IMG/VR virus record: IMGVR_UViG_3300008262_000008 | Length of the DNA: 64,000 bases | Strand: one strand, 5' to 3' | Source of the DNA: a virus | In this document: in pieces, positions 1 through 64,000 of the stretch | Numbering within the stretch: the first letter of the stretch is position 1 | Layout of the letters: the number at the start of each line of letters is the position of its first letter | Notes under the pieces: model-generated | Told to the model about the DNA's origin: nothing | Database searches by the model: none | Seen by the model: only the letters and a program-made list of their open reading frames with translations | Position numbers and translations under genes: made by a program

Positions 1-3000
1 TTTGGTTGGAATAGTATTTCTAATATAAAATTTACTACCTTTCTTACAATTAACTTTTAACTTAATACCACCTGGGGTAGGAATAGTAGCAGTTCTAGAT
101 GCCCAAGTATTTACTGATGATGAGCAAGTTACATAGTCTGATTGTAAATTTGAATTTAATTCATTAAAGTCAAGAATAGTTGCGTTATCAACTCCAGGAA
201 TATAATCCTGTATATCAATTGAAGTATCTTGAACTGTGGATTGAGACCACGCAGAAGCACTACTGTAAATATAATTGTAGGTATAACTTACAGTAGTTAC
301 TGTAGCAGTTCCACTAGGTCCAGTAATAGTCATTCCTGGATAGATTATTGCGCTAGGTGAAGTTAATGTAAGTGTTAACACTGCTCCAACACCAAATCCC
401 GATAAACTATACGCTGACACTGCAGCTGATCCACCTGTATATGTAATAGTTTGGTTGTTGGCAAAGGATCCAGAAACAATAGTTGCAACAATATTTGCAA
501 AAGTACTGTTGTAATTACCTAATTTATTTGCTTCTCTATTTTTATCAATTTTAATTAAAATTCCTTCTTTTGGTACAATAATTCCAGAGGAAAATTGATT
601 GACTGTTGCTGTTACTTGTTGTCCAGTTAATGATGATCCAGTATATCTTGCATATGGAGAAAGTCTAAATTCATCCACATATCCATTTAGAGGTTGAGTT
701 GCTCCATTAGCAGATCCGATATAAATTGGATTTGGAGTCGATACAGTAGTTGCAGTAGATGAGTTAATAATTCTAACACCATTTAGATATACATAATAAT
801 TTAAATTTTCTTTAACTAATGCAATATGATGCCATGTATCAGATGTAAATGCGTTGGATGAAGAATTGCCTAAATTTTCGGCACTTCCTGTTCCTCTAAG
901 TTGTAAATTAATAACTCCTGTTGCACGAGTATATCTTAGAGTAATATGGTTTGTAGATCCAACATTACCACATGAGAAAAGAACTGGAGTAGTGCCTCCT
1001 GTAGATCCAGATCTGAAAAATCCCTCCAGAGTAAAATTGGTATTTGACATTAAATTGCCAATCGGCGTTGATGCTGCAGGAATTGAGAATGCATCTGTAG
1101 AACCACTTGGAATGTAAAGAGATGCAGTTCCATGCTTAAATTCTGCAGTACTAATTGTAGATGCTCCTCCGAAGGTAACACCGTTTCTCTTATTGAAACT
1201 TGAGTCTACTACAGAAGTGGAACCATTTACACCATCAAAATGATATAGTATGAAAGTATCTGAATTATAAGCACTATATCCAGATACTAAAGTATCTCCC
1301 GATGCATCTCCATGAACAGATGTTGGATAGAATGAAAATCCTTTTGTTGTAGAGCTATTAGCATTTTCCGAAGCAAATAATTTACTATTTGAAACTAAAT
1401 CTCCATCATAACTCAATTTAATTTGATATGAATATACTTCACTATCTGTAGTAACACTTGTTAAAATTTGTATTTGTCCAAAAATATCAATATTTGATGA
1501 AACATATCTTGTCTCTACTGCTGCAACATCCGTACATGAGAATGCTTTATGCCATCTTAAAGTTATAGTATCATATCCTGTATTGGGATATTCTATTTCA
1601 TTTGCATTAATAGACATTACTGCAAATTGAGATGCTCCACTGTAATTATAAGTGATGATAATATCATCAAATTCATTAATTCTAAGGGATACATCACTGA
1701 CATCACTAACACAAGTAATATCCTTTATGAAATGTAAATCAATTGCTCGTGTACTTTCATTCCAACTTGCCTTGCCATAAAGTATATTAGTTGGAGCATT
1801 TGGAGTTATAATATCCAAAACTTCTCCAGTAAAATGAATATTGTCTTTGCTATCTATAGCAATAGATGTAATTTTTTCACTATATCCACCAAGAGAAATT
1901 TTTCTTCTCTTAATAACATCTCCATCATTTCTTAAGAATACAAGATAAGCATCCTGTGGAGATACTGAATTAGTATTTGTATATCCTGCAACGAATAAAT
2001 CACCATTTTTATCTGCAGCAATTCCAGTGATTGTATCTTGCCTAATAGCACCGCTAACACCAGATATTTCTTTTTGCCAAGTTAATGTGCATACAAGACC
2101 AGTAGAATTTTCAGTGTACTTTGCAATCACAATATCTGGATTAAATTGTGTTGTAGTATTTGGTTTTGTTTGACCAACTACAAAAATTTCTTGTCCTTTA
2201 ACAATAATTTTTTGGAAATCAGCATAACGTAAACCTTGACCTGGATATGGAGATGATAAACTCTTTTGCCAAATTAAAGTGCCACTATCATTGTATTTTG
2301 CCATGATAGCAACAATATTTCCATTAGAATCTGCTGCCTTACCACAAATATAATAATATTTTTCTGAAGTTCCAAATATATCATTAATTACGACATTATT
2401 ATATTGTGTCCAGTGTTTCGCAAAGAAATAATTAGTTTTCTTGTAAATCTGTGGGTGTGAAATTATTAATCTAGGATCAAAAGTATATGAATTACCAGAA
2501 TTAATAATATTAACTTTTTCAATTACTCCTGTAGATTGCAATACTGGTTCTACAATTGCATCAGAACCATCTCCAGAAATTTCAATAGATGGAGGAATGT
2601 CAGAATTATAACCAGTACCAGGTTGTACAATGTCTAATTTTTCAATACCATCAATAACTCTCACTTTATAATCCTTTTGATTTTGGATCATAATAGGTGT
2701 AGTATCAACAAAAACAGTATCTCCAACTTGTAAATTATGTTCTAAATTAGTTGAAGTACCACCATCATTTTCAGTACAAGTAATTGTTCCGATTGGAGTA
2801 TCTCCATCAGATCCACCCAAAGCAAAAGTATATGCACTGATCGTTTTTCCTTCCACTTTAGAAATACGAGCAGAAACTCCATACCCATCAGTATCAGTTT
2901 CATCAAATACTAATTTGTCTCCTACCTTGTAATTATTTCCAGCATTTTCAATTACATAACCATCAATTTTTGCGGATTCAAATTTAGTAGTAGTATCAAT

Positions 3001-6000
3001 TTCAATATCTACTCTAGATTCTTCTCTAACTGATGGGAAATAGTCATATAAACCAATTACATCTTCTTGTCTATAAGATGGAATTGCATCAGATAATTCT
3101 GCAATAGTGTCTCCAAGAAGTGCATTTGATAAACCAAAAGTAATTCTATCACCAGGTTCTAAGATACCTATATCAGATAGATATACCCAATTAACACCTC
3201 CATCATTATAACCAGATCTTACTGTTGGTTGACTAGCACCAGAAATTGCAGTATTAGAACATCTATATAATTTACCAGTATTAAATCCGTCTCCATCCGA
3301 ATATACTATTTGCCCTGCGGTGTATTGTGTATTTGGTTCCCAACGACCTGCCTCTTTAGTATATGCATAATATCTTAAAGATATAGTATTTTCGATTGGA
3401 TCATATAAATTAACTATTGCTTTAATTTGTCTACTTAATGTAGTACCAATTGTTCTCGTTGAAGTAATTATACTATTTTCAGTAAAATTACCAACAACAT
3501 TAGCTAATTCATATGCAATATTAATAAATCCACTTTGATCACTATCTTCTACTTCAAATGTTAAAAGTTCCCCATCTTCAGTAATATAATCCCCAACAAT
3601 ACCAAATGTTGTTCTGTCTAAATCAGTATCAACATTTTCAAAAGGATCCCTAAATCTTACAACGTCTAGTGGGAGATATGCTTGAATTGAATCTGCAGAT
3701 AAATTCCAAGCATCAACTTGAGAATAATATTTTGGACCAATAACATATGGGAAAGTAGGAATACCTTGCAAATTATCTAGATTTGTAGTATCTTCTACTA
3801 TAGTTACAAAGTATGCATATGTTCCTTCTGGGAATTCTGGGGTTTTGCAAAATCTTCCGTTATATTCATCTAAGGTTCCCAAATTATAAGAGAATTCATA
3901 ATCTTGGATAAATGATCCAGCTGGATATTCCGAGAGAAGTGGTCCGTCAATTCTTTCTGGAGAAGAAGATGTTAGGCTATCTAGCAACTTGTAACTAGAT
4001 ACCATTCTTTCAATAATACTCTTATCATCTGTAGGGTCGGAATAACCATATGGTCCATAAATCGGACTACCATCATAAGCCCAACCTAAGATAGGAGAAT
4101 GTACTAAACCTTCAATTTTTTCTGCTACTTGTCCATTTCTAATTTCTAAGTTATCTCCTAAAACATATCTCAATTGTCTTGGGTCAGACAAATGAGCATA
4201 ATCTCCACCAAATTGATTATTTAATCCAGAGAACACATATCCTCTAGATGCATCTAGTTGCTTTTCAAATGCATAGTTGAATATCCATTCAAATACCTTA
4301 CATTCAAATCTTGCACCAGATCCAACAGATTTTAGAACAATTTGAGTTGATCCTTGATTATAATTAATACCTCTGTTTAAAATTTCAATATTCAGAACTT
4401 TACCAATAGAATCTCCAGAAGTCGAAATAATTGCTCTTGCCTTAGCACCAAAACCATCTCCATAAATTTCAACTTCTGGTGGAGAAGTATATCCAATACC
4501 AGCATTAATAACCGCAATAGATACAATTCTACCATTATTAACAATAGCTAATGCTTCAGCACCTCTTCCACTAGAAACTTCAATGGTTGGTGCTGCAATA
4601 TATCCTTCTCCATAATTAGTGACATTAATATTTTGAATTGGTCCCCTAACTGAAGCATATGCTGAAGCACCATCGCCACCGCCACCAGAAATACTAATAG
4701 TTGGAGTTGAAGTATAACCTTCTCCACCAAAATCAACAAGAATTTTACTTAGTTTATTGTTAGTAATAACTGCAGTAGCGGATGCACCTGATCCACCTCC
4801 TCCAACGATTGAAATTAGAGGTTGGGAAGTATATCCATCTCCAGCATTTTCAACAATAATTTCCGTAATAGAACCATTTACAACAACATCAGCAGCTGCG
4901 CCTGATCCACCACCGCCAGTAAATACAATATTTGGTGGATTTCCTGCATCATAACCACCACCATTATCCAAAATTTTAATATCACTTAGTTTACCATATT
5001 TTAATGATTCGCTGGATTTATAGTTCCAAACAGATACTCCATTAATCCAAGAACCTACTGCTCCTGGAGCAGTATCAGTCTTAACTGAAATTGTGTTCTG
5101 TGTTCTTGGGAATCTCTTTAAATATCTTTGATTACCTGGAAGAAGTGCCGTACCAACAAAGGGTCCAATCTTATAACTTGGAATTCCTGTAGAAGCTACA
5201 TAAACATAATTATCATTAAAATATACGTTTTGTACGTTGCTTGTATAAAGTTGAACAGAATTGTTAATTGAAATGTTATCGCTCTTACCTTTATTAAGAT
5301 CAATTGATACTAATAGTTTTCCAACAGGTAATGTATTAGGATCTCCACTTGCAGGTAATGTATATGTAAATGTAGTATCTGAAATAGATGTTACAGTATA
5401 TGTCCCATTATATAAAATAGGAGCTGCTCCATAAATTGTAACTTGATCACCAACTAAAAGACCATGTTTTCTAGTTGTTGTAACTTTTGCTGTTGTATAC
5501 CCAATACCTTCAGGAACAATACTAGATGCTTCAATTAGTTTTTTAACATTATATAACCATGTATTAATAAGAGTATCTGTTGTTGTTGCTCCAATTTTAG
5601 TGATATTTAATTTATCCCCAGAAAGATAATATCTTCCAGTATCAACAAGTTCAGTACTACCAGCCTCAACAATTCCATAAATTTTCAAAACTACTTCTTG
5701 TTGAGTTCCTTTATTTGCATAAACAAAGAAATTAGATTGCACAGAAGAAGCAGCTTGATGTTCATCTGCTAATCCATTTAATCCTCTGGTACATTCTAAA
5801 AATTGATTTAGTGTTTTTTCTTTATATGAAATTAATTCTCCATTGATTAGAATTTGACCATTCTTTTCGGGCCATCCAATAGTAGAATCTACAGTAATTA
5901 CACTATCTGTAGTAGTAATTTTTTCACTAAGTTTGGTAGTGTATGGAACTACAAAATTTCCAACTAAAGATTCTTTAGAAATTACAAGTTCAATGACACT

Positions 6001-8406
6001 ACTATCAACTACATTAATATTAATATAATTTTCTACTAATGCTGCAGCATATTGAACATTAGTATCGATTGGATCCTCAAGTTGTTCAATTAGAGCATCT
6101 TTTAAATTTTCTATCTGACCAGATATCAAATTTACACGAACAACAGTATCCACAGACCATGTAGCTGCAGATGGTTTAATAATCTGGTCTTTTGGATAAG
6201 AAACATCAATTTTTTCATTAAAAAGAATTCTGAAAAAATATGAAATAGAATTTTTTGTACCTTTAGAAGAATAAAACTCTTTGATAGTTTTAATAAACTG
6301 TGGTACACTAATTGTTGAAAAGTCTAATGTTGGGAAATATGGAGCAAATTCCTCAATAAATTTTTGAATAATTCTTCTATAGAATAAAGTATCTAAACTT
6401 TTTACTTCAGTACCTGCTTTATGAGTTGCTGCTAAAGATTGTTTTTCAGATTTAAATAACGCATTTCCTTTTGCATCATAATCATATATGCCACTGACGC
6501 CTCTCTTACAATTTACCAATTTTGATTTAGTGTACTCTGTACCCTTCTCAATAACTCTAAAACCTGTAATTTCATCAAAACCAATATCACAAGATGCCTT
6601 TGCAAATGGAGGCGCTGCGATTACGACAGTTGGTGGATTGAATGGATCATATCCTTCACCAAAATTAGTAATATTAATATCTGTAATTACACCATTAAAT
6701 ACTGTTGCTTCTGCGGTTGCATTTACTAAAGTTTTATCTCGTAGAGCAAATCCATTATCTCCAATTCTTGTATCTACAATATACACACTTGGAGGAACTT
6801 CATATCCAGATCCTCCACTTAATAGTTGTATTTGCGTTACTTGACCATCAGAGTTGACAATAACATCAAGTACTTGAGCACCTACAGGATCAATAATTTC
6901 AACTCTTGGTGGATTTGTATCACTATATTCTCTACCACCAGATACAACGTTTACTCCAATAACTTCGCCTTCAGTATTTAAAGTTGTGGTTAAAATTGCT
7001 TTTACTCCAGAAGAAGTTCCTGGAGCATCAACATAAACTTTTGGTGGTGTAGTATAGTTAGCACCTGAAGAACTTAAAGTTACAGATGTAATAGATCCAT
7101 TAGTAACAGTAACTGTATCAACTCTAGCTCCACCAGGATTTACAAAAGATAATCTAGGAATATTAATGTAACCACTTCCACTTTCGGTAATTAGAATATT
7201 GCTAACTTTTCCTTCATTATTTACTATTGCTTTTGCTTTTGCGGCAATTCCATTTTCAGGAGCTTCAATTACAATTTTTGGGGGGTTTGTAGATTCATAT
7301 CCTTGCCCTGGATCGAGTAAATTAATGGATTTTACTCCACCAATCAATGCCAGTGCTGTTCCACCTTTTCCTGAAGAAGATTCTATTGTAACTTTAGGTG
7401 TAAATTTAGACGTATAACCAGATCCGCCAGAAGTAACATTAATATTTTCTAGTTCACCAAAATCATTAATTACTGAAATTGCAGAAGCACCACTTCCTGT
7501 AGATTGAATTAATTGCTCACTTTCAACATAGGTCATCCAAAAATCAGCACCAGCTGCAGGAGCTTGCTTAAAGATAATAGTAGATCCTTGGATAGTAAAT
7601 CCATCCTCTTCCTGAGAATATGCAGTTAAAAGCTTTTTCCCAACAGATACGTTTGCAAAAATATCACTTACAGGAACATAAGGTTGATTATTTAATTTTA
7701 ATTCAAACAAAGTTTTGACACCATTAAATTGAGATTTAATGTCATCTATAAACACAACTTCATCTAAACTATATCCTTTCAAATAGAAAATAGAACATGT
7801 GGAAGAATCATCATTTAATTGTCTTGCTCTCGGTGCGGTTGCAAAAACAATAGTATCACCTACAACTGTAAAATCAATTCCTGGCTTCAAATATTCATTA
7901 TATACTTTTACAATTAAATGATATGCAGATGTTGGGGTAACTGTTAAACCAGAAGAAACTAAATTAAAAATTGTTGTGGTGCCATCATACAAGAAAAATG
8001 CATTAGCACATTCTTGCCACTTATTTCTATATTCAGTTAAACTTAAAGAATCTGATAGTACTACTTTTGGTGATTTTTGCACACCGCTATAATAAATGAC
8101 TTCATCATCAATTAATACACTTCCATCAGTATCAATGAATGAATCTGTACTTTGTACTACAATATCAGTAGAATTACTTGCCGCATCTTCAAGTAAAATA
8201 GAAGTATCTTGAAGTGATTGTTTAGTATAAAAATCAACATCAAAATATTCAACTAGTTGGTTGAGTATATTATATGATAGTCCCGTTTTCTCTTGAGATT
8301 TATAATAAGTCTCAAAGAATTTTTCAAACAGAGGATAATTTTCTCTGATGAAAGATGGTAACTGTGAATTGATACTAAAAGATGCTTTATTTAATTCCTT
8401 TGACAT
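1..8406 (-). CDS. gp7: Giant baseplate wedge initiator / virion structural protein (gp7-like), 3' end truncated by the window edge (at least 2802 aa)
   Basis: ATG at 8406 (MSKELNKASFSINSQLPSFIRENYP...), still in an open frame at position 1; absent from the ORF track, consistent with no stop in the window. Directly follows gp25-gp6. Contains GxGY beta repeats, a YHYH-like segment (~3.7-4.2 kb) and a LamG-like segment (~0.65-1.3 kb). Not every codon was checked. Confidence 0.8.
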   Translation of the reverse strand, partial: MSKELNKASFSINSQLPSFIRENYPLFEKFFETYYKSQEKTGLSYNILNQLVEYFDVDFYTKQSLQDTSILLEDAASNSTDIVVQSTDSFIDTDGSVLIDDEVIYYSGVQKSPKVVLSDSLSLTEYRNKWQECANAFFLYDGTTTIFNLVSSGLTVTPTSAYHLIVKVYNEYLKPGIDFTVVGDTIVFATAPRARQLNDDSSTCSIFYLKGYSLDEVVFIDDIKSQFNGVKTLFELKLNNQPYVPVSDIFANVSVGKKLLTAYSQEEDGFTIQGSTIIFKQAPAAGADFWMTYVESEQLIQSTGSGASAISVINDFGELENINVTSGGSGYTSKFTPKVTIESSSGKGGTALALIGGVKSINLLDPGQGYESTNPPKIVIEAPENGIAAKAKAIVNNEGKVSNILITESGSGYINIPRLSFVNPGGARVDTVTVTNGSITSVTLSSSGANYTTPPKVYVDAPGTSSGVKAILTTTLNTEGEVIGVNVVSGGREYSDTNPPRVEIIDPVGAQVLDVIVNSDGQVTQIQLLSGGSGYEVPPSVYIVDTRIGDNGFALRDKTLVNATAEATVFNGVITDINITNFGEGYDPFNPPTVVIAAPPFAKASCDIGFDEITGFRVIEKGTEYTKSKLVNCKRGVSGIYDYDAKGNALFKSEKQSLAATHKAGTEVKSLDTLFYRRIIQKFIEEFAPYFPTLDFSTISVPQFIKTIKEFYSSKGTKNSISYFFRILFNEKIDVSYPKDQIIKPSAATWSVDTVVRVNLISGQIENLKDALIEQLEDPIDTNVQYAAALVENYININVVDSSVIELVISKESLVGNFVVPYTTKLSEKITTTDSVITVDSTIGWPEKNGQILINGELISYKEKTLNQFLECTRGLNGLADEHQAASSVQSNFFVYANKGTQQEVVLKIYGIVEAGSTELVDTGRYYLSGDKLNITKIGATTTDTLINTWLYNVKKLIEASSIVPEGIGYTTAKVTTTRKHGLLVGDQVTIYGAAPILYNGTYTVTSISDTTFTYTLPASGDPNTLPVGKLLVSIDLNKGKSDNISINNSVQLYTSNVQNVYFNDNYVYVASTGIPSYKIGPFVGTALLPGNQRYLKRFPRTQNTISVKTDTAPGAVGSWINGVSVWNYKSSESLKYGKLSDIKILDNGGGYDAGNPPNIVFTGGGGSGAAADVVVNGSITEIIVENAGDGYTSQPLISIVGGGGSGASATAVITNNKLSKILVDFGGEGYTSTPTISISGGGGDGASAYASVRGPIQNINVTNYGEGYIAAPTIEVSSGRGAEALAIVNNGRIVSIAVINAGIGYTSPPEVEIYGDGFGAKARAIISTSGDSIGKVLNIEILNRGINYNQGSTQIVLKSVGSGARFECKVFEWIFNYAFEKQLDASRGYVFSGLNNQFGGDYAHLSDPRQLRYVLGDNLEIRNGQVAEKIEGLVHSPILGWAYDGSPIYGPYGYSDPTDDKSIIERMVSSYKLLDSLTSSSPERIDGPLLSEYPAGSFIQDYEFSYNLGTLDEYNGRFCKTPEFPEGTYAYFVTIVEDTTNLDNLQGIPTFPYVIGPKYYSQVDAWNLSADSIQAYLPLDVVRFRDPFENVDTDLDRTTFGIVGDYITEDGELLTFEVEDSDQSGFINIAYELANVVGNFTENSIITSTRTIGTTLSRQIKAIVNLYDPIENTISLRYYAYTKEAGRWEPNTQYTAGQIVYSDGDGFNTGKLYRCSNTAISGASQPTVRSGYNDGGVNWVYLSDIGILEPGDRITFGLSNALLGDTIAELSDAIPSYRQEDVIGLYDYFPSVREESRVDIEIDTTTKFESAKIDGYVIENAGNNYKVGDKLVFDETDTDGYGVSARISKVEGKTISAYTFALGGSDGDTPIGTITCTENDGGTSTNLEHNLQVGDTVFVDTTPIMIQNQKDYKVRVIDGIEKLDIVQPGTGYNSDIPPSIEISGDGSDAIVEPVLQSTGVIEKVNIINSGNSYTFDPRLIISHPQIYKKTNYFFAKHWTQYNNVVINDIFGTSEKYYYICGKAADSNGNIVAIMAKYNDSGTLIWQKSLSSPYPGQGLRYADFQKIIVKGQEIFVVGQTKPNTTTQFNPDIVIAKYTENSTGLVCTLTWQKEISGVSGAIRQDTITGIAADKNGDLFVAGYTNTNSVSPQDAYLVFLRNDGDVIKRRKISLGGYSEKITSIAIDSKDNIHFTGEVLDIITPNAPTNILYGKASWNESTRAIDLHFIKDITCVSDVSDVSLRINEFDDIIITYNYSGASQFAVMSINANEIEYPNTGYDTITLRWHKAFSCTDVAAVETRYVSSNIDIFGQIQILTSVTTDSEVYSYQIKLSYDGDLVSNSKLFASENANSSTTKGFSFYPTSVHGDASGDTLVSGYSAYNSDTFILYHFDGVNGSTSVVDSSFNKRNGVTFGGASTISTAEFKHGTASLYIPSGSTDAFSIPAASTPIGNLMSNTNFTLEGFFRSGSTGGTTPVLFSCGNVGSTNHITLRYTRATGVINLQLRGTGSAENLGNSSSNAFTSDTWHHIALVKENLNYYVYLNGVRIINSSTATTVSTPNPIYIGSANGATQPLNGYVDEFRLSPYARYTGSSLTGQQVTATVNQFSSGIIVPKEGILIKIDKNREANKLGNYNSTFANIVATIVSGSFANNQTITYTGGSAAVSAYSLSGFGVGAVLTLTLTSPSAIIYPGMTITGPSGTATVTTVSYTYNYIYSSASAWSQSTVQDTSIDIQDYIPGVDNATILDFNELNSNLQSDYVTCSSSVNTWASRTATIPTPGGIKLKVNCKKGSKFYIRNTIPTK

Positions 8407-8418
8407 TTCTTCCCCTTA

Positions 8419-10434
8419 TTAGAAGCAAGTACTATCTGATGTAAGCGTTGGCACTGTGACCGTTAAATCAACCGTATTAGTAATTGGTGCAACTTCAGCA
8501 ATGATATTAGGATCTAAGAATGAGAAATCAAGATTGACACCAACTGGAGATACATTCACATCTGGATATGTAATATTTAATACGGTTCCTGGGTCAGGAG
8601 TTAAAATAGTACCAATATTTGATGGTATTGCTGTGACAGTAATTGTCCCATTAGATACTACATTTATTGGTGCTTTCGTTATATTTATAGATCCAAAACA
8701 CATCTTTCCTGTTGAATAATCGACAAATCCTGCCTTCTTATTAGTGTATACTTTTTTTGCATTTTCTAAGTAATATACTCTAAGATTCCCATAACCATCA
8801 TCCTCAAAATATTGAGGAGTAGTTGGTAGATCTTTAGTATAAAATACAGAACTTCTTACTACGCTTGGCAAAACTGCTGAACAAGTTGGATCTAAAGTAC
8901 CCAACAAATTATCAACACTATCACCAAGGATACCGCCAAGTCCAGCATTTACTTGATAAAAAGGATTTCCAAAATTTAAACAATAAGTTTCAATCTGATC
9001 GAAGTTTGGAGAAAATCTTCTTGATATTGATAATTGAGCTTGCGTTGATTCGAATGCTTTATTGGAGTCATCAATTGACTTTATTAACTTAGATAATTGA
9101 AAATTATTATTGAATTGATTTAGTCCTTCCTGTTTAGCAAATTCTTTAATGATATCATTGATATTAGTTTCTAAATCACTTTCAGATAAATTAGTTTTAT
9201 ATGATTGATAATAAGTTAATGATCTTAAGTTTATGTACATTACATCTGCATCCAATACTTCAATATCAATAGATGCCATTGAATAGTTTCTTAAATCTTT
9301 AACAATTGTTTTCTTAGTTAAATTGTTTAGTTTCGTTCCTGTTTTAGTACGAATGACAAGATAAACTTTTCCATATACAGGTGGAGAAACAGTTTCTCCA
9401 CCATATGCAACCACTGATTCAATATTTGCATATACTTTTCTTGCAAGAGTTTCATAATCTGTTGCTGTAACTGCTCTATACTGTGTAGAATAATATCTTG
9501 GTGCTATGAATTTGATGGATTCTAATGTTTCTTCATCACTACCAAACTGTGATTTATCATTTGTTGTTAGTATACAACTTGATAGAGATATTACCCTATC
9601 AAAAGAATCCAAGACTTTTCCTAAAAATACAAACTCAACAATATCATTTGCTGGAGCTCCATTTGTTTTAATATATTGCAATTCAACAAGTTCATTATTT
9701 GATAGTTCTCTCCCCACAATACCATCACCAAAAATAATTTCATATCTCTTATCTTCTGTTTCTTGTAAGAAATAATTTCTTGATGATGCATCAATTTCAG
9801 TAATATTTTCAGCAAGAGTGTAAAGATCTACTTGTTGTGATTGTTTATTCGCTCTTATCTGAACTCTAAGCGTAGAGGTATCAACTTTATCATTTGGGAT
9901 AATGTATTTTTGATCTTGATTTTTGTTTACAAGGTAATTAAAAGTTAATAAAGATCCTTCATATATGATAAAAGCATTAAAAGTTGCCGTCCCATCAATA
10001 TTATTAACAGTTGTGGAGATATTATCAGGAATTACAAAAGTATATGATGTTCCATCAGTTCCAGTGCCACTAGCAACCAGACCTTTATATAAAGTTATAA
10101 ATGTTGGAAATTCTCCATTATTCCCCTTTTCAGTCTGAACTACTAACTTAACACAAGCTTTTGCTGCAACAATTGATCTTGGAGTATAATTTAGTAGTTT
10201 TGCAAGACTTACTACATTATCTCTGATTGTTGAACTACTTAAAAATAGTTCATTTACACTCATATTTGCATTAAATGCAGTATAATAAGTGTTATATGCT
10301 AACATGTCTAGCATATATGACAATGTAGAACCAGTAAAATCGTAATCTGTGAACTCTTCTTTGGTTCTCAGATAAGATTTTATGGATTCTCTAATCTCAA
10401 AAAAGTCTAAGGCAGTAAGATTTGAAGGAAGCAT
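8419..10434 (-). CDS. gp6: Baseplate wedge subunit gp6
   Basis: 671 aa; N-terminal LTALDFFEIRESIK...DYDFTGSTLSYMLDMLAYNTYY...ELFLSSS and RAVTATDY motifs typical of T4 gp6. Confidence 0.95.
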   Translation of the reverse strand: MLPSNLTALDFFEIRESIKSYLRTKEEFTDYDFTGSTLSYMLDMLAYNTYYTAFNANMSVNELFLSSSTIRDNVVSLAKLLNYTPRSIVAAKACVKLVVQTEKGNNGEFPTFITLYKGLVASGTGTDGTSYTFVIPDNISTTVNNIDGTATFNAFIIYEGSLLTFNYLVNKNQDQKYIIPNDKVDTSTLRVQIRANKQSQQVDLYTLAENITEIDASSRNYFLQETEDKRYEIIFGDGIVGRELSNNELVELQYIKTNGAPANDIVEFVFLGKVLDSFDRVISLSSCILTTNDKSQFGSDEETLESIKFIAPRYYSTQYRAVTATDYETLARKVYANIESVVAYGGETVSPPVYGKVYLVIRTKTGTKLNNLTKKTIVKDLRNYSMASIDIEVLDADVMYINLRSLTYYQSYKTNLSESDLETNINDIIKEFAKQEGLNQFNNNFQLSKLIKSIDDSNKAFESTQAQLSISRRFSPNFDQIETYCLNFGNPFYQVNAGLGGILGDSVDNLLGTLDPTCSAVLPSVVRSSVFYTKDLPTTPQYFEDDGYGNLRVYYLENAKKVYTNKKAGFVDYSTGKMCFGSINITKAPINVVSNGTITVTAIPSNIGTILTPDPGTVLNITYPDVNVSPVGVNLDFSFLDPNIIAEVAPITNTVDLTVTVPTLTSDSTCF

Positions 10435-10868
10435 TATTCAGCTCTCTTTAAAATGAAGTCTATTGATTGAACTATTGGTTGTCCTACAATTGTATAGGTT
10501 ATTTCAACGTCCAACTCATTACTATCTTCATAACCAGTAACAATCACATCAGAAATAATTATTCTCGAATCAAAATTATTAACAGTATTTATGATCTCAT
10601 CCCTAATTTCTGTGACTAAAATGGGATCTAGAGGTTCAAATAATAAATTATATACTTTACTACCAACATTAGGTTGAAATAGTTTTGTGCCAAGACCAGT
10701 TAAAACTAAATTTTTGATAGCATTTTTTATAGCTTCTTCATTTTTTAATGAAATTGCATCTTTAGTTGAGTAATTCACGCCTAAAGACATAGCAATATCT
10801 CTAAATGCTTTGCTCGTTAGAGTACCAGAAGCTGAATATCTATCAAATTTTTCTGATCTTACGGTCAT
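10434..10868 (-). CDS. gp25: Baseplate wedge subunit gp25
   Basis: 144 aa; AIKNAIKNLVLT...FQPNVGS...LLFEP...RI gp25 (GPW_gp25) pattern; directly upstream of gp6. Confidence 0.93.
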   Translation of the reverse strand: MTVRSEKFDRYSASGTLTSKAFRDIAMSLGVNYSTKDAISLKNEEAIKNAIKNLVLTGLGTKLFQPNVGSKVYNLLFEPLDPILVTEIRDEIINTVNNFDSRIIISDVIVTGYEDSNELDVEITYTIVGQPIVQSIDFILKRAE

Positions 10869-10869
10869 T

Positions 10870-11064
10870 TTATTCGTGCCATCTCTCTACGAAATCATCA
10901 AATCCATATGAACCACCGCAAGGTCTAGAATAACGGTCTTCTGGCACATTATATCTAAAAGATTTTAGGTATCTTTCGCTACCATAATCAGTTATTAGGC
11001 ATTTTGTACCTAAATCTTCATACATTATATCAAAATTACGATCTGGATTTGGGGAAATTGCCAT
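10870..11064 (-). CDS. Small conserved hypothetical protein
   Basis: ORF track gives 10870..11091; the likely start is MAISPNPDR at 11064. Confidence 0.7.
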   Translation of the reverse strand: MAISPNPDRNFDIMYEDLGTKCLITDYGSERYLKSFRYNVPEDRYSRPCGGSYGFDDFVERWHE

Positions 11065-11184
11065 TTTTGCTCCTTTCGAACTGATTTTCACCAGAACTTT
11101 TAAGGGAGGTTGCTATCTCCATCATTATTTATCACTGTTTTTGGCATGAAAAAAGGTATCTGAATTCAGATACCCTTAAAAATA

Positions 11185-11331
11185 TTAATTTCCTTGCCCA
11201 CGATAACGCTTTTTGCGTCCATTGCGTGAGGTTGCTGCCAAATTTGTATTTTTACTACGTCCCTGACTAGTAATTTTTGGTTTACCAGGAACATAATTTG
11301 TCTTAACTAGACCAATTTTTGATTTTGCCAT
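11185..11331 (-). CDS. Small, highly basic protein (48 aa, MAKSKIGLVKTNY...RKKRYRGQGN)
   Basis: Translated by hand, below the ORF-track cutoff; fills the gap between the PAAR gene and 10870. Confidence 0.75.
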   Translation of the reverse strand: MAKSKIGLVKTNYVPGKPKITSQGRSKNTNLAATSRNGRKKRYRGQGN

Positions 11332-11379
11332 ATAAAAAACCTAAAGACTATAAGATTTTACCATAAATTTTTGAAAATG

Positions 11380-11952
11380 TCAATCCCCAACAAAGACATC
11401 TACGGCACCTCCACCAATTAAACTTAAACAACCAACATGCATACCATTTAAAGGATCACCAACTCGACATAATCGTTTTTTATTTACAAATACACTCTTT
11501 CCAGTTGATACTGCTTTTCTTTCATGACCAATGCCATTCTTATCTTCTACTACTAATGATACACTACAATTGCATGTGGTAGGTGGTGTTGTGGGGGGAT
11601 TACCTGGACAAGTAGTAATCACAGTATTCATTGTTGGCGATATATGATATGTCAATAAGTCTTGATCCAGAATAGGTACAATTTTATTAATTAATACTAC
11701 TCCTTGTAAAGCAGATCCTACAACTGCTGGAGGCATAGGCACAAGTGGAGTTGGCGGCCAATAGCATTGAGCATTTTTTTGCACTAATGGAAGCTTAATT
11801 GCTGGATCCCCACAAGCGGCTGTGAGGCATAATGAACTCTGAGTAGGATGTTGTGCTAAAGGACCGCCAGCAGCAGCGCCTATTCCATGCCCAGTACAAG
11901 ATCCTCTATAAATTCCTGCAGGTTTTTTTAAACTACATGCTTCTGCTGCCAT
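11380..11952 (-). CDS. PAAR-like spike tip protein (gp5.4-like), extended and Cys/His-rich
   Basis: N-terminal GxCTGH; C-terminal SVFVNKKRLCRVGDPL...IGGGAVDVFVGD resembles PAAR repeats; baseplate context. Confidence 0.8.
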   Translation of the reverse strand: MAAEACSLKKPAGIYRGSCTGHGIGAAAGGPLAQHPTQSSLCLTAACGDPAIKLPLVQKNAQCYWPPTPLVPMPPAVVGSALQGVVLINKIVPILDQDLLTYHISPTMNTVITTCPGNPPTTPPTTCNCSVSLVVEDKNGIGHERKAVSTGKSVFVNKKRLCRVGDPLNGMHVGCLSLIGGGAVDVFVGD

Positions 11953-11964
11953 ATTTTACTCCTA

Positions 11965-14115
11965 TTAATTGCAGATTGCTGGAAATGGATTGCCATATGC
12001 ATTAACTGTTTGACCCCATAATACTGCTTCATTTGAAAAATTATGATGAATACCAATTGTGCCACTAATTGTATAGTCTACGCATCCTGTGCCACTATAA
12101 GATGTAGTTACAGTTGAATATGTTGCTCCACCTGTATATGGTGTTGTTCCAACCCCTGTGACCGTTCCAGCGCAAGCTGGTGACGTTCCCGTAAAGGTAC
12201 TAAAAATATTTATAGGTCCATTAGCAGAAACAGTTAATGTACTTCCACTTACACTCAATACAGTAGCTATAGTTCCATTATTGAATGTTAGAGTTTGATT
12301 TATTGCATTACTACCAGAAGTTAATGATACTGTAATTGATGTAGATACTGCTCCAATACAAGTTGAACAGTTATCGTTAGTAACGTCTACTACCATAGTG
12401 ACATTTATACTGGCAGTCTCTCTAGAATCTGGAGAATAATCAATCATATTATATTTTGTATCACTTGTAGCACAAGGAAGATCAAACCAAGATCCAACAG
12501 TACTATAAACTTTTCTAGCTCTTACTGATACAGTTTTACTTTCATCATCACTAATTGCTTGATAATAACTATCATTAGCAGAATTTGAACCAGGAACAAC
12601 TTGATCAGTATAGATTTTACCTAACTTTGGTACTGTATCTGTTAATGTTTTAGATACACTTGGATCAATATACTGAGGTTTTATTTTTTCAGCAAGATCT
12701 TTTCTCAATCCTGTTCTGCCAACTCTTCTAGTTTTTATTTCAATTGGATCTTCTTCAACAGTGAATGGTGGAATACCATATTCAACCTTAATCTCACTAT
12801 ATCCAGGTTCAAGCCTTTCTAAGAATTCTTCTTTAGAATAACCATAATAGTTTCTTGCATTAGGAGTTGCATCATAAGCATTTAAAAATTCTTTATGGAT
12901 TTCTTTTGCATCTCTTTTTTCTGATGCGATATCTATCCTTGTTTGATTTGTTGATGAAACAAAAGCAGCTGGTGGTGATGCATCAAGATATCCAGATCCA
13001 GGATATACGACTTTAACAGATAATAGACTACCACCTACCCATTGCCCTTCCAATTTTGCAAAATCCCCACCAGTATTGGGTGGATCAATACCAATTGGAG
13101 GACGATTATTTAATTTATCAAATCCAGATCCACCAGTGATTACTGTTACTCCAGTTACATATCCATTTACTACTGATACTGATAATTCAGGTTCAATAAC
13201 TTCACCCCAAGGATATCCATTTTCAACAGTTGCTTTCGTATACCAAATAGTTTTATTTCTAAATTCATATAATCCAACAAGTACACATTTATCTGTAATT
13301 CCTTTTCCTGCTTTGACTGTTGCTGTAGCTGTAGCAGATGAAATTGATTGATTATATGTAAAATTAGATCCAGATCCACTCAAGTAAAGTACATGCATAT
13401 TGATGGATGTATCAGTTGTAAAGACCTGTGATATTGTCCATCCATTGATTACTTGACCGACTTGAAAACGAGTTGCAGCGGTGCCACCATAACCATTCGA
13501 ATAAGTAATAGCAACTCTTAGATCATTTGTACCTACAGTTCTAATTAATGGAAATGGATCTTTTTCTCCTGCATCAGTTAATTTGCCATCTGTAGTAGTA
13601 TAAGTTAATCCTACACTTATGGGAGGACATAAAACACCAGTTCCAGGAGTTGTAATCTTTGTTGCTCCATTACAACCATAGTAACCTTTAGTAAGTGTGG
13701 TAGCAGTCGTTCCCCCTGTAGGAGGAGCTCCCCCAACACCAGGAGTTGCACCAGTTGTAGTACTGCTAGTAGTAGTTTGCAAACATGGCCATCCACCTAC
13801 ATGAGATGATAAGTCCCACAGATAATACCACCATTGTGAAGATTCGATTGGAGTAAAACTCAATGCTGAAGGTGCTGCATCAAACACTCTTGAACGAATA
13901 GTTCCAGTTCCACCAGAATAGGTATCATCAACATATGGATAAACGACACAATCCGTTTCATGTCCTGGATATGGATCATACCCATAACGAGTGTACAAAC
14001 TCTCTGGAGACATTACTTTAGTGATTGCAATACCACTTGAATAAGCTACACCAGTATAGGTAAATCCATTACTTGTGAATGTTCCGTTACTAGGTACAAC
14101 GCATGTCGCAACCAT
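11965..14115 (-). CDS. Virion structural protein (baseplate/tail associated)
   Basis: 716 aa, Thr/Gly-rich, with VTVITGGSGF / VVYPGSGY beta repeats like those in gp7. Confidence 0.7.
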   Translation of the reverse strand: MVATCVVPSNGTFTSNGFTYTGVAYSSGIAITKVMSPESLYTRYGYDPYPGHETDCVVYPYVDDTYSGGTGTIRSRVFDAAPSALSFTPIESSQWWYYLWDLSSHVGGWPCLQTTTSSTTTGATPGVGGAPPTGGTTATTLTKGYYGCNGATKITTPGTGVLCPPISVGLTYTTTDGKLTDAGEKDPFPLIRTVGTNDLRVAITYSNGYGGTAATRFQVGQVINGWTISQVFTTDTSINMHVLYLSGSGSNFTYNQSISSATATATVKAGKGITDKCVLVGLYEFRNKTIWYTKATVENGYPWGEVIEPELSVSVVNGYVTGVTVITGGSGFDKLNNRPPIGIDPPNTGGDFAKLEGQWVGGSLLSVKVVYPGSGYLDASPPAAFVSSTNQTRIDIASEKRDAKEIHKEFLNAYDATPNARNYYGYSKEEFLERLEPGYSEIKVEYGIPPFTVEEDPIEIKTRRVGRTGLRKDLAEKIKPQYIDPSVSKTLTDTVPKLGKIYTDQVVPGSNSANDSYYQAISDDESKTVSVRARKVYSTVGSWFDLPCATSDTKYNMIDYSPDSRETASINVTMVVDVTNDNCSTCIGAVSTSITVSLTSGSNAINQTLTFNNGTIATVLSVSGSTLTVSANGPINIFSTFTGTSPACAGTVTGVGTTPYTGGATYSTVTTSYSGTGCVDYTISGTIGIHHNFSNEAVLWGQTVNAYGNPFPAICN

Positions 14116-14117
14116 TA

Positions 14118-14318
14118 CTACTTGCCGCTATCAAATATAATTTCTTCAATCCTATTTAGTCTGGCATAGATGGCATCTAGTGCTTCAGCAAGATAGATAT
14201 GTTTACTACTACCAGGAGGTCGATACTGCAAACTCTCCTTGGTAATGACTGGAATATTCCCTACAACAACTCGTAGATCTTCCAATCCCTTTTTAATCTC
14301 TGCTACTTGTTCTTCCAT
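14118..14318 (-). CDS. Hypothetical protein (66 aa, MEEQVAEIKK...)
   Basis: Start at 14318 overlaps the upstream stop (TGATG coupling). Confidence 0.7.
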   Translation of the reverse strand: MEEQVAEIKKGLEDLRVVVGNIPVITKESLQYRPPGSSKHIYLAEALDAIYARLNRIEEIIFDSGK

Positions 14319-14992
14319 CAGTTTTTTACTCCAATTAAAGAATAACGTGGTTCGTTCACATACCAATCTCTCTCAAGAAACGCGGAATGAAACAGATTTC
14401 CATCGTAGATAACGAGACGATTATACTTCATTTCCGAAAGATAATACATACACCACTTATCATCCTCAACAATAGTCTCCCATTCCGTTTCTTTATCAGA
14501 ACTATTCTTAACTGCACTCTCAATTTCTGCCTGAATCGCGGCGGGGGTCCTTTTCCAGTTAGTATATAACTTCTTATACGCATAAAATCCCGTGCCACCT
14601 TGACAATCCTGATTTAACCAAAGATTTGCTACGGTATCAGTATAGTCTACATGCGGGAGATTATTCCTAAATCGCGCAGGCATACTGCCAGAATAGATGT
14701 TAGTTGCCCAGGTAAAGAAGGTTTCTTCTCTAAAGAAATCATTCAGAAAGTTGTTGATATTATACAACCAACCTCTCGTAATATGTTGACGACTACCTGG
14801 TGATAAATCAAAGTTAAACTCTGAGTTAATAAACGCAGGGAAATACTCAAGGAACTCCCTACAATCTTCAGGGTGGGAGAGGAAGTCATCAAAATAATAC
14901 CAGTCAGCACCTAACACACTCTCTTTGTAGAAAGTATGTTTGGGATTAATCTGAGTGGCATGATCAACAAATGCTTTTGATAAAAAATTCAT
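14318..14992 (-). CDS. 2OG-Fe(II) oxygenase-like protein (DUF6445-like)
   Basis: PHVD (HxD), GGTGFY and YNRLVIYDGNLFHS (distal His) motifs. Confidence 0.75.
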   Translation of the reverse strand: MNFLSKAFVDHATQINPKHTFYKESVLGADWYYFDDFLSHPEDCREFLEYFPAFINSEFNFDLSPGSRQHITRGWLYNINNFLNDFFREETFFTWATNIYSGSMPARFRNNLPHVDYTDTVANLWLNQDCQGGTGFYAYKKLYTNWKRTPAAIQAEIESAVKNSSDKETEWETIVEDDKWCMYYLSEMKYNRLVIYDGNLFHSAFLERDWYVNEPRYSLIGVKN

Positions 14993-15150
14993 TCTTCAAC
15001 TTTTGTTAAAATAATAGTGTCTTCATCAAGTGAATATGAGATAACATCGCCTTCTAACCATCCCAATTCTTCAATGAGATCATCTGGTAATTTTACAAAT
15101 AAATCTCCACTATCGTCTTCTTCTAAATTAAGTGTATATTTTTTTGACAT
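14989..15150 (-). CDS. AbrB/MazE-like small DNA-binding protein (53 aa)
   Basis: Translated by hand: MSKKYTLNLEEDDSGDLFVKLPDDLIEELGWLEGDVISYSLDEDTIILTKVEE; xLPxxLxxxLGWxxGD swapped-hairpin pattern. Confidence 0.75.
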   Translation of the reverse strand: MSKKYTLNLEEDDSGDLFVKLPDDLIEELGWLEGDVISYSLDEDTIILTKVEE

Positions 15151-15158
15151 AAGATCTC

Positions 15159-15392
15159 CTAAAAATCGTCGATTTTTAAAGTGACGGTCTTACAATCATA
15201 ATCTATCATGAATAAGATTTCCTTATTGTCTAACCATTCTAGTTTTTCTAGAATGTCTTTTGGTATCATGGTTAATAACTCATCATCCTCAGTATAACAA
15301 TATGCAATCTTATCTGTTAGATTATTTAATTCTTCCTCTGTTACACTAGTATCTTTTACTTCTACTGAACTAATATCAATTGTTTCATCCAT
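15159..15392 (-). CDS. AbrB-like protein (divergent)
   Basis: LLTMIPKDILEKLEWLDNKEILFMID...VTLK resembles the same pattern. Confidence 0.5.
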   Translation of the reverse strand: MDETIDISSVEVKDTSVTEEELNNLTDKIAYCYTEDDELLTMIPKDILEKLEWLDNKEILFMIDYDCKTVTLKIDDF

Positions 15393-15393
15393 A

Positions 15394-15561
15394 TCAAATA
15401 CTCCATACTGTCTGTAGTTTTAATTCTACTAAAAGTTCACCTGCCTGTCCAGAGACATCAGGATCTACATGAGTATTCTCTGTTTGTTCTAGAAGAGAAA
15501 ACAGATAATCTAATTCTTTCTGAGATAACGTAATGTTATGAAGTTTAATTTTCTTTGTCAT
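15394..15561 (-). CDS. Hypothetical protein (55 aa)
   Basis: Translated by hand, MTKKIKLHNITLSQKELDYL...VWSI; fills the gap between flanking genes. Confidence 0.6.
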   Translation of the reverse strand: MTKKIKLHNITLSQKELDYLFSLLEQTENTHVDPDVSGQAGELLVELKLQTVWSI

Positions 15562-15563
15562 GA

Positions 15564-15971
15564 TTAGTTACAAACTGAAGATCCAAGTGCAAAACCAAGA
15601 GGTAATGACCATCGAAGCGCCTCGTTTTTACTCAACGCCCCAGCAATTGCAGCACCATATGCCCCACTAGTGAGACTATTGCACTTTCGTTGCTGTTGTA
15701 TATATGGAGGATTTTGTGGAATTTGTTGAGGATAATAACCCTGAGATCTACAGGGAACTCTCTCTACTCCATACGATACACGCCCTGGCACCCAGTTGCC
15801 ATATGGATCGTAGAACCCAGGAGAATACCTCTCAGTAGGGATCTCGACCATGCATCCAGTGTGATAGTACCCCCCAGTGTTATAGTTCCTCATTTGTGCA
15901 TTTGCAGGGGTCATCAACCCTACAGACCCAAAAATTACCGCGAAAAAAATTTTGAAATCCTTGATTGCCAT
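15564..15971 (-). CDS. Conserved cyanophage secreted/membrane protein with a C-terminal glycine-zipper-like segment
   Basis: Likely start MAIKDFKIFF at 15971; N-terminal hydrophobic signal; C-terminal GAYGAAIAGAL...WSLPLGFALGSSVC. Confidence 0.7.
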   Translation of the reverse strand: MAIKDFKIFFAVIFGSVGLMTPANAQMRNYNTGGYYHTGCMVEIPTERYSPGFYDPYGNWVPGRVSYGVERVPCRSQGYYPQQIPQNPPYIQQQRKCNSLTSGAYGAAIAGALSKNEALRWSLPLGFALGSSVCN

Positions 15972-16066
15972 TTGTGTTTTTCCCCTGAGAGTATAATTGA
16001 AAGACATTCTTGTAGACACATCCAAATATAACTGATCTCTTCTATGAATGTCGTCTTTGTAGACAT
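15935..16066 (-). CDS. Small hypothetical protein (43 aa, MSTKTTFIEEISYIWMCL...)
   Basis: Translated by hand; lies downstream of the CTAAATA late promoter at 16101-16107. Confidence 0.5.
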   Translation of the reverse strand: MSTKTTFIEEISYIWMCLQECLSIILSGEKHKWQSRISKFFSR

Positions 16067-16100
16067 CTGTTACCTACGAAAAAATTTTTGATTATCGATA

Positions 16101-16107
16101 TATTTAG
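16101..16107 (-). promoter_or_regulatory. T4-type late (gp55) promoter, CTAAATA
   Basis: Minus-strand CTAAATA at the head of the leftward structural block. Confidence 0.55.
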
Positions 16108-16173
16108 AGGGTGCTTTAGGGACCGTTATAGATTACATAGGACCCGAAAGATTATATAAAGGGGGGGTATATA

Positions 16174-16216
16174 CTGCCTCTAAGTATAACTAACTCCTCT
16201 GCCTCTGTGTATAACT
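16174..16216. repeat. 18-bp direct repeat x2 (CTGCCTCT-NN-GTATAACT)
   Basis: 16174-16191 and 16199-16216, 16/18 identical, non-coding. Confidence 0.8.
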
Positions 16217-16218
16217 CA

Positions 16219-16238
16219 GAGGGGCACAGATGCCCCTC
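16219..16238 (-). terminator. GC-rich hairpin GAGGGGCA-TCTG-TGCCCCTC, probable terminator
   Basis: Perfect 8-bp stem just after the 16258 stop; U-tail is weak. Confidence 0.5.
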
Positions 16239-16257
16239 CAAGATCACTCTAACTCAT

Positions 16258-16410
16258 TCAGAAGTCGATATATTCCAGAGTGGGAACATTGCCCTCAGAG
16301 GTATTCTCAGAGGTGCTCACACTGTCAGAGGTGAGGGAATCGAGAATAGAGAGAATTTCCTCCCCGTTGTTACCTTGGCGCAGCATCGAGATCATCACTT
16401 GCTTAGACAT
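16258..16410 (-). CDS. Small hypothetical protein (50 aa, MSKQVMISMLRQGNNGEEILSILDSL...)
   Basis: Translated by hand; preceded by CTAAATA at 16455-16461. Confidence 0.65.
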   Translation of the reverse strand: MSKQVMISMLRQGNNGEEILSILDSLTSDSVSTSENTSEGNVPTLEYIDF

Positions 16411-16489
16411 AATGTGTTCGGTTCGTTGTTAGTTAGTGTGTGTTTGAAGAGGTATATTTAGTGACCCCATCTCTCCAGGGTCAGATATA

Positions 16490-16768
16490 TCAGAGATCTT
16501 GCATCATTTCATTCATTTCGTCGGCATTGATCTTAGGATCGTTCCACTTAACGCCGTCCTTTGTTTTAACAAGATGGCGACCAATTTGCCCATCAATCAT
16601 ACAACGAACAAACTTATCCCAAGGCGTTTCGTTATCACCACAGAACTCAACACATGCTTTGGCAGTGTTATAGAGAAACTCATCATTGCCAATCCACAGT
16701 GCTACATTCCAGGTCTCATAATTTGCCCAACCGTTGTAACCTTTGTCGATGGTGTTGGTGATAGTCAT
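16490..16768 (-). CDS. Conserved phage hypothetical protein (YNGWANYETWNVALW motif)
   Basis: 92 aa; directly downstream of the promoter at 16814-16842. Confidence 0.8.
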   Translation of the reverse strand: MTITNTIDKGYNGWANYETWNVALWIGNDEFLYNTAKACVEFCGDNETPWDKFVRCMIDGQIGRHLVKTKDGVKWNDPKINADEMNEMMQDL

Positions 16769-16813
16769 TTGAGGTGATTTGTGTGTGGGGTCTCTCTCAA
16801 CCCCTGTGATAGT

Positions 16814-16890
16814 AGTATGGCAGCAAATGGGGGGAAAGTCAAGGGGTTATCTATCAGTGCTGCTTATGGGTCAAATAAGAGGGTCTGATA
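16814..16890 (-). promoter_or_regulatory. Sigma70-type early promoter with two upstream dyads
   Basis: -35 TTGACT (16837-16842), 17 bp, -10 CATACT (16814-16819); dyads at 16852-16868 and 16874-16890. Confidence 0.8.
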
Positions 16891-16922
16891 GGTATATTTT
16901 GTGTGGGTCTGGGTAAAATCAC

Positions 16923-16951
16923 TTGACAAGTCGATAAATAACTGCTAAGGT
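16923..16951 (+). promoter_or_regulatory. Rightward (antisense) sigma70 promoter with an embedded late-promoter motif
   Basis: TTGACA (16923-16928), 17 bp, extended TGn-TAAGGT (16943-16951); ATAAATA at 16934-16940. Confidence 0.6.
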
Positions 16952-17025
16952 CTACATCAACTCCGCCTATTTTCTGATCATTCTCTCTATACACATCACG
17001 AACATATATTTTTTTAGGTATTTCT

Positions 17026-17105
17026 TTTTCCACAACTTTTTCCACAGAAATTAACACAAATTGTGGAAAACTTCCGCAACTAACATAGAAACATAGTTTT
17101 CCACA
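17026..17105. repeat. Cluster of four perfect TTTTCCACA nonamers (DnaA-box-like)
   Basis: + at 17026-17034, 17038-17046 and 17097-17105; reverse at 17062-17070. Confidence 0.85.
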
Positions 17106-17176
17106 TCCGCATCATCTAGAAACAAAAGTTCTTCTAACACGATTTCATCTAGTGGGAGATCTTCAGAGAATGACAT
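17051..17176 (-). CDS. Possible small acidic ORF (41 aa, MSFSEDLPLDEIVLEELL...)
   Basis: Translated by hand; overlaps two of the TTTTCCACA boxes. Confidence 0.4.
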   Translation of the reverse strand: MSFSEDLPLDEIVLEELLFLDDADVENYVSMLVAEVFHNLC

Positions 17177-17441
17177 CAGGATCAGCACCAACAGATTTAA
17201 TCATTTCAGAGACATCTTCATCATCATAGTATAAACGAAGTTCTGCAATCAGTTCATCTTGTTCTAGTCCTGAGACATTATTTACAATCGTATCGAATAC
17301 AAATTGTTCCATCGTTTTCATGTCCATGCTATCAACCAACTGAGTTGCATAGTTATCAACGAGGTCAGAGAGTTGTGCTTCGGTCAGCATAGTTTTAGAG
17401 GGTTCAGATTTAAGGACTTCAATGTAAAGATCTTCAGTCAT
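17163..17441 (-). CDS. Hypothetical acidic protein
   Basis: ORF track, in the minus-strand early gene run. Confidence 0.7.
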   Translation of the reverse strand: MTEDLYIEVLKSEPSKTMLTEAQLSDLVDNYATQLVDSMDMKTMEQFVFDTIVNNVSGLEQDELIAELRLYYDDEDVSEMIKSVGADPDVIL

Positions 17442-17540
17442 CTTTCTTCTTAGTTGTTGAATTGTGAGAAAAAAGTATAGGACGAATCTGTTTAGTATTG
17501 GTGCGAATTGCGTTTGTTTGACGTTGTTGACGGGACATGA

Positions 17541-17690
17541 TTAGTTGCCTTGAATGATGTCAGCAGCAGTGTGAAGTACCTCTCCTGTTGTATATCGTAC
17601 CGAGGGATTGAAGATAAACAACAGGAGGAAGATTAGACCTAGAACTTTCATCTTATCAGGTGACTTGAAAGTGAGAGTTTTAGAGGACAT
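17541..17690 (-). CDS. Small membrane protein
   Basis: Likely start MSSKT at 17690; one hydrophobic segment (VLGLIFLLLFIF). Confidence 0.65.
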   Translation of the reverse strand: MSSKTLTFKSPDKMKVLGLIFLLLFIFNPSVRYTTGEVLHTAADIIQGN

Positions 17691-17692
17691 CT

Positions 17693-18007
17693 TCAGTTCA
17701 GACGCATACCAGAGAAGAAAGGAATCGTCATGCCATTGTAACGAATGAACCACTTAAAGTCTTTCTGAAAGACATACTCACCAGGGCAACCATGCTCGGC
17801 AAGAATAGCATTGAGGCGGGACTTTGTGGTAACAGTTTGCCAACCACCATCGAAAAGTTCAATCCAAGTTTCACCAATGCGAGCGATCAGATTACCATGC
17901 AGGTACACATCGCTGGAGTTAGTATAAGAAATGACTTCGGTATTCTTACACTTCCAATCTTTGCCGTTGGTGATAGCAGTGTTCATTTGGCGTTCGATTT
18001 GGCGCAT
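17693..18007 (-). CDS. Conserved cyanophage hypothetical protein (MRQIERQM...)
   Basis: 104 aa; first gene after the promoter at 18034. Confidence 0.8.
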   Translation of the reverse strand: MRQIERQMNTAITNGKDWKCKNTEVISYTNSSDVYLHGNLIARIGETWIELFDGGWQTVTTKSRLNAILAEHGCPGEYVFQKDFKWFIRYNGMTIPFFSGMRLN

Positions 18008-18033
18008 TTGAGGCGTTTCCTGATTACCTTGTA

Positions 18034-18110
18034 AGGATAGAACGGATCGGGCAGAAAGTCAAGCGTTTTGAGATTAGTGTTGCTTATCAGACTGATTAGC
18101 AACGATTATC
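18034..18110 (-). promoter_or_regulatory. Sigma70-type early promoter with tandem dyads
   Basis: TTGACT (18057-18062), 17 bp, TATCCT (18034-18039); dyads at 18072-18088 and 18094-18110. Confidence 0.85.
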
Positions 18111-18273
18111 GATTCTTATATTGACAATCAGGGGAAAACTCTTTAATCTGTTCGCAGATTTGTGCCTGACGTTGTTTGTATGCATCAAACATTTTGTTAT
18201 CACGTTGGATCAGAAATACGTTCCAACCGAGAATAGCAGCAAATGCAAGTGTGGCGTAAAGATAGAGTTTCAT
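18106..18273 (-). CDS. Small membrane protein (55 aa, MKLYLYATLAFAAILGW...)
   Basis: Translated by hand; N-terminal hydrophobic helix. Confidence 0.65.
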   Translation of the reverse strand: MKLYLYATLAFAAILGWNVFLIQRDNKMFDAYKQRQAQICEQIKEFSPDCQYKNR

Positions 18274-18292
18274 GATTCAATTTAGAATTAAA

Positions 18293-18565
18293 TTAAACGA
18301 GGCAAAGTGCAGGAGCAGGTTGAACCAAATAGGAGAAACGTGTTGCCGTTACAGATGCACCAGCAAGACCAATCTCATCTACAATCTCCCACTCATCTTC
18401 CATCTCACGAATTACAACATAACCGAAAGTTCCTGCGATTGGCATTTGCTCAAGACCACAACGTTCTGCCTGTCGTTGAGTGCTAAAACGCTCTTTACGA
18501 TTCCACCAACCGAGACGATTTACGTCTTCAGAAGGTCCGAAACTGATGCAAATGTATTCAGGCAT
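18293..18565 (-). CDS. Hypothetical protein
   Basis: ORF track, 90 aa. Confidence 0.65.
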   Translation of the reverse strand: MPEYICISFGPSEDVNRLGWWNRKERFSTQRQAERCGLEQMPIAGTFGYVVIREMEDEWEIVDEIGLAGASVTATRFSYLVQPAPALCLV

Positions 18566-18568
18566 GAT

Positions 18569-18730
18569 TTACACAGAAGGAGTAACGTTGATCTCTTTAA
18601 TGTTCAACCCACAGAGTTGATTGTAGACCCGATTGAGAATAAGTTTGTCGGCGGTCTTTGCCTTTGATTTCTCATACCAAATGGTCACACATCCATCGTA
18701 GGTCTCAACACGAACACGATAGTTTTTCAT
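18569..18730 (-). CDS. Small hypothetical protein (53 aa, MKNYRVRVETYDGC...)
   Basis: Translated by hand; ATGA-type overlap with the neighbour. Confidence 0.65.
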   Translation of the reverse strand: MKNYRVRVETYDGCVTIWYEKSKAKTADKLILNRVYNQLCGLNIKEINVTPSV

Positions 18731-18909
18731 GCGTTGTCGATTAGATCTTGTTCAATCTGGTGAAGTGTACTTACTGTCCAGTTCTCAGGATTACCATGAG
18801 GAGCATACAGTTGACTATAGCGAAGACCATAAAGATCAGGATTTAGATGTTGCAACTGTTCAAGAGTTTCAGCGATCTTAACGCTGATTTGGTGTTGATA
18901 ATCACTCAT
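18727..18909 (-). CDS. Hypothetical protein
   Basis: ORF track, 60 aa. Confidence 0.65.
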   Translation of the reverse strand: MSDYQHQISVKIAETLEQLQHLNPDLYGLRYSQLYAPHGNPENWTVSTLHQIEQDLIDNA

Positions 18910-18912
18910 GAT

Positions 18913-19077
18913 TCAGTAGTTAGAAACAACGGTGAAGATGATGCCAGTTTCGTTATAACGAAGAGTCACATCACAGTAATACTCTTCAGACAGATTGTAG
19001 GCGAGATCGTATGCCTTATCCATGTCAGTGGTAGTGTTCTCCCACGGTGCAGCGGGGCAAAGAACATCAACTCGCAT
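18913..19077 (-). CDS. Small hypothetical protein (54 aa, MRVDVLCPAAPWEN...)
   Basis: Translated by hand; first gene after the promoter at 19104. Confidence 0.7.
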   Translation of the reverse strand: MRVDVLCPAAPWENTTTDMDKAYDLAYNLSEEYYCDVTLRYNETGIIFTVVSNY

Positions 19078-19103
19078 TTGTTTCGTTTCCTGATTACCTT
19101 GTA

Positions 19104-19158
19104 AGGATAGGACGGATCACGCCAAAAGTCAAGCGTTTTGAGATTAGTGTTGCTTATC
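19104..19158 (-). promoter_or_regulatory. Sigma70-type early promoter with dyad
   Basis: TTGACT (19127-19132), 17 bp, TATCCT (19104-19109); dyad at 19142-19158. Confidence 0.85.
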
Positions 19159-19393
19159 GAAGAATGTGCCGATAATCAATTTCCCTAATCAACCAACCTG
19201 ATTGTGTTGCAATCTCTTCGCACAGTTCGTATGCTATATCAGCATCATCTGCATCGTTGTTTAGATCTAACTCAAAGATCTGTCCAATATAACGAGAGGG
19301 CAAAAACTCTTCAGTTTCAAGTTGATCTTGCTCACTCCAATCGTCATCATCAAGTGAACAATCAAATGCGATGTCAGTAACTTGAACTTGCAT
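19154..19393 (-). CDS. Hypothetical acidic protein
   Basis: ORF track, 79 aa. Confidence 0.7.
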   Translation of the reverse strand: MQVQVTDIAFDCSLDDDDWSEQDQLETEEFLPSRYIGQIFELDLNNDADDADIAYELCEEIATQSGWLIREIDYRHILR

Positions 19394-19395
19394 GA

Positions 19396-19524
19396 TTATT
19401 TGCGGAGAGGAGAATTGAAATAACGACGGAAAGCAGTAACAAGAATGATACCCGTCGAAATAACACCAACGAGACCAAGGAAGGTAACAGCATCGCCGCT
19501 GAAAGTGTAAGTATCAGGGTTCAT
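19396..19524 (-). CDS. Small membrane peptide (42 aa, MNPDTYTFSGDAVTFLGLVG...)
   Basis: Translated by hand; single TM segment followed by RR. Confidence 0.7.
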   Translation of the reverse strand: MNPDTYTFSGDAVTFLGLVGVISTGIILVTAFRRYFNSPLRK

Positions 19525-19766
19525 CAAAGTCCTCCTGCTTGATTAACAAATGATTTAGCATCGCAAACTGTATCAAAGTATGCGATAGTTTCAAGATCAA
19601 CAGCAGCAGCACCTGCAGCGAGATCTATATTCTTTACCTTACGAAGTTCGAATCCTTCGAGAACACCACCATAAATCTCACCAATATATTGTCCATCGAG
19701 AAAGATCCATTCTTGATAGTTAGGATCTGCCATGTTGCGCTCGTATGCAATAGAATTGTTGTTCAT
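19524..19766 (-). CDS. Hypothetical protein
   Basis: ORF track 19524..19775; likely start MNNN at 19766. Confidence 0.65.
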   Translation of the reverse strand: MNNNSIAYERNMADPNYQEWIFLDGQYIGEIYGGVLEGFELRKVKNIDLAAGAAAVDLETIAYFDTVCDAKSFVNQAGGL

Positions 19767-19771
19767 GATAA

Positions 19772-19918
19772 TCAACCTTGAGAAGCGTAGGACATCATTG
19801 CAATCACTTTATCGTACAGTTTCTCTACATCAACACCAACAGTTTCGGACACTTCTTGCCAATCATCATGAAAAGTGATAAGATCAGCGATTGCGGAAAG
19901 TTCGTCTGGAGTGAACAT
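19772..19918 (-). CDS. Small hypothetical protein (48 aa, MFTPDELSAIADL...)
   Basis: Translated by hand; first gene after the promoter at 19942. Confidence 0.65.
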   Translation of the reverse strand: MFTPDELSAIADLITFHDDWQEVSETVGVDVEKLYDKVIAMMSYASQG

Positions 19919-19941
19919 TTGTTTTCTTTGCTTACCTTGTA

Positions 19942-19996
19942 AGGATAGAACGGATTGCGGGAAAAGTCAAGCGTTTTGAGATTAGCGTTTCTTATG
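19942..19996 (-). promoter_or_regulatory. Sigma70-type early promoter with dyad
   Basis: TTGACT (19965-19970), 17 bp, TATCCT (19942-19947); dyad at 19980-19996. Confidence 0.85.
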
Positions 19997-20018
19997 GGTT
20001 AGATAAGAGACTCAAATG

Positions 20019-20597
20019 TCAGTTTTCCAGCATTTCAGTGATAATAGGACCGAGCACATCTTGAAAGAAAGTGAAGAACTCAGTAGACGTAAATGGTACG
20101 TTTCCAAGTGTATCAATCATCCAATTTACACCATACACAGTGATACCTTTCTTGCCATACTTCTTGATCACACTAGTCGGAACTTCAGCAATACAGGGCA
20201 CAAAATACCCAAACTGCACAGGCAAATTATACTTTGCTTCCACTGCTTCCTTTACATCGAGCACCTTCTGATTAGATGCTGGATTCTTCTCACTATCGAA
20301 GTTCAGATTACACTTGCTTTCAAGATATTGAATTGCACCACTTTTAGCAAAGAGATGATCTAACTGACGCTCACGCCCATTTACATCAATTCGATTGCTT
20401 TCTTCGATGAGATTAACTGAACAATCGCTAATTACCTTGTTCCAGAAGATTTCAAGTTGATTGCCTAATTGAATGAGCACACCATTTTGTGATACTTTAT
20501 CACCCAATCCTGCTGCTGCCAGCAAATAACTTTCCGTCTTTTTACGCTCAATTTGCAACACCAAGGGAAGCAGATTGTCAGTGAGATAGTTGTTCAT
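20019..20597 (-). CDS. Putative PD-(D/E)xK nuclease-fold protein
   Basis: RQLDHLF...YLESK gives a D...ExK arrangement; upstream LGNQLEIFW helix with Glu. Confidence 0.5.
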   Translation of the reverse strand: MNNYLTDNLLPLVLQIERKKTESYLLAAAGLGDKVSQNGVLIQLGNQLEIFWNKVISDCSVNLIEESNRIDVNGRERQLDHLFAKSGAIQYLESKCNLNFDSEKNPASNQKVLDVKEAVEAKYNLPVQFGYFVPCIAEVPTSVIKKYGKKGITVYGVNWMIDTLGNVPFTSTEFFTFFQDVLGPIITEMLEN

Positions 20598-20618
20598 TTG
20601 TGGTGATAATGAGGGTTT

Positions 20619-20741
20619 TCAGTCGTTCCAATACTCATCATATTCTTCTTCCGACATAGCAAACACCTTTGCAATCTCTTCACGATCTTCTTCACTAATG
20701 TCGAAGATTTCGCCTTGCATGTCAGCAATTTCGTCCCACAT
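20619..20741 (-). CDS. Small acidic peptide (40 aa, MWDEIADMQGE...)
   Basis: Translated by hand; first gene after the promoter at 20766. Confidence 0.6.
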   Translation of the reverse strand: MWDEIADMQGEIFDISEEDREEIAKVFAMSEEEYDEYWND

Positions 20742-20765
20742 GTGCTTTGTTTCGATTACTTTGTA

Positions 20766-20820
20766 ATGATAGAACGGATTGCCCCAAAAGTCAACCCCTG
20801 AAAGATCAGTGTTGCTTATG
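20766..20820 (-). promoter_or_regulatory. Sigma70-type early promoter with dyad
   Basis: TTGACT (20789-20794), 17 bp, TATCAT (20766-20771); dyad at 20804-20820. Confidence 0.85.
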
Positions 20821-20822
20821 GG

Positions 20823-21716
20823 TCACCATGCCTTTGCCAAGTTAAAGTTATTGAAACTAAAGACTTGACGATTGACTAGTTTGAGCGTACCATAATCGTT
20901 CGACATCACATAACCTTCGTGATCCGCAATTTGTCCATCAATATAACAGCAAACTCCGTATTCAGGAATAATCAAGTTCATGAAATCTTGCTTGATAGAC
21001 ATAATCATGCGGTAAAATGCGAACAATGCGACATCATAACCAGTTTCTTCCGCAAGTGCTGCGGGGTCAATATCTTTGCCTTCACGAATATAACGATTGA
21101 GCACAATCTTGAGATCTTTTGCTTGCTTTTCAGTCACAAAATCAACAGCAGCAGACAAGAACATTGCACTGCAAACTTTACGTTGCAGTGCAACATTTGC
21201 AGTAGGATCTACCTGAGCACCAAACTTGACAAAATAGACTTTATCATTGCTGATCAGTTCAGGTACATCAAACGATGCAACTACATCACGAAGATTATCA
21301 CCAGTGTACGAAGTATGGCAAGCAATGATAAACTGTTGCTTGATGATATTGTCAAACTTATAGGTGATAGTATTAGGGCGATAGGTATCATCACCACCGA
21401 AACCAATAAAATCACCTTGCACAATACCTTTGATGCGAGGCAGACAATCAAATGCTACATGCAAAATATCAGCAACTTTACCCTCATGGTTAGCATCAAT
21501 CAACTCATGAGAATAGTTGATCTTGATTTTCTTTTTATTGAAGACAGATTTAGTACCAACGAAGAACTTTCCAGTTTCAGGATCAGTGCCAAACACAATA
21601 GCAGGAGCACCATCCCATTTGATGCTAACTTTGCCAGAATGAGTGAACCAATCCAGCACTGACATATCGCCAGTGAGAATAAGATCTTCAGGATGTTCGA
21701 GATGGGTGTTTTTCAT
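20823..21716 (-). CDS. Conserved T4-like phage protein (DUF6267-like) with covalent nucleotidyltransferase / ligase motifs
   Basis: MKNTHLEHPED start; KWDG (motif I KxDG), QGDF (III), HEGYV (IV), LKLV (V). Confidence 0.7.
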   Translation of the reverse strand: MKNTHLEHPEDLILTGDMSVLDWFTHSGKVSIKWDGAPAIVFGTDPETGKFFVGTKSVFNKKKIKINYSHELIDANHEGKVADILHVAFDCLPRIKGIVQGDFIGFGGDDTYRPNTITYKFDNIIKQQFIIACHTSYTGDNLRDVVASFDVPELISNDKVYFVKFGAQVDPTANVALQRKVCSAMFLSAAVDFVTEKQAKDLKIVLNRYIREGKDIDPAALAEETGYDVALFAFYRMIMSIKQDFMNLIIPEYGVCCYIDGQIADHEGYVMSNDYGTLKLVNRQVFSFNNFNLAKAW

Positions 21717-21722
21717 GCTTTA

Positions 21723-21799
21723 AGTATGGCACACAATCAGGCAAAAGTCAACCCCTGAATGATCAGCGTTGCTTATCAGACAGAATAGGTCAACTTATC
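21723..21799 (-). promoter_or_regulatory. Sigma70-type early promoter (predicted leaderless transcript) with tandem dyads
   Basis: TTGACT (21746-21751), 17 bp, CATACT (21723-21728); ATG 7 nt downstream; dyads at 21761-21777 and 21783-21799. Confidence 0.85.
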
Positions 21800-22051
21800 T
21801 TTTAACTTTTGCATCGCACTGTAGGGTGTAGTTTTATTCAGATCAACTACACTTCCAACGGTTGTGCTATTCTTTGGTGCGTGGAATTGTTTTGTCTTGG
21901 TGTTGTAGAATCCCCAGATACAACGACATTCATCACCCAAATTGTAATCAAACCTACGATCAAAATAAATCCAGATTGCAATAACATTGCTCTTAAAGTC
22001 TGTGCGCTCATAGTGATAACCTTCGGGTGCTTTATGAAATAATAGTTTCAT
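21776..22051 (-). CDS. Conserved cyanophage hypothetical protein
   Basis: ORF track, 91 aa. Confidence 0.75.
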   Translation of the reverse strand: MKLLFHKAPEGYHYERTDFKSNVIAIWIYFDRRFDYNLGDECRCIWGFYNTKTKQFHAPKNSTTVGSVVDLNKTTPYSAMQKLKDKLTYSV

Positions 22052-22191
22052 GTGAATACTGCTGTAACTCCTATCACTTTAGCAGTAGGATTGCGAGCAA
22101 GTGCAGTACGCTTAGCATCAGCATAATCTCGTGCTTCAACTATCTCATCGAACACTTTGCCAGCAACATATAACTGAACTTTGCACTTCAT
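22048..22191 (-). CDS. Small hypothetical protein (47 aa, MKCKVQLYVAGKVFDEIVEARDYADAK...ARNP)
   Basis: Translated by hand; coupled at both ends; resembles the N-terminus of 34997..35332. Confidence 0.75.
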   Translation of the reverse strand: MKCKVQLYVAGKVFDEIVEARDYADAKRTALARNPTAKVIGVTAVFT

Positions 22192-22370
22192 CGTGTTTGA
22201 TTACGATACTTTCTCTTGACATATTTGCTCACAATATTATCAATCACAGGATACCATGGTTCTTTATTGCTAGGGTATCCAAGTTGCCGTGCTTCAGTGA
22301 GCAACATCATGATGCAGTTCTCTTCTTCTTGAGTGAGATTGAGGTAATTGATAATACTAGTTTCAATCAT
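22188..22370 (-). CDS. Hypothetical protein
   Basis: ORF track, 60 aa. Confidence 0.65.
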   Translation of the reverse strand: MIETSIINYLNLTQEEENCIMMLLTEARQLGYPSNKEPWYPVIDNIVSKYVKRKYRNQTR

Positions 22371-22600
22371 CAGTAGTGTGCTTCAGAGTAATCGAGTTGT
22401 GCAGAGTATTCTGCAATTTTATCGAAACACTTTTTACGCATTTCGGTATCAGCACCTTGCATAAATGAGAAGCAATACTTCATACGCTGTTCAGGATGTG
22501 CATTGATGCGAGCAATCTCTGCCTTCGATTTGTTGTATGCGGCATTATATGCAAACATTTCACGATCTTCGATGCTCATGGTGTGAAACTTGCGGTTCAT
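22370..22600 (-). CDS. Hypothetical protein
   Basis: ORF track; first gene after the promoter at 22623. Confidence 0.7.
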   Translation of the reverse strand: MNRKFHTMSIEDREMFAYNAAYNKSKAEIARINAHPEQRMKYCFSFMQGADTEMRKKCFDKIAEYSAQLDYSEAHY

Positions 22601-22622
22601 GTCGTTTCCTGATTACCTTGTA

Positions 22623-22677
22623 ATAATAAGGCAAAAGGGGGCAGATGTCAACCCCCTATTGATCAGCGTTACTTATG
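22623..22677 (-). promoter_or_regulatory. Sigma70-type early promoter with dyad
   Basis: TTGACA (22646-22651), 17 bp, TATTAT (22623-22628); dyad at 22661-22677. Confidence 0.85.
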
Positions 22678-22693
22678 AGTATGATAAAGTATT

Positions 22694-22816
22694 TTAATAT
22701 GTCATATTGTCATCAATTCTATAGTCTTCAGGATCACCGATGGTATCATCTTCCATCACATCATCAATCCAATCACGATTAAGTTCATCGCATTGAATGT
22801 CATCAAAAATGTTCAT
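22694..22816 (-). CDS. Small, very acidic peptide (40 aa)
   Basis: Translated by hand, MNIFDDIQCDELNRDWIDDVMEDD... Confidence 0.55.
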   Translation of the reverse strand: MNIFDDIQCDELNRDWIDDVMEDDTIGDPEDYRIDDNMTY

Positions 22817-22944
22817 GATTGTTTCTTTAATTTCTGAATAAATTGGTTACGTTGTTTCTTGAGTTGACGTGTTCGAGCAGAACGTTTAGGAGATTTATCG
22901 TTTCTCCCTTGTTTTCTCGGTGTTTCGTGTGATTTGAGGTGCAT
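22813..22944 (-). CDS. Small, very basic peptide (43 aa)
   Basis: Translated by hand, MHLKSHETPRKQGRNDKSPKRSAR...; ATGA overlap with the acidic peptide. Confidence 0.55.
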   Translation of the reverse strand: MHLKSHETPRKQGRNDKSPKRSARTRQLKKQRNQFIQKLKKQS

Positions 22945-23109
22945 TGTTCTTACTCATAGTCATAATCTATGATATAATCTATACTATAATCATCATATTC
23001 AATTTCATATTCTTCATCTGTTATGATTGGTTCTCTAAACTCTTTAACCCATTCAGAGAGAGATACTGTTGTAGAATACGGATTGAACTTGTTATACATG
23101 AGTTAGTCC

Positions 23110-23286
23110 TCAACGTTGATAATCTTCTTCAGAGAACTCATCATAGATCTTTTCTAGTTTTCGTTGGCGATTATTCTGTTTTTTAACATCATAACTGAAC
23201 TCATCATGGAAACGAAACCTAGTAGAAACTTTGTTTCGATGTGACTTTGGAGTATAGTCACTGTTACGACGGAAAGTTTTACCCAT
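23110..23286 (-). CDS. Small hypothetical protein (58 aa, MGKTFRR...)
   Basis: Translated by hand; basic N-terminus. Confidence 0.6.
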   Translation of the reverse strand: MGKTFRRNSDYTPKSHRNKVSTRFRFHDEFSYDVKKQNNRQRKLEKIYDEFSEEDYQR

Positions 23287-23409
23287 GTTTAATGTGATTT
23301 AAGCAATGTAAAGTACAATTTATTTAGACGACATGCAATCATTTTTGATTGCCTAGACATCATAGACCTCTTGCCAGTTGTTGTCAATAGGTCCAGTTTG
23401 GAAAGTGGA

Positions 23410-24639
23410 TCAGCGGGTTGCCACACTGATAGCAGGCAGACCTTGCACGAAGATGGTGTCAACAACCCCTTGCAATCTCTTGGCAATAGCACTACCATAG
23501 TTGGTGAACACTGGCACGATCACACTACCAAACTGTTTGCGATACAGATGACATGCACCTGCAGGAATACGACCAGCAGCAATATCCTTGGCATCATCTT
23601 TGTCCATACGGATAACACGACCGACAGTTTGTGCCATCTCGATGATAGGCATTTGACGCAACATGATGCAGTTGGTGAGACCAGGAACGTTGATACCTTC
23701 GGAAAGAATACTATAGTGAAGGAGCACAAACTTCTTGGATTTGTCTTTGCCCCACTCAGTCAGAGTGTCAAAGAACTTCTCACGATTGACCTTGGTACGA
23801 TTAACATAGGCACCGTGCTTAGAAGTGATGTGAAGGATGCCAAATCCACGCTCTTCAAGTTCCCTAAGAATGTCAGAGTTAGTGAGCATGTTCCACATCA
23901 CTTTGGTGCTGGGAGCAGCAACGAGCACCTTAGGATTGCCCTCCAGAGTGTCAAGAATGTCAACAATCATGTTACGATCTGCCTCAGCAGCAGTACGCTT
24001 ATCACGGGTGATGTCTACTTTGTAGGTATCAACTTGTGGAGGAATGATGCAACCAGTGTCAATCAGTTCTTTAGCAGCAACGTTGTGAATAATGTTGCCG
24101 TAGATGCTAACGTTGTTCATGCCGTTAGCATTAGGATTGGTATGATGTTTGGGAGTTGCAGTGAAGAAATACTTGCTATCTGCAGACATCGAAGTAGCAG
24201 CAACAGCAATAAAGTGAGACTTTTGAGTAGAATTGTGTGCCTCGTCGAAGTATGCTACATCAACATTCACACCAGCATCAACAACACGACCCAGAGAATG
24301 ATAGGTAGTGAAGATGATACGATTGGTGCCTGCATGTTGAGTAACCCAATCCGCAATCTTGTCGGATTTGGTAGTAGAATAGTGATGTGTCTCACCACTA
24401 TGAACGTGCATCACATTTGCAGAGGTGATAAACTCAAGAAACTCTGCAGAGAGTTGCTCAGCAAGCAGAATACGAGGTGCTACAACAACAGCAACCTGAC
24501 CAGGATTCTGCACAAAACGTTGCAGCAAGTTCATGATCATAACAAGAGTTTTCCCACCACCAGTAGGAAAAATAATTTGCCCAATATCGTGCTGGTTCAT
24601 TGCATCGAGAGCACGAGATTGATGTAGACGTAATTTCAT
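23410..24639 (-). CDS. Superfamily II DEAH-box helicase (ResIII-like)
   Basis: PTGGGKT (Walker A), YFDEAH, TATP, SEGINV and QTVGRVIR; likely start MKLRLHQ at 24639 (track start 24657 lies upstream of the predicted TSS). Confidence 0.9.
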   Translation of the reverse strand: MKLRLHQSRALDAMNQHDIGQIIFPTGGGKTLVMIMNLLQRFVQNPGQVAVVVAPRILLAEQLSAEFLEFITSANVMHVHSGETHHYSTTKSDKIADWVTQHAGTNRIIFTTYHSLGRVVDAGVNVDVAYFDEAHNSTQKSHFIAVAATSMSADSKYFFTATPKHHTNPNANGMNNVSIYGNIIHNVAAKELIDTGCIIPPQVDTYKVDITRDKRTAAEADRNMIVDILDTLEGNPKVLVAAPSTKVMWNMLTNSDILRELEERGFGILHITSKHGAYVNRTKVNREKFFDTLTEWGKDKSKKFVLLHYSILSEGINVPGLTNCIMLRQMPIIEMAQTVGRVIRMDKDDAKDIAAGRIPAGACHLYRKQFGSVIVPVFTNYGSAIAKRLQGVVDTIFVQGLPAISVATR

Positions 24640-24660
24640 AACAAAGTCGATCACCATGTA

Positions 24661-24715
24661 AATATCCCATAAAAAAGAGGGTTTGTCAACCCCCTATTGA
24701 TCAGTAAAACTAATC
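24661..24715 (-). promoter_or_regulatory. Sigma70-type promoter / terminator hairpin with dyad
   Basis: TTGACA at 24684-24689 lies in the hairpin AGGGGGTT-GAC-AAACCCTCT-TTTTT; weak -10; dyad GATCAG-TAAAA-CTAATC at 24699-24715. Confidence 0.65.
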
Positions 24716-25408
24716 ATCAACATTAAATATCTTTATCAAATCTTGCTTTTCATCATATTTTCCCATTAATTTATCATTTATGCTACACCATTGTAGCAGT
24801 TTATCCTCACAAAAATATGCTTCTTCTCCATATTTTTGTCTTAGCATTTCTTCGTAACTATCATATGAACTTCGTCTGTACATATAATGACCATACAAAT
24901 GCGTTTCTAATCTATGGCAGATTACACACAACTGTTCGCAATTCTTCAACTCTAATTGAAGTTTTTCATATAATTTTTTCTTTTTATTAGGATCGTCTAC
25001 ACGATACCATTCCCTAATAAGATTTGATACATTATCTGTTTTTTTATTTCTATCAATATGGTTCCACTCAAATAATTTTATAATATATTCATATTGTTCA
25101 ATTTCAGTTAAATCTTTAAACTCTGGATATACTTTAATTGCATCTTCAATAGCAAGAAATCCATTACGATGATACCTACATTTGGGATTTTCACAACCAA
25201 TGGTTAACCAGTCTTTGTTAATTTCATACAGTCGTTTAGGTCTTTCAGACCTAATTACTGCACGACGGTTTCTCTCTCGTATTCTTTGTGCAATATACTT
25301 ATTCCTGTCTATGAGATGAGAACCTCTCTGACTTGTTTTATATATTTTACCATTAGGAAGTGGATCACCTGCCATACCAGGTTGACCCCAAATATTTAAT
25401 ATTGTCAT
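24710..25408 (-). CDS. Putative HNH (beta-beta-alpha-Me) endonuclease
   Basis: CENPKC...FEWNHID...CEQLCVICHR: CxxxxC, H-x-D and CxxC-H elements; visibly AT-rich relative to its neighbours. Confidence 0.65.
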   Translation of the reverse strand: MTILNIWGQPGMAGDPLPNGKIYKTSQRGSHLIDRNKYIAQRIRERNRRAVIRSERPKRLYEINKDWLTIGCENPKCRYHRNGFLAIEDAIKVYPEFKDLTEIEQYEYIIKLFEWNHIDRNKKTDNVSNLIREWYRVDDPNKKKKLYEKLQLELKNCEQLCVICHRLETHLYGHYMYRRSSYDSYEEMLRQKYGEEAYFCEDKLLQWCSINDKLMGKYDEKQDLIKIFNVDD

Positions 25409-25417
25409 ATGAGTTTA

Positions 25418-25687
25418 TTATTTTTTATTTTGTTTTTTTATAATTTCATTAATTTTTTTAATTTCTTCTTTTCCAAAATATTCATGGTGAGTAACTTCAT
25501 ACTCTAATCCATGTTTGCCAGCATCGAACCATTCAGCATATTCTTCATAAATTGCCTTAGCATTGCCAGAATAATAATCAACTAAAGATTGTCTTTTTAA
25601 CTTGTGAGAATGTGCCTCAAGATCAATCATTCGTGCGCCCATCGTCATGAATGTTTCTTTAACAGCATCATAAAGTGCTTTTTCCAT
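25418..25687 (-). CDS. Hypothetical protein
   Basis: ORF track, 89 aa. Confidence 0.65.
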   Translation of the reverse strand: MEKALYDAVKETFMTMGARMIDLEAHSHKLKRQSLVDYYSGNAKAIYEEYAEWFDAGKHGLEYEVTHHEYFGKEEIKKINEIIKKQNKK

Positions 25688-25876
25688 AATTAATTACCTA
25701 CTGAAGTCGTTTTTAAGTTTTAATGCAATTTCATTTGTCTCATCAATGTGACCTAGGTATGCATTTACTAGATTTAGAATAAAGTTTTGTTCTGGTATTG
25801 TAAAATACAAACGACGATTTGGAACCCAAACATTAGATTGTTTTGTTTCTGGCATGGTTGATTGAAGATAGTAGGT

Positions 25877-25905
25877 ACAGTAGCATGAAAAAGGGAACTT
25901 GTCAA
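25877..25905 (-). promoter_or_regulatory. Sigma70-type promoter
   Basis: TTGACA (25900-25905), 17 bp, TACTGT (25877-25882). Confidence 0.7.
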
Positions 25906-25912
25906 CCCCCCT

Positions 25913-26137
25913 TCAATAAACATCATTGGGGGATGGAAAGTCCGCCATCATAGTATAATTTATGAGTGCATCAATTTGTGCTTGCAATCTGTTCTCCATT
26001 TCATAGAGAGCATTAGTTGTTTCAACATTTTCTTGTTCCAGATATTTGACACGTTCTTCTAATTCATTTACCTTTTCAGTAAGTTGTTTGACTAGTAAAT
26101 TAAGTGTGTTCATATCAATAATTTGTTGGTCCATCAA
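25913..26137 (-). CDS. Coiled-coil hypothetical protein
   Basis: ORF track; heptad pattern (LEERVKYLEQENVETTNALYE). Confidence 0.7.
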   Translation of the reverse strand: MMDQQIIDMNTLNLLVKQLTEKVNELEERVKYLEQENVETTNALYEMENRLQAQIDALINYTMMADFPSPNDVY

Positions 26138-26356
26138 ATTGTGTCATGTCACCCTTACCCGCCAAAGATTTAGATAACAACTGTGCATATGTTTCCATAT
26201 ATGCTGGATCAAAGGATTGCATATTACTTTTTTTAATACAATCTCTCATTTCTTTGAGTTGTTTCCATTCTTGTTCGGTCATGTCTGTCATGAGTTCCGC
26301 TTGAGTTACAATAGTATATTATCAGGAAAGCAACACAAATCAAGAAATCTTAATGT

Positions 26357-26656
26357 TTAATACAGATTGCTGTAACATTCCGCAACATAATCATTTTTAA
26401 TAAGTTTATGTCTTTCAATGTATTTGTGTACATGTGATTCATGCGAGAACCAGCACACTTTTTTACCCTTTTCTTCTTTATGTTCAATACGATAAGGGAA
26501 TGTTTCATATGGAAACTTATTCAAATCATTCGTAGGTTTGATGATTTGAGTATTCTCTACTTTCTTCACCCTAGTTTTGGGTGTAATTGGTTGTTTTTTT
26601 GGTGCTTTCTTCTTTGCTGCTGGTTTAGTCTCTTCAGTTTTCTTTACTCGGGGCAT
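26357..26656 (-). CDS. Hypothetical protein with a Lys-rich N-terminus
   Basis: ORF track, 99 aa. Confidence 0.75.
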   Translation of the reverse strand: MPRVKKTEETKPAAKKKAPKKQPITPKTRVKKVENTQIIKPTNDLNKFPYETFPYRIEHKEEKGKKVCWFSHESHVHKYIERHKLIKNDYVAECYSNLY

Positions 26657-27051
26657 CAGCGTCCTGTCACATCGGTGTGGTCCTGTATCCTACCATATCT
26701 GAAGTGGATTTGCAACCTGGGCCAGTCTTCCCATGCTCCTTTCCAATTAGCAGGATACACTTCAATATACTTTGTGATGTAGCATGGTTGATACTTACCA
26801 TGCACACCAGTAGGTATCCATTCGTGATTAAAGAACTTCTTGTCTGGATCATACTTAGGATGACCCTCTTCGTATATTTCTAATGAATGTGTGCCATGAT
26901 AACTTGGATACCACAAAAGACCACTGGGATCTAACCAATAGTCTGTCATTGTGCCACCAATACCATCTTCAATATCTTTAGTTTGACACACTACATTTGT
27001 GAACTGTTCTCCTATATCATACGATGAACGAAAATAGTCAAACATTCCCAT
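26656..27051 (-). CDS. Conserved cyanophage hypothetical protein (MGMFD start)
   Basis: ORF track, 131 aa; translationally coupled. Confidence 0.75.
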   Translation of the reverse strand: MGMFDYFRSSYDIGEQFTNVVCQTKDIEDGIGGTMTDYWLDPSGLLWYPSYHGTHSLEIYEEGHPKYDPDKKFFNHEWIPTGVHGKYQPCYITKYIEVYPANWKGAWEDWPRLQIHFRYGRIQDHTDVTGR

Positions 27052-27053
27052 TA

Positions 27054-27527
27054 TTATTCTCCTAGTGTGTGAATGACAGGTTTTTCATGTGCAAGAATAT
27101 GATAGAGATCAGGATCTTTTGCTGCTGATACAGGAATAAACTCAGTTTCAGGATTAAACTCTTCATCGCGGATTGCTTGGTTGATGACAATCGATCCTTC
27201 AGCACCAGAGTATGAACGATGATATGTCATCTTAGGAATGTATAATGCACCTGATGAACGATTAAGATGTACAATATGATAAGGATACCGCCATTCTGTA
27301 TTCACTAGTTCAAATGTGCGAATACCAGACAGAACACGATTATGATCTACCTGATGATAATGAATATAAAATTGTTTTGCTCCTACAATATCATCGGGTG
27401 GTGAAATAGCAGCACCAGTATGAATTACAAGATCTTGTGCGTTTGAGTTTTCTACAGAGATGTCATAGAATACAACTGCATCTGTTTCCCTGAATACTCT
27501 ATGTTTTTTAAAGTGAACTTCGCTCAT
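27054..27527 (-). CDS. Cupin-like protein
   Basis: FYIHYHQVDHNRVLSG...LYIPKMTYHRS fits the two-motif cupin pattern. Confidence 0.6.
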   Translation of the reverse strand: MSEVHFKKHRVFRETDAVVFYDISVENSNAQDLVIHTGAAISPPDDIVGAKQFYIHYHQVDHNRVLSGIRTFELVNTEWRYPYHIVHLNRSSGALYIPKMTYHRSYSGAEGSIVINQAIRDEEFNPETEFIPVSAAKDPDLYHILAHEKPVIHTLGE

Positions 27528-27549
27528 AATTTAACTCCATCTTGCATAT

Positions 27550-27732
27550 TTATTCTGCTCGATCAAACTCTTCAATTTGATCTGCAGATACTTCATGTTC
27601 ACCAGCAACGAGATACCAATGGTGTCCTGCACGTTCTCCAAGATATTTCATTTGATCTTCTTGAAAATGATTTTCTCTCATTGCTGCTTGAATCTTCAAG
27701 TGAATTAATTCTTCATGTGTTGGTACTTTCAT
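27550..27732 (-). CDS. Conserved cyanophage hypothetical protein
   Basis: ORF track, 60 aa. Confidence 0.7.
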   Translation of the reverse strand: MKVPTHEELIHLKIQAAMRENHFQEDQMKYLGERAGHHWYLVAGEHEVSADQIEEFDRAE

Positions 27733-27962
27733 TCTGATAACCTCAATTTACGTTCGGGTGAAGGGATGTGTATAAGAAAGGGATCATCGTATGGATAGAT
27801 ATATTCATCATACCATCCATAACATAATGCTTCCCAAAACTCGGGTGTATTGTAACTATCCCAAGCATACATGAAGTTGTGATATCCTTCAAGGAAGTCT
27901 TCCCATTTTGTTTGTTTAACAAGTCTCATTGGAATAATATATTCTAAGGTTGTCACCACCAA
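27729..27962 (-). CDS. Hypothetical protein
   Basis: ORF track; the start may be downstream (MRLVKQ). Confidence 0.6.
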   Translation of the reverse strand: MVVTTLEYIIPMRLVKQTKWEDFLEGYHNFMYAWDSYNTPEFWEALCYGWYDEYIYPYDDPFLIHIPSPERKLRLSE

Positions 27963-28185
27963 TATTCATGTGGTAGATTTTGCCGTCGTTGGTGTAGATA
28001 CCAATCCACACATGACGACCTTCTTCCATAGTTTCGTAGTGAAACATTCTAATATCTTCCAGCACAATTTCGTCTGGGTTCTTTTCAAATCTACTCATTT
28101 TGTTCTCCACTCTTTTGTATTCTACACCCATAATGGTTGCAGTATCACCTTCTATAAGAACTTTTGATATGTCTATTTCAGTCAT
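27916..28185 (-). CDS. Hypothetical protein
   Basis: ORF track, 89 aa. Confidence 0.6.
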   Translation of the reverse strand: MTEIDISKVLIEGDTATIMGVEYKRVENKMSRFEKNPDEIVLEDIRMFHYETMEEGRHVWIGIYTNDGKIYHMNIGGDNLRIYYSNETC

Positions 28186-28528
28186 CTCTCAAACTATCCA
28201 ATACTTGAAGAAGAAAAGCAATAGAGTTAGCATACTCTCGTCCATCTTGACCGCCCATTACAATATAGGCAATCTCTTTCTCTGCTAGTTCGATACGTTC
28301 ATTCCGTGTGAGTTCTTGTAGTGTGGGGCGATACCAATTACCATCAGCATCTTGTTTGAATCCAGCAGCAAGTTTTTCTTTTTCTTCCCTCTCAATCTTC
28401 GCAAGTTGTTTTAGAGCATCACCATTCTCTTCATAGAGTTTATCAAGGGCATCTAATGCTTTACGCTCTGCTTCACGACGCTCTGCTTCTTCAAACATTT
28501 CGTCGGGATATGGTCCACTTTCAATCAT
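28178..28528 (-). CDS. Hypothetical protein
   Basis: ORF track, 116 aa. Confidence 0.65.
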   Translation of the reverse strand: MIESGPYPDEMFEEAERREAERKALDALDKLYEENGDALKQLAKIEREEKEKLAAGFKQDADGNWYRPTLQELTRNERIELAEKEIAYIVMGGQDGREYANSIAFLLQVLDSLRDD

Positions 28529-28764
28529 TTGTTCTTCTCACAATACAGGAAATACTTGTACTCTGCAACTTGGTGTGGTGCATATCTTACCACATCACAC
28601 TCTTTGTACTTATCAACCACTTCAAATGATGCCTCCAATGGTTTATCACCAGAAGCAAAGTGTGCTAGTACAATCAGAATAATGATGAATACAACAGAGG
28701 CACCAAGAAATACACTAACACCACGCAGAAACTCTTTGAGAGCATACTTATCTTCTTCAGTCAT
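28525..28764 (-). CDS. Small membrane protein
   Basis: TM segment followed by FEVVDKYKECDVVRY. Confidence 0.7.
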   Translation of the reverse strand: MTEEDKYALKEFLRGVSVFLGASVVFIIILIVLAHFASGDKPLEASFEVVDKYKECDVVRYAPHQVAEYKYFLYCEKNK

Positions 28765-28976
28765 TCGTCAATCTCCATGATTTCAATAACAGATTTGATC
28801 TTCTCTAGATCTTGCAGTCGTGCCTCAATTTCATCATACTGTTCGCAGAAGTCATCCATACGCTCTTGGTGTCCATCATCATCATAGTTTGTCTCCTCTC
28901 GGATCTCCCATTCTACATCAGACAGACGAGCACGAGTGTCATCGATGAAGTATTCTAGAGTGTCAATCAATCCCAT
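28761..28976 (-). CDS. Hypothetical acidic coiled-coil protein
   Basis: Likely start MGLIDTLEY at 28976. Confidence 0.65.
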   Translation of the reverse strand: MGLIDTLEYFIDDTRARLSDVEWEIREETNYDDDGHQERMDDFCEQYDEIEARLQDLEKIKSVIEIMEIDE

Positions 28977-29344
28977 GCTACATTTTGAACAAGAAACCCA
29001 GGCATCACATAAGTCCATGCGCCAGGATCATTCACACCACCAACTTTATATTCCCACTTATACTCAAACTTATTGTAACTATCCCAAGTCATATAACCTT
29101 TCTCTTTATCAAAGCGACCTTTGATAGTCAGAGCATGTTTGTTAGAATAAATGTTGCGAGTGCGAAGTGCTCCACCTTTTTCACGAGTTTCAATCACCAC
29201 ACATGTGTCAGGATAGGTTGCAAAACCTTGTTCCAACATACAAGGAGTTTCGTATCGAAATGGACGATAGAATGTTTGAGTTTCGGGTGTTGCATAAGCA
29301 GGAGAAATTAGCAACATAGAAGCAAACAAAAATTTTTTAAACAT
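28967..29344 (-). CDS. Secreted hypothetical protein
   Basis: Signal-peptide-like MFKKFLFASMLLISPAYA. Confidence 0.7.
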   Translation of the reverse strand: MFKKFLFASMLLISPAYATPETQTFYRPFRYETPCMLEQGFATYPDTCVVIETREKGGALRTRNIYSNKHALTIKGRFDKEKGYMTWDSYNKFEYKWEYKVGGVNDPGAWTYVMPGFLVQNVAWD

Positions 29345-29426
29345 TAATTGTTCTCCTCAAATCGTTGTGGACCTTGAATAAAATAATTGACAATAAGTGC
29401 CAAGATCATAAGTAGAAAATAAGTGA

Positions 29427-29741
29427 TCATCCAACTACCCTCCAACATACAGTAGCATTTCCCTTGCGCGTAGAAGCAATATGAGCAAAAGCAGCATAAG
29501 AGAGATCCAAATCAGCATGAGAATATGGACCACGATCATTCACCCTCACGATTACTTGTTTGAGATTGTCTTGATTTGTAACCCTAATCTTAGTTCCCAT
29601 AGGTAGGTAAGGATGAGCAGCAGTCCAACGGTAAGCATCAAATCGTTCTCCGTTTGCAGTAGTATTGCCGTGGAACCCATCACCCATTCCATAGAATGTT
29701 GCAATTCCACAAGTTAGTCCAGCAATCAAAGATTCAATCAT
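29427..29741 (-). CDS. rlpA: RlpA-like double-psi beta-barrel protein (septal ring lytic transglycosylase family)
   Basis: ATFYG...TANGERFD...TAAHPYLPMGTKIRVTN...VIVRVNDRGP...DLS..AF. Confidence 0.9.
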   Translation of the reverse strand: MIESLIAGLTCGIATFYGMGDGFHGNTTANGERFDAYRWTAAHPYLPMGTKIRVTNQDNLKQVIVRVNDRGPYSHADLDLSYAAFAHIASTRKGNATVCWRVVG

Positions 29742-29932
29742 TTGTTTTTCAGTAGATTGTGATAGTGTTTTACTTCAGGGTTGTCATAATCAGCGCATCG
29801 TGGATAGAATATACCTTCCACATAGCATGATTTCTCTGGTTCACGATACACAACTTTGGGAGGTGTGTCTCTCTCGCAGATTATAGTACCTCGGATACAT
29901 GATGTCAAGACCCAAAATGCTGCTTCAATCAT
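29738..29932 (-). CDS. Hypothetical Cys-containing protein
   Basis: Likely start MIEAAFW at 29932. Confidence 0.6.
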   Translation of the reverse strand: MIEAAFWVLTSCIRGTIICERDTPPKVVYREPEKSCYVEGIFYPRCADYDNPEVKHYHNLLKNK

Positions 29933-30107
29933 AAGGCACCTGCACATCTTTTTTCCATGTATCAGTATAGCACAACCACTTTTCTACCTGATGTGACATC
30001 TCAGCAGTCCAGTGTTGACCATTCTCATCAATCGCATCAAGATAATGAATACGAGTTTTAGGATCAATCGTGCGTGTGATGTGTGTGAATTTAACTCGTT
30101 CAATCAT
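29925..30107 (-). CDS. Hypothetical protein
   Basis: ORF track, 60 aa. Confidence 0.65.
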   Translation of the reverse strand: MIERVKFTHITRTIDPKTRIHYLDAIDENGQHWTAEMSHQVEKWLCYTDTWKKDVQVPYD

Positions 30108-30303
30108 TTACAAACTCCCATTTACTATTGAAGAATACTCGTGTCCAAAATCGTATCCAACGATTAGGAATAAGATTATTCTCTGTAAAATTAATACAAA
30201 ATTGTCCTCCACCAAAGAAATCACAGGTACAAATGTATTTTACTATTGGTTGAATGTTCATTTCACTTAAACGATCCCAATCAAAACGTTTATCGTAACT
30301 CAT
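30100..30303 (-). CDS. Hypothetical protein
   Basis: ORF track, 67 aa. Confidence 0.6.
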   Translation of the reverse strand: MSYDKRFDWDRLSEMNIQPIVKYICTCDFFGGGQFCINFTENNLIPNRWIRFWTRVFFNSKWEFVND

Positions 30304-30569
30304 CGCAGTTCCTCTTCTTCTTGTTCAATCTGGAAGATTGCGTTTAGAAAGTTCAAACCATACTTACCGACAACCCAGGCATCTTTATCCTCAAAGAACC
30401 TATCACCTATGGTTCTCATATCGTATCCTTCTTTGCCTTTATCAAAGAAAGCAATAACATAACAAGTTGGGTCCTTGAAGAAACTATCCTCTGTTGGAGT
30501 ATTCCACTTGACGAGTTCATACTTGTTGTTGCATTTACTCCAACGGAACTCAACATCACGAAATCTCAT
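30300..30569 (-). CDS. Hypothetical protein
   Basis: ORF track, 89 aa; 4-nt overlaps. Confidence 0.7.
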   Translation of the reverse strand: MRFRDVEFRWSKCNNKYELVKWNTPTEDSFFKDPTCYVIAFFDKGKEGYDMRTIGDRFFEDKDAWVVGKYGLNFLNAIFQIEQEEEELR

Positions 30570-30748
30570 GAATAATCCTCTTCATCAAAGGTAAAGTATT
30601 CGTAGATTGAAGACATCACAGCATCTTCAATATCCTCAATAATAGCACCTTCAGTAGGATTCTCTACATGTTTGTGTGCCCGTGCATAACCACGACGCAC
30701 ACCTTCTTCGATTGCTTGTTCTAAAATAACTCGGAACTTAGGTTTCAT
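30566..30748 (-). CDS. Hypothetical protein
   Basis: ORF track, 60 aa; 4-nt overlaps. Confidence 0.7.
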   Translation of the reverse strand: MKPKFRVILEQAIEEGVRRGYARAHKHVENPTEGAIIEDIEDAVMSSIYEYFTFDEEDYS

Positions 30749-30960
30749 TCAATCACCTCCCAGTGAGAATCAGATTTGTCACCAAAACGATTAGTGCCAG
30801 TGCGGGTACTTACCCAGAAAAAGTATTTACGGTTTTCTGATGCTAAGAATAACTCACCACCAGTATCCTGCTCTACAATACAAACAGGATTTCCTTCCAT
30901 GATGTTAGCAAAACGGTTCTTTGCCTTGCTAGATTTAGGTTTTACAATAACCTTTCTCAT
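30745..30960 (-). CDS. Hypothetical protein
   Basis: ORF track, 71 aa; follows the promoter at 31007. Confidence 0.7.
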   Translation of the reverse strand: MRKVIVKPKSSKAKNRFANIMEGNPVCIVEQDTGGELFLASENRKYFFWVSTRTGTNRFGDKSDSHWEVIE

Positions 30961-31006
30961 GCTTTTAGATGCTTGATCAGTTCAGGGAAGTTTGCTTTAC
31001 CATGTA

Positions 31007-31036
31007 ATAATACCCCGCCTACCACGCACATGTCAA
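31007..31036 (-). promoter_or_regulatory. Sigma70-type promoter
   Basis: TTGACA (31031-31036), 18 bp, TATTAT (31007-31012); degenerate dyads upstream at 31047-31063 and 31069-31085. Confidence 0.6.
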
Positions 31037-31093
31037 GTAGGAAGAGTATTAGTAAAAATAATGTCAGGTATAACTTATCCTTATCAGACGGGT

Positions 31094-31381
31094 TCATGAT
31101 GTAGTTCTATAATCACCAGATTTGTAACGACGATATGATGCTAGATTGCGTGGTTCAAAATCAAAGAAATCACAACGAATTTCAAACCATTTCCATCTAA
31201 ATGAGAACCCAACATCACGGGGTCCAATACCAACAATTAGAAATGGAATCCAACTAGGATCAGGATATTGATCCCATTGAACTACTAAATCAACGAGAGC
31301 AAATCTAGGATAACATGAGAGGACTTGGAAGTACCATTCATGTCCATAATCTTCATAGTGACAGTAATCAAGGAGTTTCAC
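31094..31381 (-). CDS. Hypothetical protein
   Basis: ORF track, 95 aa. Confidence 0.65.
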   Translation of the reverse strand: MKLLDYCHYEDYGHEWYFQVLSCYPRFALVDLVVQWDQYPDPSWIPFLIVGIGPRDVGFSFRWKWFEIRCDFFDFEPRNLASYRRYKSGDYRTTS

Positions 31382-31581
31382 AGGTTTTCTATCTCTTTGG
31401 ATAACGTCATCATATCACCCTTGTCCAGCACTGTCAAGTTATTCATCTTCTGTGCTGTCATGGTTCTCACATGTTCCATAGTTTTACGAATGATAGCAGC
31501 AACAAGTTTGTTCTCAGTATCTGCCCAAGTATTACGTTCATTCCATATTTCAGTCATTAACTGTTGCGCTCTGTCACTCAC
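31378..31581 (-). CDS. Hypothetical protein
   Basis: ORF track, 67 aa. Confidence 0.7.
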   Translation of the reverse strand: MSDRAQQLMTEIWNERNTWADTENKLVAAIIRKTMEHVRTMTAQKMNNLTVLDKGDMMTLSKEIENL

Positions 31582-31789
31582 GATTTACTACCTCAAAACA
31601 TACTGAATTAAATTTTCCTTTGATCCCTCTAAGTTCTATCTTAGTATGTTGAGAATGTACATACACATGCTCAACATAATATCGATCACCTATGAATAAT
31701 AAACCGTTAGGGTCATCATTATTACCCCATCGTATCTGTTCTATAGAACATCCTAGAAACTTTACTGTATCTCCTACTTTAATATTCAT
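31574..31789 (-). CDS. Hypothetical protein (SH3/KOW-like start IKVGDTVKF)
   Basis: ORF track, 71 aa. Confidence 0.7.
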   Translation of the reverse strand: MNIKVGDTVKFLGCSIEQIRWGNNDDPNGLLFIGDRYYVEHVYVHSQHTKIELRGIKGKFNSVCFEVVNRE

Positions 31790-31936
31790 ATGATCCCCAT
31801 ATACTTAAGATAGCGTCTGTATGCAGCATATCGTCCTAAACTAGGTTGATCTTTAACTCCTAATTGATGACATATTTCACAATACATTAACCATTCATAC
31901 CATGGAGTAGTGGGATCTAATACATGATAAGGATAA

Positions 31937-32146
31937 TCAGAGTTTTCCACCTACAATTCCCTCATGTTTGATAGTATTAGTATCATCCCAACCATCTTGC
32001 AATCCTTTCAGATAAAATCGTGTACCAGAGATACATTGATCTTCTGTCATTGCAGTGATCAATGGTTTCCCATCTTTATCAAATGAATGCCAGAGACCAT
32101 ATTTAGTTTCTTCACAGTAGAAAGCATTATCAATTAAATCTTTCAT
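31937..32146 (-). CDS. Conserved cyanophage hypothetical protein
   Basis: ORF track, 69 aa. Confidence 0.7.
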   Translation of the reverse strand: MKDLIDNAFYCEETKYGLWHSFDKDGKPLITAMTEDQCISGTRFYLKGLQDGWDDTNTIKHEGIVGGKL

Positions 32147-32216
32147 TTTTTAAATGGTTTCTTTACAGTGTATGTATGGTAATTACCAAAGATTTTAACA
32201 GTTTTTGTCATAATTT

Positions 32217-32744
32217 TTAAATCCATTCAGGTTTTCGTTCTGGCATACGAAGATAATTAGATGCAGCCCAAGGTTTGCTGCTAACGTACATCTTGTAAGC
32301 AGTAAAAGTGTCAATGCTTGTGTCAAGTTTAAACTCATCTGGCATTGCTCGTACAAAATTGTCTGCCATACCATAGCATGTTACTGCTTTTCCTGTTTTT
32401 CTATGAAACAGTTTCTTTGCCTCAAACAAAGACTTTCTACAGGCATGTTGTTTACCATATCGATGAGTGTATTCTGTGCAAAGTGCAAGACCATGCACAA
32501 TTAACCAGGCAGTATTATAGATATTCTTTGCTGCCCATTGTGTACAGGGATGATTACGAAATGCACCTTTCTCAGTGCTATAATCACATCCATCTTGTTT
32601 AGGTACAGTTCCCCAATCATAATACCATTTAGAATATACAATCGAAAGCATTTGACAACTTTCTAGAGGCATTTTAACTACATGTTTGTCAGGTAGACAA
32701 CGTGCTGAGGCATGAGGATTGGGATCTGTAACAAAGATGTTCAT
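32217..32744 (-). CDS. Pyrimidine dimer DNA glycosylase / endonuclease V family protein
   Basis: MNIFVTDPNP...DKHVVKMPLESCQML...NHPCTQWA...LCTEYTHRYGKQH signature. Confidence 0.8.
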   Translation of the reverse strand: MNIFVTDPNPHASARCLPDKHVVKMPLESCQMLSIVYSKWYYDWGTVPKQDGCDYSTEKGAFRNHPCTQWAAKNIYNTAWLIVHGLALCTEYTHRYGKQHACRKSLFEAKKLFHRKTGKAVTCYGMADNFVRAMPDEFKLDTSIDTFTAYKMYVSSKPWAASNYLRMPERKPEWI

Positions 32745-32747
32745 TGT

Positions 32748-33071
32748 TTATTCAAACTCTCCTGTTGAGTTGTTAACTGTTGCTGTGTGATATACGCCCT
32801 CAATTCTGGCGTCTCCTCCCACTCCCATACTGTACCGTCCTTTTGAGTGTAGGACTTCTGAATAAGTTGAATTTTCATAAATCTCAATGTTAATAGTTTG
32901 TTCGTCGTTCCAATGTCTAATCACGCCTGCCACAATAAAACAGTTAGTGACAAGATATGTAGTAAAGATGAAAGTACGGATGATGGCAACTTTATCTGCT
33001 TCATGATCTTTGTTGCTTGCTTTTTGCCCTAGTGCTTTTGCCCACCAGCGCCAGATCATTCGTTTTTTCAT
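32748..33071 (-). CDS. Membrane hypothetical protein
   Basis: IWRWWAKALG...ADKVAIIRT...VAGVIRHW. Confidence 0.7.
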   Translation of the reverse strand: MKKRMIWRWWAKALGQKASNKDHEADKVAIIRTFIFTTYLVTNCFIVAGVIRHWNDEQTINIEIYENSTYSEVLHSKGRYSMGVGGDARIEGVYHTATVNNSTGEFE

Positions 33072-33530
33072 AGTTGTTTTAAGTATTCGTGATATAGTTT
33101 GATATATTTTTGATATAGTAATTCTAGATACTGTGCATCTTCAGTTTGATTGAGTTCTAACATACGATCTCTAGCATCCTGCAGAAGATCACAAATTCGC
33201 ATAACTCTTAGGTGTTTCATTAAGTAGGTTGTTCTCTTGTCTGAGTATAGGCAAGGTCGAACAACTCGTCAAGAATATGTGAGCATTCCCAATAATCTTG
33301 ACTATCAAGCAATGTTTTCTCAAATTGATACCGACGTACAGCAGAATAAACAGTCTGCCACTGACGATCAGTTAGATTCGGAATAGTCTGGTTCATGATA
33401 CTTTAGATACTCACGGAAGGTCATTTTGATTTCTTTGATTGTCATGCCACAGTGTTTTGCTGCAGCAGGAAGATTCATAGTAGCACGAAAAAGTGCCTCA
33501 TGTGCTTCTCTCACATTTTCGGGTGTGGTC

Positions 33531-33725
33531 TTATTTGTCATAATTCATACTTTCAAACTTATCCATCAGACCATCAAACGTTTGAATTTGTTCAATGCGA
33601 CAGATAGATTCAGAGATTGCATTGCAAACTACAGGACGTTCGTTTCGTGCTGCAAATGCAAGTGCATTACGCAAAGATGCTTGTGCTTCTTTCAGACTGT
33701 CTTCAACTTGTTGAGATAGTGCCAT
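33531..33725 (-). CDS. Conserved cyanophage hypothetical protein
   Basis: ORF track, 64 aa (MALSQQVEDSLKEAQASLRNALAFAAR). Confidence 0.75.
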   Translation of the reverse strand: MALSQQVEDSLKEAQASLRNALAFAARNERPVVCNAISESICRIEQIQTFDGLMDKFESMNYDK

Positions 33726-33910
33726 TAGTCAGATGCTCTCCATTGTCTAAGTTTGCATTGTTGTGATTGATATTCTTCCACCATCTCCAGAATACGATGA
33801 GCAGTGCATTTTGTCAACTGATCATCCCAACTCTCACCGTTACATCCGTCTACCCACACATTATATAATTCTGTGCAGATACTATCAATTAGTACATCAT
33901 ACTTCGTCAT
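33725..33910 (-). CDS. Hypothetical protein
   Basis: ORF track, 61 aa. Confidence 0.6.
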   Translation of the reverse strand: MTKYDVLIDSICTELYNVWVDGCNGESWDDQLTKCTAHRILEMVEEYQSQQCKLRQWRASD

Positions 33911-34154
33911 CAGTCAACACCTTTTTAAGTAGTTCTGTTACAGGTTTATTACGATCATATCCACGAATACTTCCTCGTTTAATAACAGGAGATCCTGCAA
34001 TAGGTTCTGGTTCATAGATCTCATAATCGTAGTTATGTTTTGCTGCAAATCCCTTACCAGTAGTATTCCAGATACGAATTTCAGCAAGTTGTTTACCACC
34101 AATCGTCATACCGAATGGTTCAAGTTCAATTTTTACACGAAGCATAGGTCTCAA
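33897..34154 (-). CDS. Hypothetical protein
   Basis: ORF track, 85 aa; follows the promoter at 34167. Confidence 0.7.
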   Translation of the reverse strand: MRPMLRVKIELEPFGMTIGGKQLAEIRIWNTTGKGFAAKHNYDYEIYEPEPIAGSPVIKRGSIRGYDRNKPVTELLKKVLTDDEV

Positions 34155-34166
34155 GCGGTGAAGGAT

Positions 34167-34195
34167 AGTGTAGGATAATTAAAGCAGGGTGTCAA
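34167..34195 (-). promoter_or_regulatory. Sigma70-type promoter overlapping the 3' end of dam
   Basis: TTGACA (34190-34195), 17 bp, TACACT (34167-34172). Confidence 0.65.
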
Positions 34196-35000
34196 GAGGT
34201 GACACATCATAATTAGTAATGTATAGATGACTTACCTTGTTGCCAGAATTATCTCTACCAACAAAGTTCTGAGAATATTTGAAGTCCTTCGTAATCACGT
34301 TGTAATCGGCGTAAGCATCACGGTAGAACTCATTATCGCAATGGACTACCATCCACTTCGCAGAAGTTGTCTGAAGGCATCCTAGAAGGTCCTGGTGAAG
34401 ATTTAATCCACCATCTCCCTCAGTATAACCCAAACGATCTAGATATGGTGGATCAACGAATACAAAATCATTCTCTGTCAATCCATCAAATACTTTCTCA
34501 AAACTACCATGATCAATGTCACACTTGTGCAGAAACTTATGATGCTGTAGTGATAGATTGCAACTGAGTTTTTTATAATGCCCAAATGGCACATTAAACT
34601 CACCTTTAGAGTTATATCTCTCCATACCAGAGAAACACAGTTGCCTTACAATAATATAAGCAATTGCTCGACTATCAAGATCAGTTGTATGTGACCATGG
34701 TTGATTAATGATCTCTCTAGATTTGTAATACAATTTCTCTAGATCATCATGTTCTAGCAGTTTATACTGATCGATCCATGCTTGTACATCAGGATATAGA
34801 ACTGGACTACCAATAACACGATACAAATTAATGACATCACGGTTAATATCATTAAGATGTGCCATAGTTTCTAGACCAAAACTAACTGCAGCACCACCAC
34901 AGAAAGGTTCAATAATCTTAGAATAAGTCTTTGGCAGAATAGTTTGAATGAAGGGCAGTTCTTTGCTTTTGCCACCCTGATATTTAATAATTGGTTTCAT
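34179..35000 (-). CDS. dam: DNA adenine methyltransferase (Dam/D12 class)
   Basis: KPIIKYQGGKS, EPFCGGAAV (SAM-binding), YNSKGEFNVPFG and DPPY catalytic motif. Confidence 0.92.
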   Translation of the reverse strand: MKPIIKYQGGKSKELPFIQTILPKTYSKIIEPFCGGAAVSFGLETMAHLNDINRDVINLYRVIGSPVLYPDVQAWIDQYKLLEHDDLEKLYYKSREIINQPWSHTTDLDSRAIAYIIVRQLCFSGMERYNSKGEFNVPFGHYKKLSCNLSLQHHKFLHKCDIDHGSFEKVFDGLTENDFVFVDPPYLDRLGYTEGDGGLNLHQDLLGCLQTTSAKWMVVHCDNEFYRDAYADYNVITKDFKYSQNFVGRDNSGNKVSHLYITNYDVSPLDTLL

Positions 35001-35332
35001 ACTGTGAGAAGTCTAAATGCGAGATAAATTGCACCACATGCTAGAAGAATAGGCCAAGCAGTGATAGCGATGTAGATGACAAATAATACCACACAAAAGG
35101 CAAGAAATCCCATGATGGCATCACCATCTCCATCGCGTACTAGACCAGTATTAGAAGAAGATTTAGCATACATATCTCCTTCATAACGAGAACCTTTAGG
35201 GAAACAATTAATTACATCTCCAGGATTAAGTTGCTGAGCAAGAGCAAGAGCATCCTGATGATTAATTGCTTCTACTTCAGTCCATCGCAACTGTCCTGAA
35301 GGTGTTTTGATTAAGCAGCGCCAAGTGGTCAT
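34997..35332 (-). CDS. Hypothetical membrane protein
   Basis: ORF track; C-terminal TM hairpin. Confidence 0.7.
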   Translation of the reverse strand: MTTWRCLIKTPSGQLRWTEVEAINHQDALALAQQLNPGDVINCFPKGSRYEGDMYAKSSSNTGLVRDGDGDAIMGFLAFCVVLFVIYIAITAWPILLACGAIYLAFRLLTV

Positions 35333-35354
35333 TTGTTTTTTCCTTACATGAAAA

Positions 35355-35410
35355 ATTGTACATCAAAAAAGGGGGCGTGTCAACCCCCTGATCAATAAGT
35401 AATACTTATA
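35355..35410 (-). promoter_or_regulatory. Sigma70-type promoter / terminator hairpin with variant dyad
   Basis: TTGACA (35378-35383), 17 bp, TACAAT (35355-35360); -35 inside AGGGGG-TTGACACG-CCCCCT-TTTTT; ATAAG-N5-CTTAT at 35395-35409. Confidence 0.8.
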
Positions 35411-35415
35411 GGTTA

Positions 35416-35856
35416 TTAGCAGTCATATTCTTTTACCTCATCGAGTTGATGTTCTAACTCCATGCGTTCTTCGGTTACTTGTTTAAGAGAAGAAACTACA
35501 CTACGATAATTTGATTGACATTGATCGTAAAGATCTTGGAGTTTATTATACTCATCAATAGCAGCACGATAATTCTTGTAGATCTGCTCTTTATCATTCT
35601 CAGTGTAAGCAGGATCATCAGAATAGAGAGCATCATGCTTCATATCTTGAATGTTTTCTTTACTGGATCGTACTATCTCATTCCATGCCTCTGTAAATGT
35701 TCGATCTTGAACATCAACATAATGCTCTAGCAGTGTCAATGCTGCATCAATCAATTTAGGTTCATAGTTACTATCTCGCAAAATATCACGAACAGTGAGA
35801 TAACTGGTGATAGTTTCACTCAAATCATTCATTACTTTCCAATAAGGACTGGTCAT
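35416..35856 (-). CDS. Hypothetical coiled-coil protein
   Basis: ORF track, 146 aa. Confidence 0.7.
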   Translation of the reverse strand: MTSPYWKVMNDLSETITSYLTVRDILRDSNYEPKLIDAALTLLEHYVDVQDRTFTEAWNEIVRSSKENIQDMKHDALYSDDPAYTENDKEQIYKNYRAAIDEYNKLQDLYDQCQSNYRSVVSSLKQVTEERMELEHQLDEVKEYDC

Positions 35857-36016
35857 AATCTTTTAAGAAGTTTTCTAATGCCATTTCAACCATAGCACCA
35901 ATTTCCTCCTCTGTCAAGCCATTTAAATGACTATACTTAACATCATTTGGATCCCAAGATAGTGTAAATGTTCCATCTGTATTTTCAGTTACTTCTAAAC
36001 TATCATCAGAGTTCAT
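35825..36016 (-). CDS. Hypothetical protein
   Basis: ORF track, 63 aa. Confidence 0.65.
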   Translation of the reverse strand: MNSDDSLEVTENTDGTFTLSWDPNDVKYSHLNGLTEEEIGAMVEMALENFLKDYDQSLLESNE

Positions 36017-36203
36017 CAGAAATTACCTCCCCTTCATCTTTAATATCGTAGAGTTTTACAAATAATTTTTGAACTTCATTATTCATTTGTTCCATAGTTT
36101 CACTTTTAGAAGTCTTGAGAATTTCCTCAAATGACTGTTGTGCTCCGTTTAAACAAATTAAAAGAACTGTAAGTTCTTCATTGCTGAGATTTACTGTTTT
36201 CAT
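36006..36203 (-). CDS. Hypothetical protein
   Basis: ORF track, 65 aa. Confidence 0.6.
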   Translation of the reverse strand: MKTVNLSNEELTVLLICLNGAQQSFEEILKTSKSETMEQMNNEVQKLFVKLYDIKDEGEVISDEL

Positions 36204-36387
36204 TTTTACTTCCCGAATTTATAATAATTTGATCATCCAATCCATCATTAAATGATTTAACTAGATAATCTTTGATTAATCCCTCATCCATGCCCTCTAG
36301 CATGTTATTAATTTGTGTTTTAACATCTTTAAATGTTTTAACTACTAAATTGTCCCCATCTTTCATGATAAGTTCCTCCAAGATCAA
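36178..36387 (-). CDS. Hypothetical protein
   Basis: ORF track; start uncertain. Confidence 0.45.
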   Translation of the reverse strand: MILEELIMKDGDNLVVKTFKDVKTQINNMLEGMDEGLIKDYLVKSFNDGLDDQIIINSGSKNENSKSQQ

Positions 36388-36994
36388 AATTAACTGTGGT
36401 TCTTATTCCTTCCCCTTGAGGAAGAGTACCATGAATTAACCAACTCGGAAAAATTATAATCATGCCTTTTTCTGGGAGAACATGTAATAGTCTTTTCTGA
36501 GGGTGATATAAATGACTGTAATTATCAGAGTGCATTACAAAGTATATTGGTCCTCGATTATCACTCGCACCTACAGTGTCCATTAGTGGAGATGGACCAT
36601 CTGGCACCTCTGTATATATTACACAAGAAACATAATCTCTGCCATGTTCATGAGGGGTATGATAAGAACCTTTATTTCCTGTCACCGTCCATCCAGAAAT
36701 TATATTTAGTTTACTCCATTCAAATGGCAATAAACCATGATAAACTAATCGTCTTTGTATAATATCTTCATATGTTTCTTTTACAGTATTCCAATTTTTA
36801 GGTAGTTTAGGAATATAATCAGGACTCCATCCAGCAGGTGTAAAATATCTTTGAAATGATCCTCCACTTGCTGTAGTATAATCACTGTAATCTCTTGGAT
36901 CTGCTTCTGAAACTATTTCTTCTAAATCTGAAACATTATCTAACTTGTCAATAATAATCCAATTATTACCACAAGTAATCAATTCACCACTCAT
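36338..36994 (-). CDS. Putative 2OG-Fe(II) oxygenase
   Basis: HTPHEH...SCVIY...GMIIIFPSWLIHG...RTTVNFD pattern of phage 2OG-Fe(II) oxygenases. Confidence 0.8.
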   Translation of the reverse strand: MSGELITCGNNWIIIDKLDNVSDLEEIVSEADPRDYSDYTTASGGSFQRYFTPAGWSPDYIPKLPKNWNTVKETYEDIIQRRLVYHGLLPFEWSKLNIISGWTVTGNKGSYHTPHEHGRDYVSCVIYTEVPDGPSPLMDTVGASDNRGPIYFVMHSDNYSHLYHPQKRLLHVLPEKGMIIIFPSWLIHGTLPQGEGIRTTVNFDLGGTYHERWGQFSS

Positions 36995-38454
36995 ACAGCA
37001 TACTCCTGCTTATTATCAATAATTGCTTGCAATGCTTCTCTATGCGAAACATGTTCTGCTGCATTCATTTCTCTTTTCATAGCATTAAAATTAATTTGTA
37101 TACTACTTAGAATATGATCAGGTTCATAATGTAATCTTCGTTGAGCAATTGTTGGTGGTATTAATCCTAATCCATGCATTACTTGGATCCAATTTGCTTC
37201 TCTAAACATATTATAATGATTTAAGAAATCACCCTTATCAGGATATCTATATTGATACATTTCTAATCGTTGTTCCAATCCTGGTGGAAGAGGTAAACTA
37301 GTAGCATACTTCCAAAATGCAGTATCGTTTCTCTTACAACGATAGTGTAATGCAACAAAATCTAAAATGTTATCTAATAATTCTGCAAAATGATGATTGT
37401 AATAATCTTCTGCATATGTATTTCGTTTATCATAAGAATGAATAATATTTGTCAACATAAATGCTTGCTGAATACTACATCCAATAGATGTTGCTTCTAA
37501 TGGTTCAATAAAACTAGCAGATAATCCGATTGCAACACAATTTTTAGACCATGCTTTATCTAATCTACCAGGATCAAATTTAACATGTTTTGCAATTTCT
37601 AATTCTTTACCATAAAGTTCTTCAACTTCTCTGTGTGCTTCTTCTGCTGTAATAAATCTATCACAAAATACATATCCATTTCCAAATCTATTCTGTGTTG
37701 GTATTCTCCATAACCATCCGCAATCCATTGATCTTGATAGAGTAGTTGAGGGAATATCTTCTAATCTTTCTGTAGGAAATGCGATTGCTGAATTAAGAGG
37801 AAGATATTTAGAATAACTAATCCATTGAGCACCAAGAGATTTTTGATTAATAATTCTACCAAATCCTGTACTATCAACATAGAAATCATAATAATGATGA
37901 TATTTACCTAACAAATAATCTACACATCCATCTTCATCAAGTTGGACGTGTGCAATATCATCCTCAATAATTCCAATACCTCTCTTCTCGCAGAGTTTAT
38001 GCAAATATTCATTTAATTTGAATGTATTAAAATGAAATTGATTTACACCATGATAAGGTTTAATATGCAGATTATTGACTACATGATCTGGAACCAAATT
38101 ATCAGATGGTTCTCCTCTTGCAATCATATCAGCAAATAAAAACTTTAATCCCGTCTGACTTTCTACTGTCAATTCTCCAGATAAAGAGTGAATATATCGT
38201 TGATTGTCACCATTCCAATTTACAAAATCAATTCCATATTTGAAAGTTGCATCAGTTTCTTCAATTAATTCTGCAAGATTAATATTACAATGATGCATAA
38301 AGGTAGACCAATGTTCAGTAGATCCTTCACCTACACCAATAATACCAATTTTTTTAGATTCAATTAAATCGATATGAAATTTTGGATTATCTTGCTTTAA
38401 AATTAATGCTGTAACTAATCCACTTGTACCACCGCCGACAATCGCAATTTTCAT
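36991..38454 (-). CDS. prnA: Flavin-dependent tryptophan halogenase family protein
   Basis: IAIVGGGTSG (FAD), IGVGEGS, ATFKYGIDF, YVDSTGF, WLWRIP (WxWxIP) and FIEPLEATSI. Confidence 0.92.
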   Translation of the reverse strand: MKIAIVGGGTSGLVTALILKQDNPKFHIDLIESKKIGIIGVGEGSTEHWSTFMHHCNINLAELIEETDATFKYGIDFVNWNGDNQRYIHSLSGELTVESQTGLKFLFADMIARGEPSDNLVPDHVVNNLHIKPYHGVNQFHFNTFKLNEYLHKLCEKRGIGIIEDDIAHVQLDEDGCVDYLLGKYHHYYDFYVDSTGFGRIINQKSLGAQWISYSKYLPLNSAIAFPTERLEDIPSTTLSRSMDCGWLWRIPTQNRFGNGYVFCDRFITAEEAHREVEELYGKELEIAKHVKFDPGRLDKAWSKNCVAIGLSASFIEPLEATSIGCSIQQAFMLTNIIHSYDKRNTYAEDYYNHHFAELLDNILDFVALHYRCKRNDTAFWKYATSLPLPPGLEQRLEMYQYRYPDKGDFLNHYNMFREANWIQVMHGLGLIPPTIAQRRLHYEPDHILSSIQINFNAMKREMNAAEHVSHREALQAIIDNKQEYAV

Positions 38455-38966
38455 TCAACTCCTCCATTTGGTAATCTTTCAATAATAAAGTTTGGATGTG
38501 TAGCTTTTTGGCATGTATGGACTGCTAATTGTGGTGAATATTGTTCATCCAATTCGTCAAAGAAATAAAGATTATTTACATGATCCCACAACCAAGAAAG
38601 TTCCCATTCACAACCTGTTTTAATCCATGCTTTTTTCCATTCCTCTTTAAAGTTTTCACAATAATCATACTTATATTCTAAGATAATAGTTGTATTTGCA
38701 ATATACCTAACTTTACTTAAAAATTCTGCAGGATTATCAAGATATTCTACCACTCCAGCAACCAGAGCAATATCAAACTTCTTGTCTCCAAAATCAGGAA
38801 ACTCTACATTGAGATCACATTTTACATCACAACCATCCATAATGTCAACCCCCACATATTCTGTAGGTTGAATTAATTCTTTTAATGATTGATCTCCTGA
38901 TCCAAAATGAACAACAGAAGCACCCTTTTCAACATAACGTTGAAAAAATAAATTTGATAATGACAT
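38451..38966 (-). CDS. SAM-dependent methyltransferase-like protein
   Basis: VVHFGSGD, YVGVDI, FDIALVAGVVEYL; likely start MSLSN at 38966. Confidence 0.7.
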   Translation of the reverse strand: MSLSNLFFQRYVEKGASVVHFGSGDQSLKELIQPTEYVGVDIMDGCDVKCDLNVEFPDFGDKKFDIALVAGVVEYLDNPAEFLSKVRYIANTTIILEYKYDYCENFKEEWKKAWIKTGCEWELSWLWDHVNNLYFFDELDEQYSPQLAVHTCQKATHPNFIIERLPNGGVE

Positions 38967-38980
38967 AATAATTTTAATAA

Positions 38981-39514
38981 TTAAACGTTTTGTGAAGATT
39001 GACCGTATCCAAGTATAACTTCTTCTACCATACACATAGAAGGAGTATCAATATTTCTTCCCCCTCCATCCCAATAACCAGTATGATTTATATGAATATT
39101 GTGATTTCCTTCAGCATATGATCTAATTCTATATCCAATTTGTGATCTTTTTCCTGCACCCCAAGAAGGAACCATGTATTCTCTTTGTCCTTGTCCCTCT
39201 TGATGATGATTTGATTGTGAATGTCTACCATATTCAACATCATCAACATAAAAAATCCAATGACTAATAGAGTGAGCACTGCCATACCATCTCATATGAG
39301 CATTCATACTAAATCTAATGTGACTATCTGATCTTGAAGGTTGAAACCATAACCAACATCCAGGAGCCCAATAATATGTATTTACAGGTCTATACCATCC
39401 ATCTCTGTAGTTAACTGTCTGCCTTTGTACAACTCTAGACACAAGATATGTACCTGTTACAGTACTGCTACCAGATGCATTACCTACGCTATTTACTCTT
39501 AAAGTTGCTGACAT
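38981..39514 (-). CDS. Short tail-fibre-tip-like protein, paralog A1
   Basis: MSATLRVNSV start; HSISHW, HSxSxHxE and YWDGGG motifs shared with five neighbours. Confidence 0.75.
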   Translation of the reverse strand: MSATLRVNSVGNASGSSTVTGTYLVSRVVQRQTVNYRDGWYRPVNTYYWAPGCWLWFQPSRSDSHIRFSMNAHMRWYGSAHSISHWIFYVDDVEYGRHSQSNHHQEGQGQREYMVPSWGAGKRSQIGYRIRSYAEGNHNIHINHTGYWDGGGRNIDTPSMCMVEEVILGYGQSSQNV

Positions 39515-39520
39515 AATATT

Positions 39521-40048
39521 TTATAATGGTGATGGTAAATATTCTTCTGCTCTAGCTAATACTGGGACATAAAAAGTATTTCCTCCTCCATCCCAATAAT
39601 GTCTAGCATTAAAATGTACGCAATGTGGACCGTCACTGTATTGTCTTACCCAATATCCCATCGTAATTGGTTGAAGTTGATTACCAAAATCTGATACAGG
39701 TATTTGCCATTTTAGATTGTGACCATGTTCTTGGTGATCATTGCTCTCAGAATGTCTATGATATTCAACATTATTAACGTAAAATCTCCAGTGACTAATT
39801 GAGTGAGCATTTCCACCTCTCCATCCTAAAGCACAATCAAACATATAATCAATTACACTGTTAATTCTTTTTGGTGTAATTGTAATATAACTACCTGGCA
39901 AAGGTCTCCATTCATTCTGTGGATTATAGGCACCCCATTGAGTTCTCTGCTGTATTCTTTGCAAAGTCCTTCTCTGTAGTTGATTGATCGTAAGAGATGT
40001 ACTACTACTGTTAGTTCTAATAGTATCAACAAATAATTGGGATGCCAT
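39521..40048 (-). CDS. Short tail-fibre-tip-like protein, paralog A2
   Basis: Same motif set. Confidence 0.75.
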   Translation of the reverse strand: MASQLFVDTIRTNSSSTSLTINQLQRRTLQRIQQRTQWGAYNPQNEWRPLPGSYITITPKRINSVIDYMFDCALGWRGGNAHSISHWRFYVNNVEYHRHSESNDHQEHGHNLKWQIPVSDFGNQLQPITMGYWVRQYSDGPHCVHFNARHYWDGGGNTFYVPVLARAEEYLPSPL

Positions 40049-40054
40049 TGATTA

Positions 40055-40417
40055 TTACTCTGGTTTTGGAAACTGCTCTTTAATTTCTAATCTTTTTGCT
40101 TGAAGTTCATCAGCATATCCAGGGTTATCTTCCATAATCTTATCCCAGAGAGCAATGATTAGTTCCTCTTTAGATGGATAACGACCTGGGAGTGCTCTTT
40201 GCATTCTAACTCTTTCAAGTGCAACTTCATCTTTAATTTCTTCCCACTTTGCAGCAAGTTCTTCTTTTGATGGTTGAGGACTATCTGCTAACCATGTAAT
40301 ATCCTCATAGTTTGGTCCTCTAACCCCATAAGGTTGTCCTGCATAAAATCTATGCATGACCTCACCATAATCTACACCATCATCTGCAAGTGGAAAATCC
40401 ATCATGTTCTCTTCCAT
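40055..40417 (-). CDS. Tail-fibre assembly / chaperone-like protein
   Basis: YGVRGPNYEDITWLADSPQPSKEEL...R...YPSKEELIIALWD pattern of small fibre-associated chaperones. Confidence 0.6.
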   Translation of the reverse strand: MEENMMDFPLADDGVDYGEVMHRFYAGQPYGVRGPNYEDITWLADSPQPSKEELAAKWEEIKDEVALERVRMQRALPGRYPSKEELIIALWDKIMEDNPGYADELQAKRLEIKEQFPKPE

Positions 40418-40445
40418 TTTAATCTTAACCTCCTTTTTTTATTAT

Positions 40446-41018
40446 TTATCGAATATTAATAGTTCTACCTACTCCACCACGCTCTTCATTGCCAGCAGTT
40501 CCCAACCATTCTTCAACTAAAAGATAACCAAAAGCATTTTGTCTGCTACCTGTTCCATTCCAATAGTTTGTACTATATGCGCGAACTGTATGGTTATTTT
40601 GAGAATATGATCTCATTTGATAACCAATTCTACCATTTGAAGTTCCCCAGGAAGGAACCGTCCACTTAAAAGTATTCCCTTCTTCTAAATGATTTCCAGA
40701 TTCACTATGCATAAATGTAAGAATACCATTAACATAAAATTTCCAATGACTAATTGCATGACTGGCGTTTACCCATGCACGAGGTATTCTTGCCCAGAAA
40801 AATAATCTACTATCAGCTCTTTGTGGTGTAAAATCAACAAAAGCACCAGGTAACCAAGCATAAGAATTACTTGGATTCCAATCTCCACCAGTATAATCTG
40901 CACTATATCTTTGAATACATCTTGCATTCAATTCTGAAACAGGAATAGTATAATTCTGTAAAGATAATGGAGATTGATTAACAGTACCTAAATTTTTAAG
41001 TGTAACTCTAGATGGCAT
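40446..41018 (-). CDS. Short tail-fibre-tip-like protein, paralog A3
   Basis: Same motif set. Confidence 0.75.
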   Translation of the reverse strand: MPSRVTLKNLGTVNQSPLSLQNYTIPVSELNARCIQRYSADYTGGDWNPSNSYAWLPGAFVDFTPQRADSRLFFWARIPRAWVNASHAISHWKFYVNGILTFMHSESGNHLEEGNTFKWTVPSWGTSNGRIGYQMRSYSQNNHTVRAYSTNYWNGTGSRQNAFGYLLVEEWLGTAGNEERGGVGRTINIR

Positions 41019-41530
41019 TATGCTACCTCCCCTGAACCAAGAACTTCATCAACCATTAGTTGACCATATGCGTTTTGTCTGCTACCTGTTCCATTCCAAT
41101 AGTTAGTATCATACCATCTTAAAGTATGATTATTTGTAGCATATGCTCTAATTTGGCATCCTATTCTAGCATTAAATGTTCCCCATGAAGGAACTTCCCA
41201 CATATATGTATCTCCATCTTCCAGATGAGTTCCAGCTGCAGAATGATACTTGAATAATCTACCATTAGCATAAAATTGCAAATGACAAATCGCATTACTA
41301 GCATTTACCCAGGCACGAGGAGCTCTCCAAGCATATTGAATTAAACTATCAGATCTTTGAGGTGTGAAATCTACAAAAGATCCTGGCACCCAAGCATATG
41401 ATGTACTAGGATTCCAAGAACCTCCAGTATAAACAGATTGATATCTTTGCAAATATCGATTATTATACAATTCTTTTACAGGAATTGTAATATTACTAGC
41501 AAGATTTGTAATTCTATCTACAGAAATCAT
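41018..41530 (-). CDS. Short tail-fibre-tip-like protein, paralog A4
   Basis: Likely start MISVDRIT at 41530; same motif set. Confidence 0.75.
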   Translation of the reverse strand: MISVDRITNLASNITIPVKELYNNRYLQRYQSVYTGGSWNPSTSYAWVPGSFVDFTPQRSDSLIQYAWRAPRAWVNASNAICHLQFYANGRLFKYHSAAGTHLEDGDTYMWEVPSWGTFNARIGCQIRAYATNNHTLRWYDTNYWNGTGSRQNAYGQLMVDEVLGSGEVA

Positions 41531-41538
41531 GATTACAC

Positions 41539-42048
41539 CTACGATGCTAAGTATTCTTGAATATAAGTTTGACCATAACAATTTTGGTTGCTGCCGCCGC
41601 CTTCCCAATACTGAGTAGAATAAACTCCTACTTCATGGTTATTTTGAGAATACATTCTCATTTGATAACCAATTCTACCATTTGAAGTTCCCCATGATGC
41701 AAAGTCCCACACATATGTAGCACGATGCTCTTTATGATGTCCACTAATCGAATGCCTGCCTTGTTCTGTGCTTCCATTTGAATAAAATATCCAATGACTA
41801 ATTGAATGAGCATTTCCTGCCCATCTTGCAACAGGAAGTGTCCAGTAACATCTTATTCTAGATGATGCTGATAATGGAGTATAATCAACAAATGCTCCAG
41901 GAACCCAAGCATAGTTATTATTATTTCTCCATCCACCACCAGTATAGGTACTTCTAGTTTCACGAAGAATTCTTCTCCTCAACTGATCCAAAGAAAGAGG
42001 ATCAAGATTAGGATCTGGACTAATAGTATCGGTAACAAGTGTACTCAT
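41539..42048 (-). CDS. Short tail-fibre-tip-like protein, paralog A5
   Basis: Same motif set. Confidence 0.75.
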   Translation of the reverse strand: MSTLVTDTISPDPNLDPLSLDQLRRRILRETRSTYTGGGWRNNNNYAWVPGAFVDYTPLSASSRIRCYWTLPVARWAGNAHSISHWIFYSNGSTEQGRHSISGHHKEHRATYVWDFASWGTSNGRIGYQMRMYSQNNHEVGVYSTQYWEGGGSNQNCYGQTYIQEYLAS

Positions 42049-42554
42049 GTTGGTAAATACTCCTCGATTGTCATTAAAGCTCTACAAAATTGAACAGATC
42101 CACCACCATCCCAATATCCAGTAGAGTGTAGTCGATTACGATTACTATTTCCATACCATCTCATTTGATATCCAATTCTTTGTGTTCCACTGTGCCAAGG
42201 AACATCCCACATATAACAATGTCTAGTTTCATAGTTTTGAGAAGATATACAATGTCTACCTCTTTCTACAGAACCACCTTGAGTATAGAAAATACAATGC
42301 ATAATATTATGACCATCAATATAACCTACAGAAAAATTACAAGTAACTCTAGCTCTTACGTTCTCAGAAGATGCTCCAAAAAATGCGTAGTCCCACCATA
42401 ATCCAGGAGCCCATCCGTAGTTTGTACCAGGATCCCAAGTACCACCAGTATATTCTTGATATACTGTTCTAATAATCCTACCTCGTAATTGTGCTGTAGG
42501 AATTGCAACTGTAAGATCTGAAGTTGCTATTGTATCAACCCTAAGGTTACTCAT
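42045..42554 (-). CDS. Short tail-fibre-tip-like protein, paralog A6 (divergent)
   Basis: MSNLRVDTI start; RIGYQMR and YWDGGG motifs. Confidence 0.75.
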   Translation of the reverse strand: MSNLRVDTIATSDLTVAIPTAQLRGRIIRTVYQEYTGGTWDPGTNYGWAPGLWWDYAFFGASSENVRARVTCNFSVGYIDGHNIMHCIFYTQGGSVERGRHCISSQNYETRHCYMWDVPWHSGTQRIGYQMRWYGNSNRNRLHSTGYWDGGGSVQFCRALMTIEEYLPT

Positions 42555-42564
42555 ATTTAACCTC

Positions 42565-43071
42565 CTAACCTAAATCAGGTCCAGTAAGATCTTGCCTTTC
42601 TCCAGGTTGAGGTGAAGCTTCAGGTTTTGTTGGCCATGGAACATTTTTTAAAACCCCATCTTGAAGAACAGGATTGATATCCAAATCAGTAATATCTCTA
42701 AGAGCCTGCATATAATCTACCCATTCTTGAGGAACTGGTTCATTTCTACTCATAGAGCGAATAATAATCCAATCACATTCCTTAAGTTTTGCATTACGAA
42801 CTCTTCTAACTGCTTGCATTGGTGCTAGTTTTTGAAGTCTAACAGCCTCTGCTTCTACTTCTTCTTTTGTTGGTTTTAAAGATGGATCATCATTCCAAGT
42901 CAGTCCTTCCCAATCTTCTCCAACTAAACTCCACGCACAACTTGGACGAAGAGAAATAATAGCTGCAGCAAGATCAGGTTTTGAATATGCGTATTTTGTT
43001 TCTTCTAATGTATAATTTGGAGCAGATGATTTTTCTGCATCTCTTACATCAATTTCTTCCGCCATATACAA
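42565..43071 (-). CDS. Phage tail (fibre) assembly chaperone
   Basis: VRRVRNAKLKECDW...WVDYMQALRDIT...WPTKP. Confidence 0.85.
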   Translation of the reverse strand: MYMAEEIDVRDAEKSSAPNYTLEETKYAYSKPDLAAAIISLRPSCAWSLVGEDWEGLTWNDDPSLKPTKEEVEAEAVRLQKLAPMQAVRRVRNAKLKECDWIIIRSMSRNEPVPQEWVDYMQALRDITDLDINPVLQDGVLKNVPWPTKPEASPQPGERQDLTGPDLG

Positions 43072-43089
43072 CTCCAGTTTTATCTTTAT

Positions 43090-43737
43090 TTATGCCTGAG
43101 GATATGCCCATTCTTCAACTAATCCGAAACTGACACCTTGTTCATAACTATCTCCTCCATTTTGATAGTTTGACCAAGTTGCATTTAAAACAAATCCATC
43201 ATCTCTGTTATTTGCGTTCTTAACCCAAGGTGTATAAGTAACAGGATTTAAAGTTTGTGGACGATCCCACCAACCAAAAACTACATTAATTGGTGTACTG
43301 TCTGTATTATTATCATAGTGCAGAACAGCAACACCATTAGAATTCAACCATGTATCATATAATCCTGCTTCTGGAATTTGTTGTAATGCTTGACCTCCAG
43401 AAATTGAGTTATTGTTTCTAGCAACTCCCATAGTATTATCCCAGGATGCTTCGCAAAAAATATTGTATTCAATATAAAACCAACTGTTGATTGATTTTGG
43501 CTGCACTACAATTTCTAATGGTTCTAGTAATGTAGCTTGTGTTTGTGTGGGTCTAATAATGTTATTTTCTGGTCCTGGTCTTCTATCGTTGTTTTGTACA
43601 CGATAATATACTCTATCCATAGAAACTTTATAACGTACCTGTACAACAGACCCAGGCATGTATAGTGATGATGGAGAATTAATGAATACTGTAGAACTAG
43701 TATTCCCTTGAATTGTATTTACTTTTAATTGGCTCAT
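43090..43737 (-). CDS. Short tail-fibre-tip-like protein, paralog B1
   Basis: Likely start MSQLKVNTI at 43737; PGSVVQV...WDRP...YEQGVS. Confidence 0.75.
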   Translation of the reverse strand: MSQLKVNTIQGNTSSTVFINSPSSLYMPGSVVQVRYKVSMDRVYYRVQNNDRRPGPENNIIRPTQTQATLLEPLEIVVQPKSINSWFYIEYNIFCEASWDNTMGVARNNNSISGGQALQQIPEAGLYDTWLNSNGVAVLHYDNNTDSTPINVVFGWWDRPQTLNPVTYTPWVKNANNRDDGFVLNATWSNYQNGGDSYEQGVSFGLVEEWAYPQA

Positions 43738-43739
43738 GA

Positions 43740-44306
43740 TTAGTAATCTGCAGAAATTTCCCAAGCAAATCCATAACTAATTCCTATTTCATGGTTTCCA
43801 GTACCAGTGCTACCAGATGTTCTATTAAAGAAATAAGTATAGTTGCTACCATTAGATGATCTAACAGCAACATCATAAGTTTGTGCGGATGTTGCTCCAG
43901 GACGATCATACCAATCAACAGTATGAAGATGAGGTGTGCTATCTACGTTTTGATCATACAAACAAGTTGTAATACAACTATGTCTAGCATTTCCTCTTTG
44001 TGTATTATATCCTATAAGACCATTATTTCTACGAACAAGAAATACGACATTCTCATTCCCTTCTCCATGAAGCATCCATCTCAATCTAATGGTGCTATTT
44101 GAATATTTTGGAGTAATTACTAATCTTACATCAGTGAGTGGATTACCATCTCCACTATTACTAGCAGAATATGTAGTTCTATTATCACTTCTAACATACC
44201 AATGATTAATATATGTATTTGGAGCTCTTAATGTGTGCCCTGACTGCATCGAAAGAGTGTTTCCTGTTGCAGGAGCAATAGATCCAACAGTTATTGTTCT
44301 TGGCAT
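43740..44306 (-). CDS. Short tail-fibre-tip-like protein, paralog B2
   Basis: ITPKYSNS...YDQNVDSTP...YDRPG...HEIGIS. Confidence 0.75.
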   Translation of the reverse strand: MPRTITVGSIAPATGNTLSMQSGHTLRAPNTYINHWYVRSDNRTTYSASNSGDGNPLTDVRLVITPKYSNSTIRLRWMLHGEGNENVVFLVRRNNGLIGYNTQRGNARHSCITTCLYDQNVDSTPHLHTVDWYDRPGATSAQTYDVAVRSSNGSNYTYFFNRTSGSTGTGNHEIGISYGFAWEISADY

Positions 44307-44884
44307 TATCTTGCAATCTCCCTTAATACAAACATACTGACACCTTTTTCATAATCCCCCCAATAGTTATTCCATGATTTATTTACACGAATACTATCAT
44401 TACTATTACTTGCATATCTAGCACCAATACCGTATGTATAAGTAGAAGTTCCACCAGGACGATCTACAAATTTAATATGCAACCAATCTGGTGTACTACT
44501 CCTATCTTGATCATAACGTGCTCCAGTAACTCCACTATATTGAACGTTACCAACGGCCGTATTATATCCTATATATCCAGCTGTATTGGTGATAGATCCA
44601 TTTCTTAAAATTTGAAATGTAATATCATTGGAAGATTCATAAAATAAAAATATGTCCATCCATATTTCACTATCACTATATTTTGGTGTGATAGCAGTAT
44701 TTAATATTGATATTTCTCTACTTACGTTGTCAGCATTAGTTGCATATGTAGCAATAACATCCGTCATGTTCCAAACACATTGAATAACTGTGCCTGGAAC
44801 TTTCATTAGAGTTCCAGCAGCAACTCCAATAACATAATCGTTTTCTGCTCTTCCGATTAATTCATCAACAATTACTGTACTCAT
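44306..44884 (-). CDS. Short tail-fibre-tip-like protein, paralog B3
   Basis: PGTVIQ...ITPKYSDS...YDQDRSSTP...VDRPG...YEKGVS. Confidence 0.75.
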   Translation of the reverse strand: MSTVIVDELIGRAENDYVIGVAAGTLMKVPGTVIQCVWNMTDVIATYATNADNVSREISILNTAITPKYSDSEIWMDIFLFYESSNDITFQILRNGSITNTAGYIGYNTAVGNVQYSGVTGARYDQDRSSTPDWLHIKFVDRPGGTSTYTYGIGARYASNSNDSIRVNKSWNNYWGDYEKGVSMFVLREIAR

Positions 44885-45477
44885 ACAATACTCCAGTCTC
44901 CATTGACCGTAACAGTTTGTCCACTTGCTATAGTAATTGGTCCAGCTGTCATACCATTGGTTCCAGATGGAATGGTAAGTGAAGTAGAAATTGTAGCACT
45001 ATTAGTTCTAATAATCGATGCTGATCCAAGATAAGGAACTTCATCAATTGTTACTGCCCTGTTTCCAGCAATTGTCAGTTGCGAACCATTAAATGTCAAG
45101 TTGGAAGATGAATTCAAAGCACTAGTACCATTACCATACAACAAATATCCAGAAGTAAAAGATGTTTGCCCTGTTCCACCTTTATTAACAGCAACTGCTG
45201 AACTTAAGTTAGCAGGGTTCAAATAATATGAACCTGCTTGTCCGCCAAGAGTTCCAGCATTTAACAAACTCCAAGCAGTTCCATTATGAAAGTAAATATC
45301 ATTTACACCAGTGTCATAAATCAAATAACCTGCACTAACACCTGTCAATCCAGTTCTAGATGCAGTTGCAAGTGCAGGAAGTCTGAAAAAGCTAGTTGAT
45401 ACGTTATTGAAATTCAACGTCTGCAACGTTGCCGTTGTAGTCGTATTAATCTGAGTTTCTGTAATCTGCTGGCCCAT
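44881..45477 (-). CDS. Tail-fibre-related structural protein
   Basis: C-terminal TIPSGTNGMTAGPITIASGQTVTVNGDWSIV motif common in fibre genes; LPxL...GYLIYDT segment. Confidence 0.75.
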   Translation of the reverse strand: MGQQITETQINTTTTATLQTLNFNNVSTSFFRLPALATASRTGLTGVSAGYLIYDTGVNDIYFHNGTAWSLLNAGTLGGQAGSYYLNPANLSSAVAVNKGGTGQTSFTSGYLLYGNGTSALNSSSNLTFNGSQLTIAGNRAVTIDEVPYLGSASIIRTNSATISTSLTIPSGTNGMTAGPITIASGQTVTVNGDWSIV

Positions 45478-45501
45478 AAGACTATTACTCCGTTATATTA
45501 A

Positions 45502-45508
45502 TATTTAT
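45502..45508 (-). promoter_or_regulatory. T4-type late promoter, ATAAATA
   Basis: Minus-strand ATAAATA upstream of 45477; the same motif occurs at 40443-40449, 43087-43093, 52618-52624 and 56343-56349, each just upstream of a structural gene. Confidence 0.75.
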
Positions 45509-48500
45509 TATAATGGTAGTTCTCTAATGTGAATTGTATCCCTAGCAGAAGGAATATGAGTACCAGTGAATACAACGTTTGTGCCCGAAACATTATAATG
45601 AGTAGCAGGTATTTGAAGAACACCATTTAAGAATACAAGAACACTGCTGGAAGTATGTGCTGTTAATGCTGTTAAAGCAAATGTTGTTGTAGTACCATTA
45701 CCAGTATAGTTACGAGAAACATATTTACCACTTAATCCATAAGTACCAGTTACACTTAAATTACCTGTAGCATTTAAGTTACCACCAACATTTAATTTAG
45801 CCGTTGATATTGGAGCGGCGCCAATGCCAACGTTTGTGGTCGTTGATAAAGCATCAGCAGTAATGGCAAAGTTACGAAGATCAAATACTTTAGTATTAGT
45901 TAAACCAAACTGATACCATGTGGTTCCATAATATAACCAACCCAAGTTTCTGCCATATCCAGTTGTAGTACTAGTTGGATCCCAGCTGGTATTCCAAATA
46001 ATATCTCCGTTACTTGGAGTTGTATAATATGTTGGCAATACAGGGTTTCCAGAAGTGTTGGTTGGAGCAATTAAGGTTCCTTTAAGAACTGTACCATCGT
46101 TATTAGAATAAGTAATCTTCTTAGCTTGGAATTCTTGATCTGAAGTAACTTTTGATTGGAAAGTAACAGGACCAGAGAATAATGATTCTAAGGAGTTACT
46201 ATCACCACCAATAACAGTTAGTTTATCAGTAAGAACAAGTTCAGAGAATGTCTGAATGGTAGTTCCTTCTTCACCTACAACATTTAACTGTGCAATGTCA
46301 CTAGAAGTAATTTGACCTGTAACTGGGTTAATAACTTGGTTACCAATGAATAGGTCACCATTTGAGTTTAGACCAGAATAGAATGAAACTCCAGCTGCCT
46401 CCTTCAAACACTGAGCATATTTAACTTGATCAAAGGTAAGAACTTCAATCTGTGTTTGTGGGAATGCAGTTGAGTAGTTACCAGGACCAAATCCAACATA
46501 TTCAAAGGTATGGTTACCAGAACGTTGAATAGAGTGACGACGAAGTTCAATTAGTAGATCGACTACTGTACTTCCTTGTAATTTAAGTGGAATTTTTCTT
46601 GTCTCTGCATCGCCTGCATATGCAGTAACTGTAGTTGTTCCAAGTTTATTTAACGTTGACGTATATCCTAAGGCATTACTTGTCTCTGCAAGGAAAAATT
46701 CTACTGCTTCTTTAGTAATACTACGCTTAGAATCAACGGTTGTTCCATCAGATGTAGCACTTACTGCTCCAATAGTTACATTATCAGCAATTGAAATTGC
46801 TGCTAATGGATCTGCTTGAGGATTATCTCTATCAAATGCAGGATAAACTTCATTCACATTTTGTGAAAACTTGTAATCACTATAATTTGATGTTGTTGGA
46901 GAAATTGACGCACATAATACTGTTAGATAGAAAATACCATCTTGTACATCAGAAATAAAAGGTTGAATTTTTTCAGACTCATAAACGTAAAATACTTTAT
47001 TATAATCTGAAGCTGTTCCCTGTCTAGGTTGAATAACATATCCAGTCAAAGGATCTCTAGGCAGTGGTTTAGCACCTTTAGGAATAACATATCTAAATCT
47101 ATAAATTCTGTCCTTCAGTGTTCTTGCGTCAGAAATTCTCTTAATGAATGCTGAAGGCGTAAAGTTCAAGTTATTATAAATTGTACTTGTATTCAGTTCA
47201 GTATAAATTGTATTTGTAGCACCTTGAACACACTGAATATACCATCCACCAACAACGTTACCTAGTCCAGAAATATTATAAACTGTACTATCATATTTGA
47301 TTGGACTATTTGTTTGTCCTGCTGTAGTTCCTGTTACTAGTCCAGTATTATTGGATGGAGAAATTCTTGCTTCTCGAATAATATTACCTGTCGTTGTCTG
47401 AAGATTACAGAATAATCTATCAGGTAAAGACTGCGTTGTATCATATCTAGCACCAATTTGATAACCTTGTGCTTTAACAGGAGGAGCAGTTGAAGCATTA
47501 GTATATCCATATAGATATAATCTTGCACCAGTTCCAGATGCTCCACCTAAAGCACCAACATGTTTTGTTCTCTTAACATCAATATTTACCCAGTTAATAG
47601 AAATCTCAGTACCAAATGTAATATAACCACTTACTGTTGAAGCATTAGCAACTGAAAGAGTAATTACTGTACCATTAATTGCAGATACTGTAGCATTTGT
47701 TCCTATTCCATTACCACTAACTGCTTGTCCTTGAACAATACCATTATTATTAGCAACAGTAATTGTAAATTGTCCTGATGTACCAGTTGCAGTAGTACTT
47801 ACAACATCTAATTGTTTTGGAGGAATGACATGTGTAAATGTTCCTGCTTTATCTTTAGTAAAGGCAGCTGCTTTAAATCCTCTACATCTCAATGCTGTAC
47901 TACCAAAGTTAGAGTTACTGTTAGTGATCGACATGTCAGCACCACTATCAGCAAAGAAGTGATCACCATATGCAACAGCGAACACCGAAACGACCTGAAT
48001 AAAAGCATCATTAGCAGCTTTAATGTGGCAATGTCGCCACCCCTGTTTATATCGACATGCACCATCTAAGTGAGAACCTGATCCACCGTCATCATATGTT
48101 TTAGTAACTGAATTATATCTTACAAAAGCTCTATCATCTTTCTGCAGAGATAGTCCCGTAAACTGTGCAACAACCATAGATTTAAAACCAGTTGTTCTAA
48201 ATCCATCAGCATTCATACCATTCAATCCCCAAACAGATCGCAATGAACAGTTGAAGATATATGGTGAAGCACTGTCTACAGTATCAATTTCAACCTTTGC
48301 AAGAATATTTGTACCAATAGCATTACCAGACGGTTCAGATGCCATCTGATAAGTGAATAATGAACCTTGTGCCGAAGTAACTTGGAATGATCCATTATAC
48401 AATGCAGCATCAAGATCTGATTGCGGTCCTGTAGATCCAATAACACCACTGACATTAATTGAAATGCCCACAGAGAAACCATGGTTTACTGGAGTATCAT

Positions 48501-49428
48501 CCTCGTCTACAGTAATAGCAGTTGCTGTTTGACCGTTCCTGTTAATTGATAGGACACGAAATTCGTCAGAAATTGGACCAACAATTCTGTTTTCTTCAAC
48601 TCTTGCTTGTAACTGATCTTGTCCAGGTGCTCCAGAAGTATCAGGAATAGAAGCGTATGCTCTTGAAATCTTTTGATAATAAAGTTCTAGATCAGTTCTA
48701 TCTGATAAGTTTGGATCTCCAACTCCACTTGGAATTGTAAGTCTAGATCCACCATCTGCACTTGAAAGGTAACCAAGAGTATTTCTACCATCAGCAAATT
48801 CAAATGCTGTCAACTTATGGTGAGAGAAGCTTGGTTGAATAGTTCTGGGATCACCAGGAAGATAATATACTCCTGTTTCATCACCATCAAAAATGGTGAA
48901 CTGCCACATATAGCATCCACCAGTAACTCTGAATATTGCTGAACTCTTTGGTTCGTTTTCTGAACTAACGCCAATCGAAGATTTTGTTGTTGGATATGGA
49001 ACATACTTAGGAACAATTTTTGTTCTTCTGAGGTCAGATCCAATAATTGAACAACCTCTAGGAACAATTACACCACCTTCAACAGAATTAAACTTATATA
49101 ATACGTTTGATGGATTAGTAATATCAAAGTTACTGTTACTATCTAATGGTGCAATCTGTGTATAATCAAATTCTCCTGGTCTATTATCAATAATATATTC
49201 GGAAGGATACAGATAGATACTAAAAGCATCAAATTCGTCGTTTGAAAGTCCTACTCTATACGAAAATCTAGCAACTTCTAAAAATGCTCTTTGTAAAGTT
49301 TTAAACGGTCTTAGAGCAGAGTTGCCCCTATTATCAATCGAATCTGTAGCATCAAAATCGTCTGGGTTGACGTAAATAATACGCCCAGTACGAGAAGTGA
49401 CAATATTCTTTAATCTTGTTAATGACAT
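45508..49428 (-). CDS. Large virion structural / tail-fibre-like protein
   Basis: 1306 aa; N-terminal IYVNPDDFDATD...RPFKTLQRA with a beta-helix-like region; C-terminal GNGTTTTFAL...VFLNGVLQ repeat. Confidence 0.8.
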   Translation of the reverse strand: MSLTRLKNIVTSRTGRIIYVNPDDFDATDSIDNRGNSALRPFKTLQRAFLEVARFSYRVGLSNDEFDAFSIYLYPSEYIIDNRPGEFDYTQIAPLDSNSNFDITNPSNVLYKFNSVEGGVIVPRGCSIIGSDLRRTKIVPKYVPYPTTKSSIGVSSENEPKSSAIFRVTGGCYMWQFTIFDGDETGVYYLPGDPRTIQPSFSHHKLTAFEFADGRNTLGYLSSADGGSRLTIPSGVGDPNLSDRTDLELYYQKISRAYASIPDTSGAPGQDQLQARVEENRIVGPISDEFRVLSINRNGQTATAITVDEDDTPVNHGFSVGISINVSGVIGSTGPQSDLDAALYNGSFQVTSAQGSLFTYQMASEPSGNAIGTNILAKVEIDTVDSASPYIFNCSLRSVWGLNGMNADGFRTTGFKSMVVAQFTGLSLQKDDRAFVRYNSVTKTYDDGGSGSHLDGACRYKQGWRHCHIKAANDAFIQVVSVFAVAYGDHFFADSGADMSITNSNSNFGSTALRCRGFKAAAFTKDKAGTFTHVIPPKQLDVVSTTATGTSGQFTITVANNNGIVQGQAVSGNGIGTNATVSAINGTVITLSVANASTVSGYITFGTEISINWVNIDVKRTKHVGALGGASGTGARLYLYGYTNASTAPPVKAQGYQIGARYDTTQSLPDRLFCNLQTTTGNIIREARISPSNNTGLVTGTTAGQTNSPIKYDSTVYNISGLGNVVGGWYIQCVQGATNTIYTELNTSTIYNNLNFTPSAFIKRISDARTLKDRIYRFRYVIPKGAKPLPRDPLTGYVIQPRQGTASDYNKVFYVYESEKIQPFISDVQDGIFYLTVLCASISPTTSNYSDYKFSQNVNEVYPAFDRDNPQADPLAAISIADNVTIGAVSATSDGTTVDSKRSITKEAVEFFLAETSNALGYTSTLNKLGTTTVTAYAGDAETRKIPLKLQGSTVVDLLIELRRHSIQRSGNHTFEYVGFGPGNYSTAFPQTQIEVLTFDQVKYAQCLKEAAGVSFYSGLNSNGDLFIGNQVINPVTGQITSSDIAQLNVVGEEGTTIQTFSELVLTDKLTVIGGDSNSLESLFSGPVTFQSKVTSDQEFQAKKITYSNNDGTVLKGTLIAPTNTSGNPVLPTYYTTPSNGDIIWNTSWDPTSTTTGYGRNLGWLYYGTTWYQFGLTNTKVFDLRNFAITADALSTTTNVGIGAAPISTAKLNVGGNLNATGNLSVTGTYGLSGKYVSRNYTGNGTTTTFALTALTAHTSSSVLVFLNGVLQIPATHYNVSGTNVVFTGTHIPSARDTIHIRELPL

Positions 49429-49455
49429 TTCTTATTTCCGTATAGAGGTTAAGAA

Positions 49456-51258
49456 TTATAGCGATTGAGTATACTGAACAACTGCAAAGTCACTAGTGAC
49501 ATCCTCAAATCCATCCAAAACATAACTAAGAGTATTAGCAGTTGAATATATAACAATATTTTGTCCAGGTCCAACTACAATTCCAGAATTTTTATCAGTG
49601 ACATTTCCAGAAATTGCTTTATCATAAAAAATGTAATCTGCAGTATCATCAACATCAGTATTTGTCGTTACAGCAGAAGGTGTAATTAAAGTTCTAGCAG
49701 ACCCTGATAACTTAGGAGTATCATAAAATGCATTACTTGTAGTAAATACTGCTGATCCCACACCCAGAGAGACTTTCAAACTAGTAGAACTATAACTTTG
49801 TACATATCCATAAGGACCAGTTGTTACTGTTCCTACAGTCTGTGTAGTATTGCCAATAACAATTACGTCAGTCGATATCCAAGTACCTGTAGGATCATAT
49901 ACATAAACCTCACTATAACGAGGATCTGGATCTACTGTAACTGCTCCACCAAATCCACTATTAGCATCTTCATAATAGAATAATGAATAAACACCACTAA
50001 TATTAGAATTGGTAACTACAAACTGAGTATATGCACCAGAACTACCTGGTGTACCACTTGTTGTTACACCTTCTGTTGCACCAAAATTTCCATTACCACC
50101 TTCTGAAATATCTGCAAAACTAAGTACATATCCAGTATTACTGGTATCATTTGTCAAAAATCTATATGTTCTTCCAAGATCTAAAGTTAGAGTTGCATAT
50201 CTACCATATGTACCCGATCCCAAATCAAATACATATTGGTTTGAAGAACTATAAGTAGTAGATGTATTAGTTGCTGTAGCCCCACTTGGAGAAGCAGTGA
50301 GTGCATCTTGATCTGCAAAAAATCTAAGAACGAGAGATCCCGAGTTTACATAACGTGTAATCGTTGCTCCGTTTGCCGCAGTAGCAGCAGTTGTACTGAA
50401 TGATGCCCTAGTAACTGTAAAATCACTAGCATTTACTGCAGTAATCGTCAATAATTCATTACCAATTTTAATATAATCACCTTGAGAGAAACCTGCAGTA
50501 CTAGCAACTGGAATAGTGGTATCACTAGCAGTAATACCTCCTACTTGGTTAATTGTAGTAGTTATTGGACTTGCACTAGCACTCAAAATACTTGCTGTAG
50601 TTCCTGCAGTGTGTGCAGCTGCAGTAGTAGCAAGAGACCCTCTAGTGACATTTAGAGTTCTATTAGTAATACCTGTAACAGTAATCAATTCTGAATCTGC
50701 ATAAAGATAATCTGTTGCAATAACTGTAGATACATCATTAACAATAATTGAAGTTACCCCACTAGTAACAGGAGAAATATTTAAAGTAAGACCATTTGTT
50801 GAAGTTGCATACACAGTAGCAGATAATCCAAATGTATTGCTAACAGAATCACCTACAGCAAAAGTTCCAGAAGGACTGGAAATATTAATATCACCTAAAG
50901 AAGCAACTTTAACTCCAATACTGATATTTGATGTTGGAATTACAGCATCGAGTAACTTTGCAGTTTTCTTACCATCAGCACTAGTAATATTAGCACCTGG
51001 ACTAAATTCACTTAGTTTAACTCCAGGAGAAAGTGCTAATTTGTAAGATGATACTGGATTTCCTCTATAGAAATTTTGAGCAGCAGGAACTGTCAAAATT
51101 TGATCATAATCTTTTAAGGCAACTCTATATGAAGTTGCACTAGAACTCTGATTGCAAACATTTAATACAGCACTAGCTGATCCTGTGATTGGACACCTAT
51201 ACAATATCGTATTGGTTGTTGCTGCTGGTTTTGATGAAGCTAATTTACCTGCGGTCAT
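49456..51258 (-). CDS. Virion structural protein
   Basis: 600 aa, Thr/Ser/Gly-rich; two ELITVT..TVTRG..TTAAAH-type repeats. Confidence 0.75.
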   Translation of the reverse strand: MTAGKLASSKPAATTNTILYRCPITGSASAVLNVCNQSSSATSYRVALKDYDQILTVPAAQNFYRGNPVSSYKLALSPGVKLSEFSPGANITSADGKKTAKLLDAVIPTSNISIGVKVASLGDINISSPSGTFAVGDSVSNTFGLSATVYATSTNGLTLNISPVTSGVTSIIVNDVSTVIATDYLYADSELITVTGITNRTLNVTRGSLATTAAAHTAGTTASILSASASPITTTINQVGGITASDTTIPVASTAGFSQGDYIKIGNELLTITAVNASDFTVTRASFSTTAATAANGATITRYVNSGSLVLRFFADQDALTASPSGATATNTSTTYSSSNQYVFDLGSGTYGRYATLTLDLGRTYRFLTNDTSNTGYVLSFADISEGGNGNFGATEGVTTSGTPGSSGAYTQFVVTNSNISGVYSLFYYEDANSGFGGAVTVDPDPRYSEVYVYDPTGTWISTDVIVIGNTTQTVGTVTTGPYGYVQSYSSTSLKVSLGVGSAVFTTSNAFYDTPKLSGSARTLITPSAVTTNTDVDDTADYIFYDKAISGNVTDKNSGIVVGPGQNIVIYSTANTLSYVLDGFEDVTSDFAVVQYTQSL

Positions 51259-51265
51259 TTTCTAA

Positions 51266-52588
51266 TTACCATCCTGCTAAAAAGTGTGATTGAAGTCTTA
51301 GTCTGCCTCCGAAACTTGCTGCTGATAGAGCACCCCCAAATGCAATTCCTTCAACTGCAGTATTATCAGTTGAAAGTAGAGTAGCATTTCCATCAGGAAA
51401 TTTAATTGTTCTATTAGTAGTAATATTTGATAAATCAAAATTAATTACTCTAGAACTATCTACACTATCAACAAACTTTGCTTTATCTATACTCTTATTA
51501 TATAGGATTTGTGTAGCTCTTTCAGTAACTACAATACTTGGAGTTCCAGTTACATTTAAAGATGCTGCAGGAAATCCAAAATTATAGTTATTTCCTGAAG
51601 TTTGATTAGTTAAACTAAAAGTAATTTTTTTGGTAGGATCAACTGTATCAGCAAATGTAGGTGAAAGATAATTTTTATTGCTAATATTTTGAGCATTTGC
51701 TTCACCAACCACAGTAATATTTGAGTTTGGAAATGTTACTGTTCTTGGAGAAGATACTCCCTCACAACTAATAATAATTTTACCAGTAGAGGTAGTAGTA
51801 TCTGCAAATGAAGTAGCGATTAAACTTTTATTTGATAAATTTTGAGTTGCTAAAGTATCTGCAAGTTCTACCGAAGTGAATGCATTACCTGGATCTGGAA
51901 GAAAATAAGTTCTGGTAGAAAGAGGAGTACCAGACCAATTAATTCCAAAAGAAGCTCTCTTATTTGTATCATCACCATCTAAAATAACAAGATCACTTTC
52001 TGAAATATTAATCTGCTTATTACTTAGAGTTTGAATTGTGTCAGTTCCAACCAAAGTCAAAGTTGAACCTTGAATTAATGGAAATGCAACTGTTCTTCCG
52101 CTTGTCGGACCAGTTACTCCAGAAACGATAGAATTTAAATCAAATTTGATCTTTTTGTTACTATCAAGTGCATTGGTAACAACTAAATTAGTATCAGTAA
52201 CTCTAAATTCTCCACCAACTGAAATAAATCCACCAGCTTTTGGAACAAGACGCAAACTAGCATTAGGAGCAGTATCATCTAAAAGAGAACAAGTAATAGT
52301 TGCATCAGTACCAGAAACTGATCTTTGATATAACAGTCCAGCTGGACCAAATGCTACACCTAATTCATTTGCAGCAGACTGATAAAATCCAGTTGATCTA
52401 TTAAGACTAAACGCAATTCCTGGAGCTGCCTTACTTCCTGAAGAAGCACAACGAAGTACTTGACTTGTTTTTGCTTGCCTATTAGGAGAAAGTGGGTCAG
52501 AAACAACTACTGGTAGAATTGCCTCTGAAGTTAGCTCAGCATCAGTAATTGGTTGTAGTTGTGTAATCTTTTTGGTTACTGTTGCCAC
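51266..52588 (-). CDS. Virion structural / tail-fibre-like protein
   Basis: 440 aa; KKITQL start; about five internal repeats of xRTxxFP...TLxGxxxxQxLSNK. Confidence 0.75.
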   Translation of the reverse strand: MATVTKKITQLQPITDAELTSEAILPVVVSDPLSPNRQAKTSQVLRCASSGSKAAPGIAFSLNRSTGFYQSAANELGVAFGPAGLLYQRSVSGTDATITCSLLDDTAPNASLRLVPKAGGFISVGGEFRVTDTNLVVTNALDSNKKIKFDLNSIVSGVTGPTSGRTVAFPLIQGSTLTLVGTDTIQTLSNKQINISESDLVILDGDDTNKRASFGINWSGTPLSTRTYFLPDPGNAFTSVELADTLATQNLSNKSLIATSFADTTTSTGKIIISCEGVSSPRTVTFPNSNITVVGEANAQNISNKNYLSPTFADTVDPTKKITFSLTNQTSGNNYNFGFPAASLNVTGTPSIVVTERATQILYNKSIDKAKFVDSVDSSRVINFDLSNITTNRTIKFPDGNATLLSTDNTAVEGIAFGGALSAASFGGRLRLQSHFLAGW

Positions 52589-52633
52589 TTAATTATCTCA
52601 CCTATTATCTACAGTTTTATTTATAACGTTTAA

Positions 52634-52705
52634 AGCCCCCGACAAGATTCGAACTTGCGACCAGCGGTTTACAAAACCGCTGCTCTACCACTGAGCTACA
52701 GAGGC
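52634..52705 (-). tRNA. trnT: tRNA-Thr(UGU)
   Basis: GCCTCTGTAGCTCAGTGGTAGAGCAGCGGTTTTGTAAACCGCTGGTCGCAAGTTCGAATCTTGTCGGGGGCT; cloverleaf; no encoded CCA. Confidence 0.95.
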
Positions 52706-52709
52706 ATAA

Positions 52710-52991
52710 TTATTGATCTATCATTAGATCTTGAATTGAAACACTATCTTCAGTGTATTCTAACTCAAATAACAATGGGTGTACACATTCAGCAATAAGA
52801 TAACTAGATCCTCTTCCAATATCTTCGATAGAGATTGGATCTGAATTTCCAACTTCTAAGTAGACTTCAGGATTTATTTTTTCTTCCTGGGTAACATCAT
52901 CCCAGGAAAAAGGAACACCATTTGCATAATATACTTTAACAATACCTCTACTGAATAGAAATTGATACTTAAGATGTATCGTTATTTTCAT
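52710..52991 (-). CDS. Conserved cyanophage hypothetical protein
   Basis: ORF track, 93 aa. Confidence 0.75.
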   Translation of the reverse strand: MKITIHLKYQFLFSRGIVKVYYANGVPFSWDDVTQEEKINPEVYLEVGNSDPISIEDIGRGSSYLIAECVHPLLFELEYTEDSVSIQDLMIDQ

Positions 52992-53323
52992 CTATCGAAA
53001 CAATTTGTTTTATGGTTAGAAGATTGTAGCTCCATAACCAAATGTAGAATTGCAGGTCTTGGATCGCAATCCCCACAAGTAAAAGCATCTATTGCAGCAC
53101 ACTGACGTTCTGGCCAAGTATGAATACTTAAATGACTTTCAGAAAGTAAAGCAACCATAGTAATACCATGAGGATCAAATTGATGATATGAAATATTCAG
53201 AAGAGTTGCTTTTGATTTATTTATTGCCTCAACAAAGGCACTTTTAAGGAATTCTACATCATTAAGTAATAGTGCAGAACAACCATAGACTTCAGTTACA
53301 CAATGTTTTCCTAGTTTTTCCAA
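52988..53323 (-). CDS. speD: S-adenosylmethionine decarboxylase proenzyme
   Basis: LGKH...LLSESHLSIHTWPE...AIDAFTCG with the ES self-cleavage site. Confidence 0.95.
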   Translation of the reverse strand: MEKLGKHCVTEVYGCSALLLNDVEFLKSAFVEAINKSKATLLNISYHQFDPHGITMVALLSESHLSIHTWPERQCAAIDAFTCGDCDPRPAILHLVMELQSSNHKTNCFDR

Positions 53324-53358
53324 TTACATAAATTCTCCAATTTACTTATGTATACAAG

Positions 53359-53442
53359 TAGGAGCAGGGAGACTTGAACTCCCACGGGCATAAGCCCAAC
53401 AGATTTTAAGTCTGGTGTGTCTACCGATTCCACCATGCTCCC
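53359..53442 (-). tRNA. trnL: tRNA-Leu(UAA)
   Basis: GGGAGCATGGTGGAATCGGTAGACACACCAGACTTAAAATCTG...GTTCAAGTCTCCCTGCTCCTA; long variable arm. Confidence 0.95.
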
Positions 53443-53492
53443 AAGAGGGGAAAGTTTCCTTCCCCCAACACTTCCCTCACACGGACAAGAGT

Positions 53493-53521
53493 AATATAGC
53501 AGGGTTCGGGCAGGTTGTCAA
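53493..53521 (-). promoter_or_regulatory. Sigma70-type promoter for tRNA-Leu / speD
   Basis: TTGACA (53516-53521), 17 bp, TATATT (53493-53498). Confidence 0.7.
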
Positions 53522-53525
53522 GGGG

Positions 53526-53798
53526 TCAGACAATTTCAGTCGGTTTTAAGAATTCTTGTTCTAGTTCTTTAAGATCTTCCGCAATCGACATTTGATCTAC
53601 GTCTGGAGTTTCCAATGGAATGTTATTAGTTATAAGGTCTTTTAACTCATCATTAATTGGTACGCATAAGACTGCCTTTCCTTGGTTCGTAACGATCTTA
53701 ATTGTAGTACCTCTTTGTACAAGTGTCAAGCAGAAATCAAAGTTTTGTGAGAATTCATCTTCTGCAATTTCTAAAAAATTATTCATAAAAGTCTCCAT
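53526..53798 (-). CDS. Phd/YefM antitoxin-like protein
   Basis: Likely start METF at 53798; EDEFSQNFDFCLTLVQRGTTIKIVTNQGKAVLCVP resembles the Phd N-terminal pattern. Confidence 0.5.
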   Translation of the reverse strand: METFMNNFLEIAEDEFSQNFDFCLTLVQRGTTIKIVTNQGKAVLCVPINDELKDLITNNIPLETPDVDQMSIAEDLKELEQEFLKPTEIV

Positions 53799-56317
53799 TA
53801 ATTTAACATAATTACTGTTCCCATAATCACAACAGTACCTGCCGCAGCAGTGATTGTGATTGCTCCAGCAGCACATGTAGTGGTAAATGGACCTGCAGCA
53901 ATACTATTTACCATACCACCAGCAGCAACATTATTTACAATACCACCAGCAGCAACATTATTTACAATACCACCAGCAGCAACACTATTTACCATAGGTC
54001 CACAACTTGTAGTTGTAATAGTTGGGACTGCAGATCCTGGAGCAAGACCAGGAATAGTTGTAGTTAAAATACTACCACTAACAGTTGTTGTAATTCCAGT
54101 AATCACCTTTGGTAAAGGTGAAGGTGGAATATTAATGTTCTGCATTAAATGTGGTGTATTAATTGTTGTTGAACTACCACCAGATAAATTTAAATCATTT
54201 GAAGCATTTAAGTTAATTGATCCTGCATTAATATTATATGTGTCCGAGATAAGTTTAATGTCTGTTCCACGATGAGCGGCAACAGTAGTAGAAGCAGATG
54301 TCATTTGAATTCTACCACTTCCTCCAATATCAGCTTCTCCCGCAAAATGAATTACACTTTTAACTTGCTTTTTAGCAGTTGAATTCTTTTTACCAGTTTT
54401 AATATTTCTAGGTTTGGGAGCACTAGCAACATTGACAAACATGCCGCCACCTATTTCTAAATGAAAATCACCATTAACTTTTAATCGAAGATCCCCATCA
54501 ATATTCATAAAGTGATCTCCACCAACTTTATGCATATGATCTAACGGAATATTTTCTGTTAAAGTACCAGCATAACCCCAATAGTCACCAACAAGACATT
54601 TTTTGGGGTCTAAAAGACTTTTTGCTTTTTCTTCTGGAGTTTGCCCTGCTTGTTTTTGCTTCTCTCCTTTTAAGTATTCTGCATGTGTCTTTGTATCAAC
54701 CTTAGATTGAGTATGAGTAGTTCCATTACCTCCACGAGTAATTGTACTTTCTATTCCTGGAGTGGAATTTTGGAGAATATATGCACCGTTAGCAAAAGTT
54801 TGAATAGTTGAAAGTAATGGATTGATATTTTGAAACATAATATCAAAGATACTTTGTTTATCTCCATTACCAACTTCAAAATTAATTAATTCATTGATGT
54901 TTTGTTCATCACAAGCAGTTCCACCTAGAAATGGAACCCATCCATCAGTCTGAGGTTGTGAAGGTTTTTGATTACATCCAGTTTCAAAAAGACTAACTAA
55001 ATTAACAATAAAATCAACAATTTGCTGTACACTTAGTTTTTCAAAGTCTATTTTGAAAATATTTGTTCCTAATGAACCAGTGACTTCATCAACACCTTTA
55101 AATGCTTTAGCAATGCCTTCAATCTGTTTCATTACACTTAAAACTTGCTTTACCATACTTAGAATTTGTCTAAGTTGATTGAAGATATATTCTTTAATAC
55201 TTTCAACGGTCGTTAAAATACCAGAAGCCAAATCAAATGCTTTATTAACTAATCCTGTAACAAAACTTTCAACAAAACCCATTGGATCACTCAAAAGAGC
55301 AAAAATTGTGGCATCTAATCCACAAAGAAGTTGCTGTAACACTTGAGCAATCCCTTTCATAACGATAGTAGCTACAAGGGGAACTCCTGTAGATAATGAT
55401 TTTTTAATAGGATCTAATACATCAGCAATTAAATTCATTACTGCCTGCTTAATTGTACCTAAAAATCCAGATAAAATTGTAGTAATTAAATTTTCTACTT
55501 TAGCAATAATTCTATCAACCTTTTCAACTGCTCCTGTAAGCATATTAACAAATCCACCCTTACCATCAGGAACACTTTCTGAAAGAGTTGCTGCTAATTC
55601 TTCTAAAGCAACACAAATAGAATATTCATATGTTTGCCAAACACCTTTAATACCATCAGCTGCAGGTTGCTTACAACTCGAAAGTTTTGGTTTTGCTGTA
55701 TTTGCATCACTACCCTGAGAAAAAGTAGGTGCTTGCTGAGGAATATCTGGTCTAGGAGTTCCACCTTTAGAAGGATCTGTTCCACCAGTAGCAGAAGGAT
55801 TTGGAGATGGAGATGTATTTCCTCCACTAATAGTTTGATCACCTCCAGGTGTTTCAATAAAACTATTAGGAGTTCCCTTATGAAGAGCTGTTCCATCTTC
55901 AGCAACATCATTTCCTGCTGCCCATTGAGCAGCAATTCCACCATCTTTACTAATAAATCCTTTATTAATAGTTCTTAAGACACCCATCACAACAGGTAAT
56001 TGGGCTTCTTCACCATCCATGAAAAATCCCATAACAATTGCACCTGGATCCAATTGACCTGCAGAATATCCTAATCCATCAGTTCCTGATTGATTAGTTG
56101 GTTGTAATACCAATGCCCAAGGCAAATTTTTGTTAGGTAAAGCAGTTTTATACTCTTTAGTTGGTCCAGTATACCAACCAAGAACTCTAACTTTAACTCT
56201 ACCTAGATGTAGTGGATCATCCTTATCTTCTACTTCTCCAATCCACCACACATAAGATCCACGACCCATAAAATCGGTCTTATTCTCACCTATAATATTT
56301 TCAATACTAGCTGCCAT
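53798..56317 (-). CDS. gp5: Baseplate central spike gp5 (OB-fold N-terminus, beta-helix C-terminus)
   Basis: WWIGEVEDKDDPLHLGRVKVRVLG...LPWA...GAIVMGFFMDG..Q.P.VMG; VGGDHFMNIDGD-type repeats. Confidence 0.92.
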   Translation of the reverse strand: MAASIENIIGENKTDFMGRGSYVWWIGEVEDKDDPLHLGRVKVRVLGWYTGPTKEYKTALPNKNLPWALVLQPTNQSGTDGLGYSAGQLDPGAIVMGFFMDGEEAQLPVVMGVLRTINKGFISKDGGIAAQWAAGNDVAEDGTALHKGTPNSFIETPGGDQTISGGNTSPSPNPSATGGTDPSKGGTPRPDIPQQAPTFSQGSDANTAKPKLSSCKQPAADGIKGVWQTYEYSICVALEELAATLSESVPDGKGGFVNMLTGAVEKVDRIIAKVENLITTILSGFLGTIKQAVMNLIADVLDPIKKSLSTGVPLVATIVMKGIAQVLQQLLCGLDATIFALLSDPMGFVESFVTGLVNKAFDLASGILTTVESIKEYIFNQLRQILSMVKQVLSVMKQIEGIAKAFKGVDEVTGSLGTNIFKIDFEKLSVQQIVDFIVNLVSLFETGCNQKPSQPQTDGWVPFLGGTACDEQNINELINFEVGNGDKQSIFDIMFQNINPLLSTIQTFANGAYILQNSTPGIESTITRGGNGTTHTQSKVDTKTHAEYLKGEKQKQAGQTPEEKAKSLLDPKKCLVGDYWGYAGTLTENIPLDHMHKVGGDHFMNIDGDLRLKVNGDFHLEIGGGMFVNVASAPKPRNIKTGKKNSTAKKQVKSVIHFAGEADIGGSGRIQMTSASTTVAAHRGTDIKLISDTYNINAGSINLNASNDLNLSGGSSTTINTPHLMQNINIPPSPLPKVITGITTTVSGSILTTTIPGLAPGSAVPTITTTSCGPMVNSVAAGGIVNNVAAGGIVNNVAAGGMVNSIAAGPFTTTCAAGAITITAAAGTVVIMGTVIMLN
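53914..53994. repeat. 27-bp tandem repeat x3 near the gp5 C-terminus
   Basis: TACCACCAGCAGCAACATTATTTACAA twice perfectly plus one variant; encodes (N/S)VAAGGIVN. Confidence 0.9.
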
Positions 56318-56341
56318 GAATTTATTGTGGGAATTACTTGA

Positions 56342-56761
56342 TTATTTATTCTCTGTTGGACAATCATTTGCCCAGACTGCACATATTCTCATTTCTCCTC
56401 CAAGCAGTTTTGATTCACCTGTTTGAAGATTTGGATCAATATCTTTTTCTGAATATCTTGGTTTATATTTTTTATCTGCTTCCTCAATAATGCGATTATA
56501 CTCTGGAGTTACTTGATCGATTGCTCTATCTACATCTCGTTTAATTCTACGATCTATAGCATTAGGATCTCTCAATATTAATTCATTAAGAATACCACCT
56601 GGAAAAAATTTTCTTTGGGCTTCATCTAATAAATCCCACAATCCACTTTCAGAAATCCCTGTACATTGTGAAAGTGTTGCTATAATTACTGATAATACAG
56701 TTCCAACTATGATTAGTTGTTTATTATCAGGTTTTTTGTGACCAAAATTAAAATTAAACAT
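56342..56761 (-). CDS. Conserved cyanophage membrane-anchored protein
   Basis: Likely start MFNFNFG at 56761; N-terminal TM segment. Confidence 0.75.
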   Translation of the reverse strand: MFNFNFGHKKPDNKQLIIVGTVLSVIIATLSQCTGISESGLWDLLDEAQRKFFPGGILNELILRDPNAIDRRIKRDVDRAIDQVTPEYNRIIEEADKKYKPRYSEKDIDPNLQTGESKLLGGEMRICAVWANDCPTENK

Positions 56762-56796
56762 AAGAAAGGGGAGGTCTGCAGCTCTCCCCTTATATA

Positions 56797-57429
56797 TCAA
56801 ACTTCTACCGTAATCAGTCGAGAAGCATAATCATGTGCATAAGATGTACGAGCACCATGATGCCCCCAACCAATCCAACTATACGCATAGTCCATGTAAC
56901 GATTGATAGATTTACCAGGAACTTTCATCTTATCTTCAATCTCTTTCCATTGGACTTCATTTGTAAGATAACGAAGTTGCGTATGAATATTTGATGGTGA
57001 ACCACCAAACTTCTTAGCAAAATCACCCAATCCATAATAACGGTTGGCAGATGTCCATTGGATCAGTCCATAACCGCCGTAGCAGTTATTCCAACTGGTC
57101 CTTGCACCACCTTCACAGATATTAGGCACGAACATAGATTCTTGCTTAATGTTACCCATGATGGTAGCTAGGGCGTTTCTGTCTTTAATTCCTTGATCTT
57201 GGAAAAATTCCAAAGCAAGGCTTTCATGTTCTGAACACCCTTTACAAATTAACCTTTTCTCCTTAGGCTTTTCAGGTGCAACCTCCTTGGTCGCTGTCGT
57301 TTCAAACTCCTTTATAATAGAAAACGGCACTGGAGGTGTCGTTAAAGGAGGAAATATCGGCATCGTTGCCATATTGGTTGTAACCGTTGCCAAAAGAGGC
57401 ATGGTTACAGTTGTAAAGTAATTAAACAT
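56797..57429 (-). CDS. Phage tail-type lysozyme (Phage_lysozyme2-like) with an N-terminal signal-like segment
   Basis: ALATIMGNIKQES...GYGLIQWT...R...QLRYL..E; likely start MFNYF at 57429 after a GGAG Shine-Dalgarno. Confidence 0.8.
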   Translation of the reverse strand: MFNYFTTVTMPLLATVTTNMATMPIFPPLTTPPVPFSIIKEFETTATKEVAPEKPKEKRLICKGCSEHESLALEFFQDQGIKDRNALATIMGNIKQESMFVPNICEGGARTSWNNCYGGYGLIQWTSANRYYGLGDFAKKFGGSPSNIHTQLRYLTNEVQWKEIEDKMKVPGKSINRYMDYAYSWIGWGHHGARTSYAHDYASRLITVEV

Positions 57430-57547
57430 TAACTCCGATTGAACTCTACATCCGTATAGAAAGGGGGTACACCCTTTTCTCAAAGGGCACTTTCCACGGC
57501 TCTAAAGGCAATACTCAAACTCTCATAATAAAAATTGGTACTACCTA

Positions 57548-57619
57548 TGGGAACAGATAGATTTGAACTATCGACCTCTGCGTTATCAGCACATTGCTCT
57601 ACCACTGAGCTATGCTCCC
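57548..57619 (-). tRNA. trnI: tRNA-Ile(GAU)
   Basis: GGGAGCATAGCTCAGTGGTAGAGCAATGTGCTGATAACGCAGAGGTCGATAGTTCAAATCTATCTGTTCCCA; A27-G43 mismatch in the anticodon stem. Confidence 0.88.
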
Positions 57620-57622
57620 ATA

Positions 57623-57694
57623 TGGGCGATGAGGGATTCGAACCCCCGACCAATTGCGTGTAAAGCAACTGCGCTACCGCTGCGCTAATCGCCC
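57623..57694 (-). tRNA. trnV: tRNA-Val(UAC)
   Basis: GGGCGATTAGCGCAGCGGTAGCGCAGTTGCTTTACACGCAATTGGTCGGGGGTTCGAATCCCTCATCGCCCA. Confidence 0.95.
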
Positions 57695-57706
57695 GATTTG
57701 AAATTA

Positions 57707-57735
57707 ATAGTAGCACGATACTACTATTCTGTCAA
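57707..57735 (-). promoter_or_regulatory. Sigma70-type promoter for the tRNA-Val/Ile pair
   Basis: TTGACA (57730-57735), 17 bp, TACTAT (57707-57712). Confidence 0.8.
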
Positions 57736-57744
57736 CCCCCCCTA

Positions 57745-57957
57745 CTAATCTTCGTAAACTCTACATTCAAGAGCGTCTGGATTGCTGTCACAGAACAATT
57801 CCAATGGTGTTGGGTCATGATCTTCACCAGGATGATTTTCTTTATATGCTTCTAATGCAGAAAGTTCTTCTTGAGTGTGTCTACGAGCCTGTGGAGATGT
57901 CTGCGGATCATCAAGAATTTTTTTATCCTGATCAATATGCTGTTGGATGTTTTCCAT
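57745..57957 (-). CDS. cp12: CP12 (Calvin cycle inhibitor), phage type
   Basis: C-terminal PLELFCDSNPDALECRVYED CP12 motif (CxxxPxxxxC). Confidence 0.92.
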   Translation of the reverse strand: MENIQQHIDQDKKILDDPQTSPQARRHTQEELSALEAYKENHPGEDHDPTPLELFCDSNPDALECRVYED

Positions 57958-57969
57958 GTTACCTCTTTG

Positions 57970-59307
57970 TCATTTTTTAATGCTATCTTTTAATAAGTAT
58001 AGTTCTGTTGTTGAAGTATTTACCGAATAACGATGGCGTACAGAAGCAATCAGATATAAACCACTATACATTAAATCTGGTTCAATTCTACCCGATCCTT
58101 TTGCAACCATACTAGGTATATTTATTCTAATTCCACTTCCTGCATATAAACTAGTATTTCCTGGGACAACTATACTTAATTTAATTGCTTCCATACTATT
58201 TTTTCTCAAATATGTATATGCTGCTCTAGAAACATCTGACTGCAAGGCATTTCCATAGTTAGGATTATTTTCTCCAGAAAAAACATTCTGGGGTAAAACT
58301 TTAAACCTAGTTCTTTTACTCTTAGTTAAAAGTTGTTTTGTTGCTGGATCATTAATATTAATAGGTATAGATCCATTATCCAAATGTTCCATTTTAGGAA
58401 ACATATCAATAATATTATATCTTTGATTTGCTACATTAATTTGCTTATTAACTGTTGTAAGATTAGACTTATTCATAAACACTGGATTAATACCAGCAAC
58501 AAATCCAGACCAAGTACCATTTCTAACATTTTGTAGACTATTAAACATATCAGGAAAAGTTACAGAAATGATAGAATATTCATCCTTATCCTTTGCTTTC
58601 ACTGAAATATTTTTTGGTGAATAACTATATGAAGGATTTTCAGAACTTTTATTAATATCTGAGATCATTTTATCGATTGATGTGAAATGATATCCACTTA
58701 TACTCTGATAAAAAATAAATCCTGATTGATACATTGATCCTTTTTCAACAGATCTAATTGATTTATCCGCAATAAAATTAATTGCATCATATGGTCTCCA
58801 GTTTGGTATTACAAAATTCTTAGGATCTTTTGTTGTTTCAACTTTAATCATAGACTTTTTAAGTCCAAGATATTTGCTGCTAGTCAATATTTCATCAACA
58901 TAATCAGAACATTTCTTATCGGAAAATGCACCAAAAACATTGATAGTTTCATTCTTCAAAAATGTTGGATCAATTAACTGAACAACATATAATTCAGTCT
59001 TTTCACTTCTAATTCTAGAAGAAATAGCATAGGTTTGAAGTTGATATGTATGGATAACTCCCTTCCCAGTTTTAAATTTAAATACCCATACTTCATTACC
59101 CATGAGATTTCTATAAAAATCTGCAGAATCGTTAATTGTAACTGTACCACGAATTGCAGGAAAATCTATACTTTCTTCTATAACAAGCTCTGAAACCAAA
59201 GAAAATAAATTACTACCAGTACTAACTGAGTTTTTAAAAACTTTTGGTTGACTAGTTTGCGTATCAAGTATATAAACTTGTTCTAATTTTGGAGTTCCTA
59301 CTTGCAT
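57970..59307 (-). CDS. Baseplate hub / tail protein (gp27-like)
   Basis: 445 aa; IEESIDFPAIRGTVTINDS, FVIPNWRPYDAINFI, IVVPGNTSLYAGS, YSGLYLIASVRH; context next to gp5 and tape-measure-like genes. Confidence 0.65.
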   Translation of the reverse strand: MQVGTPKLEQVYILDTQTSQPKVFKNSVSTGSNLFSLVSELVIEESIDFPAIRGTVTINDSADFYRNLMGNEVWVFKFKTGKGVIHTYQLQTYAISSRIRSEKTELYVVQLIDPTFLKNETINVFGAFSDKKCSDYVDEILTSSKYLGLKKSMIKVETTKDPKNFVIPNWRPYDAINFIADKSIRSVEKGSMYQSGFIFYQSISGYHFTSIDKMISDINKSSENPSYSYSPKNISVKAKDKDEYSIISVTFPDMFNSLQNVRNGTWSGFVAGINPVFMNKSNLTTVNKQINVANQRYNIIDMFPKMEHLDNGSIPININDPATKQLLTKSKRTRFKVLPQNVFSGENNPNYGNALQSDVSRAAYTYLRKNSMEAIKLSIVVPGNTSLYAGSGIRINIPSMVAKGSGRIEPDLMYSGLYLIASVRHRYSVNTSTTELYLLKDSIKK

Positions 59308-59313
59308 ATTATT

Positions 59314-62175
59314 TTACCAATTAACTTGAAATAAAGAAAGTGTTGGGGCATAATTGAATATATCACTTGCTTTTGCTACTTCTGCTGTGGGAGGGATTGC
59401 AGCTGCAGGAGCAGAAGCTTGCGATACTGCAGATTTACCAACAACAGGTACTGGATTTAATTTTGCTCTATCAGTTCGAGCTTTATCTTTAGCATCACGT
59501 TTTGCCTTATCTCTATTATCAGTAGCAGCAGTTGGAGTTGTTGGAGCAACTGGTGCTTTCATTCCATATGTATCAAATACTGCGGATTGTCCTTGACGGA
59601 TCATATTTAATGCCGCTTCCAACGACATTTCTTCATCTTGTCCACCCTCACCATCTCCACCAATAATTCCAGATCCACCTAATCTAATTCCAGCAGCAAA
59701 ATTAAATATTCCACCTTTCTTTGGAGCACCGCCACTAGTAGATTGATGATAAATTTGTCCATCTCCAGAAGCAATTGAAACATGGGTAATTGCTCCTGCT
59801 GGATAATTTCCATAAGTATTTTTGTGTAATACAATATCACCACCTTCTAGAGAACTTTGACTTTTAACGACTGTGCCCATATCAGATCCAGCAAAAGATG
59901 CTGCCATATTTCTACCCCAAGTTTTCTTTTCTGGATCCAAATCTCCTGTTGAAGTTACTTTATCTGCTGCTGGATGACCTGCCATACCAAGAACCATTCT
60001 TACCCAAGATGCACATGGAGGAGTTGCTGGTCCTTGTTTTCCTTCAGAAACTGCTTTTTTAGCAGCAGAAACAATTCCACCATCTGCTCTTCCTGGAGCA
60101 GTATTTTTAACTATACTACCTTTGTGAGTAATTCTATCATTATCTGGAAGACGAGCTCCTAATCGTTTTGCTTGTGAATATCTTTTTGAAGTTAAGGATG
60201 GATCTTTACGAGTTGCAGGAGTATCATATGGTATAACAAAAGCATTTCCTGTTGATCCACCTTTTGCAAATCCTCCTACCCATTCTTTTCCATGACCAAT
60301 GAATGAAACAGAATTACCACCATCTAATGATACTGGGTATCCTGTCATAGGTCCAGTAATCCATCCGCCAACAGATCTATTAGGTTTATCTGTTCCAGTT
60401 GAAGATCCTGTATTTGCTTTTAATTTTGCTGCTGTTAATTCATTATATTTGTCTGCATCTGCTTGATCTGCTGCACTAAGGGTAAATAAATCTGTTCTTC
60501 CCATACCGAAGAACCCTTGAGTTTGCCCATCTTGTTTAGCACGATAAAATCTTCCCTGTTTGTCTCTAAAGAATTGATTATTTGTTCCACCAACATAAGT
60601 ATAACCTTTATTTTCTAGATCTTGTGTTGTTCCTTTTAATGCCTGAACTTTACTATCACCTGCTTTGAAGTTTTTAATTTGAGTACTTCCAGCTTTTGGT
60701 GCCGCTGGTTTGGGAGTTGGAGTAGGAGTAGGAGTTGTAGATGAACTACTACTACCTTTGCCATTAATAAACATCAATGCTGCAAGAATATCACTCAATA
60801 ATCCTAAGACTGTAGTATCTCCACTAGGTTTAAATTGTCCTGTTGCTTTTCCTTTTCCCTTGGATCCTTTTCCCTTTCCAAATAAACTTGCAAGATTATC
60901 TCCAAATCCTTTCCCACCAAATATTTTTCCTCCTTTAGCTGCAATCGTCTTCACAAGTGCCGCAGGTAAACCAAAATATCCTGCAATTGGACCCATCAAA
61001 GAAGTTATCATCGGTAAAAGCATTACCCCAAATGGACCCATCATAGACAATGATCCTGCCATGGCAGCAAGTAATCCAGCACCTACAACTTTAAAAGGTA
61101 AAAACATTGCTTTACTGACCTTATTGGTCATATCAGCTGCAGAAGTTGCTTTAGATGCAGTTTTTCCTGCTACTGGAGAAGATGTAGGGCCACCCTTACC
61201 CTTCATTACTGAAGGTAAAGAACTCAATGGTTTCATTGGAGATCCTTGCTGCTTAATTCCTCCTTCAGCAGCGCCTTCCAACATGGGGCTAGCAGGTACA
61301 TCACCTACGCCACCTACACCTGGAACAGGCAAAGATTTGCCTTGTTGTGCTCTTGCAGCATTTTCAGTTTGCACTTTAGCAGCATCTTGCTGCCCTGTAA
61401 CTTTATTTGCAAGATATGCTGTTGCTCCAACCGCTGCAACACCAAGTACTACAGGATTTCTAAGAACATTTAATCCCGCACGAGCAATTAATCTAGCTTT
61501 AGCACTTGTCAATCCTTTCCACAAAGTAGTTAGAACAAACTTAAAATCCTTAACTAAATTCAGAGGATTTTTTAACCATCTAACTCCAAGGAATAATGTT
61601 GCTAATCCAGCAATGAATTGACCAAAACCAACTAATTTTTCAATCCAATTTCCATTGCCAAACATTTTTGATAGTCCATCAAGAGTATTGAATACTCCTG
61701 ACTTTGCCCAGTTCCATAAAAAACCTAATATTTTACCTATTCCTTCTACAAGTTTAACTATCTTTTCTCTATTTGAAGGATTTGCCAACCAATTTAATAC
61801 ATTTTTTATAACAAATGCACGAAGAAAGAATGTAGCAAGATTAGCAATTCCTCGAAAAAAATTAGGAGTTGATTCTGAAAAGAAATTCTTTACTGCACTC
61901 GCTGCACCTTTTTTACCTGTCCCTTCTTGTTTTGCTTCAGATGCAGCATCTCTAGATTTTCCTAATCTTCTTTCATCTCTTTGCTGTTGTTTAATTCTAT
62001 CCTGAGTTTGTTTTAAAACTGCCTCATATAATTGTTTTGTAATAATAACTGAAGAATTTAACGTCGCTCCAATATTATTAAAAGCTTTTACTAAGGATGT
62101 GCCACTTTGCAATTTCTTTCCTGCCGAAGGAACAGAAACAAATTTATATAGATTTAATTTTGGTTGCCCTGCCAT
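59314..62175 (-). CDS. Tape-measure / hub-like tail protein with a C-terminal NlpC/P60-CHAP-like amidase
   Basis: 953 aa; amphipathic helical N-half; PCASWVRMVL...GDIVLH...ITHVSI (Cys...His). Confidence 0.7.
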   Translation of the reverse strand: MAGQPKLNLYKFVSVPSAGKKLQSGTSLVKAFNNIGATLNSSVIITKQLYEAVLKQTQDRIKQQQRDERRLGKSRDAASEAKQEGTGKKGAASAVKNFFSESTPNFFRGIANLATFFLRAFVIKNVLNWLANPSNREKIVKLVEGIGKILGFLWNWAKSGVFNTLDGLSKMFGNGNWIEKLVGFGQFIAGLATLFLGVRWLKNPLNLVKDFKFVLTTLWKGLTSAKARLIARAGLNVLRNPVVLGVAAVGATAYLANKVTGQQDAAKVQTENAARAQQGKSLPVPGVGGVGDVPASPMLEGAAEGGIKQQGSPMKPLSSLPSVMKGKGGPTSSPVAGKTASKATSAADMTNKVSKAMFLPFKVVGAGLLAAMAGSLSMMGPFGVMLLPMITSLMGPIAGYFGLPAALVKTIAAKGGKIFGGKGFGDNLASLFGKGKGSKGKGKATGQFKPSGDTTVLGLLSDILAALMFINGKGSSSSSTTPTPTPTPKPAAPKAGSTQIKNFKAGDSKVQALKGTTQDLENKGYTYVGGTNNQFFRDKQGRFYRAKQDGQTQGFFGMGRTDLFTLSAADQADADKYNELTAAKLKANTGSSTGTDKPNRSVGGWITGPMTGYPVSLDGGNSVSFIGHGKEWVGGFAKGGSTGNAFVIPYDTPATRKDPSLTSKRYSQAKRLGARLPDNDRITHKGSIVKNTAPGRADGGIVSAAKKAVSEGKQGPATPPCASWVRMVLGMAGHPAADKVTSTGDLDPEKKTWGRNMAASFAGSDMGTVVKSQSSLEGGDIVLHKNTYGNYPAGAITHVSIASGDGQIYHQSTSGGAPKKGGIFNFAAGIRLGGSGIIGGDGEGGQDEEMSLEAALNMIRQGQSAVFDTYGMKAPVAPTTPTAATDNRDKAKRDAKDKARTDRAKLNPVPVVGKSAVSQASAPAAAIPPTAEVAKASDIFNYAPTLSLFQVNW

Positions 62176-62179
62176 TTAA

Positions 62180-64000
62180 TTAACCTCTATATAATGGTTT
62201 TTTGCGAAGGACAGCGCCAGGTGCAGCACTCTGACTATTTATTTGCGTTTCTACAGGGAAAGGAACAATAATAGGTACAGGTATGCTATCTTCCATTTGC
62301 TGATTAACCATCATGTTAACAGATGGAGTACAACTAGATGCTGAATTTTGCTTTGGTACTGACTGCATTTTTGGTGTTACCACCTTGCCGCCTGCTGCCC
62401 TGCCCATCAACTTATCTATTAGGTTAGTAAAAATACTACCTTTTTGTTTTTGTTGTGGTTTAGCAACCTTTGGTGATCTAAAATATAAAAGATCTTTTGT
62501 GTTTGGCCATCCCTTTCTTGCCTCAGTAGGTGTCATTCTGTTTACAAATGCTCTTTTACCTGTAGAATTATTAGCAATTCTTAGATCTGGCATTACAATA
62601 CCAATGTGTCCATATGGATCCTTTCCACTACCAGCAGGATAACCAGTATCTTTCCAAACTGTAATATCAGCAGGTTTTCTTGCCTTTTCTGGAACTTTAA
62701 TAAAATTTGATAATAACCACTTAGCAATATCAGGAACCCAATTTTTTCTATTTAAATTATCCCAAGGTAATGGAATTCCTGCCGATTTGTAGACATTTAC
62801 AATAGCAGGAGCACATCCATTTGCAGGATCATCTTTATAACTCCATCTTTCTTTCTGCATCTTAGCAGCTGCATTAACTAATGCGTTTTCTCTAGATCCT
62901 CCTGCTGCCATTTCTGGGAGAATTAATCCACCTGCAGCAGCAGTTTGTGTTCCTTGGAACTTTTTAACATTTGCTTGAAATCTTGATAGGAAAGTTTTAC
63001 TATGTGTATTTGCTTGAGATCCCCCAGGAAGAGATGGCCAAGTTCCTCTAAGTTTGGAAGCAGCGTATAAAGGATCTCGATCAGCATCTTTAACTAATTG
63101 TGCTTCTCCGCCAGGATACACACTTGCCATCAGCATTCTGGCAATTTTAGTTTGATTTTCCTTATTAAATTTATCTTTATTTGGATCTAATCCTGCAGAT
63201 TTTGCTCTGCCAATAATATATTCTGGCATCTGTTGCCATTTACCCATAGCACCAGATCCACCCATTGAATATCCTTTTTGCATTGCAGCTCGACGAGCAT
63301 CTGCAATCGTCATATCACTGAGACCAGAAACAGTCGTTCCTGGATTTACAGAATCCCAACTACCTTCACCACCTGCAATTGCTTCAAGCATTGCCTTAAC
63401 AACAGCTGGTGCATCGCCTGGAACTTCTCCATCACCACCTGATTTACTGCCAGACCCCGAAGATCCAAATCTTTTAGTTGAAAGAGTAACTAATCCATCT
63501 AATACTCCCTTCAATAGTCCTCTCATACTGTTAGTATCACTTGTGCTATCACCAATTATTTTACTAAGTCCACCATCTAATCCTGTAGCTTTGAAATCTT
63601 TTGGTCTTCTTCTAGTAATTCTACCTCCACTAACACCTGAAGGTTTTTCTTCCCCAAACTCTGCACCTAACGCCCTAAGATCACCACCAATAAAAGGCAT
63701 AATAAAATTACCAAGTGATCCCATCCTATCTAAGGTAAGAGAGGTAGCACCAAGAATTGAAGGAATGGTTGTCATATTAGAAATCATTCCCAATTTACTC
63801 ATAGGAATGATTACCTCAGGTTCCCCACCCTCACCAACTAATGTTAACTGTGGACCAGTAACAATACCACCTGCAGCTGCGCCAGGTTGCAATCCTTCTG
63901 TAGCATCAGCTGCTTTACCTTTGTTCTTGGTTAACCAATCGTAGATGCTACCTGCAACCCAATCGCCTGCAATGCCGCCGAGCAACCCTCCTACCCATGT
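62180..64000 (-). CDS. Tape-measure / hub-like tail protein with lysozyme-like and CHAP/NlpC-like domains, 5' end truncated by the window edge
   Basis: Frame stays open to 64000; GEGGEPEVIIP; MLEAIAGGEG...GAMGKWQ lysozyme-like segment; GCAPAIVNVY...DITVW...YGHIGIV. Confidence 0.7.
   Translation of the reverse strand, partial: TWVGGLLGGIAGDWVAGSIYDWLTKNKGKAADATEGLQPGAAAGGIVTGPQLTLVGEGGEPEVIIPMSKLGMISNMTTIPSILGATSLTLDRMGSLGNFIMPFIGGDLRALGAEFGEEKPSGVSGGRITRRRPKDFKATGLDGGLSKIIGDSTSDTNSMRGLLKGVLDGLVTLSTKRFGSSGSGSKSGGDGEVPGDAPAVVKAMLEAIAGGEGSWDSVNPGTTVSGLSDMTIADARRAAMQKGYSMGGSGAMGKWQQMPEYIIGRAKSAGLDPNKDKFNKENQTKIARMLMASVYPGGEAQLVKDADRDPLYAASKLRGTWPSLPGGSQANTHSKTFLSRFQANVKKFQGTQTAAAGGLILPEMAAGGSRENALVNAAAKMQKERWSYKDDPANGCAPAIVNVYKSAGIPLPWDNLNRKNWVPDIAKWLLSNFIKVPEKARKPADITVWKDTGYPAGSGKDPYGHIGIVMPDLRIANNSTGKRAFVNRMTPTEARKGWPNTKDLLYFRSPKVAKPQQKQKGSIFTNLIDKLMGRAAGGKVVTPKMQSVPKQNSASSCTPSVNMMVNQQMEDSIPVPIIVPFPVETQINSQSAAPGAVLRKKPLYRG

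Follow-up and report, generated by a model that had tools for sequence, protein, structure and literature searches.

A symmetric 17-bp box at a fixed distance before promoters of small-gene cassettes in T4-like cyanophages: a probable operator with a counterpart in picocyanobacterial genomes

Regulatory proteins of bacteriophages, such as phi29 p4 and the lambda-type repressors, act at tandem operators; P22 Arc binds as two dimers to half-sites approximately 11 bp apart, while p4 acts upstream of A2c/A3. In E. coli oriC sites for IHF and Fis flank the DnaA boxes, and early promoters of phages have such sites upstream as well; cyanobacteria are not known to have IHF or Fis. Another kind of upstream signal, the UP element, is rich in A/T, occupies −40 to −60, has no dyad symmetry and is read directly by alpha-CTD. 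For marine T4-like cyanophages an early-gene regulatory element was reportedly described by Doron et al. in 2016, and host-like promoters are said by the same authors to drive middle genes in Syn9. Mobile cassettes called PeSLs (promoter-early stem-loops) have been found in the T4-type phages RB49/phi1, T4/PST and KVP40/nt-1 (Arbiol 2010, PMC2839356; Comeau 2014, PMC4122927), and in the ORFanage region studied in cyanophage S-PM2 this mechanism was judged unlikely (PMC4503421). Finally, CGRE1, a 21–22 nt palindrome with GTTG/GTTA flanks and inverted repeats 13–14 nt apart, begins 55–57 nt before the TSS of yfr2 and is bound by PMM1637 (PMC6191309).

The window analyzed here is a 64-kb stretch of a T4-like cyanophage genome with every gene on the minus strand. 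It contains a 17-bp box with two-fold symmetry. Many cassettes of small genes have this box 9–10 bp before their promoter, in the sense-strand layout SATAAG-N5-CTRATC, 9 bp, TTGACW (−35), 17 bp, −10. All eight boxes that a sequence-only reading had located 9 bp upstream of TTGAC are present, and on the minus strand each of them stops exactly at this distance. Six, at 18072, 19142, 19980, 20804, 21761 and 22661, match GATYAG-N5-CTTATS (plus strand) completely, while those at 16852 and 24699 deviate by one mismatch. The variants reported with a 10-bp gap at 31047 and 35394 were also found, being weaker, and at all ten sites the box is followed by TTGACW, 17 bp, −10, leader and ATG. The features are as follows.

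16852–16868, minus strand: dyad box (sense CATAAGCAGCACTGATA), 9 bp from −35 TTGACT (16842–16837), heads the DUF7249 gene 16490–16768
16874–16890, unstranded: second, inverted copy 22 bp upstream of the 16852 box, two mismatches, other-strand reading
16923, plus strand: promoter-like TTGACA-17-TAAGGT, 32 bp from the 16874 copy
17026–17105, unstranded: four exact TTTTCCACA / TGTGGAAAA nonamers (DnaA-box-type), approximately 135 bp from the 16852/16874 dyad pair
18003–18110, minus strand: complete cassette (second dyad, dyad, 9-bp linker, −35, 17-bp spacer, −10 TATCCT, conserved leader TACAAGGTAATCAGGAAAC, ATG), which serves as reference for the repeat families D1 and D2
18072–18088, minus strand: exact dyad box, 9 bp from −35 (18062–18057), heads the Kyano_Gp96 gene 17693–18007, within the 86-nt repeat
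18094–18110, plus strand: inverted second copy 22 bp away, one mismatch, 10 bp before plus-strand TTGACA (18121–18126), 17 bp, TAATCT; together with 18072 it gives a divergent promoter pair with two dyads between
19142–19158, minus strand: exact dyad box, 9 bp from −35 (19132–19127), heads a 54-aa ORF
19980–19996, minus strand: exact dyad box, 9 bp from −35 (19970–19965)
20002–20018, other strand: partial second copy beyond the 19980 box, two mismatches
20804–20820, minus strand: exact dyad box, 9 bp from −35 (20794–20789), heads a 40-aa ORF (MWDEIAD...)
21761–21777, minus strand: exact dyad box, 9 bp from −35 (21751–21746), heads the DUF6267 gene 20823–21716
21783–21799, unstranded: second copy 22 bp upstream of the 21761 box, one mismatch, within the end of the upstream ORF
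22661–22677, minus strand: exact dyad box, 9 bp from −35 (22651–22646); the loop of a G5/C5 hairpin with a T-run behind it contains this −35
24699–24715, minus strand: weaker dyad (sense GATTAGTTTTACTGATC), 9 bp from −35 (24689–24684), heads the ResIII/DEAD-type helicase gene 23410–24657
31047–31063, minus strand: degenerate variant, 10-bp gap to −35 (31036–31031)
31069: second copy with one arm retained
35394–35410, minus strand: variant (sense TATAAGTATTACTTATT), 10-bp gap to −35 (35383–35378), terminator-like G5/C5 hairpin and T-run around −35

Six exact copies compare with 0.05 expected by chance and with 0/100 shuffled windows that reached this number, the copies being not independent of each other because five sites fall into one 86-nt repeat and seven have 45 nt in common. 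All specified positions of the two arms in GATnAG-N5-CTnATC are complementary (5/5 per arm), the arm centres are 11 bp apart, and the half-site GATnAG is often longer (GATnAGCA). The box comes after the point where the upstream gene stops and spans approximately −61 to −45 with its centre near −53. The adjoining −35 elements are close to consensus, with a conserved A 5 bp before them, while the −10 that comes after TTGACT and 17 bp varies (CATACT, TATTGT, TATCCT). Promoters near the tRNA genes, at 57735 and 53521, are without the box, just as had been claimed.

The fixed position was reproduced in related viruses. In 25 loci picked via the helicase protein, and not via the motif, 73 gene-strand boxes were registered. 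The distance to TTGAC was 9 bp for 40 of them and 10 bp for 17, which makes the 10-bp gap a genuine second class (17/57); seven more stood 22 bp further, and the opposite strand was almost free of boxes. The same two gaps dominate in IMG/VR, where the 9-bp gap was detected in at least 119 stretches and the 10-bp gap in at least 120, with a −10 in 81/102 and 78/105 cases, respectively, among the matches listed, versus 18 stretches (−10 in 1/13) for 8 bp and 9 stretches (0/8) for 7 bp. At promoters off the strict pattern near-matches accumulated at this same offset and at +22, and nowhere else. Altogether more than 100 related viral contigs have the box, and among the matches listed 68/119 gap-9 loci have proteins in common with the window; cassette counts do not represent independent events, because many copies are related by descent or recombination. 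The suggestion that the arms are conserved and N5 varies holds across orthologous promoters of relatives but not inside the window, where N5 is constant (YGTTK on the plus strand, CAACR in sense). The orthologous helicase promoter kept its box in 24 related loci, where the arms are preserved but N5 and the 9-bp linker have changed and the upstream gene is a different one. Among cyanomyoviruses the box is clade-specific, and Syn9, S-PM2, S-RIM8 and P-RSM1 are without it.

Of the additional copies proposed at +22 bp, those at 18094 and 21783 have one mismatch and those at 16874 and 20002 have two, but 31069 preserved only one arm. Four matches at fixed offsets in the window exceed by far the expectation of approximately 0.003 (8 promoters × 2 strands × per-position rate). 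In 67 distinct cassettes the second site was found exactly 22 bp upstream in 26–31 and exactly 32 bp upstream in 9–12 cases, with essentially no score at any other offset. The second box often belongs to a divergent promoter. A reverse −35 occurs 9–10 bp past a single dyad in 26/129 cassettes and can instead lie past the second dyad, as at 18121 in the window. The sequence-only reading had not noticed how many of the second copies are turned towards a divergent promoter.

Two further readings are, taken together, highly improbable: that alpha-CTD of the host RNA polymerase contacts the box directly, in the manner of a UP element, or that the box works as RNA, forming a 3′ UTR hairpin or a terminator for the upstream gene. 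The span of the box does coincide with the distal UP region, the A ahead of −35 is conserved and the upstream stop codon precedes the box. However, G and C are among the conserved positions, the box forms a dyad rather than an A/T tract, and divergent promoters use it symmetrically. As RNA, 6/8 copies have delta-G = 0 and no stable fold, and positions 4 and 14, which are A opposite R in the copies of the window, never pair.

The boxes head composite promoter/hairpin cassettes at the borders of shuffled modules. In relatives 66 cassettes were collected in which a sigma70-like promoter and a leader precede a small gene with its start codon; a G-run/C-run hairpin enclosing the −35 is present in 31 of them, 13 having also a T-run. 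Comparison with S-CREM1 revealed scrambled order of gene modules, with three window cassettes corresponding to one S-CREM1 cassette, and the gene that adjoins the box on its upstream side is not the same in all relatives. Like PeSLs, these cassettes are repeated composite units made of a sigma70-like promoter, Shine-Dalgarno and start codon, in part of them with a stem-loop, and they head small genes in hyperplastic regions where modules are shuffled among relatives. Unlike PeSLs, they reside in phages of cyanobacterial hosts, have the −35 within the hairpin loop instead of a hairpin that precedes the promoter, and possess a specific 17-bp dyad at fixed 9–10 bp, often doubled, whereas the PeSL upstream region is “generally AT-rich”. 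Membership of the sites in such mobile PeSL-like cassettes was missed in the sequence-only reading.

It may be supposed that no dedicated protein is involved and that the box is conserved only as the 5′ end of mobile promoter/terminator cassettes of the PeSL type, homogenized by recombination. The 86-nt and 45-nt repeat families, the three-to-one correspondence and module scrambling between both phages, the exchange of upstream genes at the box, the hairpins and T-runs around −35 and the precedent of a described system (PMC2839356, PMC4122927) are all in line with this. We nevertheless consider it rather unlikely, since homology alone leaves unexplained the conserved arms beside a freely varying linker and N5, the two-fold symmetry, the confinement of second sites to 22 or 32 bp, the symmetric placement between divergent promoters, the retention of the box where leader and −10 differ, and the host counterpart described below.

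With lambda OR/OL (CI/Cro), P22 Arc and phi29 p4 sites the box has in common its two-fold symmetry, its length of approximately 17 bp, the tandem arrangement about two helical turns apart and the placement between divergent promoters. The differences are that here the sites lie upstream of −35 and not over the core promoter, recur before ten or more promoters of one genome, and probably serve a host-encoded regulator. A phage-encoded one, for instance an early or middle product shutting the promoters off, with the host dyad being a coincidence or a co-target, appears doubtful. Tandem 17-bp operators two turns apart do follow the classical phage-repressor pattern, and the box is restricted to one clade among cyanomyoviruses. 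There is also a 53-aa MazE/AbrB-type protein encoded at 14992–15150 (Pfam E = 5.5e-4), which has the only DNA-binding-type domain found among 100 ORFs and occurs in many motif-bearing contigs. It is present, however, in the four box-free phages mentioned above as well, no clade-specific regulator was found within the 64-kb window, and a phage protein cannot explain conservation of the dyad in hosts.

GATnAG-N5-CTnATC is conserved in picocyanobacterial (Cyanobiaceae) genomes, from Prochlorococcus-like to Cyanobium-like. In 30 loci picked by the DUF2811 protein alone it was found at no more than one mismatch in 24, including 15 exact copies. The host dyad is located upstream of DUF2811 genes with a TTTTCCACA-type box 65–68 bp from the dyad start, mostly 67, where scored. 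High-GC hosts have the form GATCAGCACTGCTGATC, from which some phage copies, reading GATAAGCACTGCTGATC, differ by one base. Across whole host genomes 342 sites stand against 72 of the reversed control, an enrichment confounded by CTAG avoidance and by GATCAG and CTGATC being codon words. The host dyad is not beside a −35, so its uses in host and phage differ; the conserved host copy without a promoter 9 bp away is also at variance with both the UP and the RNA explanations. Marine cyanomyoviruses whose hosts carry the dyad do not use it.

A host counterpart, together with a palindrome at a fixed distance before many small-gene promoters, is reminiscent of CGRE1/PlmA and of the early element of marine T4-like cyanophages. 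The box might in principle be the known early-gene element of T4-like cyanophages, a diverged site of the CGRE1 type to which the GntR regulator PlmA/PMM1637 of the host would bind, as the promoter-proximal position of CGRE1 and its binding to PMM1637 would suggest. This we find very unlikely: the CGRE1 form (GTTG/GTTA flanks, 13–14 nt, GTGATCAC-like centre) is dissimilar in sequence and spacing, and the present box supplements a complete −35/−10 promoter. GTTR-N13/14-YAAC occurs in the window at chance level and without promoter association, Syn9 is devoid of the box, and in five host genomes no dyad (up to two mismatches) was found upstream of the plmA-type GntR gene, the few such matches being downstream of the domain start.

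Most probably, the box is an operator that a dimeric protein recognizes; this protein is probably encoded by the host and would have been co-opted by an estuarine/freshwater cyanomyovirus clade, and we estimate the probability of this reading at about 55%. A host-encoded protein is favoured because the same dyad is conserved in Cyanobiaceae genomes. A dimeric regulator at about −53 and −75, as the sequence-only reading had it, agrees with the symmetry, spacing, second sites, divergent use, arm conservation and the independent conserved copy in hosts, which agree poorly with the alternatives and from which we infer binding. A dimeric sequence-specific protein would dock on two GATnAG half-sites with centres 11 bp apart, the operator being built into repeated cassettes so that its centre would come near −53 of a sigma70-type promoter. 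Placed there, the putative regulator would influence RNA polymerase from the −35/alpha-CTD side, and a second site two or three helical turns upstream may accept an extra dimer on the same DNA face or be the operator of a divergent promoter. Against an operator stands its centre at −53, which is not a classical class I position, and an activator is not obviously needed because the −35 is near consensus. The term “early” for the boxed promoters is an assumption.

Only tentatively can the phage and host data be joined further. An undescribed picocyanobacterial factor may recognize GATnAGCA-N-TGCTnATC before DUF2811 genes, where the dyad and the DnaA-box-type arrays keep a constant spacing, its site having been copied by a large clade of estuarine/freshwater T4-like cyanophages before dozens of promoters and beside their own DnaA-box cluster, with DUF2811 itself as a candidate factor. 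If so, phage gene expression, and perhaps the start of replication, would be tied to the state of a host factor. The DUF2811 protein is small and has a conserved domain that looks like strand-helix-helix, and the host module is not adjacent to dnaN. As with IHF and Fis, the host dyad keeps a fixed distance from a DnaA-box-type nonamer array and the phage dyad stands before promoters, once near a DnaA-box cluster, although the sequences are dissimilar. In the window the dyad pair 16852/16874 lies near such a cluster, and host genomes place the same two kinds of elements side by side.

The window DNA represents a T4-like cyanomyovirus (Kyanoviridae), and its closest record, Synechococcus phage S-CREM1, whose host is the estuarine strain CB0101, shows 85% identity over just 19% of a 9-kb query. 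Since essentially all long ORFs across the window are carried by the minus strand, its promoters must be read on that strand. The sequence-only reading had placed a 17-bp dyad (the box) at a fixed distance from the −35 elements of promoters that it took to be early, and this placement was confirmed: GATYAG-N5-CTTATS has six exact matches in the window versus 0.05 expected, and the remaining two of the eight listed sites are present with one mismatch each. Variants with a gap of 10 bp at 31047 and 35394, as well as second copies at an offset of exactly 22 bp (16874, 18094, 20002 and 21783), were also found where they had been reported. On the sense strand the sites are arranged as SATAAG-CAACR-CTRATC, 9 bp, TTGACW, 17 bp, −10 element (TATCCT, TATCAT, TATTAT or CATACT), leader and ATG, and such promoters stand before the genes for DUF7249, Kyano_Gp96, DUF6267 and a ResIII/DEAD-type helicase as well as before several tiny ORFs. 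The variability claimed for the central N5 spacer did not hold within the window, where N5 is conserved among the copies. These copies are not independent, as five of them sit in one 86-nt repeat and a 45-nt stretch is common to seven.

A pattern scan of IMG/VR for the box followed by 9 bp and TTGAC registered at least 119 stretches, mostly with a proper −10 element and with very different linkers, spacers and leaders; among the matches listed, 68 of 119 loci have proteins in common with the window. Counts over the whole of IMG/VR at gaps of 7, 8, 9 and 10 bp were used as a spacing control. The two shorter gaps gave 9 stretches (−10 element after 0 of 8) and 18 stretches (1 of 13), and the two longer ones at least 119 and at least 120 stretches, with −10 elements following in 81 of 102 and 78 of 105 cases, respectively, among the matches listed. 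To avoid choosing by motif, 25 loci were fetched via the helicase protein. On their gene strand the distance from the box to TTGAC is 9 bp in 40 cases and 10 bp in 17, with 7 more boxes a further 22 bp away, and the opposite strand has almost no boxes. The position in relatives is fixed at 9–10 bp in both data sets, with few occurrences at 7–8 bp in IMG/VR. Even in promoters failing the strict pattern near-matches pile up at just two places, this same offset and a point 22 bp upstream of it. For 67 distinct cassettes (dyad or dyads together with the promoter and leader) a second site was found exactly 22 bp away in 26–31 and exactly 32 bp away in 9–12, other offsets almost never scoring. In the orthologous helicase promoter the arms are conserved, and relatives differ there in N5, in the linker and even in which gene lies upstream. 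S-H38 has two copies of the box and S-CREM1 several; the arrangement is absent from Syn9, S-PM2, S-RIM8 and P-RSM1. Gene modules of the window and S-CREM1 are scrambled relative to each other, three window cassettes corresponding to one cassette of S-CREM1.

The finding of the box is real and general, and in our best reading it is probably an operator for a host protein, built into mobile promoter cassettes. Gene timing in T4-like cyanophages is only partly understood; they are not known to have the MotA/AsiA switch of T4, and the middle genes of Syn9 are reportedly driven by host-like promoters. If a large environmental clade has a promoter-linked palindrome of its own, this would mean that cyanophage lineages plug different regulator sites into one cassette design. 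From a practical point of view, the box with its 9–10 bp rule marks promoters and the borders of modules in cyanophage contigs from metagenomes.

A reverse −35 element (GTCAA) was registered 9–10 bp past the far side of a single dyad in 26 of 129 cassettes with the 10-bp gap, among the matches listed, and in two-dyad units it sits 9–10 bp past the second dyad. Sigma70-like promoter sites of the plus strand that face away from the dyads and would yield antisense or non-coding transcripts, all window genes being on the minus strand, are the following:
18121-18149, plus strand, TTGACA-17-TAATCT site, 10 bp from the dyad copy at 18094
16923-16951, plus strand, sigma70-like promoter site facing away from the dyads
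That one symmetric site is used by promoters to either side of it points to a symmetric protein and speaks against an UP element and against a signal in RNA. An RNA hairpin was rejected, since RNA of the box does not fold. The same applies to the reading of the box as a GATC/Dam site: three of eight window copies have CTAATC, leaving the box without GATC, and relatives frequently show CTAATC as well (48 of 114 boxes tallied).

Among 66 cassettes the −35 element is TTGACT in 57, and the −10 element is mostly CATACT (24) or TATTGT (16). In 31 of them the linker can pair with the spacer as a G-run/C-run hairpin whose loop contains the −35, and in 13 of these 31 a T-run follows, giving a terminator-like unit:
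22640-22665, 24680-24700 and 35370-35395 of the window and many related loci, G-run/C-run hairpin whose loop holds the −35, then a T-run
Because of this location of the −35, the same DNA may serve both as a promoter and, toward transcripts arriving from upstream, as a terminator-like hairpin. Within the −35-enclosing hairpin, GATCC of the spacer is paired with GGATC of the linker. The cassettes are similar in design to PeSL, the promoter-early stem-loop cassettes known from enterobacterial and vibrio T4-type phages (PMC2839356, PMC4122927), but add the specific dyad. One promoter class of the relatives has the dyad without TTGAC; the conserved box TGGTTTTGTATCACCACGAACTAC, perhaps a regulatory element of another type, takes its place, and the −10 element is 21 bp further off than usual. 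At four of seven loci such a promoter precedes a gene matching the DUF7249 gene of the window in leader and start:
L134:2610, L135:5337, L141:4580, L142:4216, L151:5567, L156:1553 and L058:4421 (related viral contigs), promoters with the dyad and TGGTTTTGTATCACCACGAACTAC

Only one DNA-binding-type domain was found among 100 window ORFs:
14992-15150, minus strand, 53-aa MazE/AbrB-type (SpoVT-AbrB-like) protein
No toxin gene was noted as its neighbour. The protein is conserved in S-CREM1, Syn9, S-PM2, S-H38, S-RIM8 and P-RSM1, and as a clade-specific binder it was rejected because it is also present in phages without the box. On the host side, CGRE1 is the site of the GntR regulator PlmA (PMC6191309). 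Its pattern occurs in the window at chance level and no dyad, even at two mismatches, was found upstream of plmA-type genes in five host genomes, so this identity of the box was rejected as well.

Picocyanobacteria have very few known transcription factors, and the host counterpart of the box is a precise bait for a putative regulator in these hosts. Starting from the psbA gene of S-CREM1, the analysis reached a Cyanobium genome, and in 121 genomes of its family the dyad is commoner than the reversed control (342 sites versus 72), an enrichment that we judged unreliable since high-GC matches are mostly GATCAG...CTGATC codon words. A protein-anchored test was therefore used instead. In 11 of 45 motif-selected host loci the dyad lies upstream of a DUF2811 gene; when 30 loci were picked by the DUF2811 domain alone, 24 had it when a single mismatch was allowed, 15 of these as an exact copy, and in nearly all the nonamer TTTTCCACA, of the DnaA-box type, follows 66–68 bp downstream of the dyad start. 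In high-GC host genomes the palindrome is perfect, GATCAGCACTGCTGATC, and a number of phage copies are one position off. DUF2811 genes from outside the Cyanobium family retain the nonamer arrays and lack the dyad. Across cyanobacterial orders nonamers of the TTTTCCACA type form arrays, frequently at intervals of about 21 bp, approximately 200–650 bp upstream of DUF2811 genes:
L293-L322 and L328-L356, host loci upstream of DUF2811 genes with nonamer arrays
Picocyanobacteria have 2–3 DUF2811 paralogues, with the module on at least two. Directly upstream of the start codon, behind a TTGAC-type −35, there is one more conserved sequence:
L271, L273, L255, L257 and L286 (host loci), GTGGAGAACTAGTG-like sequence just before the DUF2811 start codon

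The host counterpart raises the question of the role of this DUF2811/DnaA-box module. As oriC it was rejected, dnaN lying elsewhere in five genomes; an Rfam search of the host modules gave no match at gathering or E-value thresholds, no DUF2811 homologue was found in the phage loci, and we found no mention of DUF2811 or its nonamer module in the searchable literature. The primary structure of DUF2811 suggests one strand and then two helices. The AlphaFold model has three helices with a mean pLDDT of 64; Foldseek returned nothing at E ≤ 0.001, the best VIA-align score (Z = 5.0) belonged to unrelated chains, PDB sequences gave no significant match (best E 0.62–0.77) and no ribbon-helix-helix family was among the weak Pfam matches. 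As a DNA-binding fold DUF2811 was thus rejected, given the weak model and no structural or PDB sequence match, and since none of these searches favoured it, the ribbon-helix-helix identity stays an idea from reading the sequence.

In the window four nonamers of the DnaA-box type (TTTTCCACA/TGTGGAAAA) lie 135 bp from the dyad pair at 16852/16874. Clusters of at least three exact TTTTCCACA/TGTGGAAAA nonamers recur 16 times in 1.2 Mb of the phage and its relatives, with 104 nonamers in total versus about 9 expected:
17026-17105 of the window and related contigs L001, L011, L022, L038, L042, L043, L055, L057, L059, L060, L063, L064, L096, L103 and L121, nonamer clusters
Such clusters may represent a phage origin or a sink for DnaA, and several are at most 300 bp away from a dyad.

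Follow-up and report, generated by a model that had tools for sequence, protein, structure and literature searches.

A conserved antisense promoter, T-rich tract and DnaA-box array in T4-like cyanophages, a candidate site for starting or timing phage replication

T4-like cyanophages are among the most abundant marine viruses and, as far as we know, their replication origins have not been mapped. P1 and many plasmids use auxiliary DnaA boxes. The replication origins oriF (uvsY) and oriG (gene 34) of phage T4 are R-loop origins, each consisting of a promoter and a downstream A+T-rich unwinding element where the transcript primes (PMC3016281); oriE has repeats and is served by a promoter of early type (Kreuzer and Brister 2010, PMC3016281). 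T5-like phages carry conserved DnaA-box pairs, 3 bp apart within inverted repeats, in the untranslated injection-stop (iss) region; these boxes are thought unlikely to be a replication origin, and their role is hypothesised (bioRxiv 10.1101/866236). In cyanobacteria, the nonamer TTTTCCACA is a documented DnaA box, and domain IV of Cyanothece DnaA binds cooperatively to a pair of boxes 2 nt apart (PMC4674748). The DnaA-trios of Synechococcus elongatus lie 3′ of TTTTCCACA after a 4-nt GC spacer, in the arrangement 5′-TTTTCCACATTTTCCACA-GCCC-CTACTACTACTGATC (PMC8287927 supplement). DnaA bound to its box can also block RNA polymerase in an orientation-dependent manner (Schaefer and Messer 1988, 1989, as cited in PMC10950094).

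The sequence analysed here is a stretch of viral DNA of 64,000 nucleotides, called the window below. It comes from a T4-like cyanomyovirus, the nearest cultured relative of which is Synechococcus phage S-CREM1 (~73–87% identity in patches), and it encodes baseplate-wedge gp6-type genes and a UvsW-like helicase. The original prediction placed all genes on the minus strand, which holds for every long open reading frame (ORF) that is not embedded opposite a longer one. The element under study is found in a 394-bp gap separating two conserved small genes, 16490–16768 (phrog_871) and 17163–17441 (phrog_1352). Its supposed position at the boundary between the early and structural modules is only approximate. 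Specifically, the element lies ~2 kb inside a small-gene cluster, between the baseplate-wedge genes and the UvsW-like helicase gene. The PHROG matches of the neighbouring ORFs are to families of unknown function, or there is no match. G+C content rises from 30–36% in the structural genes (1–14000) to ~40% in the small-gene cluster around the element (16000–24000). Farther along the window, a tryptophan-halogenase-family gene (PF04820, E 5e-100) adjoins a 2OG-Fe(II) oxygenase gene (36338–38454), and after this pair comes a run of ~10 similar-sized ORFs (170–220 aa, 38.4–45.5 kb), four of which were tested and gave no Pfam match.

The gap contains four exact TTTTCCACA boxes within 80 bp. Boxes 1 (17026–17034) and 2 (17038–17046) form a tandem on the plus strand with a 3-bp spacer, ACT. 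Box 3 (17062–17070) is inverted, on the minus strand, 15 bp from box 2, and is followed by a conserved tail, CTTCCGC (17071–17077), so that box and tail together span 17062–17077. Box 4 (17097–17105), on the plus strand, belongs to this lineage only and is absent at the equivalent place in S-CREM1 and in the IMG/VR contig L149. Number, positions and strands are those originally predicted, and a scan of both strands of the 64 kb shows no exact box elsewhere. Dinucleotide shuffles of the window yield a mean of 1.32 exact sites, consistent with the earlier rough figure of one chance nonamer per 64 kb. From this shuffle rate we estimate that ~1e-9 clusters of four sites within 80 bp would be expected by chance, in agreement with the view that the cluster is unlikely to be accidental. 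One-mismatch variants of the box are not enriched in the window (19 found, 31 expected), and no iteron family besides the boxes was seen in it.

A plus-strand promoter (16923–16951) points at the boxes and opposes all neighbouring genes. It has a −35 element, TTGACA (16923–16928), and a −10 element, TAAGGT (16946–16951), separated by a 17-nt spacer that ends in TGC (extended −10). The promoter is present in the form first proposed, TTGACA-17-TGnTAAGGT, and recurs together with boxes in relatives. A consensus promoter scanner does not list 16923–16951, because the −10 element is weak and matches TATAAT at only three of six positions. The heptamer ATAAATA, to which the original prediction drew attention within this promoter, does occur at 16934–16940; it is probably a coincidence, because relatives have another spacer sequence there. 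The promoter scan does list an early σ70-type promoter on the minus strand (16814–16842; TTGACT, 17 nt, TGcCATACT), which serves gene 16490–16768 and is found in the same form upstream of the S-CREM1 homologue. The early and the antisense promoters are arranged back to back, with 81 bp between their −35 boxes.

The DNA around the early promoter has some features of its own. Short direct repeats of GGGTCTG (GGGTCTGATAGG, GGGTCTGGGTAA) lie between the divergent promoters at 16860–16920, and the equivalent region of S-CREM1 reads GGGGTCTGAGAGACCTGGGGG. A small hairpin, GGGGTTGAGAGAGACCCC (16787–16804), is located in the 5′ leader of gene 16490–16768 directly after the early promoter (16780–16842, minus strand). 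The S-CREM1 homologue of this gene has the same promoter and a near-identical hairpin (L001 3763–3830).

The predicted plus-strand transcript begins with a C/A-rich leader (16958–17000), the first nine positions of which (16958–16966) are the conserved CAACTCCGC; the leader consensus in relatives is AACAACnnCTCCGCACA. The leader lacks an ATG and thus holds no plus-strand ORF. The transcript has a weak predicted fold (−12 kcal/mol, z −1.9), an Rfam scan of 15.5–18.5 kb at E up to 1 gave no match, and no intrinsic terminator is predicted on either strand between 16400 and 18100. A structured sRNA was rejected as the main reading because of this weak folding and the absence of a predicted terminator. 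Leader length varies from ~35 to 110 nt across phages, and the leaders of L149/L150, L032 and L001 contain one to three copies of a short motif, (C)AGAGACA(T/C), between promoter and T-rich tract, which could be further protein sites.

Between the leader and box 1 is a T-rich, easily melted tract (ACATATATTTTTTTAGGTATTTC, 17001–17025), which duplex stability and conservation mark as a candidate unwinding element. Consistent with the AT-rich tract expected at about 17001–17029, A+T content is 86% over that interval, with a T7 run at 17009–17015. Duplex stability has a local minimum in the 30-bp segment starting at 17000, which ranks within the bottom 1.3% of such segments across the window and the bottom 0.2% between 15 and 19.5 kb. 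The tract has the family consensus ACCTATRTTTTTTTAAyMATTT and is kept in S-CREM1, in S-RSM4 and in many IMG/VR contigs.

Two ORFs cover the boxes. Boxes 3 and 4 fall inside a 41-aa orphan ORF on the minus strand (17051–17176; ATG at 17176, stop at 17051), as the original prediction cautioned, and boxes 1 and 2 fall inside a GTG-started 67-aa minus-strand ORF. The reality of the 41-aa ORF is doubtful, and the end of the upstream gene, 17163–17441, runs across its ATG. A PHROG search assigned neither ORF to a family. In addition, tblastn of the 41-aa peptide against 50,697 phage records at E up to 10 found no homologue and returned only two chance matches, to a Streptomyces phage portal gene (E = 2). 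Since the 41-aa ORF lacks homologues and S-CREM1 has the element between genes, the peptide does not explain the conservation, contrary to what had been named as a possible refutation, and the peptide explanation was rejected for both ORFs. The element is probably non-coding. The Syn9 annotation includes the box site in gp86, a small hypothetical gene (L151 1425–1583; compare 16854–17057 of the window); small hypothetical genes annotated over the box array, such as this one, are probably not real genes.

An 85-bp core (16997–17081) comprises the T-rich tract, TTTTCCACA-ACT-TTTTCCACA, a spacer of 14–15 bp whose sequence is free, TGTGGAAAA and CTTCCGC. Identity to this core is 85% in S-CREM1 and 83% in the IMG/VR contigs L149 and L150, where the flanking genes differ, and the ACT spacer between the tandem boxes is common to S-CREM1 and L149. 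The boxes are thus conserved in relatives, as the original prediction required, and independently of the overlapping ORF. A search of phage records with the core gave 99 matches, 87 of them in cyanophages. Convergent pairs 14–15 bp apart are found again in S-CREM1, Syn9 and many contigs, with spacers of varying sequence. An exact-match scan of IMG/VR for close relatives that could reveal fine-scale conservation found none. One metagenome contig is 99.66% identical over 14616–17830, too close to inform on conservation; its sole difference inside the element, A to G at 17008, is at the R position of the consensus.

Exact boxes are also clustered in relatives. The 178-kb genome of S-CREM1 has six, five of which are within 650 bp. 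Among 12 cyanomyovirus reference genomes scored for clusters of exact boxes, half have one, namely S-CREM1, Syn9, S-PM2, Syn1, Syn19 and S-SM1 (a single cluster in each of the last five), and half do not (S-SSM7, S-RSM4, P-SSM2, P-SSM4, P-HM1 and P-HM2). Clusters occur in six of the eight cyanomyoviruses isolated on or assigned to Synechococcus versus none of the four isolated on Prochlorococcus, which in this small sample suggests a host-linked distribution. In the genomes searched whole, the module is confined to one small region of each genome. The element stays between the baseplate genes and uvsW without a fixed neighbour. Specifically, only five of 53 loci picked via phrog_1352 homologues have a box cluster within 1.5 kb, and fixed synteny was rejected on this count. 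These comparisons suggest that the window carries its own version of a control module conserved among cyanomyoviruses.

S-RSM4 shows which parts of the module can be separated. It has no exact DnaA box in its whole genome and retains promoter, leader and T-tract almost letter for letter. After the T-tract it carries a different perfect 9-bp inverted repeat, TTCTCAATA-N10-TATTGAGAA (L334 14262–14289; NC_013085 140261–140288). Other repeats, AGAGACAT and GATTCTCAATAGCA, are present in some relatives. The motif GATTCTCAATAGCA is related to the S-RSM4 repeat and recurs nearby in S-RSM4 and in contigs L154 and L161; the repeat and this motif may be the site of another DNA-binding protein. The class-A T-tract motif was not found in nine of ten reference genomes and occurs only in P-HM1, at two isolated sites, so the cassette differs between lineages. 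The boxes are an exchangeable accessory of a more widely kept cassette of promoter and T-tract. They are not a universal origin determinant, because half of the references have no cluster and S-RSM4 is boxless.

Where boxes are present, they are coupled to the promoter. Loci selected by their boxes carry TTGAC-N15/16-TGC followed by TAAGAC, TAAGCC or TAAACC, 70–130 nt away and aimed at the boxes, and L149 has a perfect TTGACT-17-TATAAT. The strict promoter motif is aimed at the boxes in 12 of 24 box-selected loci, versus an expectation of 0.056 per locus, and is thus enriched about tenfold. When loci are found via the promoter alone, every member with a recognisable leader has a perfect box within 190 nt, with the exception of L181. 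Polarity of the first box after the promoter is the same in 36 of 38 non-redundant members, in which the non-template strand reads TTTTCCACA (binomial p = 5e-9, uncorrected for relatedness). In 17 of 20 mapped comparison loci the flanking genes are on the strand opposite to the tandem boxes, or opposite to the promoter where the box triple is flipped (L073, L111); the other three loci (L004, L039, L087) were given no call.

The nonamer itself is of host type. Direct TTTTCCACA pairs within 30 nt are found in 125 of 151 Cyanobacteriia genomes, versus two of 151 for the reversed control, and in 25 of the 26 genomes of one cyanobacterial family. Tandem pairs with 2–3 bp spacers are common in cyanobacterial genomes, and a 2.2-Mb cyanobacterial genome (G283) has a box cluster ~450 bp upstream of dnaN. 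The literature and these pair counts both support the original assignment of the boxes to the cyanobacterial DnaA type. The 96 arrays of cyanomyovirus-like contigs divide into 46 with tandem boxes only and 50 with an inverted member. Such a variety of arrangements fits a monomer-binding protein such as DnaA and not a hairpin or a symmetric dimer. Judging from the documented box type, the pair counts in hosts, the adjacency to dnaN and the varied arrangements, we consider it probable that host DnaA binds the boxes.

The phage layout is nevertheless not that of a host origin. The locus shares its 9-mer with cyanobacterial oriC and its basal unwinding system (BUS), where tandem pairs are 0–3 bp apart (PMC4674748, PMC8287927), and whereas the BUS criterion accepts a box with up to two mismatches to the species motif, all four boxes here are perfect. 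The criterion further asks for at least three DnaA-trios (NAN on the TGTGGAAAA strand) within 16 nt 3′ of TTTTCCACA, and then an AT-rich region. No trios follow box 2; the next 15 nt, GAAATTAACACAAAT, have no three T in a 3-nt register and lead into the inverted box. As for the T-rich tract, it precedes the tandem pair on the 5′ side, opposite to the unwinding side of BUS. The missing trio architecture and the side on which the tract lies give no support to unwinding by DnaA. Unlike cyanobacterial oriC, the locus has neither trios nor an AT-rich region 3′ of the tandem pair, it is not beside dnaN or dnaA, and its convergent layout is rare in hosts. A convergent pair with a 10–20 bp spacer occurs in three of 201 genomes of the cyanobacterial phylum and in about half of the phage arrays, and the full composite pattern occurs in 30 of ~185,000 species genomes; these 30 come from diverse phyla and include one Synechococcus-labelled MAG. 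In view of this rarity, we rejected the idea that the phages copied a host oriC layout.

Cumulative GC skew, which had been suggested as a means of locating an origin, shows no switch of sign in the window; outside 16–20 kb, 29 of 31 2-kb bins have negative skew, and only within that interval is it flat. An origin signal from GC skew was accordingly rejected, and the test is a weak one for T4-like phages.

The description of T4 origins as a promoter with a downstream unwinding element, given in the original prediction, is confirmed for oriF and oriG (PMC3016281). The module resembles these origins in being a compact unit of ~100 bp, in a T4-like phage, in which a promoter is followed by a short A+T-rich tract, a candidate unwinding element. 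As in the minimal origins of oriF and oriG, the promoter is inside ~100 bp, and it is of host or early type, unlike the MotA-dependent middle promoters of oriF and oriG. To our knowledge, MotA-dependent middle promoters are not known in cyanophages. The early-type promoter and the repeats are reminiscent of oriE. In T4, origins are located at changes in the direction of transcription, and the lone antisense promoter creates such a point here. Unlike the module, T4 origins are without DnaA boxes, and the host initiator is not used. The hybrid origin originally proposed, combining transcription priming with host DnaA, is therefore a candidate supported in part: the promoter and downstream A+T-rich layout agree with oriF and oriG, and a GC-skew switch, trios and universality are missing.

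DnaA boxes in phage DNA are not new in kind, given the T5-like precedent. Compared by description, boxes 1–3 reproduce the iss arrangement of a 3-bp box pair plus an inverted box in an untranslated region. T5 has ~8 boxes, many of them degenerate, in the terminal repeat and tied to two-step DNA injection, whereas here three or four perfect boxes are coupled to a promoter and a T-tract at an internal position between baseplate genes and the UvsW-like helicase gene, in a window that stops short of the genome termini. We know of no two-step injection in this phage group. In having a DnaA-box cluster, the element also shares a feature of datA, a type further defined by an IHF site and stimulation of DnaA-ATP hydrolysis. 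The datA and asnC-terminator DnaA-box blocks of E. coli (PMC10950094) are non-origin box clusters that meet passing transcription, a likeness that extends to the element here with its predicted DnaA binding; unlike datA, the element is viral and not chromosomal. A literature search found no paper that links cyanophages with DnaA boxes or that describes this element.

The reading we favour, tentatively and at somewhat less than even chances, is that of a T4-type start site at which host DnaA positions the transcript. According to this reading, a σ70 promoter with an extended −10 element would transcribe a short unstructured leader into the ~25–30 bp melting T-rich tract. Host DnaA, still present in the infected cell, would bind the boxes beyond the tract. 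Promoter and tract would act like oriF and oriG, with an R-loop of the transcript in the unwinding element priming early phage DNA synthesis. Two features, the fixed first-box polarity and the lack of a predicted intrinsic terminator, suggest an effect of bound DnaA on the antisense polymerase. DnaA would serve as a directional stop or anchor and halt the polymerase at the T-tract, and the halt would set where and when the primer forms; DnaA itself would not unwind the DNA. The anatomy, its conservation, the promoter–box coupling and the host-type identity of the boxes are observed; the steps that involve binding of DnaA, firing of the promoter, priming by an R-loop and a roadblock are predictions. 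Some features fit less well. At 25–30 bp, the tract, 45–70 nt downstream of the promoter, is short, and a U-rich RNA is predicted across it. With few G residues and a terminal U-run, the leader RNA would tend to form weak RNA–DNA hybrids and not a stable R-loop. The conserved leader sequence is not needed by an R-loop origin and counts against the origin reading. The broader proposition, that in many T4-like cyanophages of Synechococcus early replication begins at one R-loop origin with an antisense primer positioned by polarity-fixed host DnaA, seems to us rather unlikely.

Nearly as likely as the T4-type start site, and doubtful when taken alone, is a purely transcriptional switch or insulator without a replication role, in which the antisense promoter would oppose read-through from upstream early genes. 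Box-bound host DnaA would gate the travel of the antisense, and perhaps also the sense, polymerase and so tie early-gene expression to the state of the host initiator. Such a switch would account for a promoter that is antisense to all neighbouring genes and back to back with an early promoter, for the fixed polarity of the first box relative to it and for the conserved leader sequence. The region from 16400 to 18100 has no intrinsic terminator on either strand, so something else must end the transcripts, and RNA polymerase blocking by DnaA–box complexes is known (cited in PMC10950094). However, a switch gives the conserved T-rich tract no role, and S-RSM4 does without boxes. S-RSM4 also bears on a reading without DnaA, in which a protein encoded by the phage, or another protein of the host, recognises the 9-mer, or a DNA or RNA hairpin forms from the inverted pair, as a different perfect 9-bp inverted repeat stands at the same place there. 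The rarity of the convergent pair with a 10–20 bp spacer in cyanobacterial genomes (3/201) points the same way, as do an inverted pair in L002 whose two arms share a mirrored T to C change, and the pairing of box 3 with box 1 or 2 in single-stranded DNA (−8.4 kcal/mol, z −3.8). We regard this reading as distinctly unlikely, since about half of the relatives' arrays are tandem-only, which neither a hairpin nor a symmetric dimer can explain. Moreover, every arm is an exact host DnaA box and covariation is almost absent, spacing is kept while the spacer sequence is free, the RNA fold is weak, and neither a DnaA-like nor any other candidate binding protein was identified among the neighbouring ORFs.

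The remaining two readings, which with the preceding one are less likely than the start site and the switch, give the boxes a passive role or none. As a datA-like sink, raised in the original prediction, multiplying phage arrays would soak up host DnaA and shut off host initiation, with no part in phage replication or transcription. The boxes are perfect, of high-affinity type and tightly clustered, and five small cyanobacterial genomes have no excess of exact boxes over the reversed control, so that a burst of phage copies could outnumber the host sites. Yet there are only three to four sites per phage genome, many relatives have no array, and titration needs neither strict promoter coupling nor fixed polarity. 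T4-like phages degrade host DNA, which would leave a sink little to do, and we judge this reading very unlikely. An origin of the array by chance or as a by-product of coding would draw on the location of boxes 3 and 4 in the 41-aa ORF and of boxes 1 and 2 in the GTG-started 67-aa ORF. It is effectively refuted by the ~1e-9 such clusters expected, by the lack of a family for either ORF and of a homologue for the 41-aa peptide, and by conservation of the element where it is intergenic in relatives.

On the evidence of its sequence and its relatives, the module is a good candidate for the place where related phages start or time their own replication. It is a defined candidate of ~200 bp, and S-CREM1, Syn9 and S-PM2 are culturable relatives with box clusters. 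If the boxes prove to be only an optional regulatory add-on, the module still marks a conserved antisense promoter that the deposited annotations missed. The fixed polarity of promoter and boxes would offer a natural system for directional DnaA roadblocks. If host DnaA docks at the boxes, these phages would sense or make use of the host's replication state, a connection not foreseen from T4 biology. If the R-loop/DnaA origin is true, it would be a hybrid of transcript-primed and initiator-dependent origins, and no T4-like phage would have been shown before to recruit the initiator of its host.
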